From a virus, in the IMG/VR virus record IMGVR_UViG_3300035698_026991, positions 1,202 through 65,201 of that record: DNA of 64,000 nucleotides. The stretch is one strand, 5' to 3'. Every line of letters begins with the position of its first letter. The first letter of the stretch is position 1. The translations under genes were made by a program, and so were the position numbers. This document shows positions 1-64,000 of this stretch, piece after piece. The notes below the pieces were generated by a model. It was not told the DNA's origin. It ran no database searches and worked only from the letters and a program-made list of their open reading frames with translations.

Positions 1-3
1 ATA

Positions 4-531
4 TTATTTATTTTTTTCAAACCACCAACTTGGTTGTCTATCATCTCTGATAGGATTATCTTTATCCCACTCGGTCAGTCTCAAACGGTAATTATGGTCT
101 CTTGTATATTCACAGGTCGCTTGTATAACTCCTGTGTTTCCTGTCCTCGTTAAGTACCAGTCGTGGCCTGATACAATTCCACCTATACGAACTTTAGGTG
201 TCCATGTCTCTATATCTTCTTTAACTGATTTATAAGAATGTTCACCATCAATAAATACAAAGTCTAGTGATTCATCTCCAACAAATTTAGCAGCACTAAC
301 ACTAGTATCATGAACGATTGAACAATTTTCATATTTAGATAATCTATCAACTGCTATTTTTTTCTTTGGAAAGATTTTCCCAATTTCCCAACTATCTATT
401 GATAATAGATATACACCAGGTATATTTTCTAAAATAACTTCAGAAAATCTACCATCAAAAACTCCTATCTCAGCACCCTTCTTGAAATCAAGTTCTTTAA
501 AATATTTAATTAATTCTATTCTATTTTTCAT
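4..531 (-). CDS. Class I SAM-dependent methyltransferase (O-methyltransferase-like)
   Basis: Gly-rich SAM-binding stretch GAEIGVFDGRFS and acidic FVFIDGEH motif typical of TylF/CmcI-like MTases. Complete ORF in the minus-strand block. Confidence 0.55.
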   Translation of the reverse strand: MKNRIELIKYFKELDFKKGAEIGVFDGRFSEVILENIPGVYLLSIDSWEIGKIFPKKKIAVDRLSKYENCSIVHDTSVSAAKFVGDESLDFVFIDGEHSYKSVKEDIETWTPKVRIGGIVSGHDWYLTRTGNTGVIQATCEYTRDHNYRLRLTEWDKDNPIRDDRQPSWWFEKNK

Positions 532-532
532 A

Positions 533-787
533 TTATTTATCTAACAAATTATTATTATTAAGACTCTTAAATCCTCTAAATGACTCTGCTCCATATTCTA
601 ATATTTTCTTAAGATCCTTTCTAAAGTGACCTAAACCAATAGTCCACATGTCATCATATAAAGTTCCTATTAAGCAATTAAAATCTTCAACATAAACAAA
701 TTCTATATTTTTATCTTTAAAATATTTAATAAATAGATTATATTCTTCTAAAGACCCAGCGATAATTAATACACGTAATTTTTTCAT
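533..787 (-). CDS. hypothetical protein
   Basis: 84-aa ORF tightly packed between MTase and GT genes, same strand. Confidence 0.4.
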   Translation of the reverse strand: MKKLRVLIIAGSLEEYNLFIKYFKDKNIEFVYVEDFNCLIGTLYDDMWTIGLGHFRKDLKKILEYGAESFRGFKSLNNNNLLDK

Positions 788-788
788 A

Positions 789-1706
789 TTATTTTTTATT
801 ATCTAATAAGTCTTCTTCAATTTTTCTTGCCTCTATAATTTTTTCTCTCCAATCATCTCCCCACCCTGGCATGTCAGGAAACTTCTTCATAAACCATTCC
901 CAGTCATATTTATAATCTTTTGTTGTTAACCAGTAATCACGACAGTAGATACGTCCTTTATTCATTGATTTACCGTGCTCATCGTATTGAGCTGTAGAGA
1001 ATCCATAACCTTTTCCACTTGTACCTTTATGCCAATGAGCATAATAGACTTTTTTATTTACCATCACTCTTCCACCAGAAAACCACGCTTTACACGAGAT
1101 TTCTTGTGCTTCTTGGGTGAAATCACCGTACTTTTCACTGTCTAAAGGTCCAATTAGCTTGTCCCAATAGCTTTTTTTCATAAAGTAAAAACTACCTTGC
1201 ATAGAAGGTGTTTCATCAATTAAAATATCCTCTCTCCCAGGTCTCTTCCAAAGTCCTCCATGTAAACCACAAGATCTATCATTAGGTCTCTGAAAAGGAA
1301 AATCTATATGCATATAATCTATACAAGCTCTTCCATCTTCTATTATCTCCCATTTATCAGGGTCAATTCTATATCTCCTAGGAATAATAACATCCTCATC
1401 CTCACAATCAGCTTTTAAGGCTAAGTCGTAGCCTTGTGACATTAAACAATGTTCATCTATTTTCATTATATGTGTGCCCTTAGCAATAGACATACCTCTA
1501 TTTATACTGTCACGCATTCCTACATTATTAAATTGCGTTCCATGGTGAATAACAATGACACGTTGGTCATTGTTGATCATAGGGCTAGGCCAATATCCAT
1601 CTAGAACTACTATTATTTCAATTTCACCTTCAGCTTTTGAAAGTAAATCGTCAATTGTTTTTTGTAAATAACGTTGATCTCTACTCGGGATAATTACTGA
1701 TAGCAT
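789..1706 (-). CDS. glycosyltransferase family 2 (GT-A fold)
   Basis: N-terminal LSVIIPSRD ... VVLDG motifs characteristic of GT2. 305 aa. Confidence 0.6.
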   Translation of the reverse strand: MLSVIIPSRDQRYLQKTIDDLLSKAEGEIEIIVVLDGYWPSPMINNDQRVIVIHHGTQFNNVGMRDSINRGMSIAKGTHIMKIDEHCLMSQGYDLALKADCEDEDVIIPRRYRIDPDKWEIIEDGRACIDYMHIDFPFQRPNDRSCGLHGGLWKRPGREDILIDETPSMQGSFYFMKKSYWDKLIGPLDSEKYGDFTQEAQEISCKAWFSGGRVMVNKKVYYAHWHKGTSGKGYGFSTAQYDEHGKSMNKGRIYCRDYWLTTKDYKYDWEWFMKKFPDMPGWGDDWREKIIEARKIEEDLLDNKK

Positions 1707-1735
1707 ATATATTCATAATTAATATTTAATAATTT

Positions 1736-1903
1736 TTATTTTTTTTGACCTGGGCCTAGGTCTTTATTAATAACAGAGTCGATTACATTAATTTCTAATG
1801 TTGGTAACTCTTCTATAGTATTTAGACCTAAACAATGTGGACAATTTTGCCATGAGGATCTTCCGTGCGGACACGGTAAATCCTTTTCTTTTTCTTCTTT
1901 CAT
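1736..1903 (-). CDS. small zinc-ribbon protein
   Basis: 55-aa ORF below the ORF-track cutoff, CPHG..CPHC motif. Fills the gap between two GT genes on the same strand. Confidence 0.35.
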   Translation of the reverse strand: MKEEKEKDLPCPHGRSSWQNCPHCLGLNTIEELPTLEINVIDSVINKDLGPGQKK

Positions 1904-1924
1904 ATTATTATTTTAACATAGTTC

Positions 1925-2827
1925 TTACTTGATTGTTTTTGGCTTCTTTCCAGCTGGATCATATTTTTTAGGGACACCTCCTAGTGGGAACATTCTTCCT
2001 TGTTCATCAATATGTTGAACAAAAATTCCTGTATCTACTAAGAACGGATATTTCTTCTTTGAGTATTGTGGCCACCCTGCTTTCTTAAAGATATCGTCTC
2101 TCATTATTCTTTTACAAAAGTTCAGATCAGTTGTACCTCTAACTGAAGAAAATCTTTCTACTTGACCAACCTTAGAGGTTTCAGAAACGTGATCAGGTAA
2201 ATCAAATACTCTTCTAGTCACTTGATCACCAATTCTGTATTCTTCGCTCTCATTCCATAAAGCTCTTATGATAGAACCATGGATCAAGGTTAACCCGAAA
2301 GGAATACCGTCACACCAGACTTTATCTCCTAACTTAAAGTCTTGGAATGAACCATTACCTCTACCTCTATAAAGAATAGGTTCTGCTGGTTGAGACTTTG
2401 TAAAATAAAGACCAGACAACATAGGAACTTTACCTTCGATCATATATTCATTTAATTTAATATAAGTTTCTGGTGGAATAACATTATCTTGTTCTAAAGA
2501 TAAGAACCATTCGTAATTACCTTCAACAACTTGTTTAGCAATTAAGTTCTCAGCATCAGGTAATTGATATTCTAATGGAGAATATGTATTCAACCATTGT
2601 GTCATCTCTACTTGGCTCCAATTAGTCGGTATAATTTGTCCGTATTTTGCCATTACCCATTCTATCCTAACTAAACCTGTTGTTGGTACAGCTAACAAAA
2701 TTCTATTTGTCCAGTTCCCTTTGTTCTTATCTAACTCATGATAAATCTGACTTTGCAAAGATAAATCGTTTCTTTTATTTTTTACTCTTCTTACAGGAAC
2801 ATCTTTTGTTAATTTATTTTTTTTCAT
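1925..2827 (-). CDS. hypothetical protein, possible glycosyltransferase
   Basis: 300 aa. LAVPTTGLVRIEW segment resembles GT-A nucleotide-binding start. Context between GT2 and MTase. Confidence 0.3.
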   Translation of the reverse strand: MKKNKLTKDVPVRRVKNKRNDLSLQSQIYHELDKNKGNWTNRILLAVPTTGLVRIEWVMAKYGQIIPTNWSQVEMTQWLNTYSPLEYQLPDAENLIAKQVVEGNYEWFLSLEQDNVIPPETYIKLNEYMIEGKVPMLSGLYFTKSQPAEPILYRGRGNGSFQDFKLGDKVWCDGIPFGLTLIHGSIIRALWNESEEYRIGDQVTRRVFDLPDHVSETSKVGQVERFSSVRGTTDLNFCKRIMRDDIFKKAGWPQYSKKKYPFLVDTGIFVQHIDEQGRMFPLGGVPKKYDPAGKKPKTIK

Positions 2828-2828
2828 A

Positions 2829-3419
2829 TTATTTAGTTAGCTTAGTATGTTTTTTTAATAATCTTAAATATTCTTTATCAATATTATAGGAAGGAAGAAT
2901 TTCTTTTTTATTTAAAACAACTTCAATGTTACCATTTGAATGCCATGTGTTGATTTTTATTTCCCATGGAAGAGGTGCATATATAGGATATAACTGACCT
3001 CCATTTAATACATCAGTAATAGGAGAAGGATCAAAATAACTCCAAGTCTCTTCATTAACAAAATTACAATGTGTAGGGTCTCTAAACATTCCTGGGGAAG
3101 TCGCATAAGGGGCCCCAATAATAAATTGTCCACCTGGTTTAAGAATTCTCCATGCTTCATTCATCCAAGAAATAAAAATCCCATGTGATGGATTTATATG
3201 TTCCACTACATGAGAAGCAATTGCTAAATTAAAAGATTCCGATGGGACTGCCCATGGGAACTTCTCTAAATCTTGCACTAAATCTACACCGTCTAATTTA
3301 CGATAATCAATACCAAACCAATCTTCACCTTGTTTATTTCCTCCACAACCAATATCTACTCTCGCAAGTTTCCTCTTTGATAAAACACTACGTGTCTTTT
3401 TCGATGTATTCATATTCAT
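2829..3419 (-). CDS. Class I SAM-dependent methyltransferase
   Basis: VDIGCGGNKQGEDWFGID (motif I) and ASHVVEHI (motif II-like) of Methyltransf_11-type enzymes. Confidence 0.6.
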   Translation of the reverse strand: MNMNTSKKTRSVLSKRKLARVDIGCGGNKQGEDWFGIDYRKLDGVDLVQDLEKFPWAVPSESFNLAIASHVVEHINPSHGIFISWMNEAWRILKPGGQFIIGAPYATSPGMFRDPTHCNFVNEETWSYFDPSPITDVLNGGQLYPIYAPLPWEIKINTWHSNGNIEVVLNKKEILPSYNIDKEYLRLLKKHTKLTK

Positions 3420-3494
3420 ATATAATTTTATAATTTAATAATTAAAAGTAACTAATAATGAACCTTTAAAAAAAAGGCCCACTATTAAGCACCT

Positions 3495-4016
3495 TTAAGC
3501 ACTAGCGAACCTTATTTGATATGTAGCATTAATGCTTTGGTTAGTAGCACATGTACTTGAAGCAAATGTGTTACCAGCGAATAATGTTCCTGCGTTAGCA
3601 AGTGAAGTCAAATAGGTGTTGAACAAACCTATATTTGAAACGTCTGCTGATGCTGTTAGGAAACTATTAGCAGAAGAAAATCCTGCTGTAAATTGTGCTG
3701 TTCCTGAAGCAACAACTGATGTCGATACAGCTGCTCTTGAGTTGGTAGTTGCATTTGTTGATCGATGGAAAACTTCTCCATCTAACGTTGTTGCATTTGA
3801 AGCTGGTGCAGATCCTGTTCCAAGTGCCATGTGAGTTACACTTTTCCCTGTTCCTGATACCAACCACCCAACTAAATACTGACGTATTCCAAGGTTTGTA
3901 ATCTGGTTTTCTCTCCAACCAGAATCTCCGACTACTCCTAAACCGTCATCGGTTAGTTGTACTCTAAAGAAACCACGAACTTTCATTCCATCGGAATGAT
4001 TTTTACTTTTTGTCAT
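3495..4016 (-). CDS. putative virion structural protein (Ala/Thr/Ser-rich)
   Basis: 173 aa, beta-rich Thr/Ser/Ala composition typical of phage structural proteins. Lies in the structural block. Confidence 0.35.
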   Translation of the reverse strand: MTKSKNHSDGMKVRGFFRVQLTDDGLGVVGDSGWRENQITNLGIRQYLVGWLVSGTGKSVTHMALGTGSAPASNATTLDGEVFHRSTNATTNSRAAVSTSVVASGTAQFTAGFSSANSFLTASADVSNIGLFNTYLTSLANAGTLFAGNTFASSTCATNQSINATYQIRFASA

Positions 4017-4172
4017 TTATTTATTGTGGATTAAATAATAAAATACTAATCTAGATTAACATTTTTATACGAGTCGACACCCATACAAAAAAACTTATAT
4101 TTTTATTCATAATATAAAAAATGTTCTTAACATTTTTATTATAAACATAAATATAATAAAAAGCAAATGAGT

Positions 4173-4206
4173 AAAAACCCATAGCTAAAAAAAGCTATAG
4201 GTTTTT
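4173..4206 (-). terminator. rho-independent terminator (bidirectional hairpin) after gene 4221..4652
   Basis: AAAAACCCATAGC-loop-GCTATAGGTTTTT. One-mismatch stem flanked by A-run and T-run, immediately downstream of the minus-strand stop. Confidence 0.6.
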
Positions 4207-4220
4207 AATAAAAATTTAAC

Positions 4221-4652
4221 TTATTCTACTACATTAAATGTTTTTGTTTCGTAAGTTTTCTGTATTGTCCTAAACATATTTACTCGATTTGAAAAAGTTA
4301 ATTTCAAATAATATTCTCCTACTGGTAAAGTATTAGGAACTATTTGTGAATAACTTTTTACAGTATGACATCCTATTTCTAGATTCCCTGTTATTTCAGG
4401 AGCTGTAAATATTATTCCATCAACGAATTGTACATTTAAAGAACCTTTGACATCTTTATTTTTACAATAGCAAAATTCTATTGGTAGAGGATCTCCTCTC
4501 TTAAATGTCTCTCCTATAACAATAGGATCTTCTACAAGTTCAAATACTCTTATTGGAAAAAAAGACATATAAGTAAAAATACAAAGTATTAAAGTCATTA
4601 AACCTAAGGTTGTTATCGAAGCTATATTCATTTTTGAATGTTCAATTGACAT
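4221..4652 (-). CDS. membrane-anchored hypothetical protein
   Basis: N-terminal hydrophobic helix (ITTLGLMTLILCIFTYMSFF), 143 aa. Confidence 0.4.
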   Translation of the reverse strand: MSIEHSKMNIASITTLGLMTLILCIFTYMSFFPIRVFELVEDPIVIGETFKRGDPLPIEFCYCKNKDVKGSLNVQFVDGIIFTAPEITGNLEIGCHTVKSYSQIVPNTLPVGEYYLKLTFSNRVNMFRTIQKTYETKTFNVVE

Positions 4653-4839
4653 ATTATTTTGTTACTACTAATGATATTAAAGCAATGATGACAGCGGTTA
4701 ACATTAAAGTTACCAGCCCAAAAACAATCTTTTCAACAAGTTTTATTGCGAAAGAACTACTATTCTTCTTTCCTTGAACTTCGTTGTTCCTTCTTATTGC
4801 TAATTCTATTTTATCTGAATTGTTTTCTGTCATAATTTC

Positions 4840-5835
4840 TTATTGTTGTGGTGATGGACTTACTGATGACGATGGACTTTCAGAAGCAGATGCAGAAGTT
4901 GAAGGACTTAATGAAGCTGAAACTGAAGTCGAAGGACTTACAGAAGCAGACGCAGACGTCGATGGACTAACTGAAGCTGAAACTGATGAGGATGGACTTG
5001 CTGATGCCGAAGGACTCACTGAAAGCGAAACAGATGCAGATGGACTTACTGAAGCTGATGGGCTTAATGAAGCCGATGGGCTATCTGATGCTGATGATGA
5101 TGATGATGGACTAACTGAAGCTGAAACTGATGATGACGGGCTTAGTGAAGCTGAAGAGGATGCAGATGGACTCAATGAAGCAGAAGGACTTGCTGATGCA
5201 GATGGGCTTGCGCCTGTCTTATCAATATCAAGATCTTCTGATAGATTCATTGCTTCTCCTACTTTAATTGAGAAATCAGATAAGTCAGAATTTGTACCAA
5301 CTGCTAATCTATATGTTTGAATACCTGTTACGTTAATCGAATTCAACAAAGTTGAAGACGTTGCAAGGTTTTCTACATAAAGACTCATTGGAAAACCTGT
5401 AACATATGTTTCATTAACATCTACTTGAAGATTTCCATTTACATAAAACTTAACTGCTCCTGCTTCCCATTTCACTCTAAACTCGGTATCTGTCGATGTC
5501 CAAGCTGTTTGCCATGTTATTGTTGTTGATCCAGAATTTGTTCCATCTGAAACTTTTGCTGATATAACAGAATCTGATATATCAAAATAAGCATAAGAAT
5601 CTTTGTTGTATTGTTTGAAACCAAATCTTTTATTATCTCCAAAAGCTGGTGCTGATAAATTAAGGCTGAACACCGCGTCACCACGCATAATGTCACCATA
5701 ATGAATCATGGATGAATCAGAAAGACTTAGTGTCGATCCGCTTACGACTGGAAGACCCCATAGAGTTCTCCACGTTTCTGTGGAATACCCTTCTCTTACA
5801 GGATCGTAGTATATGTTTGTATATTTGTATGACAT
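4840..5835 (-). CDS. virion-associated protein with C-terminal Ser/Ala/Pro hexapeptide-repeat tail
   Basis: 331 aa. N-terminal beta-rich globular part, then about 145 aa of (S-P-S-A-S-x)n repeats at the C-terminus. Same strand as the capsid genes. The opposite-strand ORF 4784..5320 is its shadow. Confidence 0.6.
   Translation of the reverse strand: MSYKYTNIYYDPVREGYSTETWRTLWGLPVVSGSTLSLSDSSMIHYGDIMRGDAVFSLNLSAPAFGDNKRFGFKQYNKDSYAYFDISDSVISAKVSDGTNSGSTTITWQTAWTSTDTEFRVKWEAGAVKFYVNGNLQVDVNETYVTGFPMSLYVENLATSSTLLNSINVTGIQTYRLAVGTNSDLSDFSIKVGEAMNLSEDLDIDKTGASPSASASPSASLSPSASSSASLSPSSSVSASVSPSSSSSASDSPSASLSPSASVSPSASVSLSVSPSASASPSSSVSASVSPSTSASASVSPSTSVSASLSPSTSASASESPSSSVSPSPQQ
4850..5215. repeat. 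coding tandem repeat (18/36-nt period) encoding SPSASx units
   Basis: Repeated units such as GATGGACTTACTGAAGCTGAAACT across about 360 nt. Both strands give open low-complexity frames. Confidence 0.8.
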
Positions 5836-5902
5836 GATGTTTTTATAATAACTTACTAATTATTCCTTAATTATAGCACAGTACCTTTTCTATATTCGTT
5901 AT

Positions 5903-6493
5903 TTAAGCCTTTTTTATTTTTGTGCCTTTATTTTTTTTTGATCCGCTTTTTATAGGATTCATAGGTGTTGGTTCTTCTTCTAACTCTTCTGTTACCTCTT
6001 CTAAATCTGGTAATTCATCAATAACTGGAATCTCTATATCTTCTTCTACCTCCTTTTTAACGGGTTGAGCTAAATCAGAAATTATTTCTTTTAAAACTCC
6101 TGGATTATCTTTTATAAACTCTGGAAGCATTTTAACTGCTTCATCTTGTATCATCTTTCTTAATTGTGGAGTCATTTGAACTTTAGGGGAACCTTCTTTT
6201 TTACCTGCATGTCCGTACTTAATTTCAGTAGTAACATGTTCTGGTTCCATATTAACTCTTGTGTCAGAAAAAGGATCAATTTCTTTTGCCTTAACTTCTA
6301 CAAAGTCTGTGTCATAAGATGGATGATTCCTCAATAGTTCTACTATTGAATCATCTTTGATATCGACTACCCCATCTTGAAACTTAATGTATAAACCTGG
6401 TATGGAATGTGTTCCTAATGCTCTATTACCTTCTATCCCTGGTTTTAGAACGATCATATAATTCGAGTTCTTGCTAACAAATTTTGTTGACAT
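5903..6493 (-). CDS. hypothetical protein with acidic C-terminus
   Basis: 196 aa in the head module. C-terminal EEDIEIPVIDELPDLEEV acidic tract. Confidence 0.4.
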   Translation of the reverse strand: MSTKFVSKNSNYMIVLKPGIEGNRALGTHSIPGLYIKFQDGVVDIKDDSIVELLRNHPSYDTDFVEVKAKEIDPFSDTRVNMEPEHVTTEIKYGHAGKKEGSPKVQMTPQLRKMIQDEAVKMLPEFIKDNPGVLKEIISDLAQPVKKEVEEDIEIPVIDELPDLEEVTEELEEEPTPMNPIKSGSKKNKGTKIKKA

Positions 6494-6588
6494 AATATTT
6501 TTTATTCATAATTATTAATTTTTTCGGCCTTAACCCGAAAGAGAATTTCTTCTCTCCCAGATAAAGCCAAAAAAGGCTATTAAACAAT

Positions 6589-7332
6589 CTATTCCCGAGC
6601 GTAATCAACTTGTAAAAAGTTGGTTGTAGCATCAGTAATAGCTGAATCATTTAACATAACGATTAAATCATTACCGTACCCAGCCTGAATAGGTGAGTCA
6701 GTAAGATCAATTGTTGTAGCTACGTTATCTACGGTTGTCCACTGGTATAGTTGAGTTTCTACGTCTCCGACTGGGTCGTATTCATAGACTCTCAAACCAT
6801 TGGCAGTAGCTCCACTGATATTAGCTTGATATTTAATTCCGTTTATCTTAACACGGTCACTCCCACCTGGAATCTCCGTCTTAAGTGTTGCATCATCATT
6901 TCTCAAAACTCCTCTATCAGCTGATACTCTGTAGAACATTGAGTCGTTTACACTCTGATCCATGAAAACTTCATAGATAGATTCTCCGCCTCTTGTTACT
7001 GCAGTAATCACACTGTCAGGTAGTAATGCACTTGATGCTGTTAATGTAGCTCTAAGCCCATCAATCACTCTAGCTTTCCAAGACAAACCATGATTCTCAT
7101 TGATTTCATCAACAAGTAAACCTAAATTTGTGTATGTAGAAAAAGCTAAAGATCCTGTTGTTGTAGCTGCGTCAGCTAAGGTTATACCAGTAGCTGAAGC
7201 AAGAGTAACTACAGGAGTAGCAGCTGTAGAAACATGTACTATTTCAATAGCTAAACTTTTGTCATCGGTAGTAATACCAGACATAGTTCTCCCCTTTAAT
7301 TCTCTTACTTTCATTTCTGCTAAACTTGACAT
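6589..7332 (-). CDS. capsid-adjacent structural protein (paralog B)
   Basis: 247 aa. Shares N-terminal MSSL.., internal and C-terminal (..LQVDYARE) similarity with 7367..8080. Thr/Ala-rich. Confidence 0.45.
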   Translation of the reverse strand: MSSLAEMKVRELKGRTMSGITTDDKSLAIEIVHVSTAATPVVTLASATGITLADAATTTGSLAFSTYTNLGLLVDEINENHGLSWKARVIDGLRATLTASSALLPDSVITAVTRGGESIYEVFMDQSVNDSMFYRVSADRGVLRNDDATLKTEIPGGSDRVKINGIKYQANISGATANGLRVYEYDPVGDVETQLYQWTTVDNVATTIDLTDSPIQAGYGNDLIVMLNDSAITDATTNFLQVDYARE

Positions 7333-7366
7333 AATATTTTTTTGAATTAATTAGTAAAGTTTAGAG

Positions 7367-8080
7367 CTATTCTCTAGTGTAAAGAGCTTGTAAGTAGTTA
7401 GCTCCAGCATCAGTAAGTGATGTTGAATCAGTAACCATAATTACAAGATCGTTACCTTCCTTAGCAGTAATTGGACCTTTAGTGAAATCGTGTGTTGTTA
7501 ATGTTGCATCAACTGAAGCAGCTGACCAAATTAAGGTCTCTGTTCTTCGAGTTGAATCCCATTCGTAGATACGAACAGCACCTGCTGTTGCAGTATCAAT
7601 ATCTTCGTTGTATTCGAACTTAACTAACTTAACTCTATGACCAGTTGATGGCAATAAATTACCAGCAGTTCTGTCGTAAGTAAGTCTAATGAAAGAAGCA
7701 ATTACTACGGATGTATCAAGATGAACGGTGTAACCCATTTCATCGTTAAGTACATCTGCTGTTATAGCAGCATTTTCCAATAATTCACTTCCGTCTGTAG
7801 CTGTTGTTCGAAGAGCGTCTAGAATTTTACATTCCCAGTTGTTTGCGGCATTAATTGTATCTGCAACATCACCTAAAGTAGTATCAGATGAAAATGTAGA
7901 TGTAGTTGTGCCGTCAGCATCAATTAAAACAAGATTTGTTGCTGTTGTACAAGTAACTGATGTTATTGCAGATGTTCCAACATGCTTTATTCTCAAAGCG
8001 ATTGGACCATCATCAACGTATCTTATTGAAGTTGTTTGTGAAGCTAAAGCTCTAGTCTCTAATGAATTTAAACTTGACAT
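7367..8080 (-). CDS. capsid-adjacent structural protein (paralog A)
   Basis: 237 aa. Paralog of 6589..7332 (C-term ..LQALYTRE). Immediately downstream of the major capsid gene. Confidence 0.45.
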   Translation of the reverse strand: MSSLNSLETRALASQTTSIRYVDDGPIALRIKHVGTSAITSVTCTTATNLVLIDADGTTTSTFSSDTTLGDVADTINAANNWECKILDALRTTATDGSELLENAAITADVLNDEMGYTVHLDTSVVIASFIRLTYDRTAGNLLPSTGHRVKLVKFEYNEDIDTATAGAVRIYEWDSTRRTETLIWSAASVDATLTTHDFTKGPITAKEGNDLVIMVTDSTSLTDAGANYLQALYTRE

Positions 8081-8099
8081 AATATTTTTTTAATTAGCC

Positions 8100-8200
8100 G
8101 TCAATGACCCGTGACTTAATCGGGACGGATCACATACGGGAGGACTCGACACCCTCCCGGATCCGCATGCTTATGATTTTAAATCCCATAAACATGTAGG
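8100..8200 (-). terminator. GC-rich hairpin element downstream of major capsid gene (attenuator/terminator candidate)
   Basis: GGGAGG-ACTCGACA-CCTCCC and CCCG-TGACTTAAT-CGGG hairpins in an otherwise AT-rich intergenic. No clear U-run on the minus strand. Confidence 0.3.
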
Positions 8201-8217
8201 ATTATTTGGATTTCAGA

Positions 8218-9477
8218 TTAACTAGTTACTCCCAATAACAAAGCATGCTTGGATGCTTGTTTTCTCTCTAAACCAGCTTCTGTTATGTATTGATCTACTT
8301 CACCATCAGCATCGGGAGCTTGAATGTTTGTTGATAGTTTAGTGTCTCGGTTGTTCATGTAACGGTATCTAAAGCATTCTAGGTCTAACATAAATGCGTA
8401 ACCTGCGTAATCTTGAACGAACATAGGATTGTGTACAATATTAATTGAACCAAATGCTGTTACCCAATTACTAATCTTCATTCCGTAAGTTGTGTCTAAT
8501 GGTTTTGTTTGGATTTGTCCTCTAGCAATTTCGTTAATTGCTTGTAATACAATACCTCCTGCGAACATTACTTTAGTTTCGTTTCCATAAGTAAATCCTT
8601 CTCTAAGGAATGTATTCATGTCAGGGGCTGTTAAAGGACCACTTTGGTTTTGAACGTATGAGTTACCTGCACTCATGAATTCATGGATTCCTCCTGTACT
8701 TCTTCTTGGGTGACCGTATATACCTGTGTCGGCATATTTTTGACCCCACCAAAAAGCTCTTTCAATATCTAGAGCATGTTCTGTACCTTTCTTTGCTCTC
8801 TGGAAAGGAAGGTCTTTACCTCCGTAAAGATTAGCTTCTTTTTCAGTATTAGATACTGCGATTGTTGTTTTGAAGATTTGTGTATAGTTAGATTGAGGAG
8901 CTGTAAGTGTTGAGTTTACATTTCTCGCACCACTATTTTCTTCATTAACGTTACCGATAATGAAAAGTCCATCACCGTCAGCCATTGTAGCTGCAGCTGT
9001 TGAACCAAATCCTCTGGCAGCAGCAACAAAAGTTGTTGTTGTTACCACTCCAACTGTAAAGGATTCACCTGTTCGAGCGTTTTTAACAACGTCTCCTAAA
9101 GTGAAGATACTACCAGAGCTTGATCCTGCTCCTGTAACAGTAACAGTTTGATCTGCTGCTGCGGAAACAGTACCTGAAACTCGCGCATATCTACCACCGT
9201 AGACATCTTCAAACCATTTGAATTCTGGGTTTCCTGTCCCTGATTTCATTAATCCTGAACCTTTCCAGGATTTTCCGTCAAATACTTTACCTACGTTTGT
9301 AAGCAATGTTACCAATGGATGTTTGTTGGGTTCTAGTAAAAAGATTTTGTCTACAGCATCAACAACTAATCTTTCCTCTGTGGAAGCAGTTGTTGTAGTT
9401 CTTTGATAACCTGTTGCAGATGTATCTGTAACCTGTCCAGTTAAATGGGTAGGTTCGTTATAATAAGGGTATGACAT
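8218..9477 (-). CDS. major capsid protein (HK97-like, putative)
   Basis: 419 aa Gly/Thr-rich protein directly downstream of an acidic coiled-coil scaffold-like gene and of portal/TerL. Order and size fit an MCP. Confidence 0.6.
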   Translation of the reverse strand: MSYPYYNEPTHLTGQVTDTSATGYQRTTTTASTEERLVVDAVDKIFLLEPNKHPLVTLLTNVGKVFDGKSWKGSGLMKSGTGNPEFKWFEDVYGGRYARVSGTVSAAADQTVTVTGAGSSSGSIFTLGDVVKNARTGESFTVGVVTTTTFVAAARGFGSTAAATMADGDGLFIIGNVNEENSGARNVNSTLTAPQSNYTQIFKTTIAVSNTEKEANLYGGKDLPFQRAKKGTEHALDIERAFWWGQKYADTGIYGHPRRSTGGIHEFMSAGNSYVQNQSGPLTAPDMNTFLREGFTYGNETKVMFAGGIVLQAINEIARGQIQTKPLDTTYGMKISNWVTAFGSINIVHNPMFVQDYAGYAFMLDLECFRYRYMNNRDTKLSTNIQAPDADGEVDQYITEAGLERKQASKHALLLGVTS

Positions 9478-9547
9478 AATAATGTTTTGATAATTCTAAT
9501 AATAACTATTAATGTTTTGTTAAGAACAATTTTTTAGATAATACTCA

Positions 9548-10363
9548 TTAGAAGACATTTGGATTCGATTTTGCAGCAATTAGGCTGTCGACAGCTTCTG
9601 AGTCACCCTTTATATGGGTAGCTCTACTAGAGCCTCCTCCAGTATTTAATGCCATCTTTTTATTAGCTTCCGCTAATTCAACTTCTGCTTGCTTTTTAGC
9701 TGCTTTCTCAGATAACTCTCCTTTGACAGCATGATATGCAACAGATACTTCTGTTATATCGTCATGTTTGTCTAGCCATTTATCTATGTCAGTAGCATAT
9801 TTTTCAAAATCAGGTGTTCTTGATATAAAATCTTTAGTAGTAGCTTCGAAAGCACTTAGATCATCACGTCTCTTTAACTCCTTGTCAAAGTCCGCTTTTA
9901 ATCCTTCGGCTTTTTCTTCCACTAACTTTGTTACTTCTTCAGAGGAAGTACCTTTATACCCTTCTTTCCCTAAATCTTTCTTGACTTCTTCGTGAGCTTT
10001 ACTAACTATTTGGGCATCCCCAATGGAAACTTTCCCTTCAAGAGCGGCTTTCGCTAAATCAGTATCTACTTTTCCACTTAAGATGGCTTTAACGATATCA
10101 GGATTTTTATCTAGATTATCTAGCAATGGTTCGATATCAGAAAAGAACTTTCTAAACTGACCCAACTCATCTCCTTGTTTACCGATAAGACTTTCTAACT
10201 CCTTGACTTGGTCCTTACCTTCTTCTATTTTTACTTCTCCTTCTTTTTTTGATGCTTCCCCCTCTTTAACTAAACCACCAATGGCGTTTAAATCAGGAAC
10301 ATTCTCTTCTATAGGAGGACTCCCCGGTTGTCCGGATCCTTCAAATTTATCTTCTTTACTCAT
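9548..10363 (-). CDS. scaffolding protein (putative)
   Basis: 271 aa, very acidic/Lys-rich and predicted coiled-coil. Immediately upstream of the MCP. Confidence 0.5.
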   Translation of the reverse strand: MSKEDKFEGSGQPGSPPIEENVPDLNAIGGLVKEGEASKKEGEVKIEEGKDQVKELESLIGKQGDELGQFRKFFSDIEPLLDNLDKNPDIVKAILSGKVDTDLAKAALEGKVSIGDAQIVSKAHEEVKKDLGKEGYKGTSSEEVTKLVEEKAEGLKADFDKELKRRDDLSAFEATTKDFISRTPDFEKYATDIDKWLDKHDDITEVSVAYHAVKGELSEKAAKKQAEVELAEANKKMALNTGGGSSRATHIKGDSEAVDSLIAAKSNPNVF

Positions 10364-10407
10364 ATATTTTTTTCATAATTAATTTCTAATCGACTAAGCT
10401 TAAACGA

Positions 10408-10584
10408 CTACTTTTTTTTCTTTCCAAATTTTTTATCAGAAAGTTTTTTGGTGATGTCTTCTAGACTGACACCCTCCTTTTTGTCATCTTTTTTTAAATC
10501 GTCTGTGATTTTCGATAAGACTTTTGAAATAGTATTACTTTCAACACCGATTTCTCTGTCTAAATTATCGTAATTTTTATTCAT
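10408..10584 (-). CDS. small Lys-rich protein
   Basis: 58-aa ORF below the cutoff, found by manual translation. Same strand, fills a gap. Confidence 0.3.
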   Translation of the reverse strand: MNKNYDNLDREIGVESNTISKVLSKITDDLKKDDKKEGVSLEDITKKLSDKKFGKKKK

Positions 10585-10596
10585 AATATTATTTGA

Positions 10597-10749
10597 TTAA
10601 TAACAACGTTTCCCTCCAATTCCGTTTTTTATCGACCGCTTTTTTCTTCTTTGAAGTTTCTTTTTAATACTTACTGCATCTACTTTCATTCTACCTTCAG
10701 ATTCTGAAGTTGCAGTTGTTGTTGGCCCTGAATAATTTGATGTTTCCAT
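10597..10749 (-). CDS. small basic protein
   Basis: Listed ORF 10597..10794 probably starts at the internal METSNY.. Overlap with the upstream gene is resolved this way. Confidence 0.25.
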   Translation of the reverse strand: METSNYSGPTTTATSESEGRMKVDAVSIKKKLQRRKKRSIKNGIGGKRCY

Positions 10750-10750
10750 A

Positions 10751-10996
10751 TTATTTTTCAGGATTAGCTGGTTCTCCCCAACCATTACCACCATATTCGT
10801 TATCTACAGGTTTATTAGGCACTCTTTTGTCGTCTTCTTTCTTTTTATTCTTTCTCTTTCTCATTTTTCTTTGATTGACAATACGATCAATCAACCTTTG
10901 AGTTACCTTTGTTGATTCTTCAGATTTAAGTCTACCCTTCTTAATTGAAGGATCAATCTTTTCTCCGATATCTGCTAATAGACTTTTTAATGACAT
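10751..10996 (-). CDS. small basic protein
   Basis: Listed 96-aa ORF probably initiates at the internal MSLKSLLADIGEK preceded by an AT-rich leader. Arg/Lys-rich C-terminus. Confidence 0.35.
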   Translation of the reverse strand: MSLKSLLADIGEKIDPSIKKGRLKSEESTKVTQRLIDRIVNQRKMRKRKNKKKEDDKRVPNKPVDNEYGGNGWGEPANPEK

Positions 10997-11051
10997 AATA
11001 TTTATTCGTTTAAATTGGTAATAATGGTAATGATAACACAAGTTCCTTAAT

Positions 11052-11414
11052 TTATACTACTCCGTAAGCTCCTCCTAGATCATTTTTACTTTCTGCATCG
11101 TCTTTATCTTTATTCGCTTTCTTCTCTTTATTGAATTTAAGACTAAGAACTGCGTCTTGTAAATCTAACATTCCAGTTATTGCACCTTGATATCTTGCAA
11201 TCTTTGTGGGCTCTTTAACTGGGTCTAGGGATAGAAATGATCCTTGTACAGTACCAATTCTCTCTTGTGTATACTTTAAGATAGCAATCCAGATAGGTGT
11301 TCCTTCTAAACCTTTTAGAATTTCCTTCATATCTACGGCTGTCATCTTACTAATGTTTTCTCTGATCTCGTCTGTGAAATAGTTTTGTATTTCATTTGTT
11401 GTTTCTTTTTTCAT
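11052..11414 (-). CDS. hypothetical head-module protein
   Basis: 120 aa between portal and scaffold on the same strand. Confidence 0.4.
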   Translation of the reverse strand: MKKETTNEIQNYFTDEIRENISKMTAVDMKEILKGLEGTPIWIAILKYTQERIGTVQGSFLSLDPVKEPTKIARYQGAITGMLDLQDAVLSLKFNKEKKANKDKDDAESKNDLGGAYGVV

Positions 11415-11433
11415 ATATATATTTAATTAATTA

Positions 11434-13542
11434 TTAACTTTGTAAACTACTTGCTCTATTCATCAAAGCACTTTCTGGATTACTATTATTTCCTGAAGAA
11501 ACATTAGTATTCACTTTTCCACCTCTACTAAAACCTCTTGGGTTTGTTGTAGGTAATGGAATCCTTGATGCTGTTGGTGGTGCTCCAGCGTCCAATAAAT
11601 TAATTGGTGATCCGGCTTGAGCAAATTGTGAGGCCCCATCTTTTCCTCCTCTCAACATTGCTAAAGCTTGATTTGCTATCTCTGGAGATATATTTGTTGT
11701 AGCAGTAGAAGGGGCAACGTTCGCTGGTGAAGGAGGAAGTTCTTCTCCCATCCCTTGTTGCATTGCTGCTTCCTCTGGGCTTAATGGCATTCCATCAGGA
11801 CCCATTGGGACTTCTTCTTCTTGCTCATCTTTTGTTATTGTGTCTAATGACCAGTTCCAATCAGTTAATATCTTCTGTGTTAGTTTTTGAGGATCAACGA
11901 ATGGTAAGTTGATTAATAATTGGAATAGATCCATATCTTGCTTCTTCTTAATATCTTGTTGTCCAGCGATAGAAGGAAGAACAAGTGCTCTATAATCAAA
12001 GTTACCCATAAGGTCATCTTTTTCAATTAATGGGAAAGCTTCCTTACCGTCATCTCCAACAATTCTTATTATCATATCTTCAGTAAAGAACTGTCGTGAC
12101 ATATCCATCCAGTATCTCATCAATAGTGCGTAACCTTCACCTAAGTGGTTAACATAAAGTCTAACTCTTTCTAGTGTTGATTCTCTTAAGTGTCTTACTT
12201 CTGTTGCTGAACCAGCTCCACCTCCTACACCCATAGAGAAATCATCTATACCTGAGGCATATCTCATATCTGCTTTTAGAAGATCTTCTTCTTTGTAAGC
12301 ACTAGCTTTAATATCACTAAATTGTACTTCTCTTACTCCATTTGGATCAACTGAATAAATGATACCGAATGGTCTTGTTACTAATTCGTCTTTATTTATA
12401 TTTGCTAAAGGATTAACAATCCACATCTTGTGAATGGATAAAGTTGTTGCATCAAGTCTTTGGTTCTTGATCATGTTCATCATTATCTGAGGATTTTCAA
12501 GAATCATTGGTAAACTGTACCCTTCAAATTCACCCGGTACCTTTAAGTAAGGGAAATCAATGAAAGCTGCTTCTTTAAAGTCATAAGGGATTGGCATAGA
12601 GCCACCATCAAATATTGGTGTATAAGCAGAACCTACATGCACTGAATATTTATCAGCAAAAGGTTGTGTCCACTCGAATACTTCGTACATCTGTAAATTA
12701 GGATTTGCAGAGTTATTATACTTATCGTCACCTGCTCCAAAAGAAGAAATATCATACGTTTTAGAACCTTTAACTGTCAATCTACTATTTTGTTTTACCT
12801 GAGTCCTGATAGAAGCATAATCTTGCAAATCTCCACCAGAATGATTTAATGCCAAAGCTAATCTCTCTGGATCTGCCCCTGGATATTTTCTTCTAATCTC
12901 TGGTTCTGTCAAAACAAGTCTTTTAAACCAGTATTGTTTATTTTCTCTTTTTGTATTATGCCAATCGTACCAAAGCGTATAGTTATCTACCCATTCTGCA
13001 CAAGGAGCATCATAAAATGTTCTTTCTTCTTCTTTCCATGTTGGTTTTGCTGTAATATCTTTTGTTTGTAAGAATTTTTGTTTCCTAACATCCTTTTTCC
13101 AAAATGCTTGCAAATATCCTGTCCCATAAATAAGGGAAGCCCTAACAACATCTTCAGTTGTAGTATCCATATGAGAAATTTCCCATAGGTAATCACCTAG
13201 TTGTTGTTGTTTACCTGTTTTTGCTTGATCTTCTGCTGTTCTACCTTGAACACTGAATTCAGGTCTAGCATCTAAAACTCTGGGCATAAGTGTTTCTACA
13301 ACTGCTTGTGTATAAGGAACAAATATATTCGACTGCCACTTCTTAATTTCTAATTGTCTGTCTCCTGTATAGGCAATATAAAGTTTATAAGACCTATCTA
13401 ACCTTGGTTTAATAACATTCAAAAAATAATTTCTCGCATCATCCATTTGTAAATTGAAATCAGATAGAAGTTGAACTTCCTCTTTTCCATAGTCTGATGG
13501 ATTATATATTTGATGTTTTCCTACTTTTGATTTTTTTGACAT
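11434..13542 (-). CDS. portal protein (putative)
   Basis: 702 aa directly downstream of TerL in the head module. Size and position fit a portal. No motif verified. Confidence 0.6.
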   Translation of the reverse strand: MSKKSKVGKHQIYNPSDYGKEEVQLLSDFNLQMDDARNYFLNVIKPRLDRSYKLYIAYTGDRQLEIKKWQSNIFVPYTQAVVETLMPRVLDARPEFSVQGRTAEDQAKTGKQQQLGDYLWEISHMDTTTEDVVRASLIYGTGYLQAFWKKDVRKQKFLQTKDITAKPTWKEEERTFYDAPCAEWVDNYTLWYDWHNTKRENKQYWFKRLVLTEPEIRRKYPGADPERLALALNHSGGDLQDYASIRTQVKQNSRLTVKGSKTYDISSFGAGDDKYNNSANPNLQMYEVFEWTQPFADKYSVHVGSAYTPIFDGGSMPIPYDFKEAAFIDFPYLKVPGEFEGYSLPMILENPQIMMNMIKNQRLDATTLSIHKMWIVNPLANINKDELVTRPFGIIYSVDPNGVREVQFSDIKASAYKEEDLLKADMRYASGIDDFSMGVGGGAGSATEVRHLRESTLERVRLYVNHLGEGYALLMRYWMDMSRQFFTEDMIIRIVGDDGKEAFPLIEKDDLMGNFDYRALVLPSIAGQQDIKKKQDMDLFQLLINLPFVDPQKLTQKILTDWNWSLDTITKDEQEEEVPMGPDGMPLSPEEAAMQQGMGEELPPSPANVAPSTATTNISPEIANQALAMLRGGKDGASQFAQAGSPINLLDAGAPPTASRIPLPTTNPRGFSRGGKVNTNVSSGNNSNPESALMNRASSLQS

Positions 13543-13575
13543 AATAATATTAATATTATTTTAACACAGTCCTTC

Positions 13576-15048
13576 CTAATAACCACCAGAACTTGGTAAG
13601 TGTTGATCGTAATTAATTTGAGTTAGCGGTTTATCGGACATAACCTTGAATCCCTGACATGCGATTGCTGTAGCAAATATACAGTCATCGTGATATGAGT
13701 CCATTGCAACCATATTGTTCGCGTTGTTAAAAATAAACACAGTCATCTCATCAACGGTCTCTTTACTTCTTATTTTGATATTTCCTTCTCTCGTCATTTG
13801 TTCGAACTCATCAATAAGAATAGGCCTTGTTACTTTTGTAGTCTTCCAACCAAGTTTGTCTGACCACTTACTACCCATTGTATCAAAGTTCGCAGGTCTA
13901 AAATATAACGATGGATATAATAGATTTTTTAATATATTTAAAACAACATTTCCATGCGCCTCTGCTTCTACTACCATTAATGCATTATTATAATGTCTTC
14001 CCCATTTATCTAAAACCTTAGCAAAACGATCTGGTGCTATAAGACCTCTCCAGAAACCAACCTCTTCGCCAGTAGTCCTATCTAAGATTGAACATACAGC
14101 ATAGTCACCTCCAGTAACTCCCTCAGAACAGTCGGCTCCAGCAACGTAGAAATGTCCTTCTTGTGGTTCTTTATATACTCTGAAACCTTCTTCCTCCCTT
14201 ACTTTAGTTTCTTCTCCATTGTCCATTTTTACACTAGCACCTAATTTAAGAACATTTTTCCTTTGTAGAGCAATCGTTTCTTTTGTGAAAACAGACCTAC
14301 CTGATAGAAGAAATTCTAGAGCATAGTTGTTATTAAACTTACGAGGATTATTCATCCTTCGTCTTATAATATCTATTTCTTCTTCTGAGTAGTTCCACCA
14401 CCAGCCGTATTCTTTTTTAATGTAATCATTATCTGATACCCACATTCTATGGAAGTAATCTCCAACGGCTCCAGGAGATGATTCAATAATAATCTTTCCA
14501 TTAACAGGGACAGAAGCTTCAAGTGTCATTAACTTATCTTCAGCATTGTCCCAGAAAGGCACCTCTGTAAGAAGACAGTAGTTAATAGTATATCCACGAC
14601 CCACGTTGTCCGTTGATGGCAAAACAATAATCTTAGAGTCTGACTTAGGGAAAGATATTTCATACTTAGAGTTATAGTGAATAGTAGGCTTAAGAGAGTC
14701 AGGAGTTGTCCTATAAAAAGTTTTAATTTTATCTAAAAGTTCTGCAGTAAGGTCATTGTTATAACCAACAATCGCTGTCGAGACTCCAGCTGTTACAATT
14801 GTTTGATGATACAAAAATCCTGTTACACAGGTTGAGAAACCAATCTGACGAGCCTTCATAATGATTACACGATTGTGTTCTCTCATCGTATTAAAAATAT
14901 CAAGTTGGGCAGGTTTAAGAATAAAGGGAACTAATCCTTTCCCTTCTTTACCTTTGATTTTACAGAAATTTTCTAAGTAAAATCTTGGGTCATTTAATAA
15001 CTCAATGCTGGGTGCTTCATTAATCATATAATTCTGCTGCTTCCGCAT
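13576..15048 (-). CDS. terL: terminase large subunit
   Basis: 490 aa. N-terminal ATPase with KARQIGFST (Terminase_6-like Walker A variant). C-terminal acidic nuclease-like region. Precedes the portal. Confidence 0.75.
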   Translation of the reverse strand: MRKQQNYMINEAPSIELLNDPRFYLENFCKIKGKEGKGLVPFILKPAQLDIFNTMREHNRVIIMKARQIGFSTCVTGFLYHQTIVTAGVSTAIVGYNNDLTAELLDKIKTFYRTTPDSLKPTIHYNSKYEISFPKSDSKIIVLPSTDNVGRGYTINYCLLTEVPFWDNAEDKLMTLEASVPVNGKIIIESSPGAVGDYFHRMWVSDNDYIKKEYGWWWNYSEEEIDIIRRRMNNPRKFNNNYALEFLLSGRSVFTKETIALQRKNVLKLGASVKMDNGEETKVREEEGFRVYKEPQEGHFYVAGADCSEGVTGGDYAVCSILDRTTGEEVGFWRGLIAPDRFAKVLDKWGRHYNNALMVVEAEAHGNVVLNILKNLLYPSLYFRPANFDTMGSKWSDKLGWKTTKVTRPILIDEFEQMTREGNIKIRSKETVDEMTVFIFNNANNMVAMDSYHDDCIFATAIACQGFKVMSDKPLTQINYDQHLPSSGGY

Positions 15049-15547
15049 TAGCTTCTTTCTTTGCGATTACTACACTGTCTGGAACTGGAGGTTGGAAAAC
15101 CTCATATTCTACAACAACAGGTTCCTCACCTTCAACTGCTTTAGCTTCATTCTTATCTCTCACTTCCTGAAGAACATCTTCCCATCCACCACCACCAATC
15201 GCTGTCTCATCATATTTATCCATACCTAAAGATTGTAAAAGCATCTTTAAAGCTTTTAATCTATCTGATGCTTTTGCTCCATCGTCTATTTCACCCTTTA
15301 TATTCTCAACTACATAATCAAAGCTTATACCTGATCTTGCTAGAGCTGAGTGATACTCCTTTCTCATAGCTATTTTATCTAAGGTTCTATAAACATCTGC
15401 TATTGCTTTGACACCTAACATGTCCCTAAGTTTTTTAGGGTCTTGTGTGACTTTAAGAGCTTTAAGCAACATTATCTGTTGTGAAGTATTCTGAGAATTA
15501 TATCCATATTCTCCCTGCACAAAAGTAACTGGTTTTAATTTTTTCAT
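15020..15547 (-). CDS. terminase small subunit (candidate)
   Basis: 175 aa immediately upstream of and overlapping TerL. Call is by position only. Confidence 0.35.
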   Translation of the reverse strand: MKKLKPVTFVQGEYGYNSQNTSQQIMLLKALKVTQDPKKLRDMLGVKAIADVYRTLDKIAMRKEYHSALARSGISFDYVVENIKGEIDDGAKASDRLKALKMLLQSLGMDKYDETAIGGGGWEDVLQEVRDKNEAKAVEGEEPVVVEYEVFQPPVPDSVVIAKKEANAEAAELYD

Positions 15548-16218
15548 ATTCTTTTTTCTCCCTTTTTACTTTGCAATCTCTTATCCAAATCTTTAACATA
15601 ATAAGGATTTCTTCTTGAAATGTTTTGTGTTATTTCGTAACGAGTTCTACCTAGTCTTTCATTTTCTGAATAAACATGATTTATTACATAATCTAAAAAA
15701 GCAGCAAAAGACATTTCTTTATCTTCAGCTTCTTTTAATAACCCAATTTTATCATCCATCTGGTGAACAACAATAAGGTAATCCATTGTTATAAAATTAT
15801 AAGGGAAACTATAATAACTCGGATTATCAAAAGGATTCTCTTCTTCAAAATCAGGGAAAAAGATATTAAAGTAACCTTCTATTCTATTAAAAAAATTACT
15901 TTTATTTATTATTTGGATATCCTTACCGACATTCCTTCTCATAAACTTAACAAACGCATTATTTAAAATGCGTGAGTTTCTGTACATAGGTAGAACAGTT
16001 TTTCTACCGTAATATATAAATTTCCTTCTCAACCAAGAGAGCTTTACACAATTCAAAAATAGATCTGAATAGAAATCATTTAGATACACTTTAAAAAGTG
16101 ATGTATATTCGTCTAGTCCCATTCCGTAAACTGAAACCTCGTCTATGTTTAGTTTAGTTTTGCTTTTTGCAATGTCGGTTGAGAAGACATTCTCATATGT
16201 TTTCTTGTGATGGTGCAT
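15544..16218 (-). CDS. hypothetical protein
   Basis: 224 aa, AT-rich, same strand. Confidence 0.4.
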   Translation of the reverse strand: MHHHKKTYENVFSTDIAKSKTKLNIDEVSVYGMGLDEYTSLFKVYLNDFYSDLFLNCVKLSWLRRKFIYYGRKTVLPMYRNSRILNNAFVKFMRRNVGKDIQIINKSNFFNRIEGYFNIFFPDFEEENPFDNPSYYSFPYNFITMDYLIVVHQMDDKIGLLKEAEDKEMSFAAFLDYVINHVYSENERLGRTRYEITQNISRRNPYYVKDLDKRLQSKKGEKRI

Positions 16219-16720
16219 TATTCATATTCATATTTATATTTCCTTCGTTCTCCACCCCACCTAAAGGAGGCACGGATGGTTGTCCTGTTCCTACCAAAGG
16301 ATCTTCTGTTATTGGGATTTCTTCCCCTAAGGCTTCTTCACCTGAGTCAGGGATTTCTTCTCCTAATAACTTCTCTAATAATACTTCTAGTTGTTTAGAT
16401 GCATCTGGATTTGCTTCTTTTAATTTATCTAAAAATTCTCTAACCTGTGTAGGATCACTAGGATCAACACCCATCTTTTTAAACATATCAAAAAGCTGCC
16501 TCAAAGTGCTTCCTCTGCCTTCTTCGTTTCTGTTTGCTGATGAAAACTTTTGAGAATTATAATCTTGATATTTACCTTCGATTTTAGACATCATCCCAGA
16601 AAGATTAGATTTCATATCGTCTTGGGATAAACCCTCTTCTTGAATTCCACCTACTTCTGGTGGTGAAACTGGGGGTCCTTGAATTGGGGTTCCCTGCATT
16701 TCTCCTAAATTTGGTTCCAT
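16193..16720 (-). CDS. hypothetical acidic protein
   Basis: 175 aa. Preferred over the antisense ORF 16167..16553 because of block orientation. Confidence 0.35.
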   Translation of the reverse strand: MEPNLGEMQGTPIQGPPVSPPEVGGIQEEGLSQDDMKSNLSGMMSKIEGKYQDYNSQKFSSANRNEEGRGSTLRQLFDMFKKMGVDPSDPTQVREFLDKLKEANPDASKQLEVLLEKLLGEEIPDSGEEALGEEIPITEDPLVGTGQPSVPPLGGVENEGNINMNMNNAPSQENI

Positions 16721-16735
16721 AATTTTTTAAATTAA

Positions 16736-17002
16736 TTACTTTTTCTTAAACCCAACTGAGAATCTCATATTCTCAAAAGAATTTTTTGTTCCGCTCCATA
16801 GACCACTGGCAGCCAAACCGACAATAACACCTTGGATAATACCTTCTCCATTAATAACTCCAGACAAAGCGTAAACTGATCCTACTCCTAGCACTAAAGC
16901 AATGAGTGGTAACATTCTTTCTTTAATCCCGAAAATTCTTAATGCTCCTGTAACTCCTAACACAACTGGTATTAAGGTTACTAATTGAATTGTTGTATCC
17001 AT
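16736..17002 (-). CDS. holin-like small membrane protein (candidate)
   Basis: 88 aa with 2-3 hydrophobic helices, directly downstream of the peptidase/PG-binding lysin gene. Confidence 0.35.
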   Translation of the reverse strand: MDTTIQLVTLIPVVLGVTGALRIFGIKERMLPLIALVLGVGSVYALSGVINGEGIIQGVIVGLAASGLWSGTKNSFENMRFSVGFKKK

Positions 17003-17049
17003 ATTTTTTATTCTTATTATTAATAATAATAACTATAACACAAAACTTA

Positions 17050-18120
17050 TTAACTATAAAGTTTGTTTAACATCTTTCTGGTTATTGGACCGACTCTTCC
17101 AAATCCAGGGGAAGTCTTAGAAGCAACAACACTATATCTTAGCTGAAACTCACCGACACCCTTTTTAGTAATAGCTCCGTAGTATCCTGTACTCTCTGTA
17201 TTGATAGGAAAGACACCTTCATATTTTAATATATCCTGAAGTACTTTTATTTCACCATTCGTTTGTCCAAAAACTAAATCATTATTAAAAGTGAATTGAG
17301 GTTTATTTTCTTCTGGAAGTTCATCAAATTTAAAATTCATTGTATATGCAGCAAAGAAGTTTCTTTTATTAAAGAAATCTTCAGTAATTATTCTCTGGCC
17401 TCCCTTACCATGATTAGGTCCCCAAGAATCTTCTATAATAATTGCTTTCTTTCCTTTATACATTGTGAAATCAACAGCGGTTACTGAATGTCTTCCTATT
17501 GATGGTGCTTTTATATCTAAGTTGTTAATTTTAATTTCAGGGACTTCTTTATCCCATTCATTATTCGTAAAGAAGAACCATACCATTATGGGTTTCTTTG
17601 TTACTTGTAACGTAGAAGCTATAGCCTCTATATTCCTTGTTGGTAAAATAAGATAGTTTCCAATTTTAAATATTTCACCCACGTCTTCTTTGTAGTCTTC
17701 TATCACTGTTGTATCCATCTGTAAGTCAGTCATATTCTGTGAAGGGACTAATTGTTCTAATGTAACTCCTTCCTTTGATATTTCAAAAACATCAGTTCCA
17801 CCCATTCCTGGTTGTGGTTTATTAATTCTTTTCTTATAGATATCAGTTGCTGAAAAATGTACGTAACTTTTATTCTTCAACCAGTACATAATCCCCATCA
17901 TCTTTGCCATAGTCTGAGCTACGCAAGATCCTGAACCATCTTGGTTGTAGATAGGAAATTTTCTAATCTGTGAAAAATCTTTTTCAACCCAATTAACAGG
18001 AGTAAAAGAAGTTACAAGTTCCTCTATTTTATAATCCTTATTTTTTTCTTCCTTACTTCTAGTATCGATATTTGCTCCAGAAGTGAAAGTCATTTTTTTC
18101 TTTCTAAAAAAGTTAAACAT
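17050..18120 (-). CDS. endolysin candidate: papain-like cysteine peptidase with C-terminal peptidoglycan-binding domain
   Basis: QDGSGSCVAQT resembles the papain-family Cys active-site motif. C-terminal LQDILKY..GYYGAITKKGVGEFQ..RVGPITRKMLNKL matches the PG_binding_1 pattern. Confidence 0.5.
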   Translation of the reverse strand: MFNFFRKKKMTFTSGANIDTRSKEEKNKDYKIEELVTSFTPVNWVEKDFSQIRKFPIYNQDGSGSCVAQTMAKMMGIMYWLKNKSYVHFSATDIYKKRINKPQPGMGGTDVFEISKEGVTLEQLVPSQNMTDLQMDTTVIEDYKEDVGEIFKIGNYLILPTRNIEAIASTLQVTKKPIMVWFFFTNNEWDKEVPEIKINNLDIKAPSIGRHSVTAVDFTMYKGKKAIIIEDSWGPNHGKGGQRIITEDFFNKRNFFAAYTMNFKFDELPEENKPQFTFNNDLVFGQTNGEIKVLQDILKYEGVFPINTESTGYYGAITKKGVGEFQLRYSVVASKTSPGFGRVGPITRKMLNKLYS

Positions 18121-18132
18121 ATTTTTTTATGA

Positions 18133-21100
18133 TTATTTATTAATGTTTGTTCTCGTTGTATCAAGTGGGTACATTGGGAACCCTGTTCCACTTAGTAATG
18201 ATCGTATTGTTTTTTGCATTACATTTTCTTTTGTCATTTTACCAATCGAGGTCCTACCTTGTGTAGCCATTGCGTTTCTTCTCATTACGTAACTCGGTAA
18301 GTAATTAATTGCCTCTGGTGACATACCTGTCATTCCCAAAGGTACACCTAGATAATTAGCAACTCCTGGGGTTATTGCATCAGTAACATTTCTTAATGCA
18401 TAAGGAGCTCTATCCTTGAAACTAACATTAATCTTTCTTCCTTTTTCATCATAGTTAGGATATAGAGGTTGACCGAATTGTCCCTGTGGACTCTGACCTG
18501 TACCCTTCAAAATCATTGGTTGAATAATAAAGTCTTTAAACATTTGTCCAATAGGATGTTGTAGGATAGGTAATTTATCTAATGTCTTTAATGCTGTACC
18601 CTGAGGAGAATCATCATAAGTTCTTTCTGATGGATTAAGCATATTCATTGTAAGATGTGGAATATAACCCTTAACATCTAAGTTCATCATTCCAAAGAAT
18701 TTTATAACAGTAGGTGAATTTAAGAATTGATTATATTTGTTTTCTAATGCAGCTCTTTCTTCTGGAGTTCTACTAGAGTTAATTTCATTTATTGCAAATG
18801 AAACTTTATTGAAATAAGCTGGGTTGTGCATAAGAGTTTTAGCTGTCTTTGGTAACATAGCATATTGGAATGATAAGAAAGGTGCGCTAACGATAGGTAG
18901 TGATCTCATTATTTTAACGAAATCTGGCATAGCTGAGTAATTCATGTAAGCCTCACTAGAGACTCTTGAAGCTGCTAAAGGTTTTATTTTATACAATCTT
19001 TCTCCTCCAGATATAACTGATGGCAAAACAGAATCTGTTAAATCTACAACGTTACCAACTTTAGCAAGTTCCTCTGCTGTTAAACCTACTTTAGTTAAAT
19101 AAATGAAATTACCAATTTTGAACCCTTGGTCAATACTTTCGTAGTTCTTTGTTAAACCATTAATAATCATATCTGCGTATTTAAGAGTAAAGTTATTTGG
19201 ATCCTCTGCTACTTTTTCTGCAAGCTTAGATCTAAATTTTTCATATCGAGAAGCTTCTGATATCTCACCACTTCCTAACCATGAACTATATTCATCTACA
19301 TTCGTTTTTCTTACATTATTAATAGAGTCTTCCATTCTCGCTTCTGCAGGTGTTGTAAATTTTTTACGATTTTCCTCCAGAACTTTTTCTGCAGTGATTT
19401 CACCACGAGTTTTTTTAGGAACTTCATCAACTGCATTGATTGCTTCGTCAGCAGCTCTAGAAACTTTTCCAACTTGATCTGGAATTTCATCTCCAATCTC
19501 TTTTATAATTTTTTCTACTTTTTTAACTTCATCAGAAAGACTTAATACCTGTCCAGCAAATTGTTTTTCTTGTTTCATCCTTTCAAATATTTCTAATGGG
19601 TTTACCCCCATGATACTTTTGAATACAGTAGGATTCTCTACTGCTAATTTTCTCATTGAATCATCTGCTCCTGTAAATACTTCTAAGAATTGTTTCATAG
19701 GTAATTTACCTTTAGCAAATTTACGCCCCTGCATAACAGCTTCGATATATTTTGGTTTATATGTAGGTAGACCCATCATTGCTCCCATAAAGTAATTACC
19801 TAAATAAGCAACAACATGTGATCCTAAGTTAAGAGGAACTTTGAAAGCTTTAAAAACATGAGTAAAGTTTTCTAAACCAGTAAGGATGTTATTAAGAGCT
19901 TTATAATTAACAAACTCTTTCCCTCCAGAATTCCATACGTCTGCAAGTTTTGTAGCATCTTTCTCAGCTTCAAGCACAGTCTTCTTACTTAAGACACGTC
20001 CAGCTTTCCAATCTTCTATAGTTGTGTTTTTAACTCTTCCAATAAAATCATCATATGACTTTACACCTGTCAAACCTGGGGTTAGAGGTTTATACATCTC
20101 TACCATTAGTTTTTGATCAACTACTTTCCCTGCTTGTTCTAATAAAGCATTCGCATTTTCAATACTATCAAGAATTTTAACTTGCCCACCTTGGAATTCT
20201 TTCTTTAAAGGATGTGAAATTGCTCCATCAGCATCAGTTACTGTATCTCTAATAAATTTCTCAACTTCTTGCTTAGATGTTGGATCAAATCTAGTTACCT
20301 TAGCTTTTGGATTATAATAGTCAGCTAAATCAAGGAAATCAGCTTTTTCTGCATTTCCTGTACCAATGACATCTATTTTACCCATCTCATGGATAACTTC
20401 ATCTTTCTTTTCCATTAAAGTACTTCTTCTTAATGGTGAATAATCAAAGAAGTCTGCTAATATATCTCCCTTTGTTTGACCTAATTTTTTTACACTCTCT
20501 TTACTTAAATGACGAAATCCTGGAATTTTACTTAAAGTTTCGTTTTTACCTCTTATAGCATCTTCAATATATCCTCCTACTTTACCTGATGCAAAACCTT
20601 TCCCCCTCACTAAACCTTTTCCTAAAGCTTCTAATGGGTCCTTACCTATCAATTTATCATATCTATCTGCATCTTTAACTGCCCTTGCAGCGAATCTCTC
20701 TGCTAATGTTTTACTTTTTTCTATTCCCTTAGTTACTGTCTTTGCAGCTGTTTTAAATCCTGCAAACTCACCTGCAGTATCAGCTACCTTACCAACTACT
20801 TTTGTAGCTGTCTTAATAGGAAGGAATTTTGAAGTTGTTATTGCCTTTCTACTTAAGTTAGATGTTAATCCTTTTCCAACAGCTTCAAGTGCGCCTTTAG
20901 CTCCAGATTTGGTTGCTCCTTTTACTAATCCAGTTCCTACTCTAGGAATCAACGCAGCTGAACCAGCTGTCGCCCAGTTAATAGGATCAAACATAACATC
21001 TAATAGGAAACCTAATGTTCCACGGACTGCTCTGTTATCTACACCTTCTTGTTTTAGAATATCTCCAAAGGTAAGACCTTTCTCTCTCGCTGCTTTTGTA

Positions 21101-21438
21101 TTTTCTAATAGACTAGATTTAGTCCCTTGTCCTAAAGCATATTGTGAAACACCAGCAATTGTATTAAGTGGTTTTTGAAGTCCTTCAAGTCCTCTCATAA
21201 ACAAACCTTCCGGTCTCTCAGTTGAGCCAGTACTTTTATCAGAAGCTCCATACCATCTATTACCTATCTGTTCACTTTTAATACCTTCAATCTGTCTTTT
21301 AAGTTTTGTTAAGTTTGAACTGATAGTTAAATCACCCTTACTAGGAGAGGTATTACGAGCATAAGCTGTAGTAGAGTTACTAAGCTGACTTTCCATTGTT
21401 GATCTTAAGTTTTCTAATTCTTGTATTGTTTTTGCCAT
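18133..21438 (-). CDS. large virion-associated protein (1101 aa), function unknown
   Basis: Single long ORF, Lys/Gly/Ala-rich N-terminal third. No recognisable catalytic motif. Confidence 0.4.
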   Translation of the reverse strand: MAKTIQELENLRSTMESQLSNSTTAYARNTSPSKGDLTISSNLTKLKRQIEGIKSEQIGNRWYGASDKSTGSTERPEGLFMRGLEGLQKPLNTIAGVSQYALGQGTKSSLLENTKAAREKGLTFGDILKQEGVDNRAVRGTLGFLLDVMFDPINWATAGSAALIPRVGTGLVKGATKSGAKGALEAVGKGLTSNLSRKAITTSKFLPIKTATKVVGKVADTAGEFAGFKTAAKTVTKGIEKSKTLAERFAARAVKDADRYDKLIGKDPLEALGKGLVRGKGFASGKVGGYIEDAIRGKNETLSKIPGFRHLSKESVKKLGQTKGDILADFFDYSPLRRSTLMEKKDEVIHEMGKIDVIGTGNAEKADFLDLADYYNPKAKVTRFDPTSKQEVEKFIRDTVTDADGAISHPLKKEFQGGQVKILDSIENANALLEQAGKVVDQKLMVEMYKPLTPGLTGVKSYDDFIGRVKNTTIEDWKAGRVLSKKTVLEAEKDATKLADVWNSGGKEFVNYKALNNILTGLENFTHVFKAFKVPLNLGSHVVAYLGNYFMGAMMGLPTYKPKYIEAVMQGRKFAKGKLPMKQFLEVFTGADDSMRKLAVENPTVFKSIMGVNPLEIFERMKQEKQFAGQVLSLSDEVKKVEKIIKEIGDEIPDQVGKVSRAADEAINAVDEVPKKTRGEITAEKVLEENRKKFTTPAEARMEDSINNVRKTNVDEYSSWLGSGEISEASRYEKFRSKLAEKVAEDPNNFTLKYADMIINGLTKNYESIDQGFKIGNFIYLTKVGLTAEELAKVGNVVDLTDSVLPSVISGGERLYKIKPLAASRVSSEAYMNYSAMPDFVKIMRSLPIVSAPFLSFQYAMLPKTAKTLMHNPAYFNKVSFAINEINSSRTPEERAALENKYNQFLNSPTVIKFFGMMNLDVKGYIPHLTMNMLNPSERTYDDSPQGTALKTLDKLPILQHPIGQMFKDFIIQPMILKGTGQSPQGQFGQPLYPNYDEKGRKINVSFKDRAPYALRNVTDAITPGVANYLGVPLGMTGMSPEAINYLPSYVMRRNAMATQGRTSIGKMTKENVMQKTIRSLLSGTGFPMYPLDTTRTNINK

Positions 21439-21452
21439 AATAGAAAATTATA

Positions 21453-21758
21453 TCATAGTCCTTGCTCTCCGAAAGCATGGAAGTACTTTTTTACCTTCCA
21501 GTTTGGGGAAAATTTAACAAGAGTCTTAGCTGGTAAATCGATTATTTCTCCTGTATTGACATTTGTAGTTCTTCGTCCTTTCATTACCTTTAAATTAAAT
21601 TCACCCCAATCAGGTAAATTAATAATTTGTTTATCTTTTAGTTCTCTTGAAATAGTTCTCACCATTCCATAGTAAAAATCTTTAACAGTATCTAAATCTC
21701 TTATACCTGCATTGACTGCAACCTTTCTAAAAAACTCTTCTGTTGGTATACTTTTCAT
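21453..21758 (-). CDS. HU/IHF-family DNA-binding protein
   Basis: GEFNLKVMKGRRTTNVNTGEIIDLPAKTLVKFSPNWKVKK matches the HU arm motif (R.GRNP.TGE.I.I.A...V.F..GK.LK). Confidence 0.6.
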   Translation of the reverse strand: MKSIPTEEFFRKVAVNAGIRDLDTVKDFYYGMVRTISRELKDKQIINLPDWGEFNLKVMKGRRTTNVNTGEIIDLPAKTLVKFSPNWKVKKYFHAFGEQGL

Positions 21759-21774
21759 AATTTTATTATATTAC

Positions 21775-21803
21775 TTGACAAGTGGATTTCATAAGTATAT
21801 CAT
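21775..21803 (+). promoter_or_regulatory. sigma70-type promoter (TTGACA-N17-TATCAT)
   Basis: ACTTGACAAGT extended -35 at 21775, TATCAT at 21798. ATG of the downstream gene at 21810 implies a leaderless or very short leader. Confidence 0.5.
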
Positions 21804-21809
21804 AAGTCT

Positions 21810-22178
21810 ATGACAAATAAAAATTTAAAATCTAAAAAATTAGTAATTGCATGGGATGTTGATGATACTATAATTATCCCTTCAGTAGCAACAGGTTTGG
21901 ATAGAGACGTTCCTAATTACGATACAATAGCAATATACAGATGGTTTCAAGCTCAAGGACATTATATGATAATTTGGTCAGGAGGAGGAAAAGATTATGC
22001 TGAAATGTGGGCAGAAAAATTAGGATTAGAAGCTGATGAAATTATGGCAAAAGATACTCGTTTGAAAGATAGGGTTGATATTTCTTTTGATGACTGTCTT
22101 GTAGATCTAGCTAAAGTGAACGTAAAAGTAAAGAGAATCAAAAATAGCGTTAGTAGAAAAGACTCGAACAAGAATTAG
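21810..22178 (+). CDS. HAD-superfamily hydrolase-like protein
   Basis: VIAWDVDDTII matches HAD motif I (DxDxT). 122 aa. Confidence 0.4.
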   Translation: MTNKNLKSKKLVIAWDVDDTIIIPSVATGLDRDVPNYDTIAIYRWFQAQGHYMIIWSGGGKDYAEMWAEKLGLEADEIMAKDTRLKDRVDISFDDCLVDLAKVNVKVKRIKNSVSRKDSNKN

Positions 22179-22237
22179 GAAATTACGAAATTTTTGATAT
22201 AATTAAGATAGTTCTTTTAACAAATTAGATTCATTCC

Positions 22238-22279
22238 TCCAATCGAAAGATTGGAAAAGGGAGCTCCCCGATTTTTTTT
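22238..22279 (+). terminator. rho-independent terminator (tandem hairpins + T8)
   Basis: TCCAATC-GAAA-GATTGGA hairpin, then the GGGAGCTCCC palindrome followed by TTTTTTTT. Confidence 0.6.
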
Positions 22280-22384
22280 GCTAGTAGTTTAATTTTTTTA
22301 TAACTTTTAAAATTAAAACTAATTAGCAAGTTTAATCTTGTTTTTCCCCCCAGCTATCTTATGCTTGGGGGAATGGATCTGAAA

Positions 22385-22457
22385 GCTTCTATAGCTCAGC
22401 TGGTAGAGCAATAGTTTTGTAAACTATAGGTCGTGGGTTCGATTCCTACTAGAAGCT
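22385..22457 (+). tRNA. tRNA-Thr (anticodon UGU)
   Basis: Manual fold: acceptor GCTTCTA/TAGAAGC, D-arm GCTC-AGCTGGTA-GAGC, anticodon arm ATAGT-TTTGTAA-ACTAT, T-arm GTGGG-TTCGATT-CCTAC. No encoded CCA. Confidence 0.85.
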
Positions 22458-22500
22458 CAGGTATTAGTTCATTGAAAATTGAGGTCAAGAAAAAAAATCT

Positions 22501-22911
22501 ATGAAAGAAGAAAAAGGTTTCCTTAAATGGAAACTACAACAAAAACCAACAGTCAGTGATGTTTCATCACTTGTGAATGTTGGAATACTTACGAAAGAAG
22601 AAGCAAGAAAAATTATTCTTGAACAAACAAACGATGTAAGACAAACAGACATAGAAGCTATTAAAGACGAAATAAAGCTTCTAAGAAAGTTAGTCTTAGA
22701 AAACTCACGAAGCAATCCTATCCAGATTGTTGAAATTATAAGAAGGGAAGTACAAGAAGTCCCTTATCGATGGACAAATCCCTATAATGTTTATTGCTCT
22801 AGCATGTCATCAGGGATATCAGATATTCAGACTGTCCCAGCATTAAGTTCGGACACAGGTGATAATTTAACAAAAAACGAACTTGTAGGTAGTACAATTA
22901 CTAAATTATAA
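22501..22911 (+). CDS. hypothetical protein
   Basis: 136-aa ORF following the tRNA. Confidence 0.4.
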   Translation: MKEEKGFLKWKLQQKPTVSDVSSLVNVGILTKEEARKIILEQTNDVRQTDIEAIKDEIKLLRKLVLENSRSNPIQIVEIIRREVQEVPYRWTNPYNVYCSSMSSGISDIQTVPALSSDTGDNLTKNELVGSTITKL

Positions 22912-23046
22912 GTAACTAATTGACCTCAATATTCAGTGAATTAAATGCTGTATTGATGGTTGAGGGGAGAGTAACTAAATAACCAGGGCAAGGAGATATC
23001 TGAAATCAACAACCTTGCCATCTCTCCTGAGGTATTAATACAGTAT

Positions 23047-23113
23047 ATCTCTGCTATTGGATAGATGACGGGTTCCAAACCTGTCTGAGAGGGTTCGATT
23101 CCTTCCAGAGGTG
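23047..23113 (+). ncRNA. tRNA-like element (possible non-canonical tRNA-Trp, anticodon CCA)
   Basis: Canonical T-arm GAGGG-TTCGATT-CCTTC, 7-bp acceptor ATCTCTG/CAGAGGT (one G-U) and anticodon arm ACGGG-TTCCAAA-CCTGT. The D-arm region is only 14 nt, so it does not fold as a standard tRNA. It sits in a 520-nt ORF-free structured region. Confidence 0.3.
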
Positions 23114-23445
23114 CAAAGATTTCGATCTTACTATGTGTGCTGACCACTCACTAGGGGCAAGTTGCTCGGAGTTAAGTCTCCAATGGTCTAGTTATGAAAC
23201 ATAAACAAAAAGTAAGAAAACATAGGAACAGAGGAAAATTCGTTTTCGAAGACAAATGGAGCTTTAAAAAAAGCTTTAAGAGAGATTATTATTTTAGGAG
23301 AAAGTTTAAGAAAGAAGTATATTTATATTATAGGTAATGTCATATTTCGGAATTGATACAGTTGTGTCATAATTCCGAAAAGTGGTTCTTTAAAAATTGA
23401 GGGTTAAGTCTATTCGGAAAGGATAGAATAATAACTAAAGAATAT

Positions 23446-23832
23446 ATGGAAAATATACCAGAGCCAATGGACAAAAATACAGAACCACAAGGAGTACAAG
23501 GAGTACAAACAACACAAGCAGAAAAAGACGAAAGAGAATACAAAATAAAGTGGAGAGAACTTAAGATAGCGAAAACTCGTTCTTTCGTTCTAAGAAAACA
23601 AATTACAGAAGCATATGAGATCCTAGAGAACATTAGATTCGATTACTTAGGAGATACAATGTTTCGTGATTACATTACAAAAGCAAAAAAAGAGTTAGAA
23701 GGAGCTATGACAGATTTCCTTTTATCAGATGGATATTGGGAAGGAAGAATTAAATTTCACAAGGAAATGTCATTCGAAGAATTTAAGAAAAGACGTGTAG
23801 AAGATATTGGACCAGAGTGTAACGTTAACTAA
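23446..23832 (+). CDS. hypothetical protein
   Basis: 128 aa. Precedes RmlB. Confidence 0.4.
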   Translation: MENIPEPMDKNTEPQGVQGVQTTQAEKDEREYKIKWRELKIAKTRSFVLRKQITEAYEILENIRFDYLGDTMFRDYITKAKKELEGAMTDFLLSDGYWEGRIKFHKEMSFEEFKKRRVEDIGPECNVN

Positions 23833-23869
23833 TTATCAATTTAGCCCTCAATTTTTAGCGAATAAAATT

Positions 23870-24811
23870 ATGAAAATGTTAATAACAGGTGGCGCGGGAT
23901 TTATAGGATCAAACTACATTCATTATGTGATGAAGAAGCATCCTGGTTATACAATTACAAATTTAGATTTATTAACCTATGCAGGTAATTTAAATAATCT
24001 AGTTGGTGTGGACCAGAGCGATGACTACGTTTTTATACAAGGGAATATCCTAGACGAATCATTAGTGAATAGATTAGTTAAAGAATCCGACATTGTTGTT
24101 AACTTTGCTGCAGAAAGTCATGTAGATAGATCAATAGAGAATCCAAACGATTTTACAATTACAAATACACTAGGAACTCAAGTATTATTGAATGCTTGTT
24201 TAAAATATAAAAAGAGATTCCATCAAATATCCACAGACGAGGTATTTGGTGATTTGCCGTTAATAGGGAAGGAGAAGTTCACTGAGAATACTTTGTACAA
24301 TCCTTCTAGCCCTTATTCAGCTTCCAAAGCTGCCGCAGATCATCTTGTACGAGCTTATCACAAAACCTATGGTCTTGATGTAACTATAACTAATTGTTCT
24401 AACAATTACGGAAGATTTCAACACGAAGAGAAGTTTCTACCTAAAATGATCATACAAGCTGTTAAAGGTGAGAAATTACCTATTTATGGTGAAGGAAAGA
24501 ACATGAGAGATTGGATACACGTAGAGGATCACTGTTCGGCCATAGATTTGGTCATTCAAGAAGGAAAAGTAGGAGAGACATACCTTGTAGGTGGTAATGC
24601 ATGCAAAAGCAATATAGATGTAGCAAACGAAATTTTAAAGGCTCTACATAGGGATAAATCCAGCCTCGAATTCGTCACAGACCGTCTTGGGCATGACCTT
24701 CGATACGAAGTAGATTCATCTAAGATAGAGAAAGAGCTCGGGTGGAAGAGAAAGTACAATTTTAAGGATGGATTAAAAGAAACAATTAATTGGTATACAC
24801 CAAGTTATTAA
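23870..24811 (+). CDS. rfbB: dTDP-glucose 4,6-dehydratase
   Basis: MKMLITGGAGFIGSNY Rossmann start, YSASKAAADHLVRAYHKTYGL (YxxxK catalytic motif), NCSNNYG. Start moved to the in-frame ATG at 23870 to avoid overlap. Confidence 0.85.
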   Translation: MKMLITGGAGFIGSNYIHYVMKKHPGYTITNLDLLTYAGNLNNLVGVDQSDDYVFIQGNILDESLVNRLVKESDIVVNFAAESHVDRSIENPNDFTITNTLGTQVLLNACLKYKKRFHQISTDEVFGDLPLIGKEKFTENTLYNPSSPYSASKAAADHLVRAYHKTYGLDVTITNCSNNYGRFQHEEKFLPKMIIQAVKGEKLPIYGEGKNMRDWIHVEDHCSAIDLVIQEGKVGETYLVGGNACKSNIDVANEILKALHRDKSSLEFVTDRLGHDLRYEVDSSKIEKELGWKRKYNFKDGLKETINWYTPSY

Positions 24812-24815
24812 AATT

Positions 24816-25100
24816 ATGAAAATGAAAATATCAAAGAAAAAGAACAATTTAGAGATTATCATCCCGCTGAAGACACATAGAAGTAACCCATACATGGGAG
24901 ATGAATTCCACCCAGAGATGGATAACCTAATTGGGTTGGTAGAGAATGAGAATGATTTTGGTTTTTGTTATCGTATAGATATGGATTACAAAGACAAACC
25001 AGACCAATGGACTGATTATGTCCTAAAACTAGATAAAGATATGGACGAAGAAGAATTTAGAGATTTATGTACAAAGTACAAAATAGACATAGTGGGTTAG
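24816..25100 (+). CDS. hypothetical protein
   Basis: 94 aa, acidic. Confidence 0.4.
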   Translation: MKMKISKKKNNLEIIIPLKTHRSNPYMGDEFHPEMDNLIGLVENENDFGFCYRIDMDYKDKPDQWTDYVLKLDKDMDEEEFRDLCTKYKIDIVG

Positions 25101-25101
25101 C

Positions 25102-25121
25102 TCACTAAAATCACGAGTCAA
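25102..25121. repeat. left arm of perfect 20-bp inverted repeat TCACTAAAATCACGAGTCAA
   Basis: Exact reverse complement present at 25475..25494. Arms sit 1 nt after the upstream stop and immediately after the stop of gene 25141..25461. Confidence 0.9.
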
Positions 25122-25140
25122 GTTAAGTCAAAAAAAAGTC

Positions 25141-25461
25141 ATGTCAAAAAGAGTACAAGAGAAGTTTATAGATCCAACAGCGCCTGTGGTAAAGAAGGGA
25201 GTGGAACATCATGCTGGATGGGTTTATACACAAAGAACATTAGATATTATCAACGGGAATCAGATGGCCATTATAGAAGCCCTTGGATTACCAGATAAAC
25301 AGGAGAATGCGCTTAAGTCTCAAGTCAGACAAGCGCTATACAGACCACAGAGGTTAGCACACTTCCTAACTGCTCAAGAAATGGCAGATAGGAGCGATGA
25401 GGAAGCAGAAACATTAAAGGATTTGCCTTTAGATATTAATACCCTAAGAAACGTAAGGTAG
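25141..25461 (+). CDS. hypothetical protein (gene bracketed by 20-bp inverted repeats)
   Basis: 106-aa ORF. No recognisable domain. Confidence 0.4.
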   Translation: MSKRVQEKFIDPTAPVVKKGVEHHAGWVYTQRTLDIINGNQMAIIEALGLPDKQENALKSQVRQALYRPQRLAHFLTAQEMADRSDEEAETLKDLPLDINTLRNVR

Positions 25462-25474
25462 ATTATTAAAATTA

Positions 25475-25494
25475 TTGACTCGTGATTTTAGTGA
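25475..25494. repeat. right arm of perfect 20-bp inverted repeat TTGACTCGTGATTTTAGTGA
   Basis: Reverse complement of 25102..25121. Confidence 0.9.
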
Positions 25495-26694
25495 ATTACA
25501 TCCAGAACAGGTGGGGCGTCAGCCCCCTCACCGCCAGCCTAGGCAGAAGCGAGAGCGAGGTAAAGCCATACTGAATTTTGATGGTTTTAATATGCATTCT
25601 CGTGATAACTTCATAAAAGCGGTATACCTGTTCCGGATATAGTTCATTAAGTTTTATATTATTGGAGGGTGATAGCAAGTTCGTTCACAGTATTGCTTGA
25701 GCCTAAGGTGTGAATGGAGGGGTAAAACTCTCCAATAGTATAAAATAAATAATATGAAAAAAATTGATTTCAACAAAACGTGTTGTTTCCAATGCGAAAA
25801 AATTTGTGATTCGAAGTTAGATCTTTTAAGCATCAAATTATATGGTATATGCAAAGGATGCATAAAAAAAGGTGGCAAACAAGAAAAACACCTAATGCAA
25901 ACTTACATAAACAGTTAATACCACAAAACGAATAACAACAGGCATATAACAAAGGGTACCTAACTAAAGGTACCCTTTTCATTATTTATTTTTTAGAATT
26001 TTTCACCTTCCCCATTACGCATAACGAGAAACGTACCCTACACCCCCCACCCTATCCCTCTAACCTTCTCTTACGAGTTTTAAGCTATTAACAACACATT
26101 ATACCTATATACGCTTTAAACCTCTTAGGGGTTGAGGAATTAACTGTAAACAGCATTGGGGAGTCTGGTAGTTAGTAGTGAACTGCGCGTAGTTCGTAAT
26201 GTATGGAATTGGAAAAGTGAGTCAGAAATGCAGATGGGTACGTTACCCTTATAGTTACTTGTAATATTGGGACCCCTAACAGACAACCCCCCAACCCCCA
26301 ATTACGAACTCCACACTGCACACAGCACAAAGCGCACATCGTCTATTATGCACACTCTTCGCTCTTCGCTGTGCATAGCTTTTCTCTCATAGTTAAAACG
26401 GTATTCCCTACACACAGACACTTCGTGTCTGTTACAGTGGTTTCTTACAGTTCTTCTCTGCGTTGTTCGTTGTTGGTTGTGTACATCGTATGGTGTAAAA
26501 CTACTTCTTTGAGTATCTAAGGTCGTAACACTAATAGATAGTGTGGATACTCTTATTAGATATTAGTAAGTAGGTTTAGCACCGAACTCCGAGTTTTCCG
26601 TATAAACACTCGTCACGCACATCGCACCACGCACACCTCACAGGTATGCAGCATACATCTATGCAAGCGATAGCATTACGAGATTAAACCTAAC

Positions 26695-27000
26695 TACTAA
26701 GCACCACCGTAGCGAGTTAGTCACAGGAAGTTTATATATATCTAACTAAGACATCTAGATCTACATCTAGACCAGTTAGAGTATGTAAGGCGACTGGAAA
26801 CAAACCCAGTTAGTAAGGACCGTAGATCCTTATATCCTGTTACTAACTCGTTACACACCACCGTAGCGAATTAGCTACAGAAGAATATTTGATATTGCTA
26901 GAATGTCATTATTAGTGAAGAGGACTCTTCACAGCAAGCCAGCTAGAGTCTTGCCTTCTGTTGCTAATTCGTTACACACCACAATAACGAGCTACACGCA
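26695..27000. repeat. degenerate direct repeats (~40 bp, three copies) inside ORF-free CA-rich region
   Basis: CTACTAAGCACCACCGTAGCGAGTTAGTCACAG (26695), TAACTCGTTACACACCACCGTAGCGAATTAGCTACAG (26843) and TAATTCGTTACACACCACAATAACGAGCTACACGCAG (26964). Also the perfect 8-bp IR GTGAAGAG/CTCTTCAC at 26917. Confidence 0.7.
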
Positions 27001-27192
27001 GCGGATAAACATATCCGTCGTGCATCCTGTTCTTTGACATCTTATATTGATAATATCATATTATTTTTACATAGATTACGCATTAGACCTCTAGTCTTCT
27101 GCGTCTAGCTCGTTATAACCTCTATAGCATAACCACTTAGAGTTATGTTATATCACTATTGCTATAACTATAGCATTAACTATATAATCATT

Positions 27193-27627
27193 ATGGAATT
27201 AAAAAACCTTTTAGACTTCTCTATTACTAGAATCATCGCTTTCAATTCAGATAAGACTAGCGCTGAAGTTAAGCTTGGAGAATGTTTCAAATCTTTATCA
27301 GGATCTAACCCTACTATTAAACCAGATTGCAATGTCAAAGATGCGACATTCAGTAATCCTTCTGAATGGGGAGTTAGGGAGTTCACAGTTACTGATAAAG
27401 CAACTGAAGAAGTAATACAAATTACTTCCTATTACCAAAACATCAATGGTCCTGCATCTCGTTTCTTCGTGACCACTGAAGTTGCTAATAAGTTCTTAGC
27501 TAAGGCTAGCAACCTAAAGGAAAGTAGAATCTCAATAGGAGACTTTCAACCTACTGATGAGCAAAGAGCTTACCTAGAGAAGAAACACGATGGTAAGACA
27601 CCAGGTTACGCACCATTGGTAGCATAA
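27193..27627 (+). CDS. hypothetical protein
   Basis: Listed ORF 27145..27627. Probable start at MELKNLLDF (27193) after an AT-rich leader. Confidence 0.4.
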   Translation: MELKNLLDFSITRIIAFNSDKTSAEVKLGECFKSLSGSNPTIKPDCNVKDATFSNPSEWGVREFTVTDKATEEVIQITSYYQNINGPASRFFVTTEVANKFLAKASNLKESRISIGDFQPTDEQRAYLEKKHDGKTPGYAPLVA

Positions 27628-27645
27628 CTAAATAACTATAACTTA

Positions 27646-27701
27646 AGCACTATAACTATTACTATTGCATTTGCAATCTTAGTAGCTATAGTGCTTTTTT
27701 T
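27646..27701 (+). terminator. rho-independent terminator (long imperfect hairpin + T7)
   Basis: AGCACTATA...ATTGCATTTGCAAT...TATAGTGCT followed by TTTTTTT. Confidence 0.55.
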
Positions 27702-27913
27702 ATACACTACGCACGGTTCACTTAAGCGATAGCTACAACTCATAGCTCTCTCTCTACCATGAGCCGAACATATAGCTAATTCTATCAGGGATAATATATA
27801 AAGATAACTTAAGGATATCTAACTAATAAATTTAAGAATACAAACATCAGTACACAATTTAGGCTTTTCAATTTATTTAACTATCTATATTATCCCTACA
27901 GAGTTAGTTATAC

Positions 27914-27932
27914 ATTATTAATTACCTTAACC
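27914..27932 (+). promoter_or_regulatory. conserved 19-nt upstream motif ATTATTAATTACCTTAACC (copy 1)
   Basis: Motif 13 nt upstream of the ATG of the small membrane-protein gene 27945. Confidence 0.6.
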
Positions 27933-27944
27933 ATCAACACAACT

Positions 27945-28088
27945 ATGTTCTTAACTATAATAGCCACACTTCTCGCTGTAGCACTAATGATAGCAGTAGT
28001 AGTGACAACAGACTTCAAGTCTTTCTTCTCAGTTTGTATAACACTACTAGTAGTCGCTTTACTAAGTGTTCTAATAGCAACAATCTAA
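27945..28088 (+). CDS. small hydrophobic membrane peptide (47 aa)
   Basis: MFLTIIATLLAVALMIAVVVTT.. found by manual translation. Preceded by the conserved motif. Confidence 0.4.
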   Translation: MFLTIIATLLAVALMIAVVVTTDFKSFFSVCITLLVVALLSVLIATI

Positions 28089-28093
28089 GAGAC

Positions 28094-28112
28094 ATTATTA
28101 ATTTCCTTAATC
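28094..28112 (+). promoter_or_regulatory. conserved upstream motif ATTATTAATTTCCTTAATC (copy 2)
   Basis: 13 nt upstream of ATG 28125. Confidence 0.55.
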
Positions 28113-28124
28113 ACCTTAAACAAT

Positions 28125-28358
28125 ATGTTTAATATAAAAGATAGAAAAACTCTAAACACTATATCTAAAGTAGTTGGAAAAACATTTAAAGAAATAAGAG
28201 AAATACTCAAACTAGTAAAAAAAGCACTCAAACTAGTGAAAGGAGTAGATACATCACAGGAAAAAACGACAAAAAGACTAAACAACATTGAAAAGAAATA
28301 TTACACAAAGAAAGAAGTTGATACAATAATAAAAAAACTTAAAACCCAAAAGAAATAA
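28125..28358 (+). CDS. small Lys-rich coiled-coil protein
   Basis: 77-aa ORF following motif copy 2. Confidence 0.45.
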   Translation: MFNIKDRKTLNTISKVVGKTFKEIREILKLVKKALKLVKGVDTSQEKTTKRLNNIEKKYYTKKEVDTIIKKLKTQKK

Positions 28359-28369
28359 AGCAAAACCAC

Positions 28370-28388
28370 ATTATTAATTACCTTAACC
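28370..28388 (+). promoter_or_regulatory. conserved upstream motif ATTATTAATTACCTTAACC (copy 3)
   Basis: 14 nt upstream of ATG 28402. Confidence 0.6.
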
Positions 28389-28401
28389 CACCGCAAACAA
28401 T

Positions 28402-28584
28402 ATGAATCACTACCCACCAATTTCATTACTAGTAGCAATCATCCCATCAGCACCTATATTCAGCTTTGGATACCAAGCAATGGGCATAGAACCCACAGGG
28501 TTACTAGTTTCAATATCATTCATCTTATTACTAATTCAAGTCGCAGGACTAGTTACATACATACTAACTGAAGTATGTAAGTAA
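28402..28584 (+). CDS. small membrane protein (60 aa)
   Basis: Two hydrophobic segments. Confidence 0.45.
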   Translation: MNHYPPISLLVAIIPSAPIFSFGYQAMGIEPTGLLVSISFILLLIQVAGLVTYILTEVCK

Positions 28585-28586
28585 GT

Positions 28587-28605
28587 ATTACTAATTCCCT
28601 TAACC
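28587..28605 (+). promoter_or_regulatory. conserved upstream motif ATTACTAATTCCCTTAACC (copy 4)
   Basis: 10 nt upstream of ATG 28615. Confidence 0.55.
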
Positions 28606-28614
28606 AATCCTATT

Positions 28615-28764
28615 ATGCACTATCTTATTCACTTAACTTTATTCTTCGTAGGACTTACTTTAGTCCTACAAGATATACCTACACACCCATTCTTATTCCT
28701 TACAGGTTTCATAGTCTTAGGGATATGGTATGGGAATGTATTCCTATCACCTAATGATTATTAA
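28615..28764 (+). CDS. small membrane peptide (49 aa)
   Basis: MHYLIHLTLFFVGLTLVLQD.. by manual translation. Confidence 0.35.
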   Translation: MHYLIHLTLFFVGLTLVLQDIPTHPFLFLTGFIVLGIWYGNVFLSPNDY

Positions 28765-28775
28765 TCACCTTAATT
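28757..28775 (+). promoter_or_regulatory. conserved upstream motif ATTATTAATCACCTTAATT (copy 5)
   Basis: 12 nt upstream of ATG 28787. Confidence 0.5.
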
Positions 28776-28786
28776 AACTAAAACAA

Positions 28787-28957
28787 ATGAGATGCTTAAA
28801 ATGGTTACAACCACACATATGGGGTAAATGGAAAATGAAAGAAACAGGAAAGATAATAGTAAATGAAAAGAATAAAGGAAGCTATTGGATACAAGAAAGA
28901 GAATGCACATTATGTGGATACAAAGAATTCAAAGAGTCAAAAACAGAACAAATCTAA
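28787..28957 (+). CDS. small KW-rich peptide with C-terminal ECxLCG motif (56 aa)
   Basis: LQPHIWGKWKMKETG...ERECTLCGY. Paralogous to 34355..34522. Confidence 0.4.
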   Translation: MRCLKWLQPHIWGKWKMKETGKIIVNEKNKGSYWIQERECTLCGYKEFKESKTEQI

Positions 28958-28958
28958 T

Positions 28959-28976
28959 ATTATTAATTAACTTAAC
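28959..28976 (+). promoter_or_regulatory. conserved upstream motif ATTATTAATTAACTTAAC (copy 6)
   Basis: 5 nt upstream of ATG 28981. This supports 28981 as the true start of listed ORF 28885..29454. Confidence 0.5.
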
Positions 28977-28980
28977 TGCA

Positions 28981-29454
28981 ATGCACTCAAACATATTAAA
29001 TGCGTTTAATAAGCTAAATCAATCAGCTAGTTCAGTCAACACATCAACCATTACTGCACAAGAACAATATACTCAGTTATTTTGCAATAATGAAATCAAA
29101 AGTAAAGATGGGATGTTAACACAGGTACTTATACAAAAAGGCCTCAATATCAATGAAACAATGAAAGCATCTTCGTTAATAAAACTATTTATCTTTGATA
29201 AAAACATATCTTGGTTCAGAGGGAACAAGACACCAGCTCTTATGTGCAAAGATAATATAATTAAAGTAATACTCAAAAAAGAAAAGTTCACTGATGAAGA
29301 AATGACAAGAACATTAGAGCTTATTCAACTCACAGACCAAGACCCGAACCTTAGTTGGACAACAGATTCAAAACATCAAGTATATGAAGATGAAGACGAA
29401 GACGATGATGATGATGATGATGATGATGATACTTGGGACTATGATGAAGACTAA
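28981..29454 (+). CDS. triplicated-family protein, copy 1 (acidic poly-Asp C-terminus)
   Basis: Shares the FNK.N start, L.DKNISW and LIELTDKD..L.WE.D blocks with 29485..29961 and 29966..30409. Ends with a 13-residue poly-Asp run. Confidence 0.5.
   Translation: MHSNILNAFNKLNQSASSVNTSTITAQEQYTQLFCNNEIKSKDGMLTQVLIQKGLNINETMKASSLIKLFIFDKNISWFRGNKTPALMCKDNIIKVILKKEKFTDEEMTRTLELIQLTDQDPNLSWTTDSKHQVYEDEDEDDDDDDDDDDTWDYDED
29404..29439. repeat. (GAT)12 trinucleotide repeat encoding poly-Asp
   Basis: gatgatgatgat... read directly. Confidence 0.9.
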
Positions 29455-29455
29455 A

Positions 29456-29473
29456 ATTATTAATAACCTTAAC
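29456..29473 (+). promoter_or_regulatory. conserved upstream motif ATTATTAATAACCTTAAC (copy 7)
   Basis: 12 nt upstream of ATG 29485. Confidence 0.55.
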
Positions 29474-29484
29474 AATTAATCACT

Positions 29485-29961
29485 ATGTATAATAAACTAA
29501 TTAGCCAATTCAACAAAGTAAACAACACAACCAAAGCTCCTATAGTAGAACAACCAGCAGTATCAGCTTTCCCAGGATTAAAAACAATGTCAGATATATT
29601 CAATAAAGATAATATGATTAAGCAAATCCTTAGATACAAAAACCTACAAGAGAGAAGAGTAACGAAAGCACTCATGATCATAAAAGTTATCCTACTTGAT
29701 AAAGATATACCTTGGGAAAGAGATTCAGTAGGATTTGCTCTAACTAAAGATAAGATGCTACAGATGATACTAGTAGTAGCTGAGATGCCTACACAAAACA
29801 TCAAAAGAACTATTGGACTTATACAAGAAGCAAACGGAGACACTGAACTTGAATGGTTAGAAGATCGTACATCTAAAATATCAAAAAAACTAGAAGGATT
29901 AGACACAGCAAAGAAAATCGATATGCTTAAAGAGCTAAACGAGAATAATAAACTAGTATAG
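29485..29961 (+). CDS. triplicated-family protein, copy 2
   Basis: Paralog of the flanking genes (LLDKDIPWE, LIQEANGDTELEWLED). Confidence 0.5.
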   Translation: MYNKLISQFNKVNNTTKAPIVEQPAVSAFPGLKTMSDIFNKDNMIKQILRYKNLQERRVTKALMIIKVILLDKDIPWERDSVGFALTKDKMLQMILVVAEMPTQNIKRTIGLIQEANGDTELEWLEDRTSKISKKLEGLDTAKKIDMLKELNENNKLV

Positions 29962-29965
29962 TATT

Positions 29966-30409
29966 ATGAAAGCAAACTTAATAGCCCAGTTCAAAAAGCT
30001 AAAAGACAACGAACCTATAGAGCCCAAACAATTGTCAGATAGCCAAAGAACATACAACGAAATGAGACCTAAAGTGAATAGATACAAGGACATGATGATT
30101 CAAGAAATATTATTATCAAAAGGAATCACACACGAGAAATTAATGGTAGTAAAATCATTAGTTAAATTTGCCCTACTTGATAAAAATATAAGCTGGGAAA
30201 AAGAAACTGAAAACTCATTATTAACTAAAGAAAAAATGATCTCATTAATATTAATAAGAGAAAAAATAGACAACAATACAACAAAAGAAATTCTAAATCT
30301 TATAGAACTAACAGACAAAGACAACACACTTAAATGGGAACAAGACTTCGTATCTGGAATCTATGAAGATAAAGATAGCACTCAACTATGTGCAACCACT
30401 AGTACCTAA
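29966..30409 (+). CDS. triplicated-family protein, copy 3
   Basis: Paralog (LLDKNISWEKE, LIELTDKDNTLKWEQD). No separate motif copy, 5 nt after the previous stop. Confidence 0.5.
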   Translation: MKANLIAQFKKLKDNEPIEPKQLSDSQRTYNEMRPKVNRYKDMMIQEILLSKGITHEKLMVVKSLVKFALLDKNISWEKETENSLLTKEKMISLILIREKIDNNTTKEILNLIELTDKDNTLKWEQDFVSGIYEDKDSTQLCATTST

Positions 30410-30424
30410 TTATTAAAAGTTAAC
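30409..30424 (+). promoter_or_regulatory. conserved upstream motif variant ATTATTAAAAGTTAAC (copy 8)
   Basis: 10 nt upstream of ATG 30434. Confidence 0.45.
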
Positions 30425-30433
30425 AACATCTTT

Positions 30434-30709
30434 ATGGAATTAAAATACGTAATAACCGAACACAATGCATTTGCAATGTTCTCCAAAACAACCAACCACT
30501 CAGATATAGGTCGAGTCCTAGACGGGCAACCGGTAGGAGCTGGGTTCTGCACATTAACACAAGGACATAAACAAGGGTGCAGAGATAATGATTTTGAAGA
30601 TCAAGAAGTTGTAGATGTTCATTGCTATGGAGAAAGTGATTCTCTTGGTATAGCATCAAGAGATAAAGACGAAGAGATTATTAATAACAAGATTAACCCA
30701 GAAATATAA
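30434..30709 (+). CDS. hypothetical protein
   Basis: 91 aa. Confidence 0.4.
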   Translation: MELKYVITEHNAFAMFSKTTNHSDIGRVLDGQPVGAGFCTLTQGHKQGCRDNDFEDQEVVDVHCYGESDSLGIASRDKDEEIINNKINPEI

Positions 30710-30710
30710 T

Positions 30711-31001
30711 ATGTTTACAATAACACTATTACTTATCATAGGTACAATATTAGTTATCGGAGGAATATTCAGAAACGAAGCAGTATTTCAATATAGAAAA
30801 GAACTAATAAATAGGATAGCAGATAGATCAAAGAAAGAAGCCGATGAAGCATACGCAAAAGGAAGTATTGATTCAGAAGAATTAATGAAATTAAACAAAA
30901 GAAGATTTGCTCAATTTGATGCAGTATCATACAACGAAATGCTATTCCAATTTTGGAAACCAATAGATACATTCTATGATATAGAAGACATCCTTTCATA
31001 G
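30711..31001 (+). CDS. membrane-anchored hypothetical protein
   Basis: N-terminal TM helix (ITLLLIIGTILVIGGIF). Confidence 0.4.
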   Translation: MFTITLLLIIGTILVIGGIFRNEAVFQYRKELINRIADRSKKEADEAYAKGSIDSEELMKLNKRRFAQFDAVSYNEMLFQFWKPIDTFYDIEDILS

Positions 31002-31041
31002 AAGAAAAACAAGTCAATAAACAAAGGGAAACAAAAATAAG

Positions 31042-31062
31042 TTAATAATTAAGTCCACTTAA
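31042..31062 (+). promoter_or_regulatory. conserved upstream motif variant TTAATAATTAAGTCCACTTAA (copy 9)
   Basis: Upstream of ATG 31068. Confidence 0.35.
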
Positions 31063-31067
31063 ATAAT

Positions 31068-31493
31068 ATGTTAGTAACAAGAAAATTAATCGTAAACGAA
31101 GGAGGAATCCAAGAAGTAACTGAAGAAAAAGTAAACCAACCAACATCTGTACAAGCTAGAGGAGAAATAGAAATAAAAGTAGAAATGGGAGAAGACAACG
31201 ACGAATTGAATTTCTCAAAAGATGAAATGGTTCTACTTATTTTATCTTTACAAACCAAAGGAATTTTAGATCCAGAAACTACAAAAGAAATGATTAAAAA
31301 AGCAACCACAGATAATAGATTAGAATGGGAAGAAGAAGGAGGAAGAGAAGAAGAAGAAGAAAAAGAAGAAGAAGAAGAATGTAATTGTCCAGTATGTACA
31401 CTAAAAAAAGCATTAGAACAACAAGGACAAAACAAAAATGAACAAATAAATCCTATGAATAGATTTATGGAAAACTTTATTCAAAAACTTTAA
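31068..31493 (+). CDS. acidic protein with Glu-rich tract and CxxC motif
   Basis: 141 aa. EEEGGREEEEEKEEEEECNCPVC. Confidence 0.4.
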   Translation: MLVTRKLIVNEGGIQEVTEEKVNQPTSVQARGEIEIKVEMGEDNDELNFSKDEMVLLILSLQTKGILDPETTKEMIKKATTDNRLEWEEEGGREEEEEKEEEEECNCPVCTLKKALEQQGQNKNEQINPMNRFMENFIQKL

Positions 31494-31504
31494 TCTAAAA
31501 AAAC

Positions 31505-31645
31505 ATGAATCATAAAACAAAAGAAATCATATTGAATATATTCATTATGATCGTTGTGCTTGCTATCATCTTCGTAACTGTATTCTTTGCAACTGATGTT
31601 TCATTAAAGAACGAGATAAATAACAACTGTTTAATAACTAATTAA
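31505..31645 (+). CDS. small membrane peptide (46 aa)
   Basis: MNHKTKEIILNIFIMIVVLAIIFVTVFF.. by manual translation. Confidence 0.3.
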   Translation: MNHKTKEIILNIFIMIVVLAIIFVTVFFATDVSLKNEINNNCLITN

Positions 31646-31652
31646 TACACCA

Positions 31653-32165
31653 ATGAAACAATCAAATACACCAATGAAAACAGTAAAAATCCAATACATC
31701 CGAACCAAACTACAAGTAGAAACTGCAACGGATCTACTTAACAAAACAATAACAGCTAAAAGAAACGAGAAAGCAAAACTCTTGTTTCAAAAGGACTTAG
31801 ACAAAGCAAACCTAATCCTTAAGAAAAACAAAGCGAAAGTTGTTAAAGCTATCACTTTAGCAGAGAAACAAGAGAAAGAACTAGACCTAGAAATAAGAAA
31901 AGCTACACACGGAAAAATACAATTAGACGGTAGAAAGATAGACAAAGATGCATTGAAAACAATAGGACAATTAGGAATAAAGAATAGATACTATTCGACT
32001 ACAATCAAAGAAACAGAAAATACGAATATCGGTGTCTATGAAAACCTAATTAAGCTAGATAAAGAACAAGAAAAAATAGATGCATTCATATTAGAAATGA
32101 TCCTAGGGAAAGTAACAGCAACAGAATTGACAGCACTGATTAATAACATTAAAAAGATAAAATAG
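31653..32165 (+). CDS. hypothetical Lys-rich protein
   Basis: 170 aa. Confidence 0.4.
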   Translation: MKQSNTPMKTVKIQYIRTKLQVETATDLLNKTITAKRNEKAKLLFQKDLDKANLILKKNKAKVVKAITLAEKQEKELDLEIRKATHGKIQLDGRKIDKDALKTIGQLGIKNRYYSTTIKETENTNIGVYENLIKLDKEQEKIDAFILEMILGKVTATELTALINNIKKIK

Positions 32166-32169
32166 TATT

Positions 32170-32349
32170 ATGCAAATAACTCTAATTGTAGCATTCCTAC
32201 TTATTGTTAGCTTAACTCTAATAACTAAGAATGTAGGAATAGGTCTACTAGTAACCGCAGTCATCTTACTCATCTATAAATTAATAAGTCCAGAAAACTT
32301 CTCTGCTGATAATTTGTTTGATGATGACGATGATCTATCCAAACTTTAA
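32170..32349 (+). CDS. small membrane peptide (59 aa) with acidic tail
   Basis: MQITLIVAFLLIVSLTLI...DDDDDLSKL by manual translation. Confidence 0.3.
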   Translation: MQITLIVAFLLIVSLTLITKNVGIGLLVTAVILLIYKLISPENFSADNLFDDDDDLSKL

Positions 32350-32508
32350 TCGTTAACCAACTTAGGTTGGTTAAACCTTGGGGAATTGTTGTGAAAGCAA
32401 CATCTACAGCAATAGCGAGGGTAACCAAAGTGATATTCGTACGGGAATTGAACTTAATTATTCCTTAGAGATTGTCTCCAAGATTTAACCAATCTAAGTT
32501 ATAAGCAA

Positions 32509-32670
32509 ATGAATATAACAATAGAAAAAACAGAGAACGGAGACGGCACTGTCTTCGCAATCGCTCTAATCAACCTAGACGGAAAAAACTTTGCTTTTAG
32601 GTCTGGGATTAGACACTCGGGGACTGAAGCAAGAAACGAAGTCTTCCAATATTTATCAATCATTTATTAA
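32509..32670 (+). CDS. small hypothetical protein (53 aa)
   Basis: Manual translation. Upstream 150-nt region contains the hairpin TTAACCAAC-TTAG-GTTGGTTAA. Confidence 0.25.
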   Translation: MNITIEKTENGDGTVFAIALINLDGKNFAFRSGIRHSGTEARNEVFQYLSIIY

Positions 32671-32686
32671 TTAATTAAATAAGCAA

Positions 32687-32872
32687 ATGGATATAGAAAA
32701 TCTAACCATCCAATTAAACATAAACATACAAGGTAATTGGAATTATAGAATCATTAGTATAGTAAAAGACAAAGAAGAAATACTAGGACAAGGAACTACC
32801 GATTTAACATTCCAAAAAACATTGACAATTGCTTATGAAAAAGCATTAGAGATAAGTAGCTCATTAATATGA
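32687..32872 (+). CDS. hypothetical protein
   Basis: 61 aa, overlaps the next gene by 4 nt (ATGA). Confidence 0.4.
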   Translation: MDIENLTIQLNINIQGNWNYRIISIVKDKEEILGQGTTDLTFQKTLTIAYEKALEISSSLI

Positions 32873-33264
32873 TAAAATTAAAAAACAATTGGGTATCAAA
32901 AGTAGGATACCCAAATATCCAACTTAACCACACAGGATTTCATATCTCTTACAACCCTTCTCTTCTACCATCAATGCCGGATAAAATATTAGAAACACTT
33001 ACAACAGTAGAAAGTAGAACAGGGAAATCAGAAACAGCTTTAGTAGTTAAAACTAATAAAGCAAAATCTGTATTCCCACACGAATATTTTATTCTTAAAG
33101 GAGACTTCAGAAAAGAGTTTGAAGCTTGTGGAGATAATCTAGAAAAGTGTATGGAAGTATACTTAAATAACAAGGAAGAACATGGATCAGGCTTCTCAAC
33201 TGACGTCCCAATAGAGATGTCAGAAGAAGCTAAAAAGCTAATAGAAAAGGAACTTAATAGTTAG
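32869..33264 (+). CDS. hypothetical protein
   Basis: 131 aa. Confidence 0.4.
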   Translation: MIKLKNNWVSKVGYPNIQLNHTGFHISYNPSLLPSMPDKILETLTTVESRTGKSETALVVKTNKAKSVFPHEYFILKGDFRKEFEACGDNLEKCMEVYLNNKEEHGSGFSTDVPIEMSEEAKKLIEKELNS

Positions 33265-33304
33265 CCTTATATATAACACCCGTTTATATAAGAAAAGTCA
33301 ATAT

Positions 33305-33451
33305 ATGGATGAAGAAAAAGAGATAGAAAAACTACAAAAAGAAGAAGAAAAACTATGGAAAGAACTTGGAACTTTAAGCTTTAAACAGAAAACAAACATC
33401 TCAAGACTAATTGAGATAAACATAAAGTTACAAGAGTTCTGCAATAGATAA
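33305..33451 (+). CDS. small coiled-coil peptide (48 aa)
   Basis: Manual translation MDEEKEIEKLQKEEEKLWKELG.. Confidence 0.25.
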   Translation: MDEEKEIEKLQKEEEKLWKELGTLSFKQKTNISRLIEINIKLQEFCNR

Positions 33452-33497
33452 AAGTCAACACAAATTAATAATAACAATAATTAAAAACAACAAATAT

Positions 33498-34316
33498 ATG
33501 AATAACGCAAAACTAGTCGTAGGAATGATAGTAACAGTAGTATTAATCTTATTAATACTAGCACTTAATCCATTTGTACAAATCGAATCAGGAGAAAGAG
33601 GAGTAGTAACAACTTGGGGTGAAGTCCAAGATGATATTATGCAAGAAGGGCTACACTTTAGAATGCCTATAGCACAAGAAATTCACAAAATGGACATCAA
33701 AATTAAGAAATTTGAAGTTGCAGAACTAGCTTATTCTAAAGATGCACAAATAGTAGAAGCTGCAGTTACTCTAAACTATGAGTTAACTCCATCATTTGTT
33801 AAACAAATCTTCACAGAAGTAAGGAAAGATTATGAAAGTATTATAATCACACCTGCCATTAAAGAAGCTATTAAATCAACAATAGCACAATATACAGCAC
33901 AAGGAATAATTGATAATAGACCTAAAGTAAGAATGGACATAAAAGAACTTCTTACAACACAACTAGCACTTGGAGGAATCACAGTTAAAGAAATCGCCAT
34001 CACAAACATTGACTTTGATGATGATTATGAACTAGCTGTTAAACAAAAACAAGTTGCTGAACAAGAAGCTCTTAAAGAAGTAAACATCACAAAATCAGAA
34101 GCAGAAAAGAAGAAACAACAAATCCTTATCGCTCAAGCTCTTGCTGAGAAAACAAGATTAGAAGCACAAGCTCTAGCATCACAACAAGGACAAAAAGTAA
34201 TTGACAAGATCTATGCAGAAGCAGCATTAAAAGCAGCTGAAAATTGGAATGGAGCATTACCAAACAACTTCGTTCCAGGATCCACATTACCAATAATGAA
34301 TATTAAAACACAGTAA
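33498..34316 (+). CDS. SPFH/band-7 (prohibitin/HflC-like) domain membrane protein
   Basis: N-terminal TM helix. GVVTTWGEVQDDIMQEGLHFRMP start of the SPFH domain. C-terminal Ala/Gln/Glu-rich coiled coil (AQALAEKTRLEAQALASQQ) as in HflK/C. Confidence 0.75.
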   Translation: MNNAKLVVGMIVTVVLILLILALNPFVQIESGERGVVTTWGEVQDDIMQEGLHFRMPIAQEIHKMDIKIKKFEVAELAYSKDAQIVEAAVTLNYELTPSFVKQIFTEVRKDYESIIITPAIKEAIKSTIAQYTAQGIIDNRPKVRMDIKELLTTQLALGGITVKEIAITNIDFDDDYELAVKQKQVAEQEALKEVNITKSEAEKKKQQILIAQALAEKTRLEAQALASQQGQKVIDKIYAEAALKAAENWNGALPNNFVPGSTLPIMNIKTQ

Positions 34317-34354
34317 GCACCTTACTGTGCTTATTATTATTAACTAATTTAATT

Positions 34355-34522
34355 ATGATTAAATGTAATAGTTTCCTATATCCACACGAATGGACTAAAT
34401 GGAAAGAAGTCAAAAGAGGACCTGTAGTAAATTCAGAAAAAACAGTCATAGCAAATTATATTGAAATGGAAAGAGAATGTGAACTTTGTGGACTGAAACA
34501 ACTGAAAGAAACAAGAGCTTAA
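34355..34522 (+). CDS. small KW-rich peptide with ECxLCG motif (55 aa)
   Basis: YPHEWTKWKEVKRGP...ERECELCGL. Paralog of 28787..28957. Confidence 0.35.
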   Translation: MIKCNSFLYPHEWTKWKEVKRGPVVNSEKTVIANYIEMERECELCGLKQLKETRA

Positions 34523-34539
34523 TCATTATATATATTATT

Positions 34540-35460
34540 ATGGAAAAAAACACAACAGATGTCTTAGAATATTTTAAGAAGAAAATAGATAGTGATCCAG
34601 AACTAAAAAAACTCTATGATAATGAAAAAGATATTATGCCTAAATACCAAAAAACAACACTAAAGACAATAGACTATCCAGATGCTCCATCAGGCAAGAT
34701 CAATATAAACAAATGGGTACCACCTTTCAAAAAAGTGAAGGGTGGTTACGGATTTGTAGGAGTAGTAGCTGAAGATTCAAAAACAGGACAACTACAATGT
34801 CATCATTGTGGTAAATGGTTTCAACAGTTACAAACTCATATGATTAAGCACGGTCTAAATGGAAAATCATACAGAAAGAAATATGGTCTACTCTCATCAA
34901 CTGCATTGAAATCAAAAAAATTAAGATTAATGCATTCAAAAGTTTGTAGAGCATCACAAGCAGCAGGGAAAATGAACTTAGGCCACAAAGGAGGATATGG
35001 ATTTAAGAAAGGAAATAAAGAAGCAGCGAATAGAAAAGGAACACTCACTAAAGAGGAAGCTAAAAATAGACATGGAGTATGTGATTTACAAATAATGTCA
35101 AAGATAATGGCATTGAGTAGAAAATTAGGTAAAACACCTTCACTCATTGATATAAAAAAAGAATATGGAGGAAGCATTATATCAATAATGCATTCAAGAT
35201 ACGGAAGTTACATCAAATATTGTAAAGATACACTCAAGCTAACACCTTGTATATCAGCACATAACCCAAAACTTAAGAACAAAAAAGAATGGAGAGAACA
35301 CTTAATAAAACTTGGTATAAAAATATCAAAAAAACAAAAAGGAAAGATATTAAGAATCTCTCACCTTCCAATGAAAGAATCCAGATACATATACAAATAT
35401 TTCAATGGAATTAAAAGTTATAGAAAAGCAGTCGAAAAACAATTAAAAATTAATAGCTAA
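34540..35460 (+). CDS. Lys-rich protein with Ros/MucR-type zinc-finger-like segment
   Basis: CHHCGKWFQQLQTHMIKHGLNGKSYRKKYGL resembles the MucR/Ros C-terminal motif (C.ECGK.FK.L..H...HG.T...YR..WGL). Start set at MEKNTTD. Confidence 0.4.
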   Translation: MEKNTTDVLEYFKKKIDSDPELKKLYDNEKDIMPKYQKTTLKTIDYPDAPSGKININKWVPPFKKVKGGYGFVGVVAEDSKTGQLQCHHCGKWFQQLQTHMIKHGLNGKSYRKKYGLLSSTALKSKKLRLMHSKVCRASQAAGKMNLGHKGGYGFKKGNKEAANRKGTLTKEEAKNRHGVCDLQIMSKIMALSRKLGKTPSLIDIKKEYGGSIISIMHSRYGSYIKYCKDTLKLTPCISAHNPKLKNKKEWREHLIKLGIKISKKQKGKILRISHLPMKESRYIYKYFNGIKSYRKAVEKQLKINS

Positions 35461-35466
35461 CACAAT

Positions 35467-35838
35467 ATGAAAAAAAACATAAAAGCTTTAGCAAAAGCTC
35501 TTAAAAGTATACCGACAGAAGAGGAAGAAGAAAAGAAAGCAAAACTAGTAACACTAAAAAAGTTAGCACAAGTAGGTAATATAGGAATTACTATAGGAGG
35601 CTTTAAAAAAGGAGTAGCGAAATGTGTTGATTACTCTGAAGTACAAAGTAACAAAAATTACATAAGCGACTATATTAAACAAGAAAGAGCTAACCAACAA
35701 TTAACTCAAGAAGAGTTGGGATATAAAGCTGACCTATCAAGAAGTACAATAAGTGCAGCTGAAAGAGGCTATGGAATCTCAAAACATACTATGTTTTGTA
35801 TTATTAACTCCTTAGGGAAACAACTAGTAATCCAATAA
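35467..35838 (+). CDS. XRE-family helix-turn-helix transcriptional regulator
   Basis: LTQEELGYKADLSRSTISAAERGYGISKHTMFCIINSLG fits the HTH_3 pattern. Confidence 0.55.
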   Translation: MKKNIKALAKALKSIPTEEEEEKKAKLVTLKKLAQVGNIGITIGGFKKGVAKCVDYSEVQSNKNYISDYIKQERANQQLTQEELGYKADLSRSTISAAERGYGISKHTMFCIINSLGKQLVIQ

Positions 35839-35844
35839 AATCAT

Positions 35845-36129
35845 ATGAAATATACAACACCAACAAATGATAATATCATTAAATTCATAATGAAATATGG
35901 TTTAAGTTTAGTTATTTTTGTCATTTGTTTCTTGTTGGTAGTAGGATTTGTAAAAAAAAATATAAAATTCGCTACCTACTTAGCAGCACCTAAGTGTAGT
36001 ATACAAACACTAGAAGATAGCCAAACAATTTTATATAATCAAAAAGATTTCGAAATTGAAACATTTGATTATAGAAAATATGAATACTCTGGTGATATTG
36101 TATCCATTTATTTAACAGAGATAAAATAA
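35845..36129 (+). CDS. membrane-anchored hypothetical protein
   Basis: TM helix LSLVIFVICFLLVVGFV. Confidence 0.4.
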   Translation: MKYTTPTNDNIIKFIMKYGLSLVIFVICFLLVVGFVKKNIKFATYLAAPKCSIQTLEDSQTILYNQKDFEIETFDYRKYEYSGDIVSIYLTEIK

Positions 36130-36177
36130 CTAAATAAACCCAATTATTATTAAAAAAATAGAACTAATTAAAAACAT

Positions 36178-36597
36178 ATGAAAAGTATAAGAGAAGCAGC
36201 CTTAAGCAAAGAGGAACCAAAGACACCAGCATATTCTTCATCATATCCTAAATACTCAAAACCATCAGATAGCATATATGATAATTATGGATGTGATCGT
36301 TTTGGAGAAGGAGATGATATCGACTCAATGTTTCCAAGATCAAACTACTCACCACCAGACCCAAACCTTGTAATAATTACCTTTAAACTTCAATACACAG
36401 AAATCGGCCCAGAAGCTGATCCTGATAATTCTGCGTTTAACGAAGGAGTTGCTGAAACAAAAGCAACACAACTAGCATACGATAGAACAGAGAAGTTATT
36501 AGGTAAAAAATTCGATTCAAAATATTCTGTATGTTTTAAATCAACAGACAACTATGATGAATACGAAATAGAAGTAGAACTAACACCAAACTATTAA
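36178..36597 (+). CDS. hypothetical protein
   Basis: 139 aa. Immediately upstream of the MoxR/vWA pair. Confidence 0.4.
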   Translation: MKSIREAALSKEEPKTPAYSSSYPKYSKPSDSIYDNYGCDRFGEGDDIDSMFPRSNYSPPDPNLVIITFKLQYTEIGPEADPDNSAFNEGVAETKATQLAYDRTEKLLGKKFDSKYSVCFKSTDNYDEYEIEVELTPNY

Positions 36598-36625
36598 TAA
36601 ATAAATAATAAAAACAAAACTTATT

Positions 36626-37894
36626 ATGATTATGCAACCAAAGACAATCAATTATTCAAAAATAGAAGTTCCTATCAACGACGGATCAAGCCAATTCGTC
36701 CCTAAGGTGGCAGCAAAGTTCATAGACCATGGATCTATCCTAAAGACGCTAGCAATCTCTGTAAGGGACAATTTGCCCATCCTATTGATGGGTGAGTCAG
36801 GAACTGGAAAGACTTCTGCCATAAGATATATGGCTAATCAAACAAAAAACGGATTAAGAAGAGTAAACCTTAACGGAGGAACAACAGCTGATGAATTAGT
36901 AGGAAGACTTCTAATCAATGAAAAAGGAACTTATTGGGTTGACGGAATTCTAACAGAAGCAATGAGAAATGGGGAATGGATTGTATTAGATGAAATTAAT
37001 GCCGCATTACCTGAAGTTCTATTTGTTCTTCAATCAGTCCTAGATGATGACGGTTATCTTGTTCTAACAGAAAAAGACGATAAAGAAATCATACATAAGC
37101 ATAAAGACTTCCGTCTATTTGCTACTTGTAACCCACCTGAATATGCTGGAACCAAAGAATTGAACAAAGCTTTACTATCAAGATTTGCTGTTTGTATTAA
37201 TGCAGAATTTCCACCTGAAAGAAAAGAATTTGAGATAATTGAACACCACCTAGGAAACGCTATTGCATCATCAGAAATGGCAATCAAAATGGTAGGATTA
37301 GCAAATGAAACTAGGAAAGCCAAGGAACTAGGAAAATCAGATTACGCAATTAATACCAGAGACGTACTAAACACCCTTAAGTTAGTCGAATTCGTAGATC
37401 CATTAGAAGCTTTAGGATTAGCTTTCGCTAATAAATTAGATCTAGCAGACAACAAAGCATTAAAGATAATGGCAAAACTACATTTACCAACTAAAAAGAA
37501 AGCACTATCTGTTAGAAAACAAATTAAGAAAGCAATAGATCTAAACATTGGAAAAACTTATCTGTTAGACGGAGATGTTCATAATGCATATTTTGGGTTA
37601 ACTGACGATGAAAAGATGTTCAAATCTTTAATCAGAAATGATTTAGGATTTATCATTGGAAACACAGTCAGAGAAAATGGAATCAAAGGAGACGAATTTG
37701 TGATTGAAGCAACTTACTACGAAGATGAAGATAGTGGAGCAAGCTCAAAAGAACTTTCATCAAAAGGAGAAAAAATAGCAAGTGCAATCAATATTGTTGA
37801 CGGACCTAACAAAGGGAAAAGAGGAATCGTTATACATCACGAAGACCTAGACAAAACACTAGATATCATAAAACTTATTTACGAAATCAATTAA
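36626..37894 (+). CDS. MoxR-like AAA+ ATPase (AAA_5 type)
   Basis: Walker A LLMGESGTGKTSAI, Walker B WIVLDEINAA, sensor-1 RLFATCNP. 422 aa with a C-terminal extension. Confidence 0.75.
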   Translation: MIMQPKTINYSKIEVPINDGSSQFVPKVAAKFIDHGSILKTLAISVRDNLPILLMGESGTGKTSAIRYMANQTKNGLRRVNLNGGTTADELVGRLLINEKGTYWVDGILTEAMRNGEWIVLDEINAALPEVLFVLQSVLDDDGYLVLTEKDDKEIIHKHKDFRLFATCNPPEYAGTKELNKALLSRFAVCINAEFPPERKEFEIIEHHLGNAIASSEMAIKMVGLANETRKAKELGKSDYAINTRDVLNTLKLVEFVDPLEALGLAFANKLDLADNKALKIMAKLHLPTKKKALSVRKQIKKAIDLNIGKTYLLDGDVHNAYFGLTDDEKMFKSLIRNDLGFIIGNTVRENGIKGDEFVIEATYYEDEDSGASSKELSSKGEKIASAINIVDGPNKGKRGIVIHHEDLDKTLDIIKLIYEIN

Positions 37895-37917
37895 TAACCT
37901 AAGATATATTATGCATT

Positions 37918-39408
37918 ATGAAACTAATCGAATTCCAAAAAGTGGGAGAGATGCTCGCTAGAGAGCATAAAATAAGAATCACAGAAGGAAAAGGTTGGGC
38001 AGCAAACATAAAAAACAGAGCAGTATTCTACAAGAAAGATGATATCTATAATCTACCAGAAGACCATATTCTTGGTCTTCTGCTCCACGAGATTGCTCAC
38101 ATCCACTACACACAAGATGTTGCTATGCCCAAAAAGAACGAGGAACTATCAGGAATAACCCTAAATATGTTAGAAGACATATCTGTCGAAAACATAATTG
38201 GTAACGACTATCCAAACGCAGCTGAAATTCTAGAATCAACAAAAGTAGAAGTTCTAGATACATTGATAAAAATGTTACCATCAATGAATAACATATCAGT
38301 ATATGAAAAAGCTTTACTGTATGCTGCAACAAGATTCGAAGGTAGAGGTTATGCCTTTAGCATTACAAAATATGAAAAACTAGGAGAAAAGATTTCAAAA
38401 ATAATGCTAAGAAAGAAAAATGAAATACTTAGAAGAAACGAAACAAAAGACTTAATGCCAATAGTAAAAGAAATTGTTGATCTAATGGTAAAAGAAGAAG
38501 GCGAACCAACAGACGAAGAAAAAGAAAGAATGCAACAAAGTATTTCAAGAGAAGGAAATGCTAATAGTCAACAACAAGGAGGAGAAACACAAGAAGAAAA
38601 AATTGGTAAATTAAAAGCTGGAACAGGTTGGGAAAAAGGACCTGAAATAGATAGACATTTAACTTTTGTTGATCAAATAGCTGACCAAGCTACAAAAATA
38701 GGAAAAGAACTAAGAACAGTTCTTAAAAGAAACAATGCTATGGAATATGGGGGAAGATACCGATCAGGAAAACTCTTAGCAAAAAGATTTGTAAGAGTTA
38801 GAGCTTTAAACGATCGAAACCCATTCACCAGGAGAATTGTTAAAAGTAATCAAAGTTATGCTTTCGCTTTAGCGTCAGATATATCAGGATCAATGTTTAA
38901 TGGAGGAGAAAATAATTATGGAAGTTATGCTTTAAGTTCATTACACATGGTAGGAGAAGCATTAAGATATGCATCAATACCACGATCAATGACTATCTTT
39001 GGAGAATATGCTAACACAGTTGCCCCAATGGGAAAAAGTAAAATAAACTGGGATCAATTAGCAAATGTAATAGATGTTAGAAAAGCTAATCAAGGAGGAA
39101 CAAGAATAGATAAAGCAATAGAAGCTTGTACAAAAGAATTAGGTAAAGTAGTAGCAGAAAGAAAAATAATGATTGTTCTAACAGATGGATCAAGTGATCT
39201 AAGTGATATGAGGAAAGCTCATAAGAAAGCAACAAAAGCAGGCATTGAATGTTTAGGAATTACTATCGGAGATGGTTATAATAGTAGTTATATGGACGAT
39301 ACATTCACTCCTAAGAAAAACACAAAAATTGAAGATACGGGAGATACAGAACTAATAGGAACAGAATTTATTAAAATCTTAAAGACATCCGTAGCAATGT
39401 CTAAATAA
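37918..39408 (+). CDS. von Willebrand factor A (vWA) domain protein, MoxR partner
   Basis: MIDAS DxSxS motif AFALASDISGSM and downstream VLTDGSSD. N-terminal HEIAHIHY could be a metal-binding motif. Confidence 0.7.
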   Translation: MKLIEFQKVGEMLAREHKIRITEGKGWAANIKNRAVFYKKDDIYNLPEDHILGLLLHEIAHIHYTQDVAMPKKNEELSGITLNMLEDISVENIIGNDYPNAAEILESTKVEVLDTLIKMLPSMNNISVYEKALLYAATRFEGRGYAFSITKYEKLGEKISKIMLRKKNEILRRNETKDLMPIVKEIVDLMVKEEGEPTDEEKERMQQSISREGNANSQQQGGETQEEKIGKLKAGTGWEKGPEIDRHLTFVDQIADQATKIGKELRTVLKRNNAMEYGGRYRSGKLLAKRFVRVRALNDRNPFTRRIVKSNQSYAFALASDISGSMFNGGENNYGSYALSSLHMVGEALRYASIPRSMTIFGEYANTVAPMGKSKINWDQLANVIDVRKANQGGTRIDKAIEACTKELGKVVAERKIMIVLTDGSSDLSDMRKAHKKATKAGIECLGITIGDGYNSSYMDDTFTPKKNTKIEDTGDTELIGTEFIKILKTSVAMSK

Positions 39409-39414
39409 ACAATT

Positions 39415-39633
39415 ATGAAAAATTTTGATAGTGCTGACGTAGCAGAAATAGCACATGAGAGAACCAAAGAGGAGTGTAAAAAGAAAAGAATTACACTCGA
39501 CAAACCAGAAGATGAAAATGGAAATATACATTACACCGACAAAGCACAAGATATTTTCAATCATCATTTTGACGAGGTTGAAGCAAAATTTGAAAAAGAC
39601 TTAATAGATTTAGAAACACACAAAAAGAACTAG
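39415..39633 (+). CDS. hypothetical protein
   Basis: 72 aa. Confidence 0.4.
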   Translation: MKNFDSADVAEIAHERTKEECKKKRITLDKPEDENGNIHYTDKAQDIFNHHFDEVEAKFEKDLIDLETHKKN

Positions 39634-39679
39634 TTACAAGTTAAGAACCTGCAGGTCGGCAGTAACCGGCCAATAAAAA

Positions 39680-40081
39680 ATGGAAAAAGAACTAAAAAGC
39701 TTAGTGATACATATTGACGAACACAGTAAAGGTGGATTTGGGTATTCTATTTACAAAACACAAGAAGATCTAGAAAATGGAGAAGATGAATTAGACGGAG
39801 GAATTTGCACAAGCACATTAGAAAATGCATTAGAAATGGCAACAGATCAAGCAAAAGATTTGTTAAAAAGACTAAACATAAGCAAAAAAGAAGAAGAAAA
39901 AGCAAATTCAGTAATGCAAACAAAACTTCACTTACTTGAAAAAATATTAAAAGATATGAATATTGCTGTAGCTTGTGATGAAGAATGGAATACTATATTT
40001 GGAAAATGGGAAATCGCAATAGATGAGGATACAAACAGACCTGTAATATTTGGTTTAAGTGGAACTGAAATAGATCAATAA
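39680..40081 (+). CDS. hypothetical acidic protein
   Basis: 133 aa. Confidence 0.4.
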   Translation: MEKELKSLVIHIDEHSKGGFGYSIYKTQEDLENGEDELDGGICTSTLENALEMATDQAKDLLKRLNISKKEEEKANSVMQTKLHLLEKILKDMNIAVACDEEWNTIFGKWEIAIDEDTNRPVIFGLSGTEIDQ

Positions 40082-40085
40082 AATT

Positions 40086-40334
40086 ATGAAAACTATAAAC
40101 ATAACATTAATCGATGATTCTGACTGGAAAAATCCTTATCGTAGTCATAGAGATTTTGATGTTCCAAAAAGTCTTAGATATCATTATATTCAAAGAAAGA
40201 TAGAAGAAATTATTCAAGATGAAAAAGAAAACAACAATGAATATTGTGATGAATCAATTTTTGAGAGAATTAGTAATTTAAAAGGATTTAAACCCGTAAG
40301 TCAAACAATAAATTATTTTGAATTTGACTTTTAA
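40086..40334 (+). CDS. hypothetical protein
   Basis: 82 aa. Confidence 0.4.
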   Translation: MKTINITLIDDSDWKNPYRSHRDFDVPKSLRYHYIQRKIEEIIQDEKENNNEYCDESIFERISNLKGFKPVSQTINYFEFDF

Positions 40335-40345
40335 AATTAAATAAA

Positions 40346-40876
40346 ATGAAAAAAAAGAAAACCCCAAGAGAACTTAGAGAAAAAGATGTACCAATGTACA
40401 TAAGCGAAGAAAACAAAATGGACCCAGAAATGTTAAGTAATTTCTTAAACAACAACGGAGAACCCCAACCCGTAATAGAAATGAATCAAGATGAAGTTAT
40501 GCCTTTGTATATATTCATAGCTAAATTCGAAAGTGGAATGGCGAAGACCAAAAAAGATGAAGTCAACATAAATTTAATGATGACAGTCATTCATCTAAAG
40601 GAAACCAACACACTTGAAGTTAGAGGAAGAATGAAATATGAAGATACAGGAAGAAAAACAATATTCAAAATCCCCAAAGTCCTTAAAATCTCAGAACTAA
40701 AGGAAGCAAAAGAAGTCATAAATGAATTTTATACTGGTATGATAAAAGACTTACCTTTTGAACCAACCGATATACCATTCGAACTAGAATTTGGAATAGA
40801 TGAAGATGCTAAAAGTATTATTAAAAAGTTAGACGATAGTAACCAATTTGATATTGGAACTATTAAGAAAAAATAA
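40346..40876 (+). CDS. hypothetical protein
   Basis: 176 aa. Confidence 0.4.
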   Translation: MKKKKTPRELREKDVPMYISEENKMDPEMLSNFLNNNGEPQPVIEMNQDEVMPLYIFIAKFESGMAKTKKDEVNINLMMTVIHLKETNTLEVRGRMKYEDTGRKTIFKIPKVLKISELKEAKEVINEFYTGMIKDLPFEPTDIPFELEFGIDEDAKSIIKKLDDSNQFDIGTIKKK

Positions 40877-40877
40877 T

Positions 40878-41324
40878 ATGCCAAACTGGTGTAATAACAA
40901 CGCAAAAATTGTAGGAGATGAAAAAGAATTGAAAAAGTTCTCGAAAAAAATAAAAAAGAAAAAAGAATTCCTAAATTCATTTATACCAATCCCTAAAGAA
41001 TTAAAAGGGACAACAAGTCCTACAAAAAAAAGAGATTTAAATCTAATACTAAAATACAAAGCAGATAATTGGTATGATTGGAATATAATAAATTGGGGTA
41101 CCAAATGGGATTTTGAAATCTTTGGTCTTAATGATCAAGATGAATATGAAAGAACATTTTCATTTGATTCACCTTGGGGACCACCACTCACAGGATTTAA
41201 GAAAATATCTGAAAAATTTCCAGAACTAACATTCTTTCTAGAATATGAAGAACCTGGTATGGGATTCAAAGGACTAGCAAAAATAAAGAATGGAAAAATT
41301 GATGATAAATGTTTTGATTATTAG
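40878..41324 (+). CDS. hypothetical protein with N-terminal MPNWCNN motif (DUF1281-like by recollection)
   Basis: Start moved to the in-frame ATG 40878. MPNWCNNNAKIVG ... NWGTKWD pattern. Confidence 0.35.
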   Translation: MPNWCNNNAKIVGDEKELKKFSKKIKKKKEFLNSFIPIPKELKGTTSPTKKRDLNLILKYKADNWYDWNIINWGTKWDFEIFGLNDQDEYERTFSFDSPWGPPLTGFKKISEKFPELTFFLEYEEPGMGFKGLAKIKNGKIDDKCFDY

Positions 41325-41339
41325 CTAAGAAATAAAAAA

Positions 41340-41630
41340 ATGAAAGTAATAATCCCAGCAAATAGTCAATTACCAAAACTAAAAGGAAAAACTATTGTAA
41401 CGAAAATCAAAGGAACTCATATGGTATTAGTAGGAGAACAATTACCATCCAAAAACTGGAATATATATACAGAATGTAAAGAAATAAATTACAGAAAAAA
41501 GATATTTGAAAATGTATCAACAGAAAAATTTAATTCATTAACAAGAATATCTCAAAAAAATCTTGCAAATTTCAACTTCAATAATTTCCTAAAAAAGTTT
41601 GTTAAAAAGATTATAAAAATTATTAATTAA
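41340..41630 (+). CDS. hypothetical protein
   Basis: 96 aa. Last gene of the plus-strand block. Confidence 0.4.
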   Translation: MKVIIPANSQLPKLKGKTIVTKIKGTHMVLVGEQLPSKNWNIYTECKEINYRKKIFENVSTEKFNSLTRISQKNLANFNFNNFLKKFVKKIIKIIN

Positions 41631-41632
41631 AC

Positions 41633-41668
41633 AAAAAACCACGAATAATAATATTCGTGGTTTTTTTT
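41633..41668 (+). terminator. rho-independent terminator (bidirectional)
   Basis: AAAAAACCACGAATA-ATA-ATATTCGTGGTTTTTTTT. Perfect 10-bp stem with A-run and T8. Confidence 0.8.
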
Positions 41669-41865
41669 AACAATAGCAATAAAAAAATCATTAATCCCCA
41701 TAAGCCGAAAAAATAGCTTTTTTTAACAAAAAAGTAAGATCAAAATCACAAAAAATAAAATCCAACCTAGTCTTTCATATATCTTATCTAATTTTCTTTC
41801 CATAACGTTTAATTAATTTTTAACTTATAATACACTTTTTATCTTTTTACTAATAATTTTATTTT

Positions 41866-41903
41866 TAAAAAAGGGACTGTTTATACTCAGAATCGTCCCT
41901 TTT
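41866..41903 (-). terminator. rho-independent terminator for minus-strand gene 41921..42190
   Basis: GGGAC-17 nt loop-GTCCC, with A-run on plus (T-run on minus). Confidence 0.5.
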
Positions 41904-41920
41904 ATGAGTTGTTAAATAAT

Positions 41921-42190
41921 CTATTGTTGATTTCTTCTGATGTCATCAATAGCACGAGTAAGTGAATCTTGTAGCTTCTCCAGTTTCCGTTTGATAATAT
42001 AACTGTGATTCTGCACAAGGTGTCTTTTGAGTCCCTTTTTAATCTTTTGAATCTCACTAATGATGCCCCCTGCAAGACAGTTAACTCCAGAGCATTCATC
42101 AAAAGAGCTACTTTGTTTATTCCTAAGTTCAATTTTGAATTGTTTGACATGCCTATCAACCTCCTTTTCCCAATCCGTTCTCTTTTTCAT
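41921..42190 (-). CDS. hypothetical basic protein
   Basis: 89 aa. Preferred over the overlapping 41902..42159. Confidence 0.35.
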   Translation of the reverse strand: MKKRTDWEKEVDRHVKQFKIELRNKQSSSFDECSGVNCLAGGIISEIQKIKKGLKRHLVQNHSYIIKRKLEKLQDSLTRAIDDIRRNQQ

Positions 42191-42350
42191 TTTCTTCTCC
42201 CTCCTTATAAATGTGAGTTGCTTTACAATTCATACAGGTATACATTTTCTTATTAAGAAAATCTTCTGCCCATTCTTCTTTTCTATCAGGACCAATAACT
42301 GCATAACCTTGCAAATTAAGATCCTTACTACCACAAGTTTTACATTTCAT
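42156..42350 (-). CDS. zinc-ribbon protein
   Basis: CKTC...CMNC four-Cys arrangement, 64 aa. Confidence 0.4.
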   Translation of the reverse strand: MKCKTCGSKDLNLQGYAVIGPDRKEEWAEDFLNKKMYTCMNCKATHIYKEGEENEKENGLGKGG

Positions 42351-42616
42351 TAGTCAAACTCCTTTTCATTTAAATAAATTTTAACAAACTTAATTTCACC
42401 TTTCCAGAAGTAGTCAACCAAGTATTCTATAATTTCATCAGGAGTCATATTACCAAATATCCTATGATAATTATTGTGAGCACCAACATTTATGATTGCA
42501 ATATTTTCATTGCAACCATTACCTCCACGACTGGTAGGTATAACGTGATGTCTACTTGGAGAATTTGGGTTTTCATTCTTTCGTCTTGTTTTCCGGCATT
42601 TCTTTTTCCTTCCCAT
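42350..42616 (-). CDS. HNH endonuclease
   Basis: SRHHVIPTSRGGNGCNENIAIINVGAHNNYHRIFG matches the HNH core (H-H ... N ... H..YH). Confidence 0.7.
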   Translation of the reverse strand: MGRKKKCRKTRRKNENPNSPSRHHVIPTSRGGNGCNENIAIINVGAHNNYHRIFGNMTPDEIIEYLVDYFWKGEIKFVKIYLNEKEFD

Positions 42617-42845
42617 TTTGTCCTCCTTTTAATAATATCCCATTTTAACTAAAATGTTATAAATGTAATGGTATTTTTCAAAAGTTAAAGGAATTAAAGT
42701 AACAGCAATTTCAACTATTTTTAATATCATACATACATAGATAATTATTACTATTATTTTTAATGTTTCCATAATTCACCTCCTCTATTTAACTTTAAAA
42801 GAGCTATACCAATTACTTTTATTGTCATCTCAGACACTTATTTTT

Positions 42846-42873
42846 AAAAAAGGGGAAGTTATACTCATTCCCC
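42846..42873 (-). terminator. rho-independent terminator for gene 42887..43177
   Basis: GGGGAA-loop-TTCCCC with A-run on plus. Shares the loop core TTATACTCA with the terminator at 41866. Confidence 0.45.
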
Positions 42874-42886
42874 AAGAGTGTTAAGA

Positions 42887-43177
42887 TTAAATATCAAATT
42901 CGCAATTCTTCACGCCAGTAACAAAGGCGTCCCATTCAGTCAGGGTAAAATCAAGAGTTGTGTCTTCTGGGTCCTTAGTATCTCTGACCTGGACACTCTT
43001 CTTCCCGATTTTGACGGCAACACAGTCGAACCATTTCCAGGTTGCGCTGCTACAGATAAAACCGTCTTTTTCTTTTCGGCCGTCAGCATTCTTAACATAC
43101 CTTGATTTAACAGATTTAATCAGCTTCATTTGAGCCTCCTTATTGATATTTACTTCAAAGAACAGTCCAATTCTCAC
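42887..43177 (-). CDS. hypothetical protein (locally GC-enriched gene)
   Basis: 96 aa. Coding sequence visibly GC-richer than surroundings. Confidence 0.4.
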   Translation of the reverse strand: MRIGLFFEVNINKEAQMKLIKSVKSRYVKNADGRKEKDGFICSSATWKWFDCVAVKIGKKSVQVRDTKDPEDTTLDFTLTEWDAFVTGVKNCEFDI

Positions 43178-43364
43178 ATTAAGAACTGGACAGAGAGGAT
43201 AAGAGATATGTTTTATCTAGAATAAACTCTTATACAGCGGTGCAAACTACATTTGTAATTTATTTTCCGCCTTACCAACTTCATACCCCTTCGGATACTA
43301 CATTGTGCCTTATAGCCGTTTGCAAGGGCTATTATTCAGCCACCTCTCTGTTCAGTTTTCAATA

Positions 43365-43751
43365 TTACTTATTTGTCTCAATCTTTAATACTTTTCTAAA
43401 TAATTTATCATTATGATCCATGTTTTTCATAACCTGTAAATCTACATTAAAAAATGTAGCAATTTTTTGAGCTGTATCTTTCATTAAAGGTCTTTCTAAT
43501 TCTCCTACATATACTTCAACAGGACAAGAAATCATTGAACACATTTCTCTGATATCTTTATCTCCATTTTCCATTTTAACATAGTCATCACCAATTTCTG
43601 CTATTGTGTCCAAAAACAGTGGGGTAGGCGAAATCAACACAATCTTATCGAAGTTTACTTTTGTAGCCAAATCCATCAAGGCATACCCCCCTAAAGAGAA
43701 CCCGAACCAGGTTCTCTTTCCATTTATTTCTCTTTCTTTTATTAAATCCAT
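43365..43751 (-). CDS. alpha/beta-hydrolase-fold fragment protein (GxSxG), paralog 1
   Basis: WFGFSLGGYALMDL nucleophile elbow but only 128 aa. Paralogous to 46148..46561. Confidence 0.45.
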   Translation of the reverse strand: MDLIKEREINGKRTWFGFSLGGYALMDLATKVNFDKIVLISPTPLFLDTIAEIGDDYVKMENGDKDIREMCSMISCPVEVYVGELERPLMKDTAQKIATFFNVDLQVMKNMDHNDKLFRKVLKIETNK

Positions 43752-43752
43752 A

Positions 43753-44538
43753 TTATTTATCTATTAACCACGTCTTACTTATTTCTTCTATCCTCTTTTT
43801 TATATTTGGAAGAGGGTGAGTCATAATTGTTCCCAGCACTGTCGAAACTCTTTTAGCTCTGTCACTTGTTAATTCATCTAGTTCTTTTTTAGAAATAACT
43901 TCGTGAGGATGGTTAAACATTTCCATTATCTCACTAGGTGAGATTGTTCCTTCGTTAAACAAATGATGAGGCCCTCTAACGCCTTGCCTCCCAATCAATT
44001 TACCTATTTCTGGAATCATATCTTCTAAAATGGTTGCAGATTCTTGAGTATTTACAACTTTTGTATACTTCAACAATTTATCAATTGTATTACGAGAATG
44101 ACTTTTCTCTGAAATTAACAATCTTGGACGAATTATTAGAGTATTAGGATCAATTTCCATGATCAGTCGTTCTGCCATTAGTTTTGTTTCTGTATAAAAA
44201 CATTGTGGATTCTGATCACTATCTTCGTATTTTACATCTGTTTCATCATCTGATTTGAAAATACAAGCTGAAGAAAAGAACACATGTTTGACACCAGCGT
44301 TAAGAGCAACAACAGCAACATGTGCCGCATCAATCACATTTACATCGAAAGCTGCCATTTTGTTTTCTTCACACCAATCTATAGATGTTCTCGCTGCCGT
44401 ATTTATCACGACATCATAATCCATTAAATCATTTGTTGTTATATCATTTAATCTCTTATTCCAGATATCAGCTCCTAAATGCTCTGCTAATGGTAGTCCA
44501 ACGAAACCTTTTCCTATTACAAGTATTTTTTTATTCAT
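43753..44538 (-). CDS. NAD-dependent sugar epimerase/reductase, dTDP-4-dehydrorhamnose reductase (RmlD)-like
   Basis: MNKKILVIGKGFVG Rossmann start and YTETKLMAE (YxxxK) motif. 261 aa. Confidence 0.5.
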   Translation of the reverse strand: MNKKILVIGKGFVGLPLAEHLGADIWNKRLNDITTNDLMDYDVVINTAARTSIDWCEENKMAAFDVNVIDAAHVAVVALNAGVKHVFFSSACIFKSDDETDVKYEDSDQNPQCFYTETKLMAERLIMEIDPNTLIIRPRLLISEKSHSRNTIDKLLKYTKVVNTQESATILEDMIPEIGKLIGRQGVRGPHHLFNEGTISPSEIMEMFNHPHEVISKKELDELTSDRAKRVSTVLGTIMTHPLPNIKKRIEEISKTWLIDK

Positions 44539-44846
44539 CTTTTTTTACAATTATCTAATAAATCTTCTTCTGTAGCGTCTGGGAATTCTTTTAAATATTC
44601 CTCTCTAGTAAATCTTTCAGCATTTAATGCTACTACTTTAATAAACTTTCTTTTTCCAATTTTGAATATTGATGTTACGCCGCCAGCTACGTCATCTACA
44701 GTGACAGTCCTCCAATCACTAGGGTGAGGAAGCTTCTCACCAGTCCAGACAATTTGAGTCTTAACTCCTCCTTGCTTAATCAAACGAGTTGCTTCGCCTT
44801 TTGACTTACAGTATTTATGTTTTACTAAAAAATCTTTTATATTCAT
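44535..44846 (-). CDS. hypothetical protein (possible S4-like RNA-binding domain)
   Basis: GEATRLIKQGGVK resembles an S4 domain segment. Weak. Confidence 0.25.
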   Translation of the reverse strand: MNIKDFLVKHKYCKSKGEATRLIKQGGVKTQIVWTGEKLPHPSDWRTVTVDDVAGGVTSIFKIGKRKFIKVVALNAERFTREEYLKEFPDATEEDLLDNCKKR

Positions 44847-44852
44847 ATTTTT

Positions 44853-45071
44853 TTAATTTAATGGTTCTTCTGCCCAGATATAATCACATTTACAACATTG
44901 TCGAATGATCGCTTCAATCGGTTCCCAATCTTTAGTTGGGAAACCTATATTTTCAATATCTTTCATGTCTGGCAAACCATCATTATATTTATCTATCGAT
45001 GTGGACCCTCCACACTTTGGACACTTCCTACTGCTGTCATATTTTTTCATATTTTTATTTTTAGTAACCAA
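44853..45071 (-). CDS. zinc-ribbon protein
   Basis: CPKCGG ... CCKCDY. Confidence 0.4.
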   Translation of the reverse strand: MVTKNKNMKKYDSSRKCPKCGGSTSIDKYNDGLPDMKDIENIGFPTKDWEPIEAIIRQCCKCDYIWAEEPLN

Positions 45072-45475
45072 TCGTACTCAAATGGTTTCTCTAATTTAAT
45101 GTTCTTTCTAATTTTTTTGTCAGGTTTTTGAATTGAATCCCATTCATTCTTTCCGCAATGAATACATTTCCAATGCAGACCTGTTCCAAAAAATCTACGA
45201 AAAGTATTATCACAATTTTTAATATCTTTTTGGGCTTCTCTTACTTTTCTTAGATAATAATCATTGATAGATTCATTTGGATCACTCATCCATGAATAAT
45301 TAGGTTTAACTAATCTAAATTCATGTTGCCCTTTATTCTTCTTACATGGGTATTTCTTCTTCCAAAAACCACTAGGGAATTTTCTATCTTTTTCCTCCCT
45401 GTCTAATTTTGTTCTAATTTGACTAGAAGTTTTATCTGTATAACCCTTTTGTCTAATCTTTTTATATAAGCTCAT
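45047..45475 (-). CDS. hypothetical basic protein
   Basis: 142 aa, Lys/Arg-rich, CIHCG motif. Confidence 0.35.
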   Translation of the reverse strand: MSLYKKIRQKGYTDKTSSQIRTKLDREEKDRKFPSGFWKKKYPCKKNKGQHEFRLVKPNYSWMSDPNESINDYYLRKVREAQKDIKNCDNTFRRFFGTGLHWKCIHCGKNEWDSIQKPDKKIRKNIKLEKPFEYDWLLKIKI

Positions 45476-46151
45476 GATTCTTTTTTACATAGATGCTAGT
45501 TTTTAAAAGAGATTCAGGAGTACCCATGTCACTCCAGAAATGCTTAAGCTTTATAACATTCATCTCACCTTTTTTAAGATACCAGTTATTAACAGCTGTT
45601 ATTTCTAATTCATTTCGTTTCGAAGGTTTCAATGTTCTTATATAATCAAAAACTGTTGAATCATAAACATATAAACCCGTAACTGCTAATGAACTTTTTG
45701 GGTTATCTGGTTTTTCTATGATTAAATTGTCATGAAATACACCGAATCTTTCTGGAGAATCAACCCACTTAGTAAAAATAGTTGGACCTTTAATCTCTGA
45801 CCATTTTATTTTGTCTGCAAAAAAATTATCTCCTAGTATAACTGCAATATTTTCTTCCTTAGAAAAGTCTTCAGCTAAACCTAATGCTTGTGCTATTCCT
45901 CCTGCTTCTTTCTGGACTCTATAAGTTAAATTAACACCAAAGTCAGAACCATCTTTTAGGAAGTTAGCTATATCTCCTACATGATCACTACTAGAAATAA
46001 TAAGAATATCTGTAATAGACATATTCTTAAGGGTTTGTAATGGATACATAATCATAGGGACGTTAACTACAGGGACCATCTGTTTATTCATTACAGATGT
46101 TATCGGTGCTAACCGTGTTCCTTTACCTCCTGCCAGAATTATTCCTTTCAT
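45462..46151 (-). CDS. rfbA: glucose-1-phosphate thymidylyltransferase (short form)
   Basis: MKGIILAGGKGTRLAPIT ... VILGDNFF. Classic sugar-nucleotidyltransferase motifs. Confidence 0.75.
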   Translation of the reverse strand: MKGIILAGGKGTRLAPITSVMNKQMVPVVNVPMIMYPLQTLKNMSITDILIISSSDHVGDIANFLKDGSDFGVNLTYRVQKEAGGIAQALGLAEDFSKEENIAVILGDNFFADKIKWSEIKGPTIFTKWVDSPERFGVFHDNLIIEKPDNPKSSLAVTGLYVYDSTVFDYIRTLKPSKRNELEITAVNNWYLKKGEMNVIKLKHFWSDMGTPESLLKTSIYVKKNHELI

Positions 46152-46561
46152 AATGTTTTTTCTTTATTAGTTTTTAAATTTTTCTTATAAACGTAATTAA
46201 ATAATTCTTTTCCTCCTTTAGATCCTTTTACTATCTTAACCTCCTCTCCTAGATTATAAGCTATTTTTTCTGCGATCTCCTTTAAAACTTCAGACTCTTT
46301 TTCTCCAACAAAGACTTCAACAGGAGAAACTATAAAACCACAGCCTTCTGATAAAGTTTCCTCTAAAAGATAACTTCTAACAATTTTCAAATCCTCCCCC
46401 ATTTTCTTAAAAGTATCTTTAAACAAAGGACTTGGTGAAACTAAAACAACTTTCTCTAATTTCATTTTTTTTGCAAGATCTATTAATGCAATAGCTCCAA
46501 TTCCAAGACCGTAGTAATGTTTTTGATCTCCTACTTTTTTTGTTTTAATTAAACTATTCAT
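46148..46561 (-). CDS. alpha/beta-hydrolase-fold fragment protein, paralog 2 (nucleophile Ser replaced)
   Basis: YYGLGIGAIALIDL ... SPVEVFVGEKE parallels 43365..43751. GLGIG lacks the Ser. Confidence 0.4.
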   Translation of the reverse strand: MNSLIKTKKVGDQKHYYGLGIGAIALIDLAKKMKLEKVVLVSPSPLFKDTFKKMGEDLKIVRSYLLEETLSEGCGFIVSPVEVFVGEKESEVLKEIAEKIAYNLGEEVKIVKGSKGGKELFNYVYKKNLKTNKEKTL

Positions 46562-46562
46562 T

Positions 46563-46751
46563 TTATTTATTTAATCTAAATACAATTTTTAATAACCAGA
46601 TCTGGCAGACAACTATTCCTAATCCAATGAAGAAGTAAGTCCAGTCAGGAATACCTAAGGCAAAAGCCCCATCTAACCCCCCAATAGCTATAAGTCCTGT
46701 TACCCATATAGCTAGACTTTTAAGTGTCTCTAAGTCGTTCTTTTTTTTCAT
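46563..46751 (-). CDS. small membrane protein
   Basis: 62 aa, two hydrophobic helices. Confidence 0.4.
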   Translation of the reverse strand: MKKKNDLETLKSLAIWVTGLIAIGGLDGAFALGIPDWTYFFIGLGIVVCQIWLLKIVFRLNK

Positions 46752-46790
46752 ATTATTTTTTAGTTAATTAATAAGTTAATAATTTCTTTT

Positions 46791-46961
46791 TTAAAATCTC
46801 CAATCTAAAAATATCATTATCATTATCCCGAAAACCATTCCTAAAACCAGGCATGAGAAAAATTCTAATCCTGATGACATTACTGAATTACAAAAATCCA
46901 TTGCTTCAGGTAATGTTTCAAATTTGTTCGATAGTTGTAAGATACATTCTTCTTTTTGCAT
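46791..46961 (-). CDS. small membrane peptide (56 aa)
   Basis: Manual translation MQKEECILQLSNKF...LVLGMVFGIMIMIF. Directly served by the promoter at 46989..47016. Confidence 0.3.
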   Translation of the reverse strand: MQKEECILQLSNKFETLPEAMDFCNSVMSSGLEFFSCLVLGMVFGIMIMIFLDWRF

Positions 46962-46988
46962 ATTTTTTTTAATTAGTTTGTTAATATA

Positions 46989-47016
46989 AGTATATTCTTT
47001 TTAATTCACTTGTCAA
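46989..47016 (-). promoter_or_regulatory. sigma70-type promoter (TTGACA-N16-TATACT) on minus strand
   Basis: Minus-strand reading CTTGACAAGTGAATTAAAAAGAATATACT. Confidence 0.5.
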
Positions 47017-47023
47017 GTAATAT

Positions 47024-55367: not shown

Positions 55368-57065
55368 ATGAAAATTATAAAAGATAAAACTACATATCAT
55401 GAATACGCATTAGAGAATGAATACAATCAAGAAGTTGTTTCTTATTGTAAGTTTTTAAAAGCAACTTTCGGATGGAAGGAGTTCCAATGGGACTCTATCA
55501 GGAAAGTTTGGAGATTTAGTGATCCTATGCTTATTACAATGATCAAAAACAAGTTTAAGGAAACAGATTTAGATGAAGTAAAAAAAGATTTAAAGAAGTA
55601 TCTTATTGAAAAAGAAGAAGAGAAAGAAAGATTTGATAATTCAGTTAGAATAAAAACAACAACATCTACAGACTTTAAACCTAAAGGTATTAAAGGAGAG
55701 CTTTATGAATATCAAAAAATAGGAATTGAGTTTCTATTAAATAGTGGTGGAAGAGCTTTACTAGCTGACTCACCTGGAGTTGGTAAGACAGCTCAATATA
55801 TAGGTTACGCAGTGCATAGTGGTTTTAAAAGAAACCTCGTTGTTTGTCCTGCTTCTGTTAAATTTAGTTGGGAATCAGAAATAAAGAAGTGGACAAAAAA
55901 GAAGTCTTTTATTGTCGACTCACATACAAAGATCGATGAAATATCATACGATGTTGAATTTGTTATTATCAATTTTGATATATTAAAGAAGTTCCATAAC
56001 GAATTTAAGAAATGGAAATGGGATAGTATGGTAGTTGATGAAAGTCAGTTAATTAAAAATCCGTCTGCAATCAGATCGAAAGTAGTTAAAAGCATTGCTG
56101 CTGAAATTCCGAATGTGATTATGTTAACTGGTACACCTGTTCTATCTAGACCTGTCGAGATGTTCAATATGCTTAATATTATTGATGGTAGAGTTTGGAA
56201 TAACTACTTTTCTTATGCAACTAAATATTGTGAAGGGAAACAAGGATATTGGGGATTTGAGGCCAAGGGCGCTAGTAATCTTGATGAATTGAATAGTAAG
56301 ATTAGTAAATACTTTCTTAGGAGAACAAAGGAAGAAGTTCTTAAAGAATTACCACCTAAGAATTATATTACCCTACCTATGAAATTACCTAGAGAAGAAA
56401 GAAAACAATATAACTTAGTTGAGAGCGACTTAGTTAATTATCTGAAGTCTTATAAGAAAGACAAAACAAACAAAGAAATAGCAAAATCAATGAACGCTGA
56501 AAAGTTAGTAAAGCTAAATCTATTGAGAGAGATAAGCACGATGGCTAAACTACCAACTGTTCGGGAGGTTATAGACTCTATAATTGAATCAGGAGAGAAA
56601 GTTTTAGTTTTCTCTAGCTTTAATGCACCTCTGGAAGAGCTAGAAGAACATTATGAGAATAAATCTGTAATGATAACTGGTAAAACTCCAGTAATTGAGA
56701 GAGGAGAAATTGTTAATGACTTTCAAAACAATCCTAAGGTAAAGATTTTTCTAGGTGGTATGCTAAGTGCAGGAACTGGTATAACATTAACAGCAGCTAG
56801 CAATGTTATATTTCTAAATTACCCTTGGAACCCTGCTGACATAGAACAAGCAGAAAATAGAGCTCACCGACCCGGTGCAGATTACCAGTCTTTGAACATC
56901 TATCAAATAGTTGGGAAAGATACAATTGATGAATTTATGAAAAAGTTGTTATCAAAGAAAAAAGAAATAATAGATCAAGTAATTGGAGAAAAGGAAGTTA
57001 AGAAAGTCAACAAATCAATGGTCGATGATTACTTAAAAGAATTAAGATTAAAACATAAAAAATAA
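55368..57065 (+). CDS. SNF2-family DNA-dependent ATPase/helicase
   Basis: Motif I DSPGVGKTAQ, motif II DESQLIKN, motif III LTGTP, motif V GGMLSAGTGITL, motif VI QAENRAHRPG. Confidence 0.85.
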   Translation: MKIIKDKTTYHEYALENEYNQEVVSYCKFLKATFGWKEFQWDSIRKVWRFSDPMLITMIKNKFKETDLDEVKKDLKKYLIEKEEEKERFDNSVRIKTTTSTDFKPKGIKGELYEYQKIGIEFLLNSGGRALLADSPGVGKTAQYIGYAVHSGFKRNLVVCPASVKFSWESEIKKWTKKKSFIVDSHTKIDEISYDVEFVIINFDILKKFHNEFKKWKWDSMVVDESQLIKNPSAIRSKVVKSIAAEIPNVIMLTGTPVLSRPVEMFNMLNIIDGRVWNNYFSYATKYCEGKQGYWGFEAKGASNLDELNSKISKYFLRRTKEEVLKELPPKNYITLPMKLPREERKQYNLVESDLVNYLKSYKKDKTNKEIAKSMNAEKLVKLNLLREISTMAKLPTVREVIDSIIESGEKVLVFSSFNAPLEELEEHYENKSVMITGKTPVIERGEIVNDFQNNPKVKIFLGGMLSAGTGITLTAASNVIFLNYPWNPADIEQAENRAHRPGADYQSLNIYQIVGKDTIDEFMKKLLSKKKEIIDQVIGEKEVKKVNKSMVDDYLKELRLKHKK

Positions 57066-57066
57066 T

Positions 57067-57519
57067 ATGAATGATATAGAAGAAAGAAAAGAGAGAATGT
57101 TAGCGATGAAACTCTCGGGTAAGACTAACGTATATATAGGAAACAACTTCGGTATTACAGGAGAAAGAGTTGCACAAATAATAGGAAGATTAGGACATGT
57201 AGATAGAAAAATTGAAATACTATGTCCTACATGTAAAGAAGTTTTTAAAGCTCATAAATCTGAAAGAAGAAAATATTGTTGTAGAAAATGTTCAAGTATA
57301 TCGAAACAATTAAGACCTGATAAAGCAATCTCTGAATATAACCAAGTAGAACTTCAAGGATTATATAGGGTGAGAAATGAGAAGAAAAAAGAAAAAACGA
57401 AGTTGTACAATCAAAGACCTGAAGTAAGAAAAAGAAATAAAGCATATCAAAAAACAGAAATATATAGGAGTTATCAAAGAAATTATTATCATAGAAAAAA
57501 GAAAATAAATCATGAATAA
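57067..57519 (+). CDS. basic zinc-ribbon protein
   Basis: CPTCKE ... CCRKC. Arg/Lys-rich C-terminus. Confidence 0.4.
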   Translation: MNDIEERKERMLAMKLSGKTNVYIGNNFGITGERVAQIIGRLGHVDRKIEILCPTCKEVFKAHKSERRKYCCRKCSSISKQLRPDKAISEYNQVELQGLYRVRNEKKKEKTKLYNQRPEVRKRNKAYQKTEIYRSYQRNYYHRKKKINHE

Positions 57520-57667
57520 AATAGAAAGAGCATTAGAAATATTGATGGAAGAAAAAAATCTCTTCTGGTGTAAGGAATGTGAAGAGTGGGTATGGAATGT
57601 CGATAAACATTACCCTTTTGATTATTGTGAAAAATGTTTAGAAAAAAATGATGAAGAAAGACGATAA
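57512..57667 (+). CDS. small zinc-ribbon peptide (51 aa)
   Basis: Manual translation MNKIERALEILMEEKNLFWCKECEEW...CEKC. Overlaps the previous stop by 8 nt. Confidence 0.25.
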   Translation: MNKIERALEILMEEKNLFWCKECEEWVWNVDKHYPFDYCEKCLEKNDEERR

Positions 57668-57676
57668 AATAGACCT

Positions 57677-57892
57677 TTGTTTAAGAATTTTTTTGTACTC
57701 AATAGTATTTATATTATTAGTGATTGCAATAAAAGTAAAATAATGAAAAGAGTATTTAAAATAGTAAAAAGAATAGAAACAACTTCTCTTAGAGATGCTT
57801 TAAAGATAGAAAAAGAAGCTGAGATAGTTGAAGTGTTTCATGATCCAAAAGAGAATGCTATAGGTAGTAGATTAACAACTAATAATAAATAA
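57677..57892 (+). CDS. hypothetical protein
   Basis: 71 aa. Confidence 0.35.
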   Translation: MFKNFFVLNSIYIISDCNKSKIMKRVFKIVKRIETTSLRDALKIEKEAEIVEVFHDPKENAIGSRLTTNNK

Positions 57893-57894
57893 TT

Positions 57895-58149
57895 ATGAAA
57901 AAAGCAAGAAAAATTAATGAAAGAATCAAAGATAAACCAAAATATAAAATAGGTGACATTATTGTATATGAAGATAGATATGGAGATAATAATGATACTA
58001 CTTTTTTATATCAATCAAAAATAGTTAAATCTTCTTCTCATATTTTTTTAAGAGAAGGTTCAGAACTTACTTGGGCTTATTATACAAATCAAACTGAAGA
58101 AGATTCAGAAGATTGTTTATACAAAGAAGATATTTTATATAAATTATAA
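57895..58149 (+). CDS. hypothetical protein
   Basis: 84 aa. Confidence 0.35.
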   Translation: MKKARKINERIKDKPKYKIGDIIVYEDRYGDNNDTTFLYQSKIVKSSSHIFLREGSELTWAYYTNQTEEDSEDCLYKEDILYKL

Positions 58150-58166
58150 ACTAATTAAAAATAATT

Positions 58167-59174
58167 ATGCCTAAAAAGAAAGAAGAAAAAGAAGTTAATA
58201 AATTAGATACAGCTCTATCTAATCTAAAAAAGAAATACGGAAATGATTCTGTTATGCAGATGGATAAAAATCTAGATTTCAAAGTCGAGTGGATACCGAC
58301 AGGTTGTTTCTCTTTAGATGAAATCATAGGGAGTGGTTTACCAAGAGGTAGGATCATTGAACTTTTCGGAGCTGAGAGTTCTGGTAAAAGTACAATGTCA
58401 TTATTTTTGATGTCTCAGATACAGAAACAAGGAGGTAAGGTAGCTTTAATAGACGCAGAGAACGCTTTTGATGGATCTTATGCCTCTGATATTGGTTTGG
58501 ATGTCTCAAAATTGCTCTTAGCGCAACCCGGATCACTTGAAGAGAGCATGGACATCATAAAAGAGTTAGTTGAGTCAGAGTCAATGGATATGATAGTAAT
58601 TGATTCAGTTAGTGCTCTTGTCCCTAAATCAGAAGCAGAGGGAGAGGACTTTATGAAAGATACTATGGCTATCCAAGCAAGACTTATGAGTAGGGCTCTT
58701 AGGATATTAGCTGGACCTATCTCTAAATCAAAAACTATAGTAATCTTTATCAATCAGATCAGAGACAAAGTTGGAGTCTTCTTCGGGGCCAAGACAACTA
58801 CAAGTGGAGGAAGAGCTCTAAAGTTCTTTAGTTCAGTTAGGCTAGAAGTTAAGAAAGGTAAGAAGATAGAAAAGAGTGATGTCCAAATTGGAAATCAAAT
58901 TATTTGTACAGCTGTAAAAAATAAAGTTGGTTTTCCTTGGAAAAAAACAGTACTTGATTTATATTATGCTAAGGGGATAGATTTATTTGCTGATGCACTT
59001 GATTATGGAGAGAAGATTGGTGTTATCAAAAAAGATTCTTTATCCTTTATGTTCGGTGAATTAAGATTAGGTATCGGTAGAGACAAGTCAATCAAGGCAT
59101 TAATGAATGATCCTAAGCTTTTCACAGACGTACACGAAGCGATTACTAATCAATCAAAAAAGAAAGATGATTAA
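58167..59174 (+). CDS. recA: recombinase RecA
   Basis: Walker A GAESSGKST, IDAENAFD, GGRALKFFSSVRLEVKKG and conserved loop regions of bacterial RecA. 335 aa. Confidence 0.9.
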   Translation: MPKKKEEKEVNKLDTALSNLKKKYGNDSVMQMDKNLDFKVEWIPTGCFSLDEIIGSGLPRGRIIELFGAESSGKSTMSLFLMSQIQKQGGKVALIDAENAFDGSYASDIGLDVSKLLLAQPGSLEESMDIIKELVESESMDMIVIDSVSALVPKSEAEGEDFMKDTMAIQARLMSRALRILAGPISKSKTIVIFINQIRDKVGVFFGAKTTTSGGRALKFFSSVRLEVKKGKKIEKSDVQIGNQIICTAVKNKVGFPWKKTVLDLYYAKGIDLFADALDYGEKIGVIKKDSLSFMFGELRLGIGRDKSIKALMNDPKLFTDVHEAITNQSKKKDD

Positions 59175-59631
59175 AGGGAAAGGAAAAAAAGTTGTGGAAC
59201 AAGTAGTTTATTCTTTATTACTAGAATATCCTGAATCAAGTTTTTTAAGTATTCAATATGCTTATTCATTTGAAGAAGCTTTATCTTTAGCTAAAGGAGA
59301 ATACTATGAACTACAAAAAAAGATTTCTGGTGATTCATCTCAAGAAGTAAATTATGTTCCTAAAGTAGTTATGTTCGCTAGTAAGAAGATAGAAAATCTT
59401 GTTCAAGATCAAGCAGTAACGGATGAACTTTTTAAACACTATGATAAGACTAAAGAAAAGAAAGAACCTATAAAAAAAGAAACACAGACAAAGTCAGACA
59501 AAGTCGGATCGAAGGGGAATAGTGATTTAATGAAAGAAATTATTAGTAAGAAGGATGTGGATTTGTTTAAAAAGAATTTAAAGATTTTATCGAAGTCAGA
59601 AAGACTTTATATTAGAAATGAATTAAAATGA
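59167..59631 (+). CDS. hypothetical protein
   Basis: Listed ORF 59107..59631. Start moved to MIKGKGKK (59167) to avoid the RecA overlap. Confidence 0.35.
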   Translation: MIKGKGKKVVEQVVYSLLLEYPESSFLSIQYAYSFEEALSLAKGEYYELQKKISGDSSQEVNYVPKVVMFASKKIENLVQDQAVTDELFKHYDKTKEKKEPIKKETQTKSDKVGSKGNSDLMKEIISKKDVDLFKKNLKILSKSERLYIRNELK

Positions 59632-59650
59632 TTTGTCAATCCATTTTTAC

Positions 59651-59679
59651 TTGACAAGTGAAATTGAAAGGATTACAAT
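59651..59679 (+). promoter_or_regulatory. sigma70-type promoter (TTGACA-N17-TACAAT)
   Basis: TACTTGACAAGTGAAATTGAAAGGATTACAAT. About 70 nt upstream of gene 59751. Confidence 0.55.
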
Positions 59680-59750
59680 AGAAGAGTAAAGGTCGGCGTC
59701 AAATTATAAGTTAAGTTAAGTTATTAAAAATTAAGTTAAGAATTAAAATT

Positions 59751-60419
59751 ATGACTAAAGTAAATATATTTAAAGAGGCAAAAGAAAAGGTTGTACCTAC
59801 ATGGGCAAGATTTGAGAAAGATGGAGATACAATACAAGGAACATACATAGGAAAAATTGTAGGACAAATAGACAATTACGACAACGAACAAGTGATTTAT
59901 CAATTACTTCAAGATGATGAATCAATTTTAAATGTTGGTTTTGGATTAAATAAAAAGTTTCTTATTCAAGAAATGAACACAGTTAAGTTTGGTCAAATTG
60001 TAGGCTTTATCTACAAAGGGAAACTTAGTGTGAAAGACAAAAGACGACCTGGAAACATGGTAGAAGTAAAAGATTATGGTGTTCACCAAGACTCTAAAAT
60101 AGTTGATCAGAAATGGTTAGATGAAAACAAGGATAATATGCCTGAGGTTGTTTGTGTGTCTGAGACAGCTAATCAAGCTGAAATTAGACAATCAAAAATT
60201 CAAGCAGATAAAGATTTTGAAGGAATGGGAACATCTGAAGATCAAGACGAACCACCTTTTTTATCAGAGGAAGAAAAGCTTAGTGTTATTGAAAAATTAT
60301 CAAAAGACAAGCTAGGTTCAGTTGATGCTGAAACAGCTAAAGCAGCTGTAATGGAAAAAACAGGGATAGCATTTATTCCTATTAATTACGATGAGATAAT
60401 TGAGAAGTTATCAGAATAA
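59751..60419 (+). CDS. hypothetical protein (possible ssDNA-binding role by context)
   Basis: 222 aa with acidic C-terminal third, between recA and mre11. No motif confirmed. Confidence 0.3.
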   Translation: MTKVNIFKEAKEKVVPTWARFEKDGDTIQGTYIGKIVGQIDNYDNEQVIYQLLQDDESILNVGFGLNKKFLIQEMNTVKFGQIVGFIYKGKLSVKDKRRPGNMVEVKDYGVHQDSKIVDQKWLDENKDNMPEVVCVSETANQAEIRQSKIQADKDFEGMGTSEDQDEPPFLSEEEKLSVIEKLSKDKLGSVDAETAKAAVMEKTGIAFIPINYDEIIEKLSE

Positions 60420-60423
60420 CAAT

Positions 60424-61437
60424 ATGAGTAAAATACTAATAATAGGTGATATGCACCTGAAAGATCATCTTAGTTACTCCGATTATATAAAAGGAGGTAG
60501 ACAAGTTGAAAAAGATGAAATATTAGAATTTATAGTTAATCAATCTTTGGATTGTGATAGTGTAGTTTTCTTAGGAGATTTCTTTAATTCAAAAAATAAC
60601 TCTTCAGAAGTTAATAAACAAGCTGTAAAATTTTTAGAAAGGTTCCACAGTGATGTTCACATCATTAGTGGAAACCATTCTAAGAAGGGAGACGGAACAA
60701 CAGCGTTAGATTTTTTGAAAGAAATTAAGTTTAAAAACTGGCACATTTACACAGAGATTGAGTCAACTGTAGTTTGTGGAAAAGAAGTATGTTTCTTACC
60801 GAACATGCTCAACTCAGAATTAGGTGTGGTTAATAGAGATGAAGCTGAAGAACAAATTCTAAAAAGGATAGGAACTGGAGATATATTATTTGCTCATCAC
60901 GCTATATCTGGAACTACATTCAATGGTCTTAAGACAGAGATATTATCAGAAGTGGTTTTACCAAAGGAAGTTCTAGAGGAAAAATTCAAGTCTGTAATAG
61001 GTGGTCATATTCATGATCCTCAAGAAGTTGGAAGAACATTGATAGCAGGAGGTGTTTTCACAAGTGCAGTAGGTGAAATTGAAAGATTTATTTGGAAAAT
61101 GGACGATGATTTATCAATAGAGAAAATCAAATTACCTTGTAGAGAAATTCATAAGATAGAGAACCCTACAATTGAAAGTCTTAGTAAAATAAAAAGAGAC
61201 TCAATTGTAAAGGTTGTTCTAACTAAGAAAGATGAAATTGATATTGATGATCTAAAAAAAGAATTATCAAAGTTTGATGCTTATCTGTTGATCGAGAACT
61301 ACCCAAATAAAAGGAAGAAAGCGCACATAGAAGAAGGAGCCTTTGATTTCTCTATAGAGTCCCTATTAGGACTTTATGCTAAGGAAAAAAAGGTTGACGA
61401 GAAGTTATTATTAAAAGGACTAGAGTTAATTAGATAA
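60424..61437 (+). CDS. Mre11/SbcD-like calcineurin-type phosphoesterase (nuclease)
   Basis: Motif I IIGDMHL, motif II VVFLGDFFN, motif III SGNHS, motif V GGHIH. Start moved to MSKILIIGD. Confidence 0.7.
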   Translation: MSKILIIGDMHLKDHLSYSDYIKGGRQVEKDEILEFIVNQSLDCDSVVFLGDFFNSKNNSSEVNKQAVKFLERFHSDVHIISGNHSKKGDGTTALDFLKEIKFKNWHIYTEIESTVVCGKEVCFLPNMLNSELGVVNRDEAEEQILKRIGTGDILFAHHAISGTTFNGLKTEILSEVVLPKEVLEEKFKSVIGGHIHDPQEVGRTLIAGGVFTSAVGEIERFIWKMDDDLSIEKIKLPCREIHKIENPTIESLSKIKRDSIVKVVLTKKDEIDIDDLKKELSKFDAYLLIENYPNKRKKAHIEEGAFDFSIESLLGLYAKEKKVDEKLLLKGLELIR

Positions 61438-61614
61438 AAATTATGGAAGATAAAATAATACAAATTTGTGTTTATAAAACACTAGTACTTGGTTTATCTG
61501 AAAAGGGGAATATGTATATAAGTATACATTCTTCTAAAGAAAAGGGATATAAATGGAAACTTTATTCAAAAAGTCCAAAAATTAAAGAAGATTAATAAAT
61601 TAAACAAAAAAATT

Positions 61615-62079
61615 ATGAATAACGATAAATTATTTTTTATAGTGACAGTGAAAGGGATGGGATTAAAAGTTAATGTTCCATCACAAGATTACGGAGATGA
61701 TGAAATTAGTGATGTAGATAAATACATCAAATTAGAAAAAGGTGATTCTATTGCTGCTTATTTTGAGGTAGATGAATCTAACCCAGTATGTTTGTTTACA
61801 ACAAAAGGATTTGGTTATAGATTTAATCTTAGTGATATAAGAGTAATGGGAGAAGGTATGCCTGGTGTGTCTGTTATAGACTTAGATGAAAAAGACCAGA
61901 TAATTACTTCTTTTCAAGCAAAAGAAGATGACGTACTTGAACTTAAAACCATCAACAAGAATATTATAAATCCTTTTGTAAGGGAAATGCCTATTCTTAA
62001 AAGAGGAAGTAAAGGAGTTAGAATAGTTAAACTTGATGATGATGACTATGTTACAGAAGTAGACATCATGGTTGAATAA
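61615..62079 (+). CDS. hypothetical protein
   Basis: 154 aa. Confidence 0.4.
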   Translation: MNNDKLFFIVTVKGMGLKVNVPSQDYGDDEISDVDKYIKLEKGDSIAAYFEVDESNPVCLFTTKGFGYRFNLSDIRVMGEGMPGVSVIDLDEKDQIITSFQAKEDDVLELKTINKNIINPFVREMPILKRGSKGVRIVKLDDDDYVTEVDIMVE

Positions 62080-62208
62080 GGGGTCGAAATCGAATTATTA
62101 GAATAACCTTAATTAAATAAAATTATGGAAGATACAACAATTCACATCATGTTAGCAGTTGCGACTTTTCTCTCAGTTGTTTACACATGGGTAAGAACTA
62201 AATAAAAT

Positions 62209-62754
62209 ATGTCTAAAAAAAATATCAAAAGTTTAGGAATAGATTTAAGTTTAGTAGGGACAGGTATTGTTCTTTTAGAAGATGGTAAATTAAAAAAGAA
62301 AAGGTTAATTAAAAGTAAACCTTGTGGAGATTTACCTATCAATGAGCTAAAGAGAATCAGAAAAATTGTCGACACTATAGAATCTACTCTATCTGATGAC
62401 CTACCGACAATAGCAGTTATTGAAGGGTTGGCATTCATGGCTAGGAATAGTACTTCTTTAGTACAACTTTCAGCTTTGAATTATATGACTAGATCTTTGT
62501 TATTTGAGTATAGAATACCATTCATTATTGTTGCACCTACCAGTTTAAAGAAATTTGTAACTGGTAATGGTGCAGCAAAAAAGGATGTTATGCTCATTGA
62601 AACATATAAAAGATATGGTGTAACTATATTAGATGACAATGAGGCCGACGCATACGCATTAGCACAAGTAGGGTTAGGATTACTTGGTGGTAATAGTAAG
62701 CCACTAATTAAAAAACAGAAAGAAGTCTTAGCTTTATTAGAAAAACAAGTATGA
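62209..62754 (+). CDS. RuvC-like Holliday-junction resolvase
   Basis: N-terminal LGIDLSLVGTGIVLLE (RuvC motif I with catalytic Asp), IEG(E) and C-terminal DDNEADAYALA. Confidence 0.65.
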   Translation: MSKKNIKSLGIDLSLVGTGIVLLEDGKLKKKRLIKSKPCGDLPINELKRIRKIVDTIESTLSDDLPTIAVIEGLAFMARNSTSLVQLSALNYMTRSLLFEYRIPFIIVAPTSLKKFVTGNGAAKKDVMLIETYKRYGVTILDDNEADAYALAQVGLGLLGGNSKPLIKKQKEVLALLEKQV

Positions 62755-63203
62755 GAAACAGAAAAGGACAATTTGTCAAAGGAAATAAAGAATTAGTTAC
62801 TCATAACTTGTCTGAGTCAAGACAATATAATACGTGGAATCATATGATGTCACGATGTTATCGGAAAAAAGATAGTTCATATAAAGACTATGGAGAAAGG
62901 GGAATAAAAGTAATAAAAAAGTGGCATACTTTTATTGGGTTTTGGAAAGATATGAAAGAATCTTATTACGAAGAAGGAACATTAGATCGCATAAATAATA
63001 ATGGGAATTACAATAAGACAAACTGTAGATGGACAACTCAAAAAGAACAATCTAGAAATAAGAGGACAACATTAAAGGTTAATTATTGTGGTGTACAAAT
63101 ATCATTATCAGAATTATGTGAAAAAAATAATATTCCTTATCATAGAGTTTATTTAAGAATATACAGATATGGTTGGGATATAACAAAAGCATTAATAAAA
63201 TAA
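62751..63203 (+). CDS. HNH-like (HNH_3-type) homing-endonuclease-like protein
   Basis: YNTWNHMMSRCY ... TLDRINNNGNYNKTNCRWTTQKEQSRN resembles the DRIDN.G.Y...N.RW.T..Q..N block of phage HNH_3 endonucleases (recollection). Confidence 0.35.
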   Translation: MRNRKGQFVKGNKELVTHNLSESRQYNTWNHMMSRCYRKKDSSYKDYGERGIKVIKKWHTFIGFWKDMKESYYEEGTLDRINNNGNYNKTNCRWTTQKEQSRNKRTTLKVNYCGVQISLSELCEKNNIPYHRVYLRIYRYGWDITKALIK

Positions 63204-63216
63204 TCAATTATAAATT

Positions 63217-63498
63217 ATGAAGACAATGAAAGAGTTAAAGAAAAATCTTTTAAGTGACGAACAAGAAACTATTGTTATAGCTGCTCTTGCAGTTACATTG
63301 AAAGATGAATTTCTATCAGCAGGGTTTCCTCCTGAAGTTTATGCAGATAAATTTGATCAAATAGGGAAAGACTTAGCCATTAACGCCGTTAAGAAAGCAC
63401 AGGTGTTAATTTTGAAGTCAGGAATTATGGATAGTGTATCAGATGACATCGACGAAATAGTAAAAAAAAGAAAGATAAATAAAAAGAAGAAAAAATAA
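63217..63498 (+). CDS. hypothetical protein
   Basis: 93 aa. Confidence 0.35.
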   Translation: MKTMKELKKNLLSDEQETIVIAALAVTLKDEFLSAGFPPEVYADKFDQIGKDLAINAVKKAQVLILKSGIMDSVSDDIDEIVKKRKINKKKKK

Positions 63499-63499
63499 A

Positions 63500-63796
63500 A
63501 TGAAAAAAGCACTTAAAGAAGCAGAAAAAGAATTCGAAACATTAGCTCATGCATACCAAGAAGCTTACCAACCATCTCATAATGAAGATTGGGGGAGAGG
63601 TTTCTGGAGATGTATGGAATATTCTAAATCTTTTCTTAAATTTCATATAGTAACAATATTAGAAGCTCAGAATAAAGAATTAGAAAAAAGAAAAGATACA
63701 GAAGTTGATGAGCAAGCTTCTGAAAATTATAATATTGCTATCGATGAGACAATTGAAGAGAACAATAAAATTATTAAATTAAATAAATCAGAATAA
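63500..63796 (+). CDS. hypothetical protein
   Basis: 98 aa. Confidence 0.35.
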   Translation: MKKALKEAEKEFETLAHAYQEAYQPSHNEDWGRGFWRCMEYSKSFLKFHIVTILEAQNKELEKRKDTEVDEQASENYNIAIDETIEENNKIIKLNKSE

Positions 63797-64000
63797 TATG
63801 GATCAATCAACATCACCTATCCCACCAGTAAATGAGAATATAGAAATGGATTTTTCAACAGCTATAAAAGAAGTAATAGATGGGAAAAAAATAACAAAGT
63901 TAGATTGGGCAAATAGATATATTTATGTCTTTTTGAAAGATGATTTTCTAACTATCTCAAAAGAGGATGGTACATTAAACCAATTGATTATCAGTAAAGA
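63797..64000 (+). CDS. DUF2829-like protein (partial at the window edge, Tad2-like fold candidate)
   Basis: FSTAIKEVIDGKKITKLDWANRYIYV matches the recalled DUF2829 consensus (F.eAl..lk.GkkvrR.gW). ORF runs off the window end. Confidence 0.3.

What the first reader, a model, noticed from the sequence alone, without database searches (positions are those of the whole stretch)
4..5835. Candidate phage virion O-glycosylation system with a Ser/Ala/Pro hexapeptide-repeat acceptor tail
A structural protein (4840..5835) sits beside the capsid genes. It ends in about 145 residues of (SPSASx)n, a classic O-glycosylation acceptor sequence. A few kb away on the same strand are a GT2 glycosyltransferase, a second GT-like gene and two SAM-methyltransferases. 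Elsewhere the phage encodes RmlB (23870), RmlA (45462..46151) and an RmlD-like reductase (43753..44538). Together these look like machinery to make a dTDP-deoxyhexose, possibly O-methylated, and attach it to the virion. Phage-encoded virion glycosylation is known in only a few mycobacteriophages. An RmlC step is not visible.
Basis: partly seen in the sequence, partly recalled or inferred. Interest (0 to 1): 0.8.

Follow-up and report, generated by a model that had tools for sequence, protein, structure and literature searches.

The report
Phage serine-repeat tail with sugar-adding enzymes
An uncultured phage carries a lectin-like particle protein ending in 60 perfect serine-X repeats, and across many unrelated phages such repeats sit next to the same sugar-transferase and methylase genes, which points to a widespread but untested way of coating virus particles with sugars.

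Summary
ORF 4840-5835 (-) encodes a 331-aa protein with a ConA/GH16-like jelly-roll N-domain. Its C-terminal tail is 123 residues, not about 145. The tail is a strict (X-Ser)60 dipeptide repeat, the pattern of the glycosylated serine-rich-repeat adhesins.

Downstream on the same strand lie four soluble enzymes: MT11, a GT-A glycosyltransferase (p300), a GT2 (GT2_789) and a Methyltransf_24 (MT24).

Comparative genomics splits them:
- MT11 and p300 are core genes in all relatives whose contigs reach that site, with or without a Ser tail.
- GT2_789 and MT24 occur only in relatives whose homologue has a Ser tail.

A DNA-pattern scan of IMG/VR gave 23/30 non-redundant loci with long SX tracts carrying this GT2 family. 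The figure was 0/31 for loci without such tracts (p=5e-11). The two genes were on the same strand in 28/28 cases, with a median gap of 502 bp. SX tracts also sit on a T4 gp15-like tail protein and on fibre-like proteins.

RmlC is not needed, because the "RmlD-like" gene best matches bifunctional NRS/ER epimerase-reductases.

The GT2 family is absent from 50,697 deposited phage records. It is common in Patescibacteria MAGs, in at least one case beside a giant SX protein.

Glycosylation itself is untested.

The parts
4843..5211 (-). C-terminal (X-Ser)60 dipeptide-repeat tail of the repeat protein (residues 209-331). It is the proposed O-glycosylation acceptor.
   Evidence: Ser fills 60/60 alternate positions. 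Ser codons are a mix of TCN and AGY. TRF arrays lie at 4862-5211. Tail length varies among relatives: 0 units (P0002), 31 (P0001), 38 (L007) and 60 (window).
5212..5835 (-). N-terminal ConA-like/GH16-like beta-jelly-roll domain (about residues 1-175) plus a linker, in the repeat protein REP.
789..1706 (-). GT2_789: a soluble GT2-family glycosyltransferase. It is the accessory enzyme that co-occurs with SX tracts.
   Evidence: PF00535, 1.9e-10. No TM segment. Invariant KIDEH motif. The family has 204 50%-identity clusters at E<=1e-30. Linked to SX tracts.
4..531 (-). MT24: a SAM-dependent methyltransferase (Methyltransf_24), the conserved partner of GT2_789.
   Evidence: PF13578, 3.9e-14. A homologue lies within the fetched flank of the GT2 homologue in 63/76 genome loci. 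It is fused to the GT2 in P0142 and P0167.
1925..2827 (-). p300: a GT-A-fold glycosyltransferase with no Pfam family. It is a core gene of this phage clade.
2829..3419 (-). MT11: a SAM-dependent methyltransferase, the core partner of p300.
   Evidence: PF08241/PF13489 at about 5e-06; PF08241 27.4 bits is above its 21.2 cut-off. Conserved at 69-75% in the relatives whose contigs reach it.
3495..4016 (-). p173: a conserved Ser/Thr/Ala/Asn-rich structural-module protein. It always lies between REP and MT11-p300 and could be the target of that core pair.
   Evidence: Weak hits to phrog_5417 and phrog_4176 (tail fiber). Identity of 67-87% in all relatives.
23870..24811 (+). dTDP-glucose 4,6-dehydratase (RmlB).
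   Evidence: TIGR01181 at 445.6 bits, above the cut-off of 365.1. The profile match starts at residue 22-23 of the ORF that begins at TTG 23807.
45462..46151 (-). Glucose-1-phosphate nucleotidyltransferase, a short RmlA-like form.
   Evidence: PF00483, 7e-50. TIGR01207 at 215 bits, below the cut-off of 360.
43753..44538 (-). NRS/ER-like SDR enzyme, a probable bifunctional NDP-4-keto-6-deoxyglucose 3,5-epimerase/4-reductase.
   Evidence: Best PDB match is 4qqr (A. thaliana 3,5-epimerase/4-reductase) at 4e-19. 7jid, named UDP-L-rhamnose synthase by its depositors, scores 7e-10; its identity with Mimivirus L780 is from my own recall. Named dTDP-4-dehydrorhamnose reductases score 1.3e-11 at best (1vl0) and otherwise 2.6e-09 or weaker. 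GxGxxG, YxxxK and the aligned CIF and RNxIxK residues are present.
8218..9477 (-). Major capsid protein of SU10 type. It anchors the structural module and has no Ser extension itself.
   Evidence: PF17236, 1.1e-51; sequence.

Best explanation
The region encodes a phage-borne protein O-glycosylation module.

The substrate is the (X-Ser)60 tail of a ConA-like virion accessory protein, REP (4840-5835). REP is probably a capsid- or neck-attached fibre or decoration protein.

Proposed steps:
1. In the infected cell's cytoplasm the soluble GT2_789 (789-1706) transfers sugar from a nucleotide sugar onto the alternating serines.
2. Its conserved partner MT24 (4-531) O-methylates the glycan.
3. The core pair p300 (a GT-A enzyme) and MT11 either extends the same glycan or modifies another structural protein, such as p173.
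4. The phage supplies a 6-deoxyhexose donor itself. An RmlA-like nucleotidyltransferase feeds RmlB, which feeds an NRS/ER-like bifunctional epimerase-reductase. The likely product is NDP-L-rhamnose, and no RmlC is needed.
5. The glycosylated, extended tail then projects from the particle as a hydrophilic brush.

Shown here: the domain and fold assignments, the absence of TM segments or a signal peptide, and the genomic linkage of SX tracts with the GT2_789/MT24 cassette.

Inferred: that sugar is actually attached to the serines, which sugar it is, what the methylases act on, where REP sits on the virion, and what the coat does.
For: Within the clade:
- Relatives share the order TerL-portal-MCP-p237-p196-REP-p173-MT11-p300.
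- GT2_789 and MT24 appear only where REP has an SX tail: the window, L007 and the distant L141. In tail-less relatives the same slot holds fibre-like genes.

Searching from the enzyme:
- 4 of 5 IMG/VR loci and 3 of 3 further loci found by GT2_789 homology carry long SX tracts, on unrelated N-domains.

Searching from the repeat:
- 23/30 dereplicated loci of at least 8 kb with 30 or more SX units have the GT2 family. The figure is 0/31 for loci with fewer than 15 units (p=5e-11).
- The genes are on the same strand in 28/28 cases, with a median gap of 502 bp. Locus GC runs from 35 to 66%.

Carriers are virion proteins:
- A T4 gp15 tail-sheath stabiliser (PF16724, 7e-64), Gly-rich/TIG fibre proteins, and a small protein in a Mu-like head module.

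Other support:
- GT2 and MT24 are adjacent in 63/76 genome loci and are sometimes fused.
- All four enzymes and REP lack TM or signal segments.
- Alternating-Ser repeats are the O-glycosylated element of SRRPs (PMC6973325).
- The literature reports mycobacteriophage glycans at the C-termini of capsid and tail-tube subunits, and clusters of three glycosyltransferase genes next to an O-methyltransferase gene that modify those proteins (Freeman 2023, as cited in PMC12619734 and PMC11600133).
- RmlB homologues lie inside some SX/GT2 cassettes (L110, L134).
Against: - There is no biochemical evidence of any glycan.
- REP's presence in the virion is inferred only from gene position and fold.
- MT11 and p300 are equally conserved in relatives without an SX tail, so half of the enzyme set has another or additional target.
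- The Rml genes lie 18-40 kb away in other transcription units. Their link to this tail is untested, and a scan for RmlB relatives found nothing usable.
- In more divergent GT2 homologues from MAGs, only 18/62 loci show an SX tract within 10 kb.
- The co-occurrence counts are not corrected for phylogeny. The control loci are chance pattern matches, many of them from GC-rich phages.
- The window ends at the MT24 gene, so the rest of the cassette cannot be seen.
Confidence: 0.6

Rival explanations
1. The SX tail is an unmodified flexible, hydrophilic spacer or 'entropic bristle', like polyserine linkers. The GT2/MT24 cassette glycosylates something else: another virion protein such as p173 or the MCP, or a host envelope polymer. 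The two travel together only because both belong to the same mobile fibre/host-range region.
For: - p300 and MT11 clearly act without any SX tail in relatives.
- Within long fibre proteins SX tracts sit between folded domains, as linkers do (L142, L143, L018).
- Only 18/62 MAG loci with divergent GT2 homologues have SX tracts within the flank.
Against: - The linkage is very tight and directional: 23/30 against 0/31, same strand 28/28, median gap 502 bp. It holds across unrelated phage backbones and a wide GC range.
- Small proteins that are little more than an N-domain plus an SX tail sit directly upstream of the GT2 (L020, L142).
- Ser is invariant at 60/60 positions through both codon families, which is stricter than a linker needs.
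- The enzymes have no TM segment, unlike most envelope-polymer systems.
Confidence: 0.22
2. The GT, MT and Rml genes modify the host cell surface. This could be O-antigen, teichoic-acid or S-layer glycan remodelling that excludes superinfection or masks the receptor. They would have nothing to do with the virion.
For: - Phage GTs that change host serotype are well known (review statement in PMC12619734).
- In the WWE3 chromosome locus L158 the same cassette lies among cell-envelope genes (FtsX, PcsB-like).
Against: - The genes lie at the end of the late structural operon, on the same strand as the capsid genes.
- None of the proteins scanned in the finding region (4-5835) has a TM segment typical of membrane GTs or flippases, and none gave a Wzy or Gtr family hit.
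- This reading does not explain the SX-tract linkage.
- In L158 a giant SX protein of more than 1129 aa lies about 1 kb downstream of the last gene of the cassette, which again points to a protein substrate.
Confidence: 0.1
3. The sugar-nucleotide, GT and MT genes hypermodify phage DNA by base glycosylation or methylation, as an anti-restriction measure.
For: - PHROG labels the MT24 family 'DNA methyltransferase' (phrog_2675, 2.4e-17).
- Virus GTs that glycosylate DNA are known (Pyle 2024, cited in PMC12619734).
Against: - The ten large ORFs scanned in the replication region gave no dNMP hydroxymethylase or thymidylate-synthase-like hit. That scan covered only part of the window.
- The GT genes are embedded in the structural module and linked to SX-tract proteins.
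- MT24 is paired with, or fused to, the GT2 rather than to DNA-metabolism genes.
Confidence: 0.04

Closest known systems
Mycobacteriophage virion glycosylation (Che8, Corndog, Myrna; Freeman et al. 2023, Cell Host Microbe 31:1216)
   Same: - Phage-encoded glycosyltransferases lie next to an O-methyltransferase.
- Glycans sit on C-terminal extensions of virion proteins.
- Modification is cytoplasmic (as summarised in PMC12619734 and PMC11600133).
   Different: - The acceptor here is a 60-unit strict Ser-X repeat on an accessory ConA-like protein, not the C-terminus of the capsid or tail-tube subunit.
- Neither GT2_789 nor p300 has any detectable relative in 50,697 deposited phage records (tblastn). 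I take that collection to include the mycobacteriophages but did not check it.
- The hosts are uncultured and the genomes are low-GC.
- The original paper could not be read here.
Serine-rich repeat glycoproteins (SRRPs: GspB, Fap1, SraP, L. reuteri SRRP) and the staphylococcal SD-repeat proteins
   Same: - SRR domains consist of alternating serines.
- They are O-glycosylated in the cytoplasm on Ser/Thr before export, and extra GT-A enzymes extend the glycan (PMC6973325).
- Some SRRPs have lectin-like binding regions.
- The window tail shows the same S-X periodicity.
   Different: - No GtfA/GtfB (GT-B fold, DUF1975) priming pair was seen in the region.
- No aSec signal peptide and no AST domain were seen, and the protein ends in SPSPQQ rather than an LPXTG anchor.
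- The candidate transferase is a GT-A/GT2 enzyme.
- The carrier is a virus particle protein, not a cell-wall adhesin.
- The SD-repeat comparison rests on my own knowledge and was not checked.
Giant-virus autonomous glycosylation (Mimivirus fibrils; R141/L780 UDP-L-rhamnose pathway)
   Same: - A virus-encoded 4,6-dehydratase works with a single RmlD-like bifunctional epimerase/reductase to make NDP-L-rhamnose without RmlC (PMC9741107).
- The window enzyme aligns with PDB entry 7jid, a UDP-L-rhamnose synthase that I recall as Mimivirus L780 (7e-10), and with plant NRS/ER (4e-19).
   Different: - This is a bacteriophage-sized genome.
- RmlB scores as the dTDP type (TIGR01181).
- The acceptors and transferases are unrelated.
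- The bifunctional activity of the window enzyme is inferred from sequence only.
PglL/PilO-type general O-glycosylation of Ser/Ala/Pro-rich low-complexity regions (Neisseria, Burkholderia, Acinetobacter)
   Same: The acceptor regions are Ser/Ala/Pro-rich low-complexity segments, often at the C-terminus. This rests on my own knowledge and was not checked here.
   Different: Those systems transfer a lipid-linked oligosaccharide en bloc in the periplasm through a membrane oligosaccharyltransferase. Here the enzymes are soluble GT-A proteins and the substrate has no export signal.

Membership tests
Mycobacteriophage-type virion glycosylation system | Phage-encoded glycosyltransferase(s) clustered with an O-methyltransferase | tested here: met
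Mycobacteriophage-type virion glycosylation system | The acceptor is a C-terminal extension of the major capsid and/or tail tube subunit | tested here: not met
   The MCP (8218-9477) ends without a Ser-rich extension. The extension is on a separate ConA-like protein. In other phages with this cassette it sits on a gp15-like tail protein or on fibre-like proteins.
Mycobacteriophage-type virion glycosylation system | Enzymes homologous to the mycobacteriophage GTs | tested here: not met
   tblastn of GT2_789 (E<=0.01) and p300 (E<=0.001) against 50,697 phage records gave no match.
Mycobacteriophage-type virion glycosylation system | Glycan detected on virion proteins | not testable with these tools
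   Needs mass spectrometry or glycan staining of particles or recombinant protein.
Serine-rich repeat glycoprotein (SRRP)/aSec system | Long domain of alternating serines | tested here: met
   Ser fills 60/60 alternate positions over 120 residues. SRR definition from PMC6973325.
Serine-rich repeat glycoprotein (SRRP)/aSec system | GtfA/GtfB priming glycosyltransferase pair (GT-B fold, DUF1975) | tested here: not met
   Pfam scans of all ten ORFs in 4-5835 found only GT-A/GT2 enzymes and methyltransferases. About 40 of the roughly 64 ORFs of 100 aa or more in the whole window were scanned, so the rest of the window is not excluded.
Serine-rich repeat glycoprotein (SRRP)/aSec system | Extended aSec signal peptide and C-terminal LPXTG anchor | tested here: not met
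   There is no hydrophobic N-terminal segment (maximum KD19 of 0.80, which falls in the tail). The protein ends ...SVSPSPQQ.
Glycosyltransferase family 2 (Pfam PF00535) | Score above the Pfam gathering threshold, with the GT-A N-terminal nucleotide-binding region | tested here: met
   GT2_789 scores 41.4 bits against a cut-off of 23.3, over residues 3-131. The family alignment shows the invariant motifs IIPSR, VLDG and KIDEH.
GT-A fold glycosyltransferases (for p300) | Rossmann-like GT-A fold with a DxD-type motif | tested here: met
dTDP-L-rhamnose pathway (RmlABCD) | RmlB equivalog | tested here: met
   TIGR01181 at 445.6 bits, above the cut-off of 365.1.
dTDP-L-rhamnose pathway (RmlABCD) | RmlA equivalog | tested here: inconclusive
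   TIGR01207 at 215 bits is below the cut-off of 360. The full NTP_transferase domain is present (PF00483, 170 bits). The nucleotide specificity is unknown.
dTDP-L-rhamnose pathway (RmlABCD) | Separate RmlC cupin epimerase | tested here: not met
   The small neighbouring ORFs have no cupin, RmlC or FdtA hit by Pfam (E<=0.1) or, for two of them, by PDB phmmer (E<=10). Only part of the window was scanned.
NRS/ER (UGER, L780) bifunctional 3,5-epimerase/4-reductases | Single RmlD-like domain closer to NRS/ER than to bacterial RmlD, with the catalytic YxxxK motif | tested here: inconclusive
   4qqr scores 4e-19. The best named dTDP-4-dehydrorhamnose reductase, 1vl0, scores 1.3e-11. GxGxxG, FYTETK and the aligned aCIF and RNxIxK residues are present. 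The bifunctional activity of the reference enzymes is from PMC9741107. The role of the Cys/Lys pair is recalled from memory, not verified. Activity was not tested.
Glycoside hydrolase family 16 (for the REP N-domain) | Catalytic ExDx(x)E motif on the cleft strand | tested here: not met

The most novel reading that the evidence does not exclude
The window is one instance of a large, undescribed protein O-glycosylation system: strict Ser-X repeat tracts plus a soluble GT2(DEH)/Methyltransf_24 cassette. The system is shared between Patescibacteria (CPR) cells, where it lies beside giant SX surface proteins, and a broad range of uncultured phages, which graft SX tracts onto capsid, neck, tail and fibre proteins. 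On this reading the phages coat themselves in host-type, possibly methyl-rhamnose-containing, glycans. The cassette would also serve as a host-linkage marker for CPR phages.
Probability: 0.35. Interest if true: 0.9.

Novelty: new variant of a known kind. Interest (0 to 1): 0.76.

Why it matters
In the literature seen here, virion glycosylation by phage-encoded enzymes is documented only for a few mycobacteriophages. There it alters antibody recognition.

The evidence here suggests a different and much more widespread version:
- a recognisable acceptor, the strict Ser-X tract;
- a recognisable enzyme pair, GT2_789 and MT24;
- presence in at least tens of unrelated uncultured phage lineages (30 dereplicated IMG/VR loci here), and a GT2 family of hundreds of sequence clusters;
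- presence in Patescibacteria genomes, yet complete absence from cultured phage collections.

If confirmed, it would do four things.
1. Define a new bacterial/phage protein O-glycosyltransferase family with a GT-A fold.
2. Give a sequence signature for predicting glycosylated virion proteins in viromes.
3. Offer a possible handle for assigning phages to CPR hosts.
4. Provide a compact, fully soluble, self-contained glyco-engineering cassette: donor synthesis, transferase, methylase and a portable acceptor tag.

The hypothesis can be tested directly by co-expression in E. coli.

Tried and rejected
Searches that found nothing useful:
- Megablast of 1-12000 against phages gave no match, so the phage has no close cultured relative.
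- tblastn of the REP N-domain, GT2_789 and p300 against phages gave no match.
- A single-sequence scan of IMG/VR with full-length REP gave only low-complexity false candidates. An alignment-based scan worked.
- Sequence searches of PDB with p300, as a single sequence and as a profile, and with the REP profile found nothing useful. Fold searches were needed.
- The scan for RmlB relatives in IMG/VR failed, so the Rml-SX link could not be tested.
- Freeman 2023 (PMC10527164) is not held. Literature searches for SPSAS with phage, serine-rich phage O-glycosylation, and Patescibacteria serine-rich glycosylation found no prior description.

Ideas considered and rejected:
- REP as an active GH16 hydrolase. 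The catalytic motif is absent.
- RmlC hidden in the small ORFs p137, p142 or p128. No cupin signal was found.
- The + strand ORF 4784-5320 as a gene. It is the antisense of the repeat, and all neighbouring genes are on the - strand.
- The hexapeptide as the basic repeat unit. The period is 2.
- The idea that all four enzymes are tail-specific. MT11 and p300 are core genes.
- The 205-aa p173 variant in L004, which looks like a frameshifted C-terminus.
- The weak GalT1 (5hea) hit of GT2_789. At E 0.033 it is only a generic GT-A similarity.

Full report
**What is in the window.** The window is a low-GC (about 32%) phage genome segment with no close relative among 50,697 deposited phage records. 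From about 21.7 kb down to position 4 all genes are on the minus strand and form a late structural operon. In order they are:
- large terminase (13576-15048);
- P22/SU10-type portal (11434-13542);
- a scaffold-like gene;
- SU10-type major capsid protein (8218-9477, PF17236 1e-51);
- two paralogous 237/247-aa proteins and a 196-aa protein;
- the repeat protein REP (4840-5835);
- two small single-TM proteins;
- a 173-aa Ser/Thr/Ala-rich protein (p173);
- four enzymes: MT11 (2829-3419), p300 (1925-2827), GT2_789 (789-1706) and MT24 (4-531).

The window's left edge cuts the operon just after MT24.

**Checking the observation.** The repeat is real and far beyond chance, but its description needs refining.
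- TRF finds 18-60-bp arrays at 4862-5211.
- The tail is residues 209-331, which is 123 aa. Ser occupies 60 of 60 alternate positions with no register break. The intervening positions hold Ala, Pro, Val, Ser, Leu, Thr, Asp and Glu.
- 'SPSAS' occurs only seven times, so the basic unit is the dipeptide Ser-X.
- The invariant serines are encoded by six codons from both the TCN and AGY families. Conservation therefore acts on the amino acid and is not only repeat copying.
- The opposite-strand ORF 4784-5320 is the antisense image of the repeat.

**The carrier protein.**
- An AlphaFold model built on 11 homologues (pTM 0.70) shows that residues 1 to about 175 form a beta-jelly roll.
- The GH16 catalytic ExDxxE motif is replaced by ExRxKxE, so I treat the domain as lectin-like.
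- REP has no signal peptide or TM segment.

**The enzymes.**
- GT2_789 passes the Pfam GT2 threshold.
- Both methyltransferases are class-I SAM enzymes.
- None of the four has a TM segment.

**Relatives separate the enzymes into two tiers.** Fifteen related loci share the order TerL-portal-MCP-p237-p196-REP-p173-MT11-p300.
- MT11 and p300 are 68-75% identical in every relative whose contig reaches them, whatever REP's C-terminus looks like. They are core genes with a target that does not depend on the Ser tail. That target is possibly p173, which always sits beside them.
- The REP C-terminus is variable. It has no tail in P0002 (70% identical, ending exactly where the repeat starts). It has short 'SISESVTV'-type alternating Ser/Thr motifs in most relatives. 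It has SX tails of 31, 38 and 60 units in P0001, L007 and the window.
- GT2_789 and MT24 homologues appear only in L007. Its REP has an (SPSASV)n tail, and a large cassette follows p300 there: a UDP-glucose-dehydrogenase-like gene, GT2, two MT24 genes, an epimerase-like gene, further GT2s and another methyltransferase.
- In tail-less relatives the same slot holds glycine-rich fibre-like genes. L001 additionally has a small Anp1-like GT.
- A distant REP homologue (29% identity) in a 105-kb SU10-type phage contig (L141) independently carries an 81-unit SX tail together with a GT2_789 homologue and a sugar cassette.

**The linkage generalises.**
- *Searching IMG/VR by GT2_789.* This returned five loci on unrelated backbones. 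Four have proteins with long SPSAS(V/I/L) tracts, and the fifth is a 6.7-kb fragment.
- *Contexts from other databases.* Three more contexts were examined and all have SX tracts.
- *Carriers.* They include a T4 gp15-type tail-sheath stabiliser with a C-terminal SX extension (PF16724, 7e-64) and a Gly-rich/TIG fibre protein. They also include a small protein in a Mu-like head module and about 110-aa N-domains followed by 200-aa SX tails directly upstream of the GT2.
- *Searching by the repeat.* A DNA pattern for SPSASxSPSA retrieved 120 IMG/VR loci. After dereplication, and restricting to loci of at least 8 kb, 23 of 30 with 30 or more SX units carry a GT2_789-family gene. None of 31 loci with fewer than 15 units does (Fisher p=5e-11).
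- *Arrangement.* The SX gene and the nearest GT2 gene are on the same strand in 28/28 cases, with a median gap of 502 bp. The loci span 35-66% GC.
- *The enzyme pair.* MT24 accompanies the GT2 in 63 of 76 genome loci and is fused to it in some proteins.
- *Family size.* The GT2_789 family is sizeable, with 204 clusters at 50% identity at E<=1e-30. It is entirely absent from deposited phage genomes.

**The donor pathway.**
- RmlB is an equivalog-level match.
- The nucleotidyltransferase is RmlA-like but scores below the cut-off.
- The 'RmlD-like' protein matches the Arabidopsis bifunctional 3,5-epimerase/4-reductase NRS/ER best (4qqr, 4e-19). It also matches PDB entry 7jid, a UDP-L-rhamnose synthase that I recall as Mimivirus L780 (7e-10). 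The best named bacterial RmlD, 1vl0, scores 1.3e-11 and the others 2.6e-09 or weaker. GxGxxG, YxxxK and the aligned CIF and RNxIxK residues are present.
- NRS/ER, UGER and L780 carry out both the epimerase and reductase steps with a single RmlD-like domain (PMC9741107). The absence of RmlC is therefore expected rather than a gap.
- No cupin was found in the small neighbouring ORFs.
- This assignment is sequence-based and moderate in confidence.
- The Rml genes lie far from the cassette, and their link to the tail is inferred. RmlB homologues do sit inside some SX/GT2 cassettes elsewhere (L110, L134).

**Where else the cassette occurs.**
- In species-representative genomes the GT2_789 family is found mostly in Patescibacteria/CPR MAGs: Saccharibacteria, Woesebacteria, WWE3, Paceibacterota, Zambryskibacteria and others. 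It is also found in some MAGs labelled Gammaproteobacteria and in DPANN archaea.
- On a 240-kb WWE3 contig (L158) the cassette lies beside FtsX and PcsB-like cell-division genes. A protein of more than 1129 aa with hundreds of SX units lies about 1 kb downstream of the last gene of the cassette.
- Only 18 of 62 such loci show SX tracts within 10 kb. Many of those tracts begin right at the flank limit.
- This hints that the system is native to CPR bacteria and is borrowed by, or shared with, their phages. One p300 homologue is also binned in a Shapirobacteria MAG.
- The host assignment remains weak.

**Best explanation and rivals.** My preferred reading, at about 0.6, has four parts.
1. Soluble GT2_789 O-glycosylates the alternating serines of REP's tail in the cytoplasm.
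2. MT24 methylates the glycan.
3. The core p300/MT11 pair extends the same glycan or modifies another structural protein.
4. The phage makes its own NDP-6-deoxyhexose, probably L-rhamnose.

The glycosylated tail would project from the virion. The rivals are:
- the tail is an unmodified spacer and the cassette has another target (about 0.22);
- the genes remodel the host envelope (about 0.10);
- the genes hypermodify DNA (about 0.04).

The tight same-strand adjacency across unrelated phages, the lack of TM segments, and the within-clade covariation of tail and cassette argue against all three. None is excluded without biochemistry.

**Comparison with known systems.**
- *It works like the SRRPs of Gram-positive bacteria.* These have alternating-Ser repeats that are glycosylated in the cytoplasm (PMC6973325). 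It is not a member of that family. No GtfA/B pair, aSec signal or LPXTG anchor was found.
- *It works like mycobacteriophage virion glycosylation.* There, phage GTs and an O-methyltransferase modify C-terminal extensions of virion proteins. It is not a member of that family either. The enzymes are unrelated and the acceptor is not the capsid or tail-tube subunit.
- *The donor pathway resembles that of giant viruses and plants.*

I rate it a new variant of a known kind.

**Caveats.**
- Co-occurrence is not corrected for phylogeny.
- The control loci are chance pattern matches.
- The AlphaFold models are of medium confidence.
- The key precedent paper could not be read.
- The window truncates the cassette.

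Noticed in passing
window 1925-4016 (-), and L001-L015: The trio p173 - MT11 - p300 (a GT-A enzyme) is conserved at 67-87% identity and in fixed order in every relative whose contig reaches it, with or without a Ser tail. The p300 family has more than 1100 metagenomic members, no Pfam family and no relative in cultured phages. What this core glycosyltransferase/methyltransferase pair acts on is unknown; p173 is a candidate.
   Followed up: partly
L158 (WWE3 MAG, 240-kb contig) 5265-20879; L144-L219: The GT2_789/MT24 cassette occurs mostly in Patescibacteria/CPR MAGs. In L158 it lies beside FtsX and PcsB-like genes, with an SX-repeat protein of more than 1129 aa about 1 kb downstream of the last gene of the cassette. 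This suggests a cellular origin and possibly CPR hosts for these phages.
   Followed up: partly
P0003-P0010; L008-L015 REP homologues, C-termini: Relatives without the SX tail end in one to three short 'xSISESVTV'-type motifs with Ser/Thr at alternate positions. The long SX tract may have expanded from these. Many relatives also have two tandem REP paralogues, a short one and a long one.
   Followed up: partly
window 789-1706 (alignment A4): The GT2_789 family has an invariant KIDEH motif where GT2 enzymes usually have DxD. From memory, a DxH motif is typical of mucin-type polypeptide GalNAc-transferases. Many family members are 500-1350 aa long with two or three GT copies.
   Followed up: no
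window 48759-50381 (-): A phage-encoded Cpn60/GroEL-type chaperonin (PF00118, 4e-61).
   Followed up: no
window 36626-39408 (+): A MoxR-type AAA_5 ATPase followed by a VWA-domain protein. SPFH/Band-7 (33498-34316) and ROS/MucR-like (34486-35460) genes lie upstream.
   Followed up: no
window 50451-52226 (-), 55368-57065 (+), 58167-59174 (+): A replication and recombination set: a prim-pol fused to a DnaB-like helicase, an SNF2 helicase and a full-length RecA (4e-93). None of the ten large ORFs scanned in this region gave a hit to a base-hypermodification enzyme.
   Followed up: no
window 4221-4833 (-): Two small single-TM proteins (59 aa and 143 aa) are inserted between REP and p173. Close relatives L004 and L005 have an unrelated 81-aa ORF there. 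Their function is unknown, and a holin-like role is possible.
   Followed up: no
window 6589-8080 (-): Tandem paralogues of 237 and 247 aa (39% identical) lie directly after the MCP. The duplication is shared with L004, L005 and L007, while more distant relatives have a single copy. They are probably capsid decoration or auxiliary proteins.
   Followed up: no
window 44535-44846 (-) and 22385-22458 (+): An S4 RNA-binding-domain protein lies between the RmlA-like and ER-like genes. A single tRNA-Thr(TGT) lies at the divergent strand switch near 22 kb.
   Followed up: no
L017 9996-10967; L143 8376-8921: In other phages SX tails are appended to a T4 gp15-type tail-sheath stabiliser. They are also appended to a small protein in a Mu-like head module, between the protease/scaffold gene and the next head-module gene. 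The tract therefore behaves as a portable tag on different virion proteins.
   Followed up: partly

What the first reader, a model, noticed from the sequence alone, without database searches (positions are those of the whole stretch)
25102..25494. Single gene precisely bracketed by a perfect 20-bp inverted repeat
TCACTAAAATCACGAGTCAA at 25102..25121 is exactly reverse-complemented at 25475..25494. The arms begin right after the upstream stop and right after the stop of ORF 25141..25461. A perfect 20-mer is not expected by chance in 64 kb of AT-rich DNA. Options are a MITE-like or cassette insertion with terminal inverted repeats, an invertible or recombination substrate, or a long-range RNA duplex enclosing the whole mRNA (an RNase III or stability element).
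Basis: seen in the sequence. Interest (0 to 1): 0.6.

Follow-up and report, generated by a model that had tools for sequence, protein, structure and literature searches.

The report
RNA stem clamping a phage mRNA
The perfect inverted repeat is one of three similar long double-stranded RNA stems in this phage that pair the start of a small gene's message with its end; related uncultured phages keep the pairing while changing the sequence, so it is a real RNA structure, but what it does has not been shown.

Summary
TCACTAAAATCACGAGTCAA (25102-25121) is exactly reverse-complemented at 25475-25494, and no such pair is expected by chance.

It is not a MITE and not an invertible segment. It is the core of a roughly 23-25 bp helix in the sense-strand RNA that joins the 5' leader and 3' trailer of ORF 25141-25461.

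- **Recurrence in the window.** Two more stems of the same design bracket ORFs 22501-22911 and 23446-23832.
- **Recurrence in relatives.** Every inspected homologue of the 106-aa gene (12 distinct loci besides an identical copy) and three homologues of the 136-aa gene carry a flanking stem.
- **Covariation.** The inner arm sequences often differ completely but always pair. On 17 mini-stems, 14 of 20 pairs show compensatory changes, with 0 of 500 shuffles as good. Cognate arms are the best partners in 16 of 16 cases.
- **Strand.** Non-Watson-Crick positions are 52 G·U against 7 A·C, and the helix is longer or present only on the sense strand.
- **Conserved box.** The outer half is 5'-UAGUUCWUURAAA / UUUYAGWGAAUUA-3', with two conserved wobble pairs.

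The most likely role is inferred, not shown: an RNase III-type processing and end-protection stalk that releases and stabilises single messages from tRNA-containing polycistronic transcripts. The protein is a member of a large unannotated family of unknown function. I rate it a new variant of a known kind.

The parts
25098..25122 (+). Cassette C3 (the finding), 5' arm of the clamp helix. The perfect core is 25102-25121. The outer part is the box variant UAGCUCACUAAAA.
   Evidence: In the predicted fold it pairs with the 3' arm at 25474-25498.
25122..25140 (+). C3 leader (GUUAAGUCAAAAAAAAGUC). It is unpaired, A-rich and has no Shine-Dalgarno sequence. The (G)UYAAGU motif is conserved across relatives.
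   Evidence: Unpaired in both the MFE and centroid folds. The leader is conserved in L121, L122, L142, L148, L151 and L156.
25141..25461 (+). C3 cargo: a 106-aa ORF of unknown function, a member of a large unannotated family of small phage proteins.
   Evidence: 74 homologues; 926 cluster representatives at E<=1e-3. No Pfam or PHROG hit. AlphaFold2 gives a confident helical hairpin at residues 31-72 only. No fold match.
25462..25474 (+). C3 trailer (AUUAUUAAAAUUA) between the stop codon and the 3' arm. The sequence is conserved in relatives.
25474..25498 (+). C3 3' arm of the clamp helix. The perfect core is 25475-25494. The outer part is the box UUUUAGUGAAUUA.
   Evidence: The 37-nt trailer-plus-arm differs at one base from phage contigs whose ORF shows no BLASTP similarity.
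22464..22488 (+). Cassette C1, 5' arm (UUAGUUCAUUGAAAAUUGAGGUCAA). It starts 6 nt after tRNA-Thr.
   Evidence: Homologous loci L155, L153 and L154 keep a stem, with covariation in the latter two.
22501..22911 (+). C1 cargo: a 136-aa ORF of unknown function.
22920..22944 (+). C1 3' arm (UUGACCUCAAUAUUCAGUGAAUUAA).
23385..23410 (+). Cassette C2, 5' arm (GUUCUUUAAAAAUUGAGGGUUAAGUC).
23446..23832 (+). C2 cargo: a 128-aa ORF of unknown function.
23838..23863 (+). C2 3' arm (AAUUUAGCCCUCAAUUUUUAGCGAAU). It ends 6 nt before the ATG of the dTDP-glucose 4,6-dehydratase-like gene.
22385..22458 (+). tRNA-Thr(UGU), directly upstream of C1 in the same orientation. It is inferred to be co-transcribed, so tRNA 3' processing would create the C1 mRNA 5' end.
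   Evidence: The C1 homologue in L155 follows a tRNA in the same way. The C3 homologues in L121 and L122 also sit among tRNA genes.
22195..22222 (+). Extended -10 promoter-like TGATATAAT (22195-22203) followed 5 nt later by a box-like UAGUUCUUUUAAC (22209-22221). This is the likely start of the operon transcript. The same TGATATAAT-N8-TAGTTC arrangement precedes the 5' arm in L130 and L002/L126.
   Evidence: Sequence read directly. Promoter function is inferred.

Best explanation
**What it is (well supported).** The two arms are the two strands of a long-range double-stranded RNA helix, about 23-25 bp here and 20-32 bp in relatives, with duplex energies of -27 to -37 kcal/mol. The helix forms in the sense transcript and clamps the 5' leader of the 106-aa gene's mRNA to its 3' trailer.

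The helix has two parts:
- An outer half with a conserved box, 5'-UAGUUCWUUR-AAA paired to UUU-YAGWGAAUUA-3', containing two conserved wobble pairs.
- An inner half of 8-13 bp that differs between cassettes and between phages but is always self-complementary. This gives each cassette its own address: the three cassettes of this window do not cross-pair well.

The helix sits 12-19 nt upstream of the start codon in C1 and C3 (about 37 nt in C2) and 5-13 nt downstream of the stop codon. It therefore leaves the A-rich translation start free.

**How it most likely works (inferred, not shown).**
1. The genes lie in long polycistronic transcripts together with tRNAs and other structured RNAs.
2. A perfect or near-perfect helix of two or more turns is the substrate of RNase III-type enzymes.
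3. Cleavage in the stalk would cut each cassette out as a monocistronic unit, as happens for 16S and 23S rRNA.
4. Whether cut or not, pairing of both ends would shield the 5' end from 5'-end-dependent RNases. That 5' end is often a processed monophosphate end just behind a tRNA, or lies a few nt from the promoter start. Pairing would also shield the 3' end from exonucleases, stabilising the message.
For: **Shown: recurrence.**
- The same design occurs three times in the window.
- It is present in every inspected homologue of the C3 gene: L121, L122, L002/L126, L130, L132, L139, L140, L141, L142-144, L145-147, L148, L150, L151, L156.
- It is present in the C1 homologues L153, L154 and L155.
- It also brackets an Acb2/Tad1-hairpin-domain gene in L153.

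**Shown: covariation.**
- In alignment A7 of 17 mini-stems, 94.3% of cells are paired against 74.6% in shuffles.
- 14 of 20 pairs carry changes on both sides.
- 0 of 500 shuffles reach the observed values, and slid controls pair only 33-51%.
- On 6 full cassettes, RNAalifold keeps only this terminal helix.

**Shown: specificity.**
- Cognate arm duplexes average -31.6 kcal/mol against -10.8 for non-cognate pairs.
- The cognate partner is the best in 16 of 16 rows and 16 of 16 columns.

**Shown: RNA, on the sense strand.**
- Across 18 stems there are 394 Watson-Crick, 52 G.U, 7 A.C and 22 other pairs.
- With identical criteria on both strands, the sense helix is longer or the only one found in every locus.
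- A G.U and a U.G pair are conserved at fixed positions, in 13 of 17 and 14 of 17 stems.

**Shown: fold.**
- The MFE and centroid folds of 25096-25500 contain the full terminal helix, with the leader unpaired.
- The z-score is -5.4 against shuffles.

**Context supporting the inferred role.**
- A tRNA lies directly upstream of C1 and of the L155, L121 and L122 cassettes.
- An extended -10 sits 5-8 nt before the box in three loci.
- No intrinsic terminator follows the 3' arm.
- The next gene starts 6 nt after the C2 arm, so the cassettes are internal to longer transcripts.

**From my own knowledge (not tested here).**
- RNase III needs about two helical turns of dsRNA.
- It excises rRNAs from stalks formed by distant flanking sequences.
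- It separates the phage T7 early mRNAs.
- Base-paired 5' ends block RNase E and RNase J.
Against: - No transcript data are available, so cleavage, transcript ends and the helix in vivo are all untested.
- RNase III has no sequence requirement that would explain the strongly conserved outer box and the two conserved wobble pairs. These point to a more specific reader, protein or RNA, that I could not identify.
- The inner arm AAAUCACGAGUCA is identical in the window, L121, L126, L130 and L132, although their proteins are only 20-80% identical. By contrast L139-141, which are 61-66% identical to the L126 protein, have unrelated inner arms. Simple structure-only selection does not predict this.
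- The host is unknown, so it is also unknown whether it has RNase III.
- The mini-stems used were cut out because they pair. The percentage paired is therefore partly by construction, and only the covariation and the cognate-versus-non-cognate contrast are independent.
- The G.U versus A.C count is partly biased, because helix ends were extended through G.U pairs.
Confidence: 0.5

Rival explanations
1. Docking platform for a dedicated sequence-specific factor. In this reading the conserved outer box with its two wobble pairs is the binding or cleavage site of a specific dsRNA-binding protein or nuclease, from the phage or the host. That factor would mark, protect, localise or time the expression of clamped messages. 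The variable inner helix would only ensure correct partner choice.
For: - The outer box is conserved across cassettes with unrelated cargo (C1, C2, C3 and the non-coding cargo in L126).
- The G.U and U.G wobbles are conserved in 13-14 of 17 stems, and wobble pairs are classic recognition marks (own knowledge).
- The box-like sequence also occurs unpaired at the putative 5' end of the operon transcript at 22209-22221.
- RNA-repair genes (Rnl1, PNKP, RNA ligase) sit beside the cassette in L142 and L143.
Against: - No candidate factor was found. Among the window ORFs scanned there is no RNase III, dsRBD, Cas6-like or other RNA-binding domain.
- Some stems lack the box altogether: L154, L139, and the Acb2-like cassette in L153.
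- The window's own C3 replaces the conserved U.G with C-G.
Confidence: 0.2
2. Translational or conformational control of a closed mRNA, in the manner of the hok mRNA tac/fbi fold-back. The 5'-3' helix would keep the full-length message inactive or inert until processing or another event opens it.
For: - It shares with hok a long-range 5'-3' pairing of a whole small mRNA that is maintained by covariation. For hok this interaction is described in PMC9841398.
- The cargo genes are small.
Against: - The start region is not sequestered. The 19-nt A-rich leader is unpaired in the MFE and centroid folds, and the helix ends 12-19 nt before the ATG in C1 and C3.
- The proteins are hydrophilic helical proteins, not membrane toxins.
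- No antisense gene or promoter is evident.
- The same clamp also encloses non-coding cargo (L126 2176-2389).
Confidence: 0.12
3. DNA-level element. The arms would be terminal inverted repeats of a mobile or exchangeable gene cassette, sites for site-specific inversion, or homology handles for modular recombination between phages.
For: - The repeat is perfect in this window.
- The arms and UTRs are far better conserved than the ORF between the window and the L002/L126 phage: 36 of 37 nt in the trailer plus 3' arm, against no BLASTP similarity in the proteins.
- The arm phylogeny disagrees with the protein phylogeny, which recombination at the flanks would explain.
- A shared 12-nt box on all cassettes could serve as a recombination handle, as proposed for T4 PeSL elements (own knowledge).
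Against: - There is a strong strand asymmetry: 52 G.U against 7 A.C, and sense helices are always the longer. DNA repeats should show none.
- There is no target-site duplication.
- No transposase or recombinase was found among the ORFs scanned.
- The cassette was never seen in the inverted orientation relative to its own asymmetric arms, leader and trailer.
- The inner arms are unique to each cassette rather than shared, unlike the terminal repeats of a transposon family.
- There are no copies in 185,579 species genomes.
Confidence: 0.08

Closest known systems
RNase III processing stalks of bacterial rRNA operons (16S and 23S rRNA flanked by distant complementary sequences)
   Same: - A long-range helix is formed by sequences that flank a whole functional RNA.
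- The helix is two or more turns long.
- It is embedded in a polycistronic transcript that also carries tRNAs.
- The pairing is maintained by covariation.
   Different: - The cargo here is a small protein-coding message, and sometimes a small non-coding RNA.
- Several stalks occur in tandem, each with its own inner sequence plus a shared outer box.
- Cleavage has not been shown.
RNase III sites of the phage T7 early region (R0.3, R0.5, R1, R1.1, R1.3)
   Same: Phage polycistronic early RNA is punctuated by dsRNA elements that separate the individual messages and leave stabilising structure at their ends (own knowledge).
   Different: T7 sites are local hairpins between genes. Here the two strands of each helix lie on opposite sides of the gene, 350-850 nt apart, so that the message ends are tied to each other.
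hok mRNA tac/fbi fold-back (hok/sok of plasmid R1)
   Same: The 5' end of a small mRNA pairs with its 3' end, closing the whole message. The interaction stabilises the RNA and is conserved through covariation (PMC9841398).
   Different: - The hok fold-back blocks translation through further elements (ucb, dcb) and works together with an antisense RNA and a membrane toxin.
- None of these is seen here.
- The start region is left open.
PeSL (promoter-early stem-loop) regulatory cassettes of T4-type phages
   Same: A repeated short regulatory motif flanks many small early genes of unknown function in plastic regions of phage genomes, and may help gene shuffling (own knowledge).
   Different: PeSLs are local promoter-plus-hairpin units repeated in direct orientation. 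They do not pair across the gene.
MITEs and other terminal-inverted-repeat elements; invertible segments (Hin, Gin, Cin)
   Same: There are inverted repeats at both ends of a short segment.
   Different: There is no target duplication, no multiple identical copies, no transposase or invertase, and no inverted isoform. The arms also show RNA-type wobble asymmetry.

Membership tests
RNase III-type processing stalk | Uninterrupted or nearly uninterrupted dsRNA helix of about 20 bp or more on one transcript | tested here: met
   There are 20 perfect bp, or 23 of 25 positions paired counting G.U, in the window. Relatives have 20-32 bp. Duplex energies are -27 to -37 kcal/mol. That both arms lie on one RNA is inferred from gene orientation and the lack of terminators.
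RNase III-type processing stalk | Staggered double-strand cleavage by RNase III in vivo or in vitro | not testable with these tools
   No transcript-end data are available, and the host is unknown.
RNase III-type processing stalk | Helix maintained by compensatory evolution rather than by sequence alone | tested here: met
   14 of 20 pairs carry changes on both sides, with 0 of 500 shuffles as good. The cognate arms are the best partners in 16 of 16 cases.
hok-like fold-back mRNA (type I toxin-antitoxin) | 5'-3' long-range pairing of the whole mRNA | tested here: met
hok-like fold-back mRNA (type I toxin-antitoxin) | Small hydrophobic membrane toxin as the product | tested here: not met
   The 106-aa product is hydrophilic and is predicted to be a soluble helical hairpin.
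hok-like fold-back mRNA (type I toxin-antitoxin) | Ribosome-binding region sequestered in the closed form; overlapping antisense RNA | tested here: not met
   The leader and start codon are unpaired in the MFE and centroid folds. No convergent promoter-like site stands out.
MITE / terminal-inverted-repeat transposon | Target-site duplication directly outside the repeats | tested here: not met
   The flanks GGGTTAGC | ... | ATTACATC share no direct repeat. The same holds in L002, L121 and L122.
MITE / terminal-inverted-repeat transposon | Multiple copies with the same termini in a genome; a cognate transposase somewhere | tested here: not met
   The 20-mer occurs only at these two places even with 3 mismatches allowed. 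The three cassettes share only the 12-nt outer box. No transposase was found among the ORFs scanned. The pattern built on the right arm gave no hit in 185,579 species genomes.
Invertible DNA segment (serine or tyrosine invertase) | Recombinase gene in or next to the segment; both orientations found in populations or relatives | tested here: not met
   No recombinase domain was found in the ORFs scanned. In all loci the gene keeps the same orientation relative to the asymmetric arms, leader and trailer. Read-level inversion junctions could not be examined.
Intrinsic terminator | Local GC-rich hairpin followed by a U-run | tested here: not met
   No terminator-like site lies at 25462-25520. The arms are 353 nt apart and are followed by AUUACAUCC.
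Any Rfam family | Match to a curated covariance model | tested here: not met
   Only tRNA is found in the window at gathering score. Nothing is found at E<=1 in 24500-29000. Only tRNAs are found in 16 related loci.

The most novel reading that the evidence does not exclude
These stems could be a so far undescribed, modular RNA punctuation system of a widespread group of uncultured tailed phages. Each unit would have a constant recognition box with two fixed wobble pairs, plus a variable zip-code helix. Each unit would close one early gene, possibly including anti-defence genes such as the Acb2/Tad1-like one, or one small structured RNA, into its own topologically closed RNA domain. The box would be read by a dedicated, still unknown factor. 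With the RNA ligase and PNKP genes found next to some cassettes, cut stalks might even be resealed to give circular or end-joined messages.
Probability: 0.25. Interest if true: 0.85.

Novelty: new variant of a known kind. Interest (0 to 1): 0.68.

Why it matters
**A missed layer of genome organisation.** Whole genes are individually enclosed by long, covarying RNA helices. Searches for RNA motifs that look at one intergenic region at a time cannot see this, because the two halves lie on opposite sides of a gene.

**A question made testable.** How do phages process and stabilise messages that are co-transcribed with tRNAs?

**Practical uses.**
- It gives a sequence signature (box plus complementary inner arms) for finding small early genes and non-coding RNAs in metagenomic phage contigs.
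- It offers a natural set of mutually orthogonal mRNA end-clamps that could serve as insulators in synthetic operons.

**An annotation gap.** The enclosed 106-aa protein belongs to a family with 926 cluster representatives and no annotation.

Tried and rejected
- **Known RNA families.** Rfam at gathering score and at E<=1 found only tRNAs.
- **Protein function.** All of these gave nothing usable:
  - Pfam and PHROGs on the three cargo ORFs and neighbours.
  - Pfam on all 63 family members.
  - A PDB sequence profile.
  - AlphaFold2 plus Foldseek against PDB and BFVD. The model has mean pLDDT 69 and only a two-helix hairpin is confident.
- **Cultured relatives.**
  - blastn of 23400-27700 against 50,697 phage records matched only a stretch of the dehydratase gene.
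  - tblastn of two family members found no match.
- **Prophage or host assignment.** Genome contigs gave no hit by DNA pattern or by protein profile.
- **A 14-mer search.** TNAAATCACGAGTCA in viral contigs returned 119 loci, but all except the three already known were chance matches.
- **Variable cargo between constant arms.** I first read the L002 locus this way because BLASTP saw no similarity. I rejected it when a profile showed that the ORFs are distant homologues.
- **The 3' arm as a sigma-70 promoter.** It carries TTGACT with an AT-rich upstream tract. I rejected this because no consistent -10 follows at 16-18 nt in the six loci compared.
- **The AAAAU of the 5' arm as a -10.** The scan lists TAGACA-16-TAAAAT. 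I rejected this because the final T and the spacing are not conserved in relatives, and it would not explain compensatory changes in the other arm.
- **CRISPR repeat resemblance of UUUUAGAG.** Considered and dropped: there is no repeat array.
- **Inward extension of the helix.** Pairing of leader with trailer does not form.
- **A search of related loci with the whole family alignment.** It failed for lack of a conserved stretch. A subfamily alignment worked.

Full report
**1. The observation**

The sequence shows TCACTAAAATCACGAGTCAA at 25102-25121 and its exact reverse complement at 25475-25494. With up to three mismatches allowed these are the only two copies in the 64-kb window, and 100 dinucleotide-preserving shuffles gave none.

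The arms bracket ORF 25141-25461 (106 aa). The left arm begins 1 nt after the stop of ORF 24816-25100. The right arm begins 13 nt after the stop of the bracketed ORF.

**2. The repeat is not alone in the window**

A scan of the whole window for inverted repeats, and my own scan for helices that allow G·U pairs, found two more gene-bracketing stems on the same strand:

| Cassette | 5' arm | 3' arm | Cargo ORF |
|---|---|---|---|
| C1 | 22464-22488 | 22920-22944 | 22501-22911 (136 aa) |
| C2 | 23385-23410 | 23838-23863 | 23446-23832 (128 aa) |
| C3 (the finding) | 25098-25122 | 25474-25498 | 25141-25461 (106 aa) |

All three share an outer box, 5'-(U)AGUUC(A/U)UU(G/A)AAA... paired with ...UUU(U/C)AG(U/A)GAAUUA-3'. 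The finding's own box is a slight variant. They differ in the inner 8-13 bp. C1 starts 6 nt after tRNA-Thr (22385-22458).

**3. Relatives**

- The exact 20-mer occurs in three IMG/VR contigs. There it flanks a 74-aa ORF with no BLASTP similarity to the window ORF. Even so, the 37 nt of trailer plus 3' arm differ at one base.
- Protein searches gave three close homologues. With a profile they gave a family of 74 small proteins without any Pfam domain. An exhaustive profile search finds 926 cluster representatives at E<=1e-3. The 74-aa ORF (P0007) is a member, so the cargo is a fast-diverging gene, not an unrelated one.
- I retrieved DNA for every member I could. Each locus has a flanking stem. 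Several have inner arms unrelated in sequence to the window's but perfectly self-complementary, for example:

| Locus | 5' arm | 3' arm |
|---|---|---|
| L139 | CCCTTAAACCTGCGACCAAG | CTTGGTCGCAGCTTTGAGGG |
| L140 | TCCCTAAAAAGTGGAGTCAA | TTGACTCCACTTTTTAGGGA |
| L142 | TTGTTCTTTGTAAAGGTGGGG | CCCCACCTTTTCAGAGAGTAA |
| L145 | TATAGTTCTTTAAAATAGTGTCTAG | CTAGACACTATTTTTAAGAACTATA |
| L156 | TAGTTCTTTGAAAGTTGGCGTCAA | TTGACGCCAACTTTTAGAGAATTA |

- Homologues of the C1 gene behave the same way. L155 keeps the C1 arms behind a tRNA, while L153 and L154 have changed and compensated arms.
- Stems of the same length also enclose other cargo:
  - a non-coding segment in L126/L127 (2176-2389);
  - a further 840-nt segment on the other strand of L132;
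  - an Acb2/Tad1-hairpin-domain gene in L153.

**4. Is it RNA or DNA?**

Four lines of evidence favour an RNA helix in the sense transcript.

- **Covariation.** RNAalifold on six full cassettes keeps only the terminal helix. On 17 mini-stems (arms joined by an artificial linker):
  - 94.3% of cells pair, against 74.6% after shuffling;
  - 14 of 20 pairs show changes on both sides;
  - no shuffle of 500 reaches the observed values, and slid registers pair only 33-51%.
- **Specificity.** Cognate arm duplexes average -31.6 kcal/mol against -10.8 for non-cognate combinations. The cognate partner is the best in 16 of 16 rows and columns.
- **Strand asymmetry.** In 18 stems the non-Watson-Crick positions are 52 G·U against 7 A·C. 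When both strands were scanned with identical rules, the sense-strand helix was longer or the only one reported in every locus.
- **Fixed wobbles.** Two wobble pairs sit at fixed positions: G·U in 13 of 17 stems and U·G in 14 of 17.

A DNA repeat kept alike by recombination or by a DNA-binding protein predicts no such asymmetry.

Two caveats apply. The stems were extracted because they pair, so the raw pairing percentage is partly by construction. And helix ends were extended through G·U pairs, which inflates the G·U count somewhat. The two-strand comparison is free of that bias. The window's own stem is perfect, so by itself it cannot tell the strands apart.

**5. Anatomy relative to translation and transcription**

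- In the predicted fold of 25096-25500 the helix closes the whole molecule, and the 19-nt A-rich leader is single-stranded (z = -5.4).
- The helix ends 12-19 nt before the ATG in C1 and C3 (about 37 nt in C2). It begins 5-13 nt after the stop in the window cassettes and in L153. It therefore leaves the translation start region free.
- No terminator follows the 3' arm. The next gene starts 6 nt after the C2 arm.
- In three loci (window 22195-22214, L130, L002/L126) an extended -10, TGATATAAT, lies 5-8 nt before UAGUUC. Primary transcripts there would begin at the box.
- In other loci the box follows a tRNA 3' end by about 6 nt.

These points are read from the sequence. Promoter use is inferred.

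**6. Mechanism**

The best-supported reading is a clamp that ties the two ends of each message together inside long transcripts that also carry tRNAs and other structured RNAs.

From established knowledge, not tested here:
- RNase III cuts helices of about two turns.
- It frees rRNAs from stalks formed by distant flanks.
- It separates the T7 early mRNAs.
- Paired 5' ends resist RNase E and RNase J.

I therefore propose excision and/or end protection. I give 0.5 to this whole statement, and about 0.9 to the narrower claim that a selected sense-strand RNA helix exists.

Two things are not explained:
- The conserved box and wobbles suggest a more specific reader (rival 1).
- The inner arm is identical among phages whose cargo proteins are only 20-25% identical, while closer proteins have unrelated arms. 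This suggests either fast protein evolution under conserved UTRs or exchange at the flanks.

**7. Rivals**

- A hok-like translational lock is unlikely. The start region is open, the proteins are not membrane toxins, and non-coding cargo is clamped too.
- DNA-level readings (MITE, inversion) fail their defining tests:
  - no target duplication;
  - no further copies;
  - no transposase or recombinase among the ORFs scanned;
  - a fixed orientation in all loci;
  - RNA-type asymmetry.
- A role of the shared box as a recombination handle cannot be excluded.

**8. Context**

The window is part of a tailed phage:

| Gene | Coordinates |
|---|---|
| Large terminase | 13576-15048 |
| Portal | 11434-13542 |
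| Major head protein | 8218-9477 |
| GroEL | 48759-50381 |
| Primase-helicase | 50451-52226 |
| RecA | 58167-59174 |
| dTDP-sugar genes | several |

It has no close relative among 50,697 deposited phage records and none in 185,579 species genomes. The host is unknown.

**9. Verdict**

The element is one instance of a recurrent, covarying, box-bearing mRNA end-clamp that I could not find described in Rfam or in three literature searches. I rate it a new variant of a known kind (processing stalk or mRNA end pairing), with interest 0.68.

Noticed in passing
window 26690-27125 (+), inside the ORF-poor stretch 25495-27140: Three tandem multibranched RNA domains of about 115-150 nt. Each is closed by a 13-20 bp helix (26709-26728/26835-26854, 26863-26883/26955-26975, 26984-27001/27099-27116) and they are separated by CACCAC(C) linkers. 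The fold energy is -146.7 kcal/mol, z = -11.4 against shuffles. There is no Rfam match. This looks like clamped non-coding cargo or a new structured RNA.
   Followed up: partly
window 22195-22383 (+): An extended -10-like TGATATAAT, then a box-like UAGUUCUUUUAAC, then a 22-bp helix (22224-22245/22362-22383) enclosing about 116 nt. It ends 1 nt before tRNA-Thr. This is probably a structured leader of the operon transcript.
   Followed up: partly
window 22950-23190 (+) and L155 1330-1450: A GC-richer segment directly after the C1 3' arm, with conserved complementary blocks (GGGGAGAG...GGGCAAGGAGAT...CTTGCCATCTCTCC). It is also present after the C1 homologue in L155. Possibly another small structured RNA. 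ARAGORN and Rfam find nothing.
   Followed up: no
window 27915-29473 (+): Seven copies of TTATTAATTACCTTAAC (0-2 mismatches), each 10-20 nt upstream of the ATG of a small ORF. In all there are 9 matches at up to 3 mismatches, against 1.3 expected. This is a phage-specific promoter or translation-start motif for a block of tiny, partly hydrophobic proteins.
   Followed up: partly
window 32358-32384 / 32475-32501 (+): A 27-bp helix spanning 144 nt in an intergenic gap between ORFs 31653-32165 and 32869-33264.
   Followed up: no
window 25492-25512 / 25626-25646 and 25650-25668 / 25729-25747: Two further helices immediately downstream of the finding. The second starts after a box-like UAGUUCAUUAAG (25640) and ends just before the ATG of a 54-aa CxxC...CxxC ORF (25754-25918).
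   Followed up: no
L153 8840-8861 / 9120-9141: A 22-bp clamp brackets a gene whose product hits the Acb2/Tad1 hairpin domain (anti-CBASS/anti-Thoeris sponges). The true start is the ATG at 8876, not the called GTG at 8830.
   Followed up: partly
L143 1171-3071; L142 4142-4777: T4 Rnl1-type RNA ligase and polynucleotide kinase-phosphatase genes lie just downstream of the cassette, and an RNA_ligase-domain gene lies just upstream in a sister contig. This is RNA-repair context next to the clamp. Window ORF 21810-22178 has weak HAD and polynucleotide-kinase similarity.
   Followed up: no
L151 3301-4893: The SU10-type major capsid gene is split in two by a LAGLIDADG endonuclease ORF, probably an intron or intein-like insertion. 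The cassette follows it.
   Followed up: no
window 27637-27704 (+): A hairpin with 33-nt arms followed by a T-run directly after ORF 27145-27627, resembling a strong intrinsic terminator.
   Followed up: no
window 23876-24811, 43753-44538, 45462-46151, 48759-50381, 58167-59174: The phage encodes RmlB-, RmlD- and RmlA-like dTDP-sugar enzymes, a GroEL chaperonin and a RecA. A relative (L150) carries Cpn60 and Cpn10.
   Followed up: no
window C3 compared with L121, L126, L130, L132 and with L139-L141: The inner arm sequence AAAUCACGAGUCA is identical in phages whose cargo proteins share only 20-25% identity. Proteins 61-66% identical to the L126 protein have unrelated arms. So arm history and protein history disagree.
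   Followed up: partly

What the first reader, a model, noticed from the sequence alone, without database searches (positions are those of the whole stretch)
25495..27144. 1.65-kb ORF-free, compositionally distinct (GC/CA-rich) region with degenerate ~40-bp direct repeats
No ORF of 60 aa or more occurs in any frame for about 1.3 kb, and the region has a marked C/A strand bias (..CACACCACCGTAGCGA.., ..CACGCACATCGCACCACGCACACC..). At least three degenerate ~40-bp direct repeats end in CACAG (26695, 26843, 26964), spaced 120-150 bp, plus perfect short hairpins such as GTGAAGAGGACTCTTCAC. It separates the sugar/tRNA genes from the motif-driven early-gene island. Candidate functions are an iteron-type replication origin, a pac/cos packaging region, or a long structured ncRNA. 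The irregular repeats rule out a CRISPR array.
Basis: seen in the sequence. Interest (0 to 1): 0.75.

Follow-up and report, generated by a model that had tools for sequence, protein, structure and literature searches.

The report
Array of folded RNA modules in phage
This gene-free, G+C-rich stretch of an uncultured phage most likely encodes a row of hairpin-closed structured RNAs of no described family, placed just ahead of the early genes; it is not a replication origin, and its function is unknown.

Summary
The observation largely holds. Window 25879-27144 has no ORF of 60 aa or more, 26001-27000 is 42% G+C against about 32% elsewhere, and the three direct repeats are real.

The repeats are not iterons. 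Each is the 3' arm of one long-range stem, an 8-nt linker (ACACCACC), and the 5' arm of the next stem. Four tandem modules (A-D, 113-146 nt) are each closed by a 16-21-bp helix. Among B, C and D the two arms changed together at 8 positions, with a conserved G·U and a conserved pyrimidine mismatch.

The only close relative found (L009 lineage) has a gene-free region at the same place. It keeps two sequence islands, a hairpin with 3 compensatory pairs and module A, but it lacks B-D and carries a 36-nt tandem hairpin (2-6 copies in assemblies).

More distant relatives (L003, L028) have similar stem-closed modules or about 25 tRNAs at the same position. Across 14 closing stems the non-Watson-Crick pairs are G·T 17 times and A·C 3 times on the early-gene strand, which points to RNA.

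No Rfam family matches. The best reading is a + strand cluster of structured RNA modules behind a C-rich, unstructured spacer. A DNA-level role (genome end, packaging) is not excluded. Evidence is thin: two lineages and no transcript data.

The parts
25488..25650 (+). Module E1: about 160-nt G+C-rich multi-hairpin element closed by a 25-nt stem (25488-25512 / 25626-25650)
   Evidence: Inverted repeat I1. The fold of 25470-25760 has z = -7.7. MFE is -63.2 kcal/mol on the + strand and -59.7 on the - strand. No Rfam match at E<=10.
25652..25745 (+). Module E2: long hairpin with 19-23-nt arms, ending 8 nt before the start codon of the 54-aa ORF
   Evidence: Inverted repeat I4. MFE is -37.3 on the + strand against -19.1 on the - strand; the closing stem has 2 G.U and no A.C.
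25754..25918 (+). 54-aa ORF with two CxxC pairs (zinc-ribbon-like). It lies inside the finding but is not part of the RNA element.
   Evidence: Only a weak zinc-finger Pfam hit, E = 0.031. Absent from L009.
25951..25995 (+). Intrinsic-terminator-like hairpin (11 pairs) and T-run that closes the upstream + strand genes; a hairpin sits at the same place in L009
25996..26410 (+). Unstructured spacer with a C-rich / G-rich / C-rich composition. Short perfectly conserved runs: TATTTTTTAGAATTT (25987-26001) and TTACGAGTTTTAAGC (26071-26085). Two C6 tracts.
   Evidence: C/G profile. Fold z-scores are -0.6, +1.1 and -0.4 on the + strand. The pairwise column-shuffle test shows no conserved structure. 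Perfect runs.
26178..26262 (.). Conserved island 1: perfect runs of 13, 24 and 17 nt shared with L009 (GTGAACTGCGCGT; GGAATTGGAAAAGTGAGTCAGAAA; GTTACCCTTATAGTTAC)
   Evidence: 35/40 identical in the best window against a neutral proxy of 0.65 from four-fold sites. No conserved ORF. No conserved fold.
26414..26432 (+). Hairpin H1 (8 bp, UUC loop), followed by a pyrimidine-rich run. Three base pairs are exchanged on both sides relative to L009.
   Evidence: Scored as terminator-like in L009.
26563..26700 (+). Module A: stem-closed element whose closing stem, 5' interior (island 2, 26557-26636) and inner helix CUCGU/ACGAG are conserved in L009. Its centre is variable; in L009 the centre holds the 36-nt tandem hairpins.
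   Evidence: (z = -4.6 on +); 23 pairs kept in both lineages, none broken, G.U on the + strand.
26709..26854 (+). Module B: 20-bp closing stem around a three-hairpin interior
   Evidence: z = -8.1 for the whole module and -4.6 for the interior alone. Arms: 18 Watson-Crick pairs, 1 G.U, 1 C.U.
26863..26975 (+). Module C: 21-bp closing stem. The interior includes GTGAAGAGGACTCTTCAC.
   Evidence: z = -6.9. Arms: 19 Watson-Crick pairs, 1 G.U, 1 U.U.
26984..27116 (+). Module D: 18-bp closing stem. The interior is A+T-rich, not significantly folded, and contains a promoter-like TTGACA-17-CATATT at 27034-27062.
   Evidence: z = -5.2 for the whole module and -0.4 for the interior. Promoter scan. Arms: 17 Watson-Crick pairs, 1 C.C.
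26701..26708 (+). 8-nt linker GCACCACC. Sister linkers are ACACCACC at 26855-26862 and ACACCACA at 26976-26983.
27124..27151 (+). Terminal hairpin whose loop and flank carry the conserved CCACTTAGAGTT. L009 has a hairpin with different stem partners around the same loop.
   Evidence: Read directly from the sequences; no statistical test was made.
27159..27627 (+). Right flank: promoter-like TTGCTA-18-TATAAT (27159-27188) and the 144-aa gene (27193-27627), which is the anchor used to find the relative
   Evidence: The protein has no family match, but residues 16-73 resemble a repeat of a protein that carries HYR (Ig-like) domains.

Best explanation
The interval belongs to an RNA-gene island of an uncultured virulent phage. 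It is most likely transcribed on the + strand, the direction of the neighbouring tRNA and early genes.

The functional units are stem-closed RNA modules: E1 and E2 on the left and A, B, C and D on the right. Each is a 95-160-nt multi-hairpin domain shut by a 16-25-bp helix. Modules A-D are joined by short single-stranded CA-rich linkers.

Inferred mechanism. The roughly 20-bp closing helices of B, C and D carry a conserved G.U and a conserved pyrimidine-pyrimidine mismatch. These would be recognition or processing signals for a double-strand-specific ribonuclease (RNase III type) or a dedicated binding protein. The row would then be cut into, or displayed as, separate small stable RNAs, much as tRNAs, phage T4 stable RNAs and rRNAs are released from precursors.

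The 3' part evolves by adding and multiplying modules: three extra modules here, a 36-nt hairpin repeat in the relative. That is the behaviour expected of an RNA whose effect depends on the number of displayed sites, such as a decoy or sponge.

The 400-nt C-rich, G-poor spacer in front is unstructured. It holds two sequence islands that are read as sequence, by a protein or by base pairing.

Shown: the anatomy, selection on base pairing, conservation of position, and absence of coding potential. Inferred: transcription, the strand for A-D, processing, and any decoy role.
For: 1. Pairing under selection. Among the paralogous closing stems of B, C and D, 8 positions changed on both sides with pairing kept. 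The only non-pairs are a G.U at position 4 and a Y.Y mismatch at one fixed position. Within-module pairing (18-19 Watson-Crick pairs) beats the alternative pairing across junctions (11-15 Watson-Crick pairs, 4-5 mismatches).

2. Stability. Fold z-scores for A, B, C and D on the + strand are -4.6, -8.1, -6.9 and -5.2. For E1+E2 the value is -7.7.

3. Comparison with the relative. L009 (144-aa protein 66% identical, 1101-aa protein 76%) has a gene-free region at the same place. Between 26389 and 26596 there are 29 consensus pairs: 9 changed on both sides, 3 on one side, none broken. All 23 pairs of module A are kept. No reading frame is conserved.

4. Strand. In 14 closing stems from five lineages, the non-Watson-Crick positions are G.T 17 times and A.C 3 times on the early-gene strand. 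For the first 12 stems the count was 16:3, binomial p = 0.004. Base composition would favour the opposite bias. For E2 and for the two L009 modules E1' and E2', the + strand folds are 17-21 kcal/mol better than the - strand folds.

5. A sibling module. The module at 32359-32500 is about 85% identical in L009. It has 48 pairs: 3 compensatory, 4 one-sided through G.U, none broken.

6. Synteny. L009 has three tRNAs directly upstream. The distant relative L028 has about 25 tRNAs on the equivalent strand, then about 950 nt of non-coding DNA with a stem-closed module before its first early gene. In L003 the syntenic 740 nt folds into a row of stem-closed modules, z = -5.3.

7. Composition. High G+C in an A+T-rich genome is a classical mark of structured RNA genes (general knowledge).

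8. Precedent. Phage ICP1 and phage K each produce abundant long non-coding transcripts; in ICP1 the transcript comes from an approximately 1-kb ORF-free gap, and in phage K two long non-coding RNAs lie near tRNA genes (PMC7567579, PMC9241854).
Against: There are no transcript data, and no convincing promoter was found for the element.

Only two lineages can be aligned. Their four-fold degenerate sites are still 65% identical, so the 63% identity of most of the 5' half is no more than neutral. Only 26178-26262 and 26557-26636 exceed it.

The 5' 400 nt has no significant fold on either strand.

The strand signal for A-D alone is weak (2 G.U against 1 A.C). Modules A and D fold more stably on the - strand, and internal helices show no bias (23 against 17).

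The interiors of C and D are not significantly structured on their own.

No Rfam family matches.

The copy-number differences of the 36-nt repeat may be assembly artefacts, since arrays of four or more copies (144 nt or longer) exceed k = 141.
Confidence: 0.45

Rival explanations
1. The same + strand RNA is not a free-standing RNA but a long cis-acting leader of the early operon. Transcription would start near 26000. The C-rich, G-poor tract would load Rho or act as a spacer. The hairpin modules would act on the transcribing polymerase or on RNA stability (antitermination, or RNase III processing that shapes the 5' end of the early mRNA) before the 144-aa gene and the 14-kb early block.
For: The element ends 40-70 nt before the first early gene in both lineages and has no strong terminator of its own. 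The 144-aa gene is followed by its own terminator, and the early block contains many small genes, so read-through control would make sense. C/G ratios of 5-12 over more than 80 nt resemble Rho-utilisation sites (general knowledge of rut sites).
Against: A promoter-like TTGCTA-18-TATAAT/TATTAT lies between the modules and the gene in both lineages, and module D holds another promoter-like site. These suggest that the gene has its own start. Modules B-D are absent from L009 although the gene is kept. No similarity to known antitermination RNAs was found in Rfam.
Confidence: 0.2
2. The region is a DNA-level cis element at or near the physical ends of the genome. It would be the non-coding zone between the last-entering and first-entering genes, with terminase recognition sites, a terminal repeat and/or signals that control DNA injection. 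The known parallels are the end regions of T7-like phages and the repeat-rich untranslated injection-stop region of T5.
For: The position is right: a terminator closes one gene block, then about 1.1 kb of non-coding DNA, then the first early genes all point away. The two conserved islands are unstructured and could be protein-binding sites. T5 has a 1,662-bp non-coding region full of direct and inverted repeats that is better conserved than its coding neighbours (bioRxiv 10.1101/866236). From memory, the T7 end regions are also C/A-rich and repetitive. Short contigs of this phage from other samples start or stop at 25782-25789 and 27760/61.
Against: Compensatory change in 110-150-nt multi-hairpin modules and the G.T over A.C bias are not expected for double-stranded protein sites. 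All contigs that reach the region run through it without ending inside it, apart from breaks in the 36-nt repeat. DnaA-box clusters as in T5 are absent. The contig-end coincidences lie outside the 26000-27144 core and can be coverage gaps in low-coverage samples.
Confidence: 0.15
3. The region is a replication origin, either iteron-type or primed by a structured pre-primer transcript as in ColE1 or phage T4. In the second case the G-rich minus-strand RNA would form a stable hybrid with the C6 tracts.
For: There are repeats, an A+T-rich patch inside module D, and two conserved C6 tracts (G6 on the - strand). Module A folds better on the - strand.
Against: The repeats are not phased iterons. The region is the most G+C-rich 1-kb window in the 64 kb profiled. 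DnaA boxes are not clearly enriched and not conserved. The primase-helicase and other replication genes lie more than 20 kb away, next to far more A+T-rich intergenic DNA at 41-42 kb and 54-55 kb. GC skew follows gene orientation only.
Confidence: 0.07
4. The modules are DNA elements defined by their terminal inverted repeats. They would be either invertible switches (invertons) that carry promoters, or miniature transposable elements that have accumulated in a tolerant intergenic zone.
For: Arms of about 20 nt flank interiors of 56-300 nt, which is inverton-like geometry. Module D carries a + strand promoter-like site and module C a - strand one. The 8-nt linkers could be read as target duplications. 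Modules come and go between lineages.
Against: The G.T over A.C bias of 17:3 on one strand is not expected for DNA repeats. The interiors are unrelated to each other, unlike copies of one mobile element. Three independent assemblies show one orientation and do not break at the arms. The Pfam and PHROG scans covered only about 20 of the window's proteins and named no recombinase; a systematic scan was not made.
Confidence: 0.05

Closest known systems
Large phage-borne non-coding RNAs next to tRNA genes (GOLLD, ROOL; the ICP1 ~800-nt transcript; phage K lnc001/lnc002)
   Same: It is about 1 kb, ORF-free and G+C-enriched, in a phage. In the relatives it sits beside tRNA genes and is predicted to be highly folded in part. 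The function of the known examples is also unknown (PMC7567579, PMC9241854).
   Different: There is no sequence or covariance-model similarity. GOLLD, ROOL and all other Rfam families score nothing at E<=1 to 10, and the phage DNA search finds nothing. It is not one ornate fold: it is an unstructured C-rich half followed by a row of separate, fast-turning-over stem-closed modules.
manA RNA motif (Rfam RF01745; described from marine bacteria and cyanophages)
   Same: Sibling modules of the same phages give full-length but sub-threshold matches of 20-21 bits and share the core GGUGGCUGAAUAA. These are window 43189-43364 on the - strand and L009 8262-8431. They are stem-closed, about 170-nt, multi-hairpin elements in a phage that also carries a nucleotide-sugar epimerase gene.
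   Different: None of the modules inside the finding (E1, E2, A-D) matches manA even at E<=10, and the core motif is absent from 25400-27250. The sibling matches are far below the gathering score of 55.2.
RNase III processing stems of phage T7 early RNA and of rRNA/tRNA operons; stable RNAs of the phage T4 tRNA cluster (textbook knowledge, not tested here)
   Same: Helices of about 20 bp with a conserved internal mismatch bracket the RNA segments. The segments are arranged head to tail in one transcription unit next to tRNA genes.
   Different: Cleavage has not been shown. T7 sites are about 60-nt simple hairpins between genes. Here the helices enclose 70-106-nt branched interiors, and there are no genes between them.
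Phage T5 injection-stop / repeat region 3 (bioRxiv 10.1101/866236)
   Same: It is a non-coding region of more than 1 kb, crowded with direct and inverted repeats, close to the early genes, and retained among relatives.
   Different: The T5 region is thought to act as DNA and has eight ordered DnaA boxes. No such cluster is present here, and the stems show RNA-type wobble bias.
Type III toxin-antitoxin antitoxin arrays (ToxI and relatives)
   Same: In L009 a perfect 36-nt tandem repeat (the ToxI unit length) lies about 110 nt upstream of a small protein gene, and its copy number varies.
   Different: The window phage lacks the 36-nt repeat but keeps the protein. The protein has no ToxN/AbiQ-type match in Pfam or PADLOC, and residues 16-73 look like an Ig-like (HYR-type) repeat. 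Rfam ToxI models do not match.

Membership tests
Iteron-type replication origin | Three or more direct repeats of about 17-22 bp in helical phase, bound by an initiator | tested here: not met
   The direct repeats are 121 and 154 nt apart. Each is a 3' arm, a linker and a 5' arm of inverted pairs.
Iteron-type replication origin | Adjacent A+T-rich unwinding element, DnaA boxes, or a neighbouring initiator gene | tested here: not met
   The region is the most G+C-rich 1-kb window of the 64 kb profiled. DnaA-like sites are 5.9 against 3.5 per kb and not conserved in position. The flanking genes have no replication-related match.
pac/cos packaging site or terminal repeat | Defined DNA ends or a coverage step in virion DNA; terminase cleavage at the site | not testable with these tools
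   No reads are available. No contig ends inside 26000-27144.
CRISPR array | Regularly spaced near-identical direct repeats with unique spacers of similar length | tested here: not met
   There are three degenerate copies (72-100% identity), irregular spacing and paired inverted arms.
GOLLD / ROOL / OLE / any Rfam family | Covariance-model score at or above the family gathering score | tested here: not met
   Only tRNA was found in 20000-30000 at E<=1. Only noise was found in 25400-27250 at E<=10. The result is the same for the L009 region, apart from tRNAs and a weak manA hit outside the homologous part.
manA RNA (RF01745) | Model score of at least 55.2 bits; conserved core GUGaCUGAAUAA | tested here: not met
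   There is no hit in the finding and the core motif is absent. Sibling modules elsewhere reach 20-21 bits.
Structured RNA (generic criterion) | Base pairs kept through changes on both sides; wobble pairs on one strand only | tested here: met
   There are 8 double-sided changes among the B, C and D closing stems. There are 9 double-sided changes and no broken pairs in 26389-26596 against L009. G.T against A.C is 17:3 in 14 closing stems. Caveats: there are only two lineages, and the strand signal is pooled over sibling modules.
Structured RNA (generic criterion) | Evidence of transcription with defined ends | not testable with these tools
   No RNA data are available. The promoter and terminator scans are inconclusive.
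Type III toxin-antitoxin locus | Tandem 34-46-nt repeats followed by a ToxN/AbiQ/CptN-type endoribonuclease gene | tested here: not met
   The repeats exist only in L009. The downstream protein has no such match in Pfam, PADLOC or the PDB sequence search. The structure model was unusable, pLDDT 42.
Inverton (invertible promoter) | Both orientations present in a population; an invertase available | tested here: inconclusive
   Three assemblies show one orientation. No read-level test is possible. The window was not scanned systematically for recombinases.
T5-type injection-stop region | Ordered set of DnaA boxes within conserved repeats, inside the terminal repeat | tested here: not met
   There is no conserved DnaA-box array. 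The terminal-repeat status is not testable.

The most novel reading that the evidence does not exclude
The locus could be a new class of modular phage RNA. It would be a transcript that displays a variable number of independently evolving, stem-closed domains and CA-rich single-stranded linkers. The domains would be released or recognised through a shared closing helix of about 20 bp that carries a fixed G.U and a fixed pyrimidine mismatch. The RNA would act early in infection as a multivalent decoy for a host RNA-binding protein or defence nuclease. Rapid gain of modules (B-D here) and expansion of a 36-nt hairpin (2-6 copies in the relative) would then be the trace of an arms race.
Probability: 0.15. 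Interest if true: 0.75.

Novelty: new variant of a known kind. Interest (0 to 1): 0.5.

Why it matters
Phages are known to carry large non-coding RNAs whose roles are still unknown. Almost all described cases come from a few cultured phages or from the Rfam families GOLLD and ROOL.

This locus has a different architecture. An unstructured C-rich half is followed by a row of stem-closed modules that share a closing helix but not their contents. Similar stem-closed modules recur at the same position across a deep, uncultured phage clade that also carries tRNA arrays, manA-like RNAs and, in one member, a tmRNA.

If the RNAs are expressed, the shared closing helix is a concrete, testable processing or recognition signal. 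The lineage-specific gain of modules points to a dosage-dependent function. If the region instead marks the genome ends, it defines the entry point of the early genes for this clade.

Either way, the result corrects the reading of the repeats as iterons.

Tried and rejected
**Searches for relatives**
1. DNA similarity to about 50,000 phage records, near and distant modes: no match.
2. Exact-pattern scans for the junction motif and for conserved blocks in IMG/VR and GTDB genomes: only chance hits inside unrelated coding genes.
3. Protein anchors.
   - The 144-aa and 106-aa proteins have no relatives in IMG/VR.
   - The metagenome scan returned only an identical contig and the L009 contig.
   - Contigs of a third lineage (65-80% identity anchors; L010, L011, L016) stop before the region.
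   - Variants of the L009 lineage (L023-L027) are 99.9% identical and give no covariation.
4. BLAST and nhmmer of the region against distant relatives L003-L006: nothing.

**Ideas considered and dropped**
5. A hidden small protein gene is rejected: every translated alignment with L009 has stops.
6. I first read hairpin H1 as a cUUCGg tetraloop, which would have argued for RNA. On recount it is a UUC triloop closed by C-G, so I withdrew that argument.
7. Overall sequence conservation as evidence of constraint is rejected for most of the 5' half, because four-fold sites are equally conserved.
8. Strand assignment from fold energies and from wobble pairs in internal helices is inconclusive.
9. 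The type III antitoxin idea is not supported. The AlphaFold model of the 144-aa protein was useless, pLDDT 42.
10. A DnaA-box array as in T5 or oriC is absent.
11. The contig-end coincidences at 25782-25789 and 27760/61 were considered as termini. No repeat explains them, and they fit coverage gaps in low-coverage samples equally well.
Full report
**Context**

The window is part of a virulent-type tailed phage with no cultured relatives.
- Its large terminase is at most about 27% identical to any record in the phage collection.
- PHROG scans name a portal, major head protein, terminase, GroEL, primase-helicase and UvsX-like recombinase.
- Structural genes lie on the - strand from 1 to 21758. 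From 21810 to about 41300 everything is on the + strand. This block holds one tRNA-Thr (22385-22458), a nucleotide-sugar epimerase, and then many small genes.
- Seven of these small genes, between 27914 and 29473, are preceded by the motif ATTATTAATTACCTTAAC.

The finding lies between these two parts.

**Check of the observation**

- There is no ORF of 60 aa or more from 25879 to 27144.
- The left 400 nt of the stated interval is different. It holds two structured elements, a plausible 54-aa four-cysteine ORF (25754-25918), and a strong terminator hairpin with a T-run (25951-25995).
- G+C is 42% in 26001-27000 against 30-36% around it.
- The C-over-G bias is real but patchy.
- The three direct repeats exist. 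Their sequence occurs nowhere else in the window and none is expected by chance.

**Anatomy**

The repeat finder shows that every direct repeat is flanked by inverted partners about 100 nt away. Read together, the right half is four tandem modules:
- A, 26563-26700
- B, 26709-26854
- C, 26863-26975
- D, 26984-27116

Each is closed by a 16-21-bp helix. They are separated by the 8-nt linkers GCACCACC, ACACCACC and ACACCACA.

The closing stems of B, C and D are paralogous, but their interiors are unrelated.
- Aligned, the three stems differ at 8 positions on both sides with pairing kept.
- B and C share a G.U at position 4.
- All three share a pyrimidine-pyrimidine mismatch at one place.
- Pairing within a module gives 17-19 Watson-Crick pairs. 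The alternative small palindromes across the linkers give 11-15 with 4-5 mismatches.

Fold energies are far below those of shuffled sequence: z = -4.6, -8.1, -6.9 and -5.2 for A-D. The interior alone is significant for B (-4.6) and marginal for A (-2.9). It is not significant for C or D.

On the left, E1 (25488-25650) and E2 (25652-25745) are built the same way.

By contrast, 26000-26410 has no significant fold on either strand.

**Relatives**

DNA searches of phage records, IMG/VR and GTDB genomes found nothing or only chance hits. The 144-aa protein just downstream has one homologue cluster (66% identity) on a 33.9-kb JGI contig, fetched as L009.
- In L009 the gene is preceded by 2.2 kb without called genes. 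This stretch holds a pseudo-tRNA, two stem-closed elements with paralogous closing stems, tRNA-Thr, tRNA-Trp and tRNA-Tyr, and a hairpin.
- It then holds about 930 nt that align with window 25990-26700 and 27117-27190.
- Modules B-D are absent from L009.
- Inside module A, L009 has a perfect 36-nt tandem hairpin instead. Copy number is 4 in L009, and 2, 2, at least 3, and 6 in other assemblies of the same lineage that are otherwise 99.9% identical. Because some arrays exceed the assembler k-mer, this variation needs long reads to confirm.

**How much is conserved**

Four-fold degenerate sites of six orthologous genes are 65% identical (372 of 568). The aligned non-coding core is 63% identical. 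Plain sequence conservation therefore proves nothing for most of the 5' half.

Two islands stand out:
- 26178-26262, with perfect runs of 13, 24 and 17 nt. By arithmetic, 0.65^24 is about 3e-5 per start position.
- 26557-26636, the 5' part of module A.

No frame is open in both lineages.

A column-shuffle test on the pairwise alignment finds conserved structure only between about 26400 and 26600. There RNAalifold gives 29 pairs: 9 changed on both sides, 3 on one side, none broken. Three of the double changes are in hairpin H1 (26414-26432).

With its variable centre replaced, module A keeps all 23 pairs in both lineages, with G.U pairs on the + strand.

**RNA or DNA, and which strand**

I collected all long-range closing stems found by the strand-symmetric repeat finder in the window, L009, L003, L006 and L028. 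I then classed their non-Watson-Crick positions on the strand of the early genes.
- The result is 17 G.T against 3 A.C. For the first twelve stems it is 16:3, p = 0.004.
- The local base composition (A 30%, C 23%, G 17%, T 30%) would favour A.C, so the bias is not compositional.
- E2 and the two L009 modules E1' and E2' fold 17-21 kcal/mol better on the + strand.
- A sibling module at 32359-32500 is about 85% identical in L009. It has 48 pairs: 3 compensatory, 4 one-sided through G.U, none broken.

This is what selection on a + strand RNA fold predicts. It is not what protein-binding palindromes, invertons or transposon ends predict.

The caveats are real:
- For A-D alone the count is 2:1.
- A and D fold better on the - strand.
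- Internal helices show no bias, 23:17.

**Wider synteny**

Relatives at about 40% protein identity cannot be aligned at the DNA level, but they keep the design.
- In L003, the 740 nt before the first gene that carries the ATTATTAATTA motif fold into a row of modules closed by 20-22-bp stems. The z-score is -5.3 on the equivalent strand and -3.7 on the other.
- In L028, the same place holds about 25 tRNA genes on the equivalent strand and a tmRNA. About 950 nt of non-coding DNA with a 25-bp-closed module then precede the first early gene.

The region is therefore the local form of an RNA-gene island typical of this clade.

**Comparison with known families**

- Rfam gives only tRNAs in and around the finding. 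GOLLD, ROOL, OLE, ToxI and the ribozyme families do not match.
- Two sibling modules outside the finding give full-length but sub-threshold matches to manA RNA (20-21 bits against a cut-off of 55.2). These are window 43189-43364 on the - strand and L009 8262-8431, and they share its core GGUGGCUGAAUAA. The modules of the finding do not.
- The literature gives precedents. ICP1 produces an abundant long non-coding transcript from an approximately 1-kb ORF-free gap, and phage K has two long non-coding RNAs near tRNA genes.
- It also gives a DNA-level precedent, the 1,662-bp repeat-rich injection-stop region of T5. The ordered DnaA boxes of T5 have no counterpart here.

**The downstream protein**

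The 144-aa protein has no Pfam, PHROG, PADLOC or PDB-sequence match of note. A full HMMER scan finds only itself and a 1,153-aa protein with HYR (Ig-like) repeats, which matches residues 16-73 five times. The structure model was unusable. This argues against a toxin-antitoxin reading of the L009 36-nt repeats.

**Conclusion**

- Most likely (about 0.45): a + strand cluster of stem-closed structured RNA modules behind an unstructured C-rich spacer, with the shared closing helix as a processing or recognition signal.
- About 0.2: the same RNA acts in cis as a leader of the early operon.
- About 0.15: a DNA-level role at the genome ends.
- Unlikely: an origin (0.07), or invertons or mobile elements (0.05).

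Of its three candidate functions, the RNA one is favoured, the iteron origin is not supported, and packaging remains untested.

Noticed in passing
window 25102-25121 and 25475-25494: A perfect 20-bp inverted repeat brackets the 106-aa ORF (25141-25461). The left copy (ATCACGAGTCAAGTTAAGT) also precedes a different 92-aa ORF in L009 (7497-7516). It may be a shared promoter or operator, or the ends of a small cassette.
   Followed up: partly
window 27914-29473 (+): The motif ATTATTAATTACCTTAAC occurs 7 times (0.6 expected), each about 13-15 nt before the ATG of a small early gene. Similar motifs precede the first early genes of L003 and L028. It is probably an early promoter or initiation signal specific to this clade.
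   Followed up: partly
window 32359-32500; L009 12636-12780: An intergenic stem-closed module is about 85% identical between the two lineages. It has 48 predicted pairs: 3 compensatory, 4 one-sided through G.U, none broken. No Rfam match. It is a good candidate for a new small structured RNA.
   Followed up: partly
window 43189-43364 (-); L009 8262-8431 (+): Both give full-length but weak matches to manA RNA (RF01745; 20.0 and 21.3 bits, cut-off 55.2) and share GAGAGGTGGCTGAATAA. They are probably divergent manA-like RNAs, in a phage that also encodes a nucleotide-sugar epimerase.
   Followed up: partly
L028 3904-7623 and 8566-8950: A distant relative (70-76 kb contigs) carries about 25 tRNA genes in one array and a full-length tmRNA (79.8 bits, E = 4e-30) next to its HU gene, at the place syntenic to the finding.
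   Followed up: no
L009/L018: terminase gene (865 aa) and endolysin region (L009 1545-3250): In the L009 lineage the large terminase carries an intein with a LAGLIDADG domain (865 aa against 490 aa in the window). The endolysin gene is split by a 204-aa ORF with a NUMOD3 domain, which suggests insertion of a homing endonuclease.
   Followed up: no
window 25782-25789 and 27760-27761; L009 7956-8096: Short contigs of the window phage from two or three other assemblies start or stop at the same points, and no repeat explains this. Two contigs of one L009-lineage sample overlap by exactly 141 nt (the assembler k) at the pseudo-tRNA. Contig L024 lacks L009 8069-8333. Together these point to population-level insertion/deletion variation in the RNA island.
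   Followed up: partly
window 23047-23113 and 23194-23337; L009 7887-8102: A degenerate tRNA-like sequence (22.9 bits in the window, 25.8 bits in L009) lies next to a conserved 47-aa basic ORF (68% identity) in both lineages. The two features are in opposite order in the two lineages.
   Followed up: no
window 27787-27897: A further stem-closed module (21-nt arms, 18 Watson-Crick pairs) lies between the terminator of the 144-aa gene and the first early-gene motif. It is absent from L009.
   Followed up: partly
window 48759-50381 (-): The phage encodes a GroEL-type chaperonin (PHROG 5725, E = 3.5e-136) next to the primase-helicase gene.
   Followed up: no
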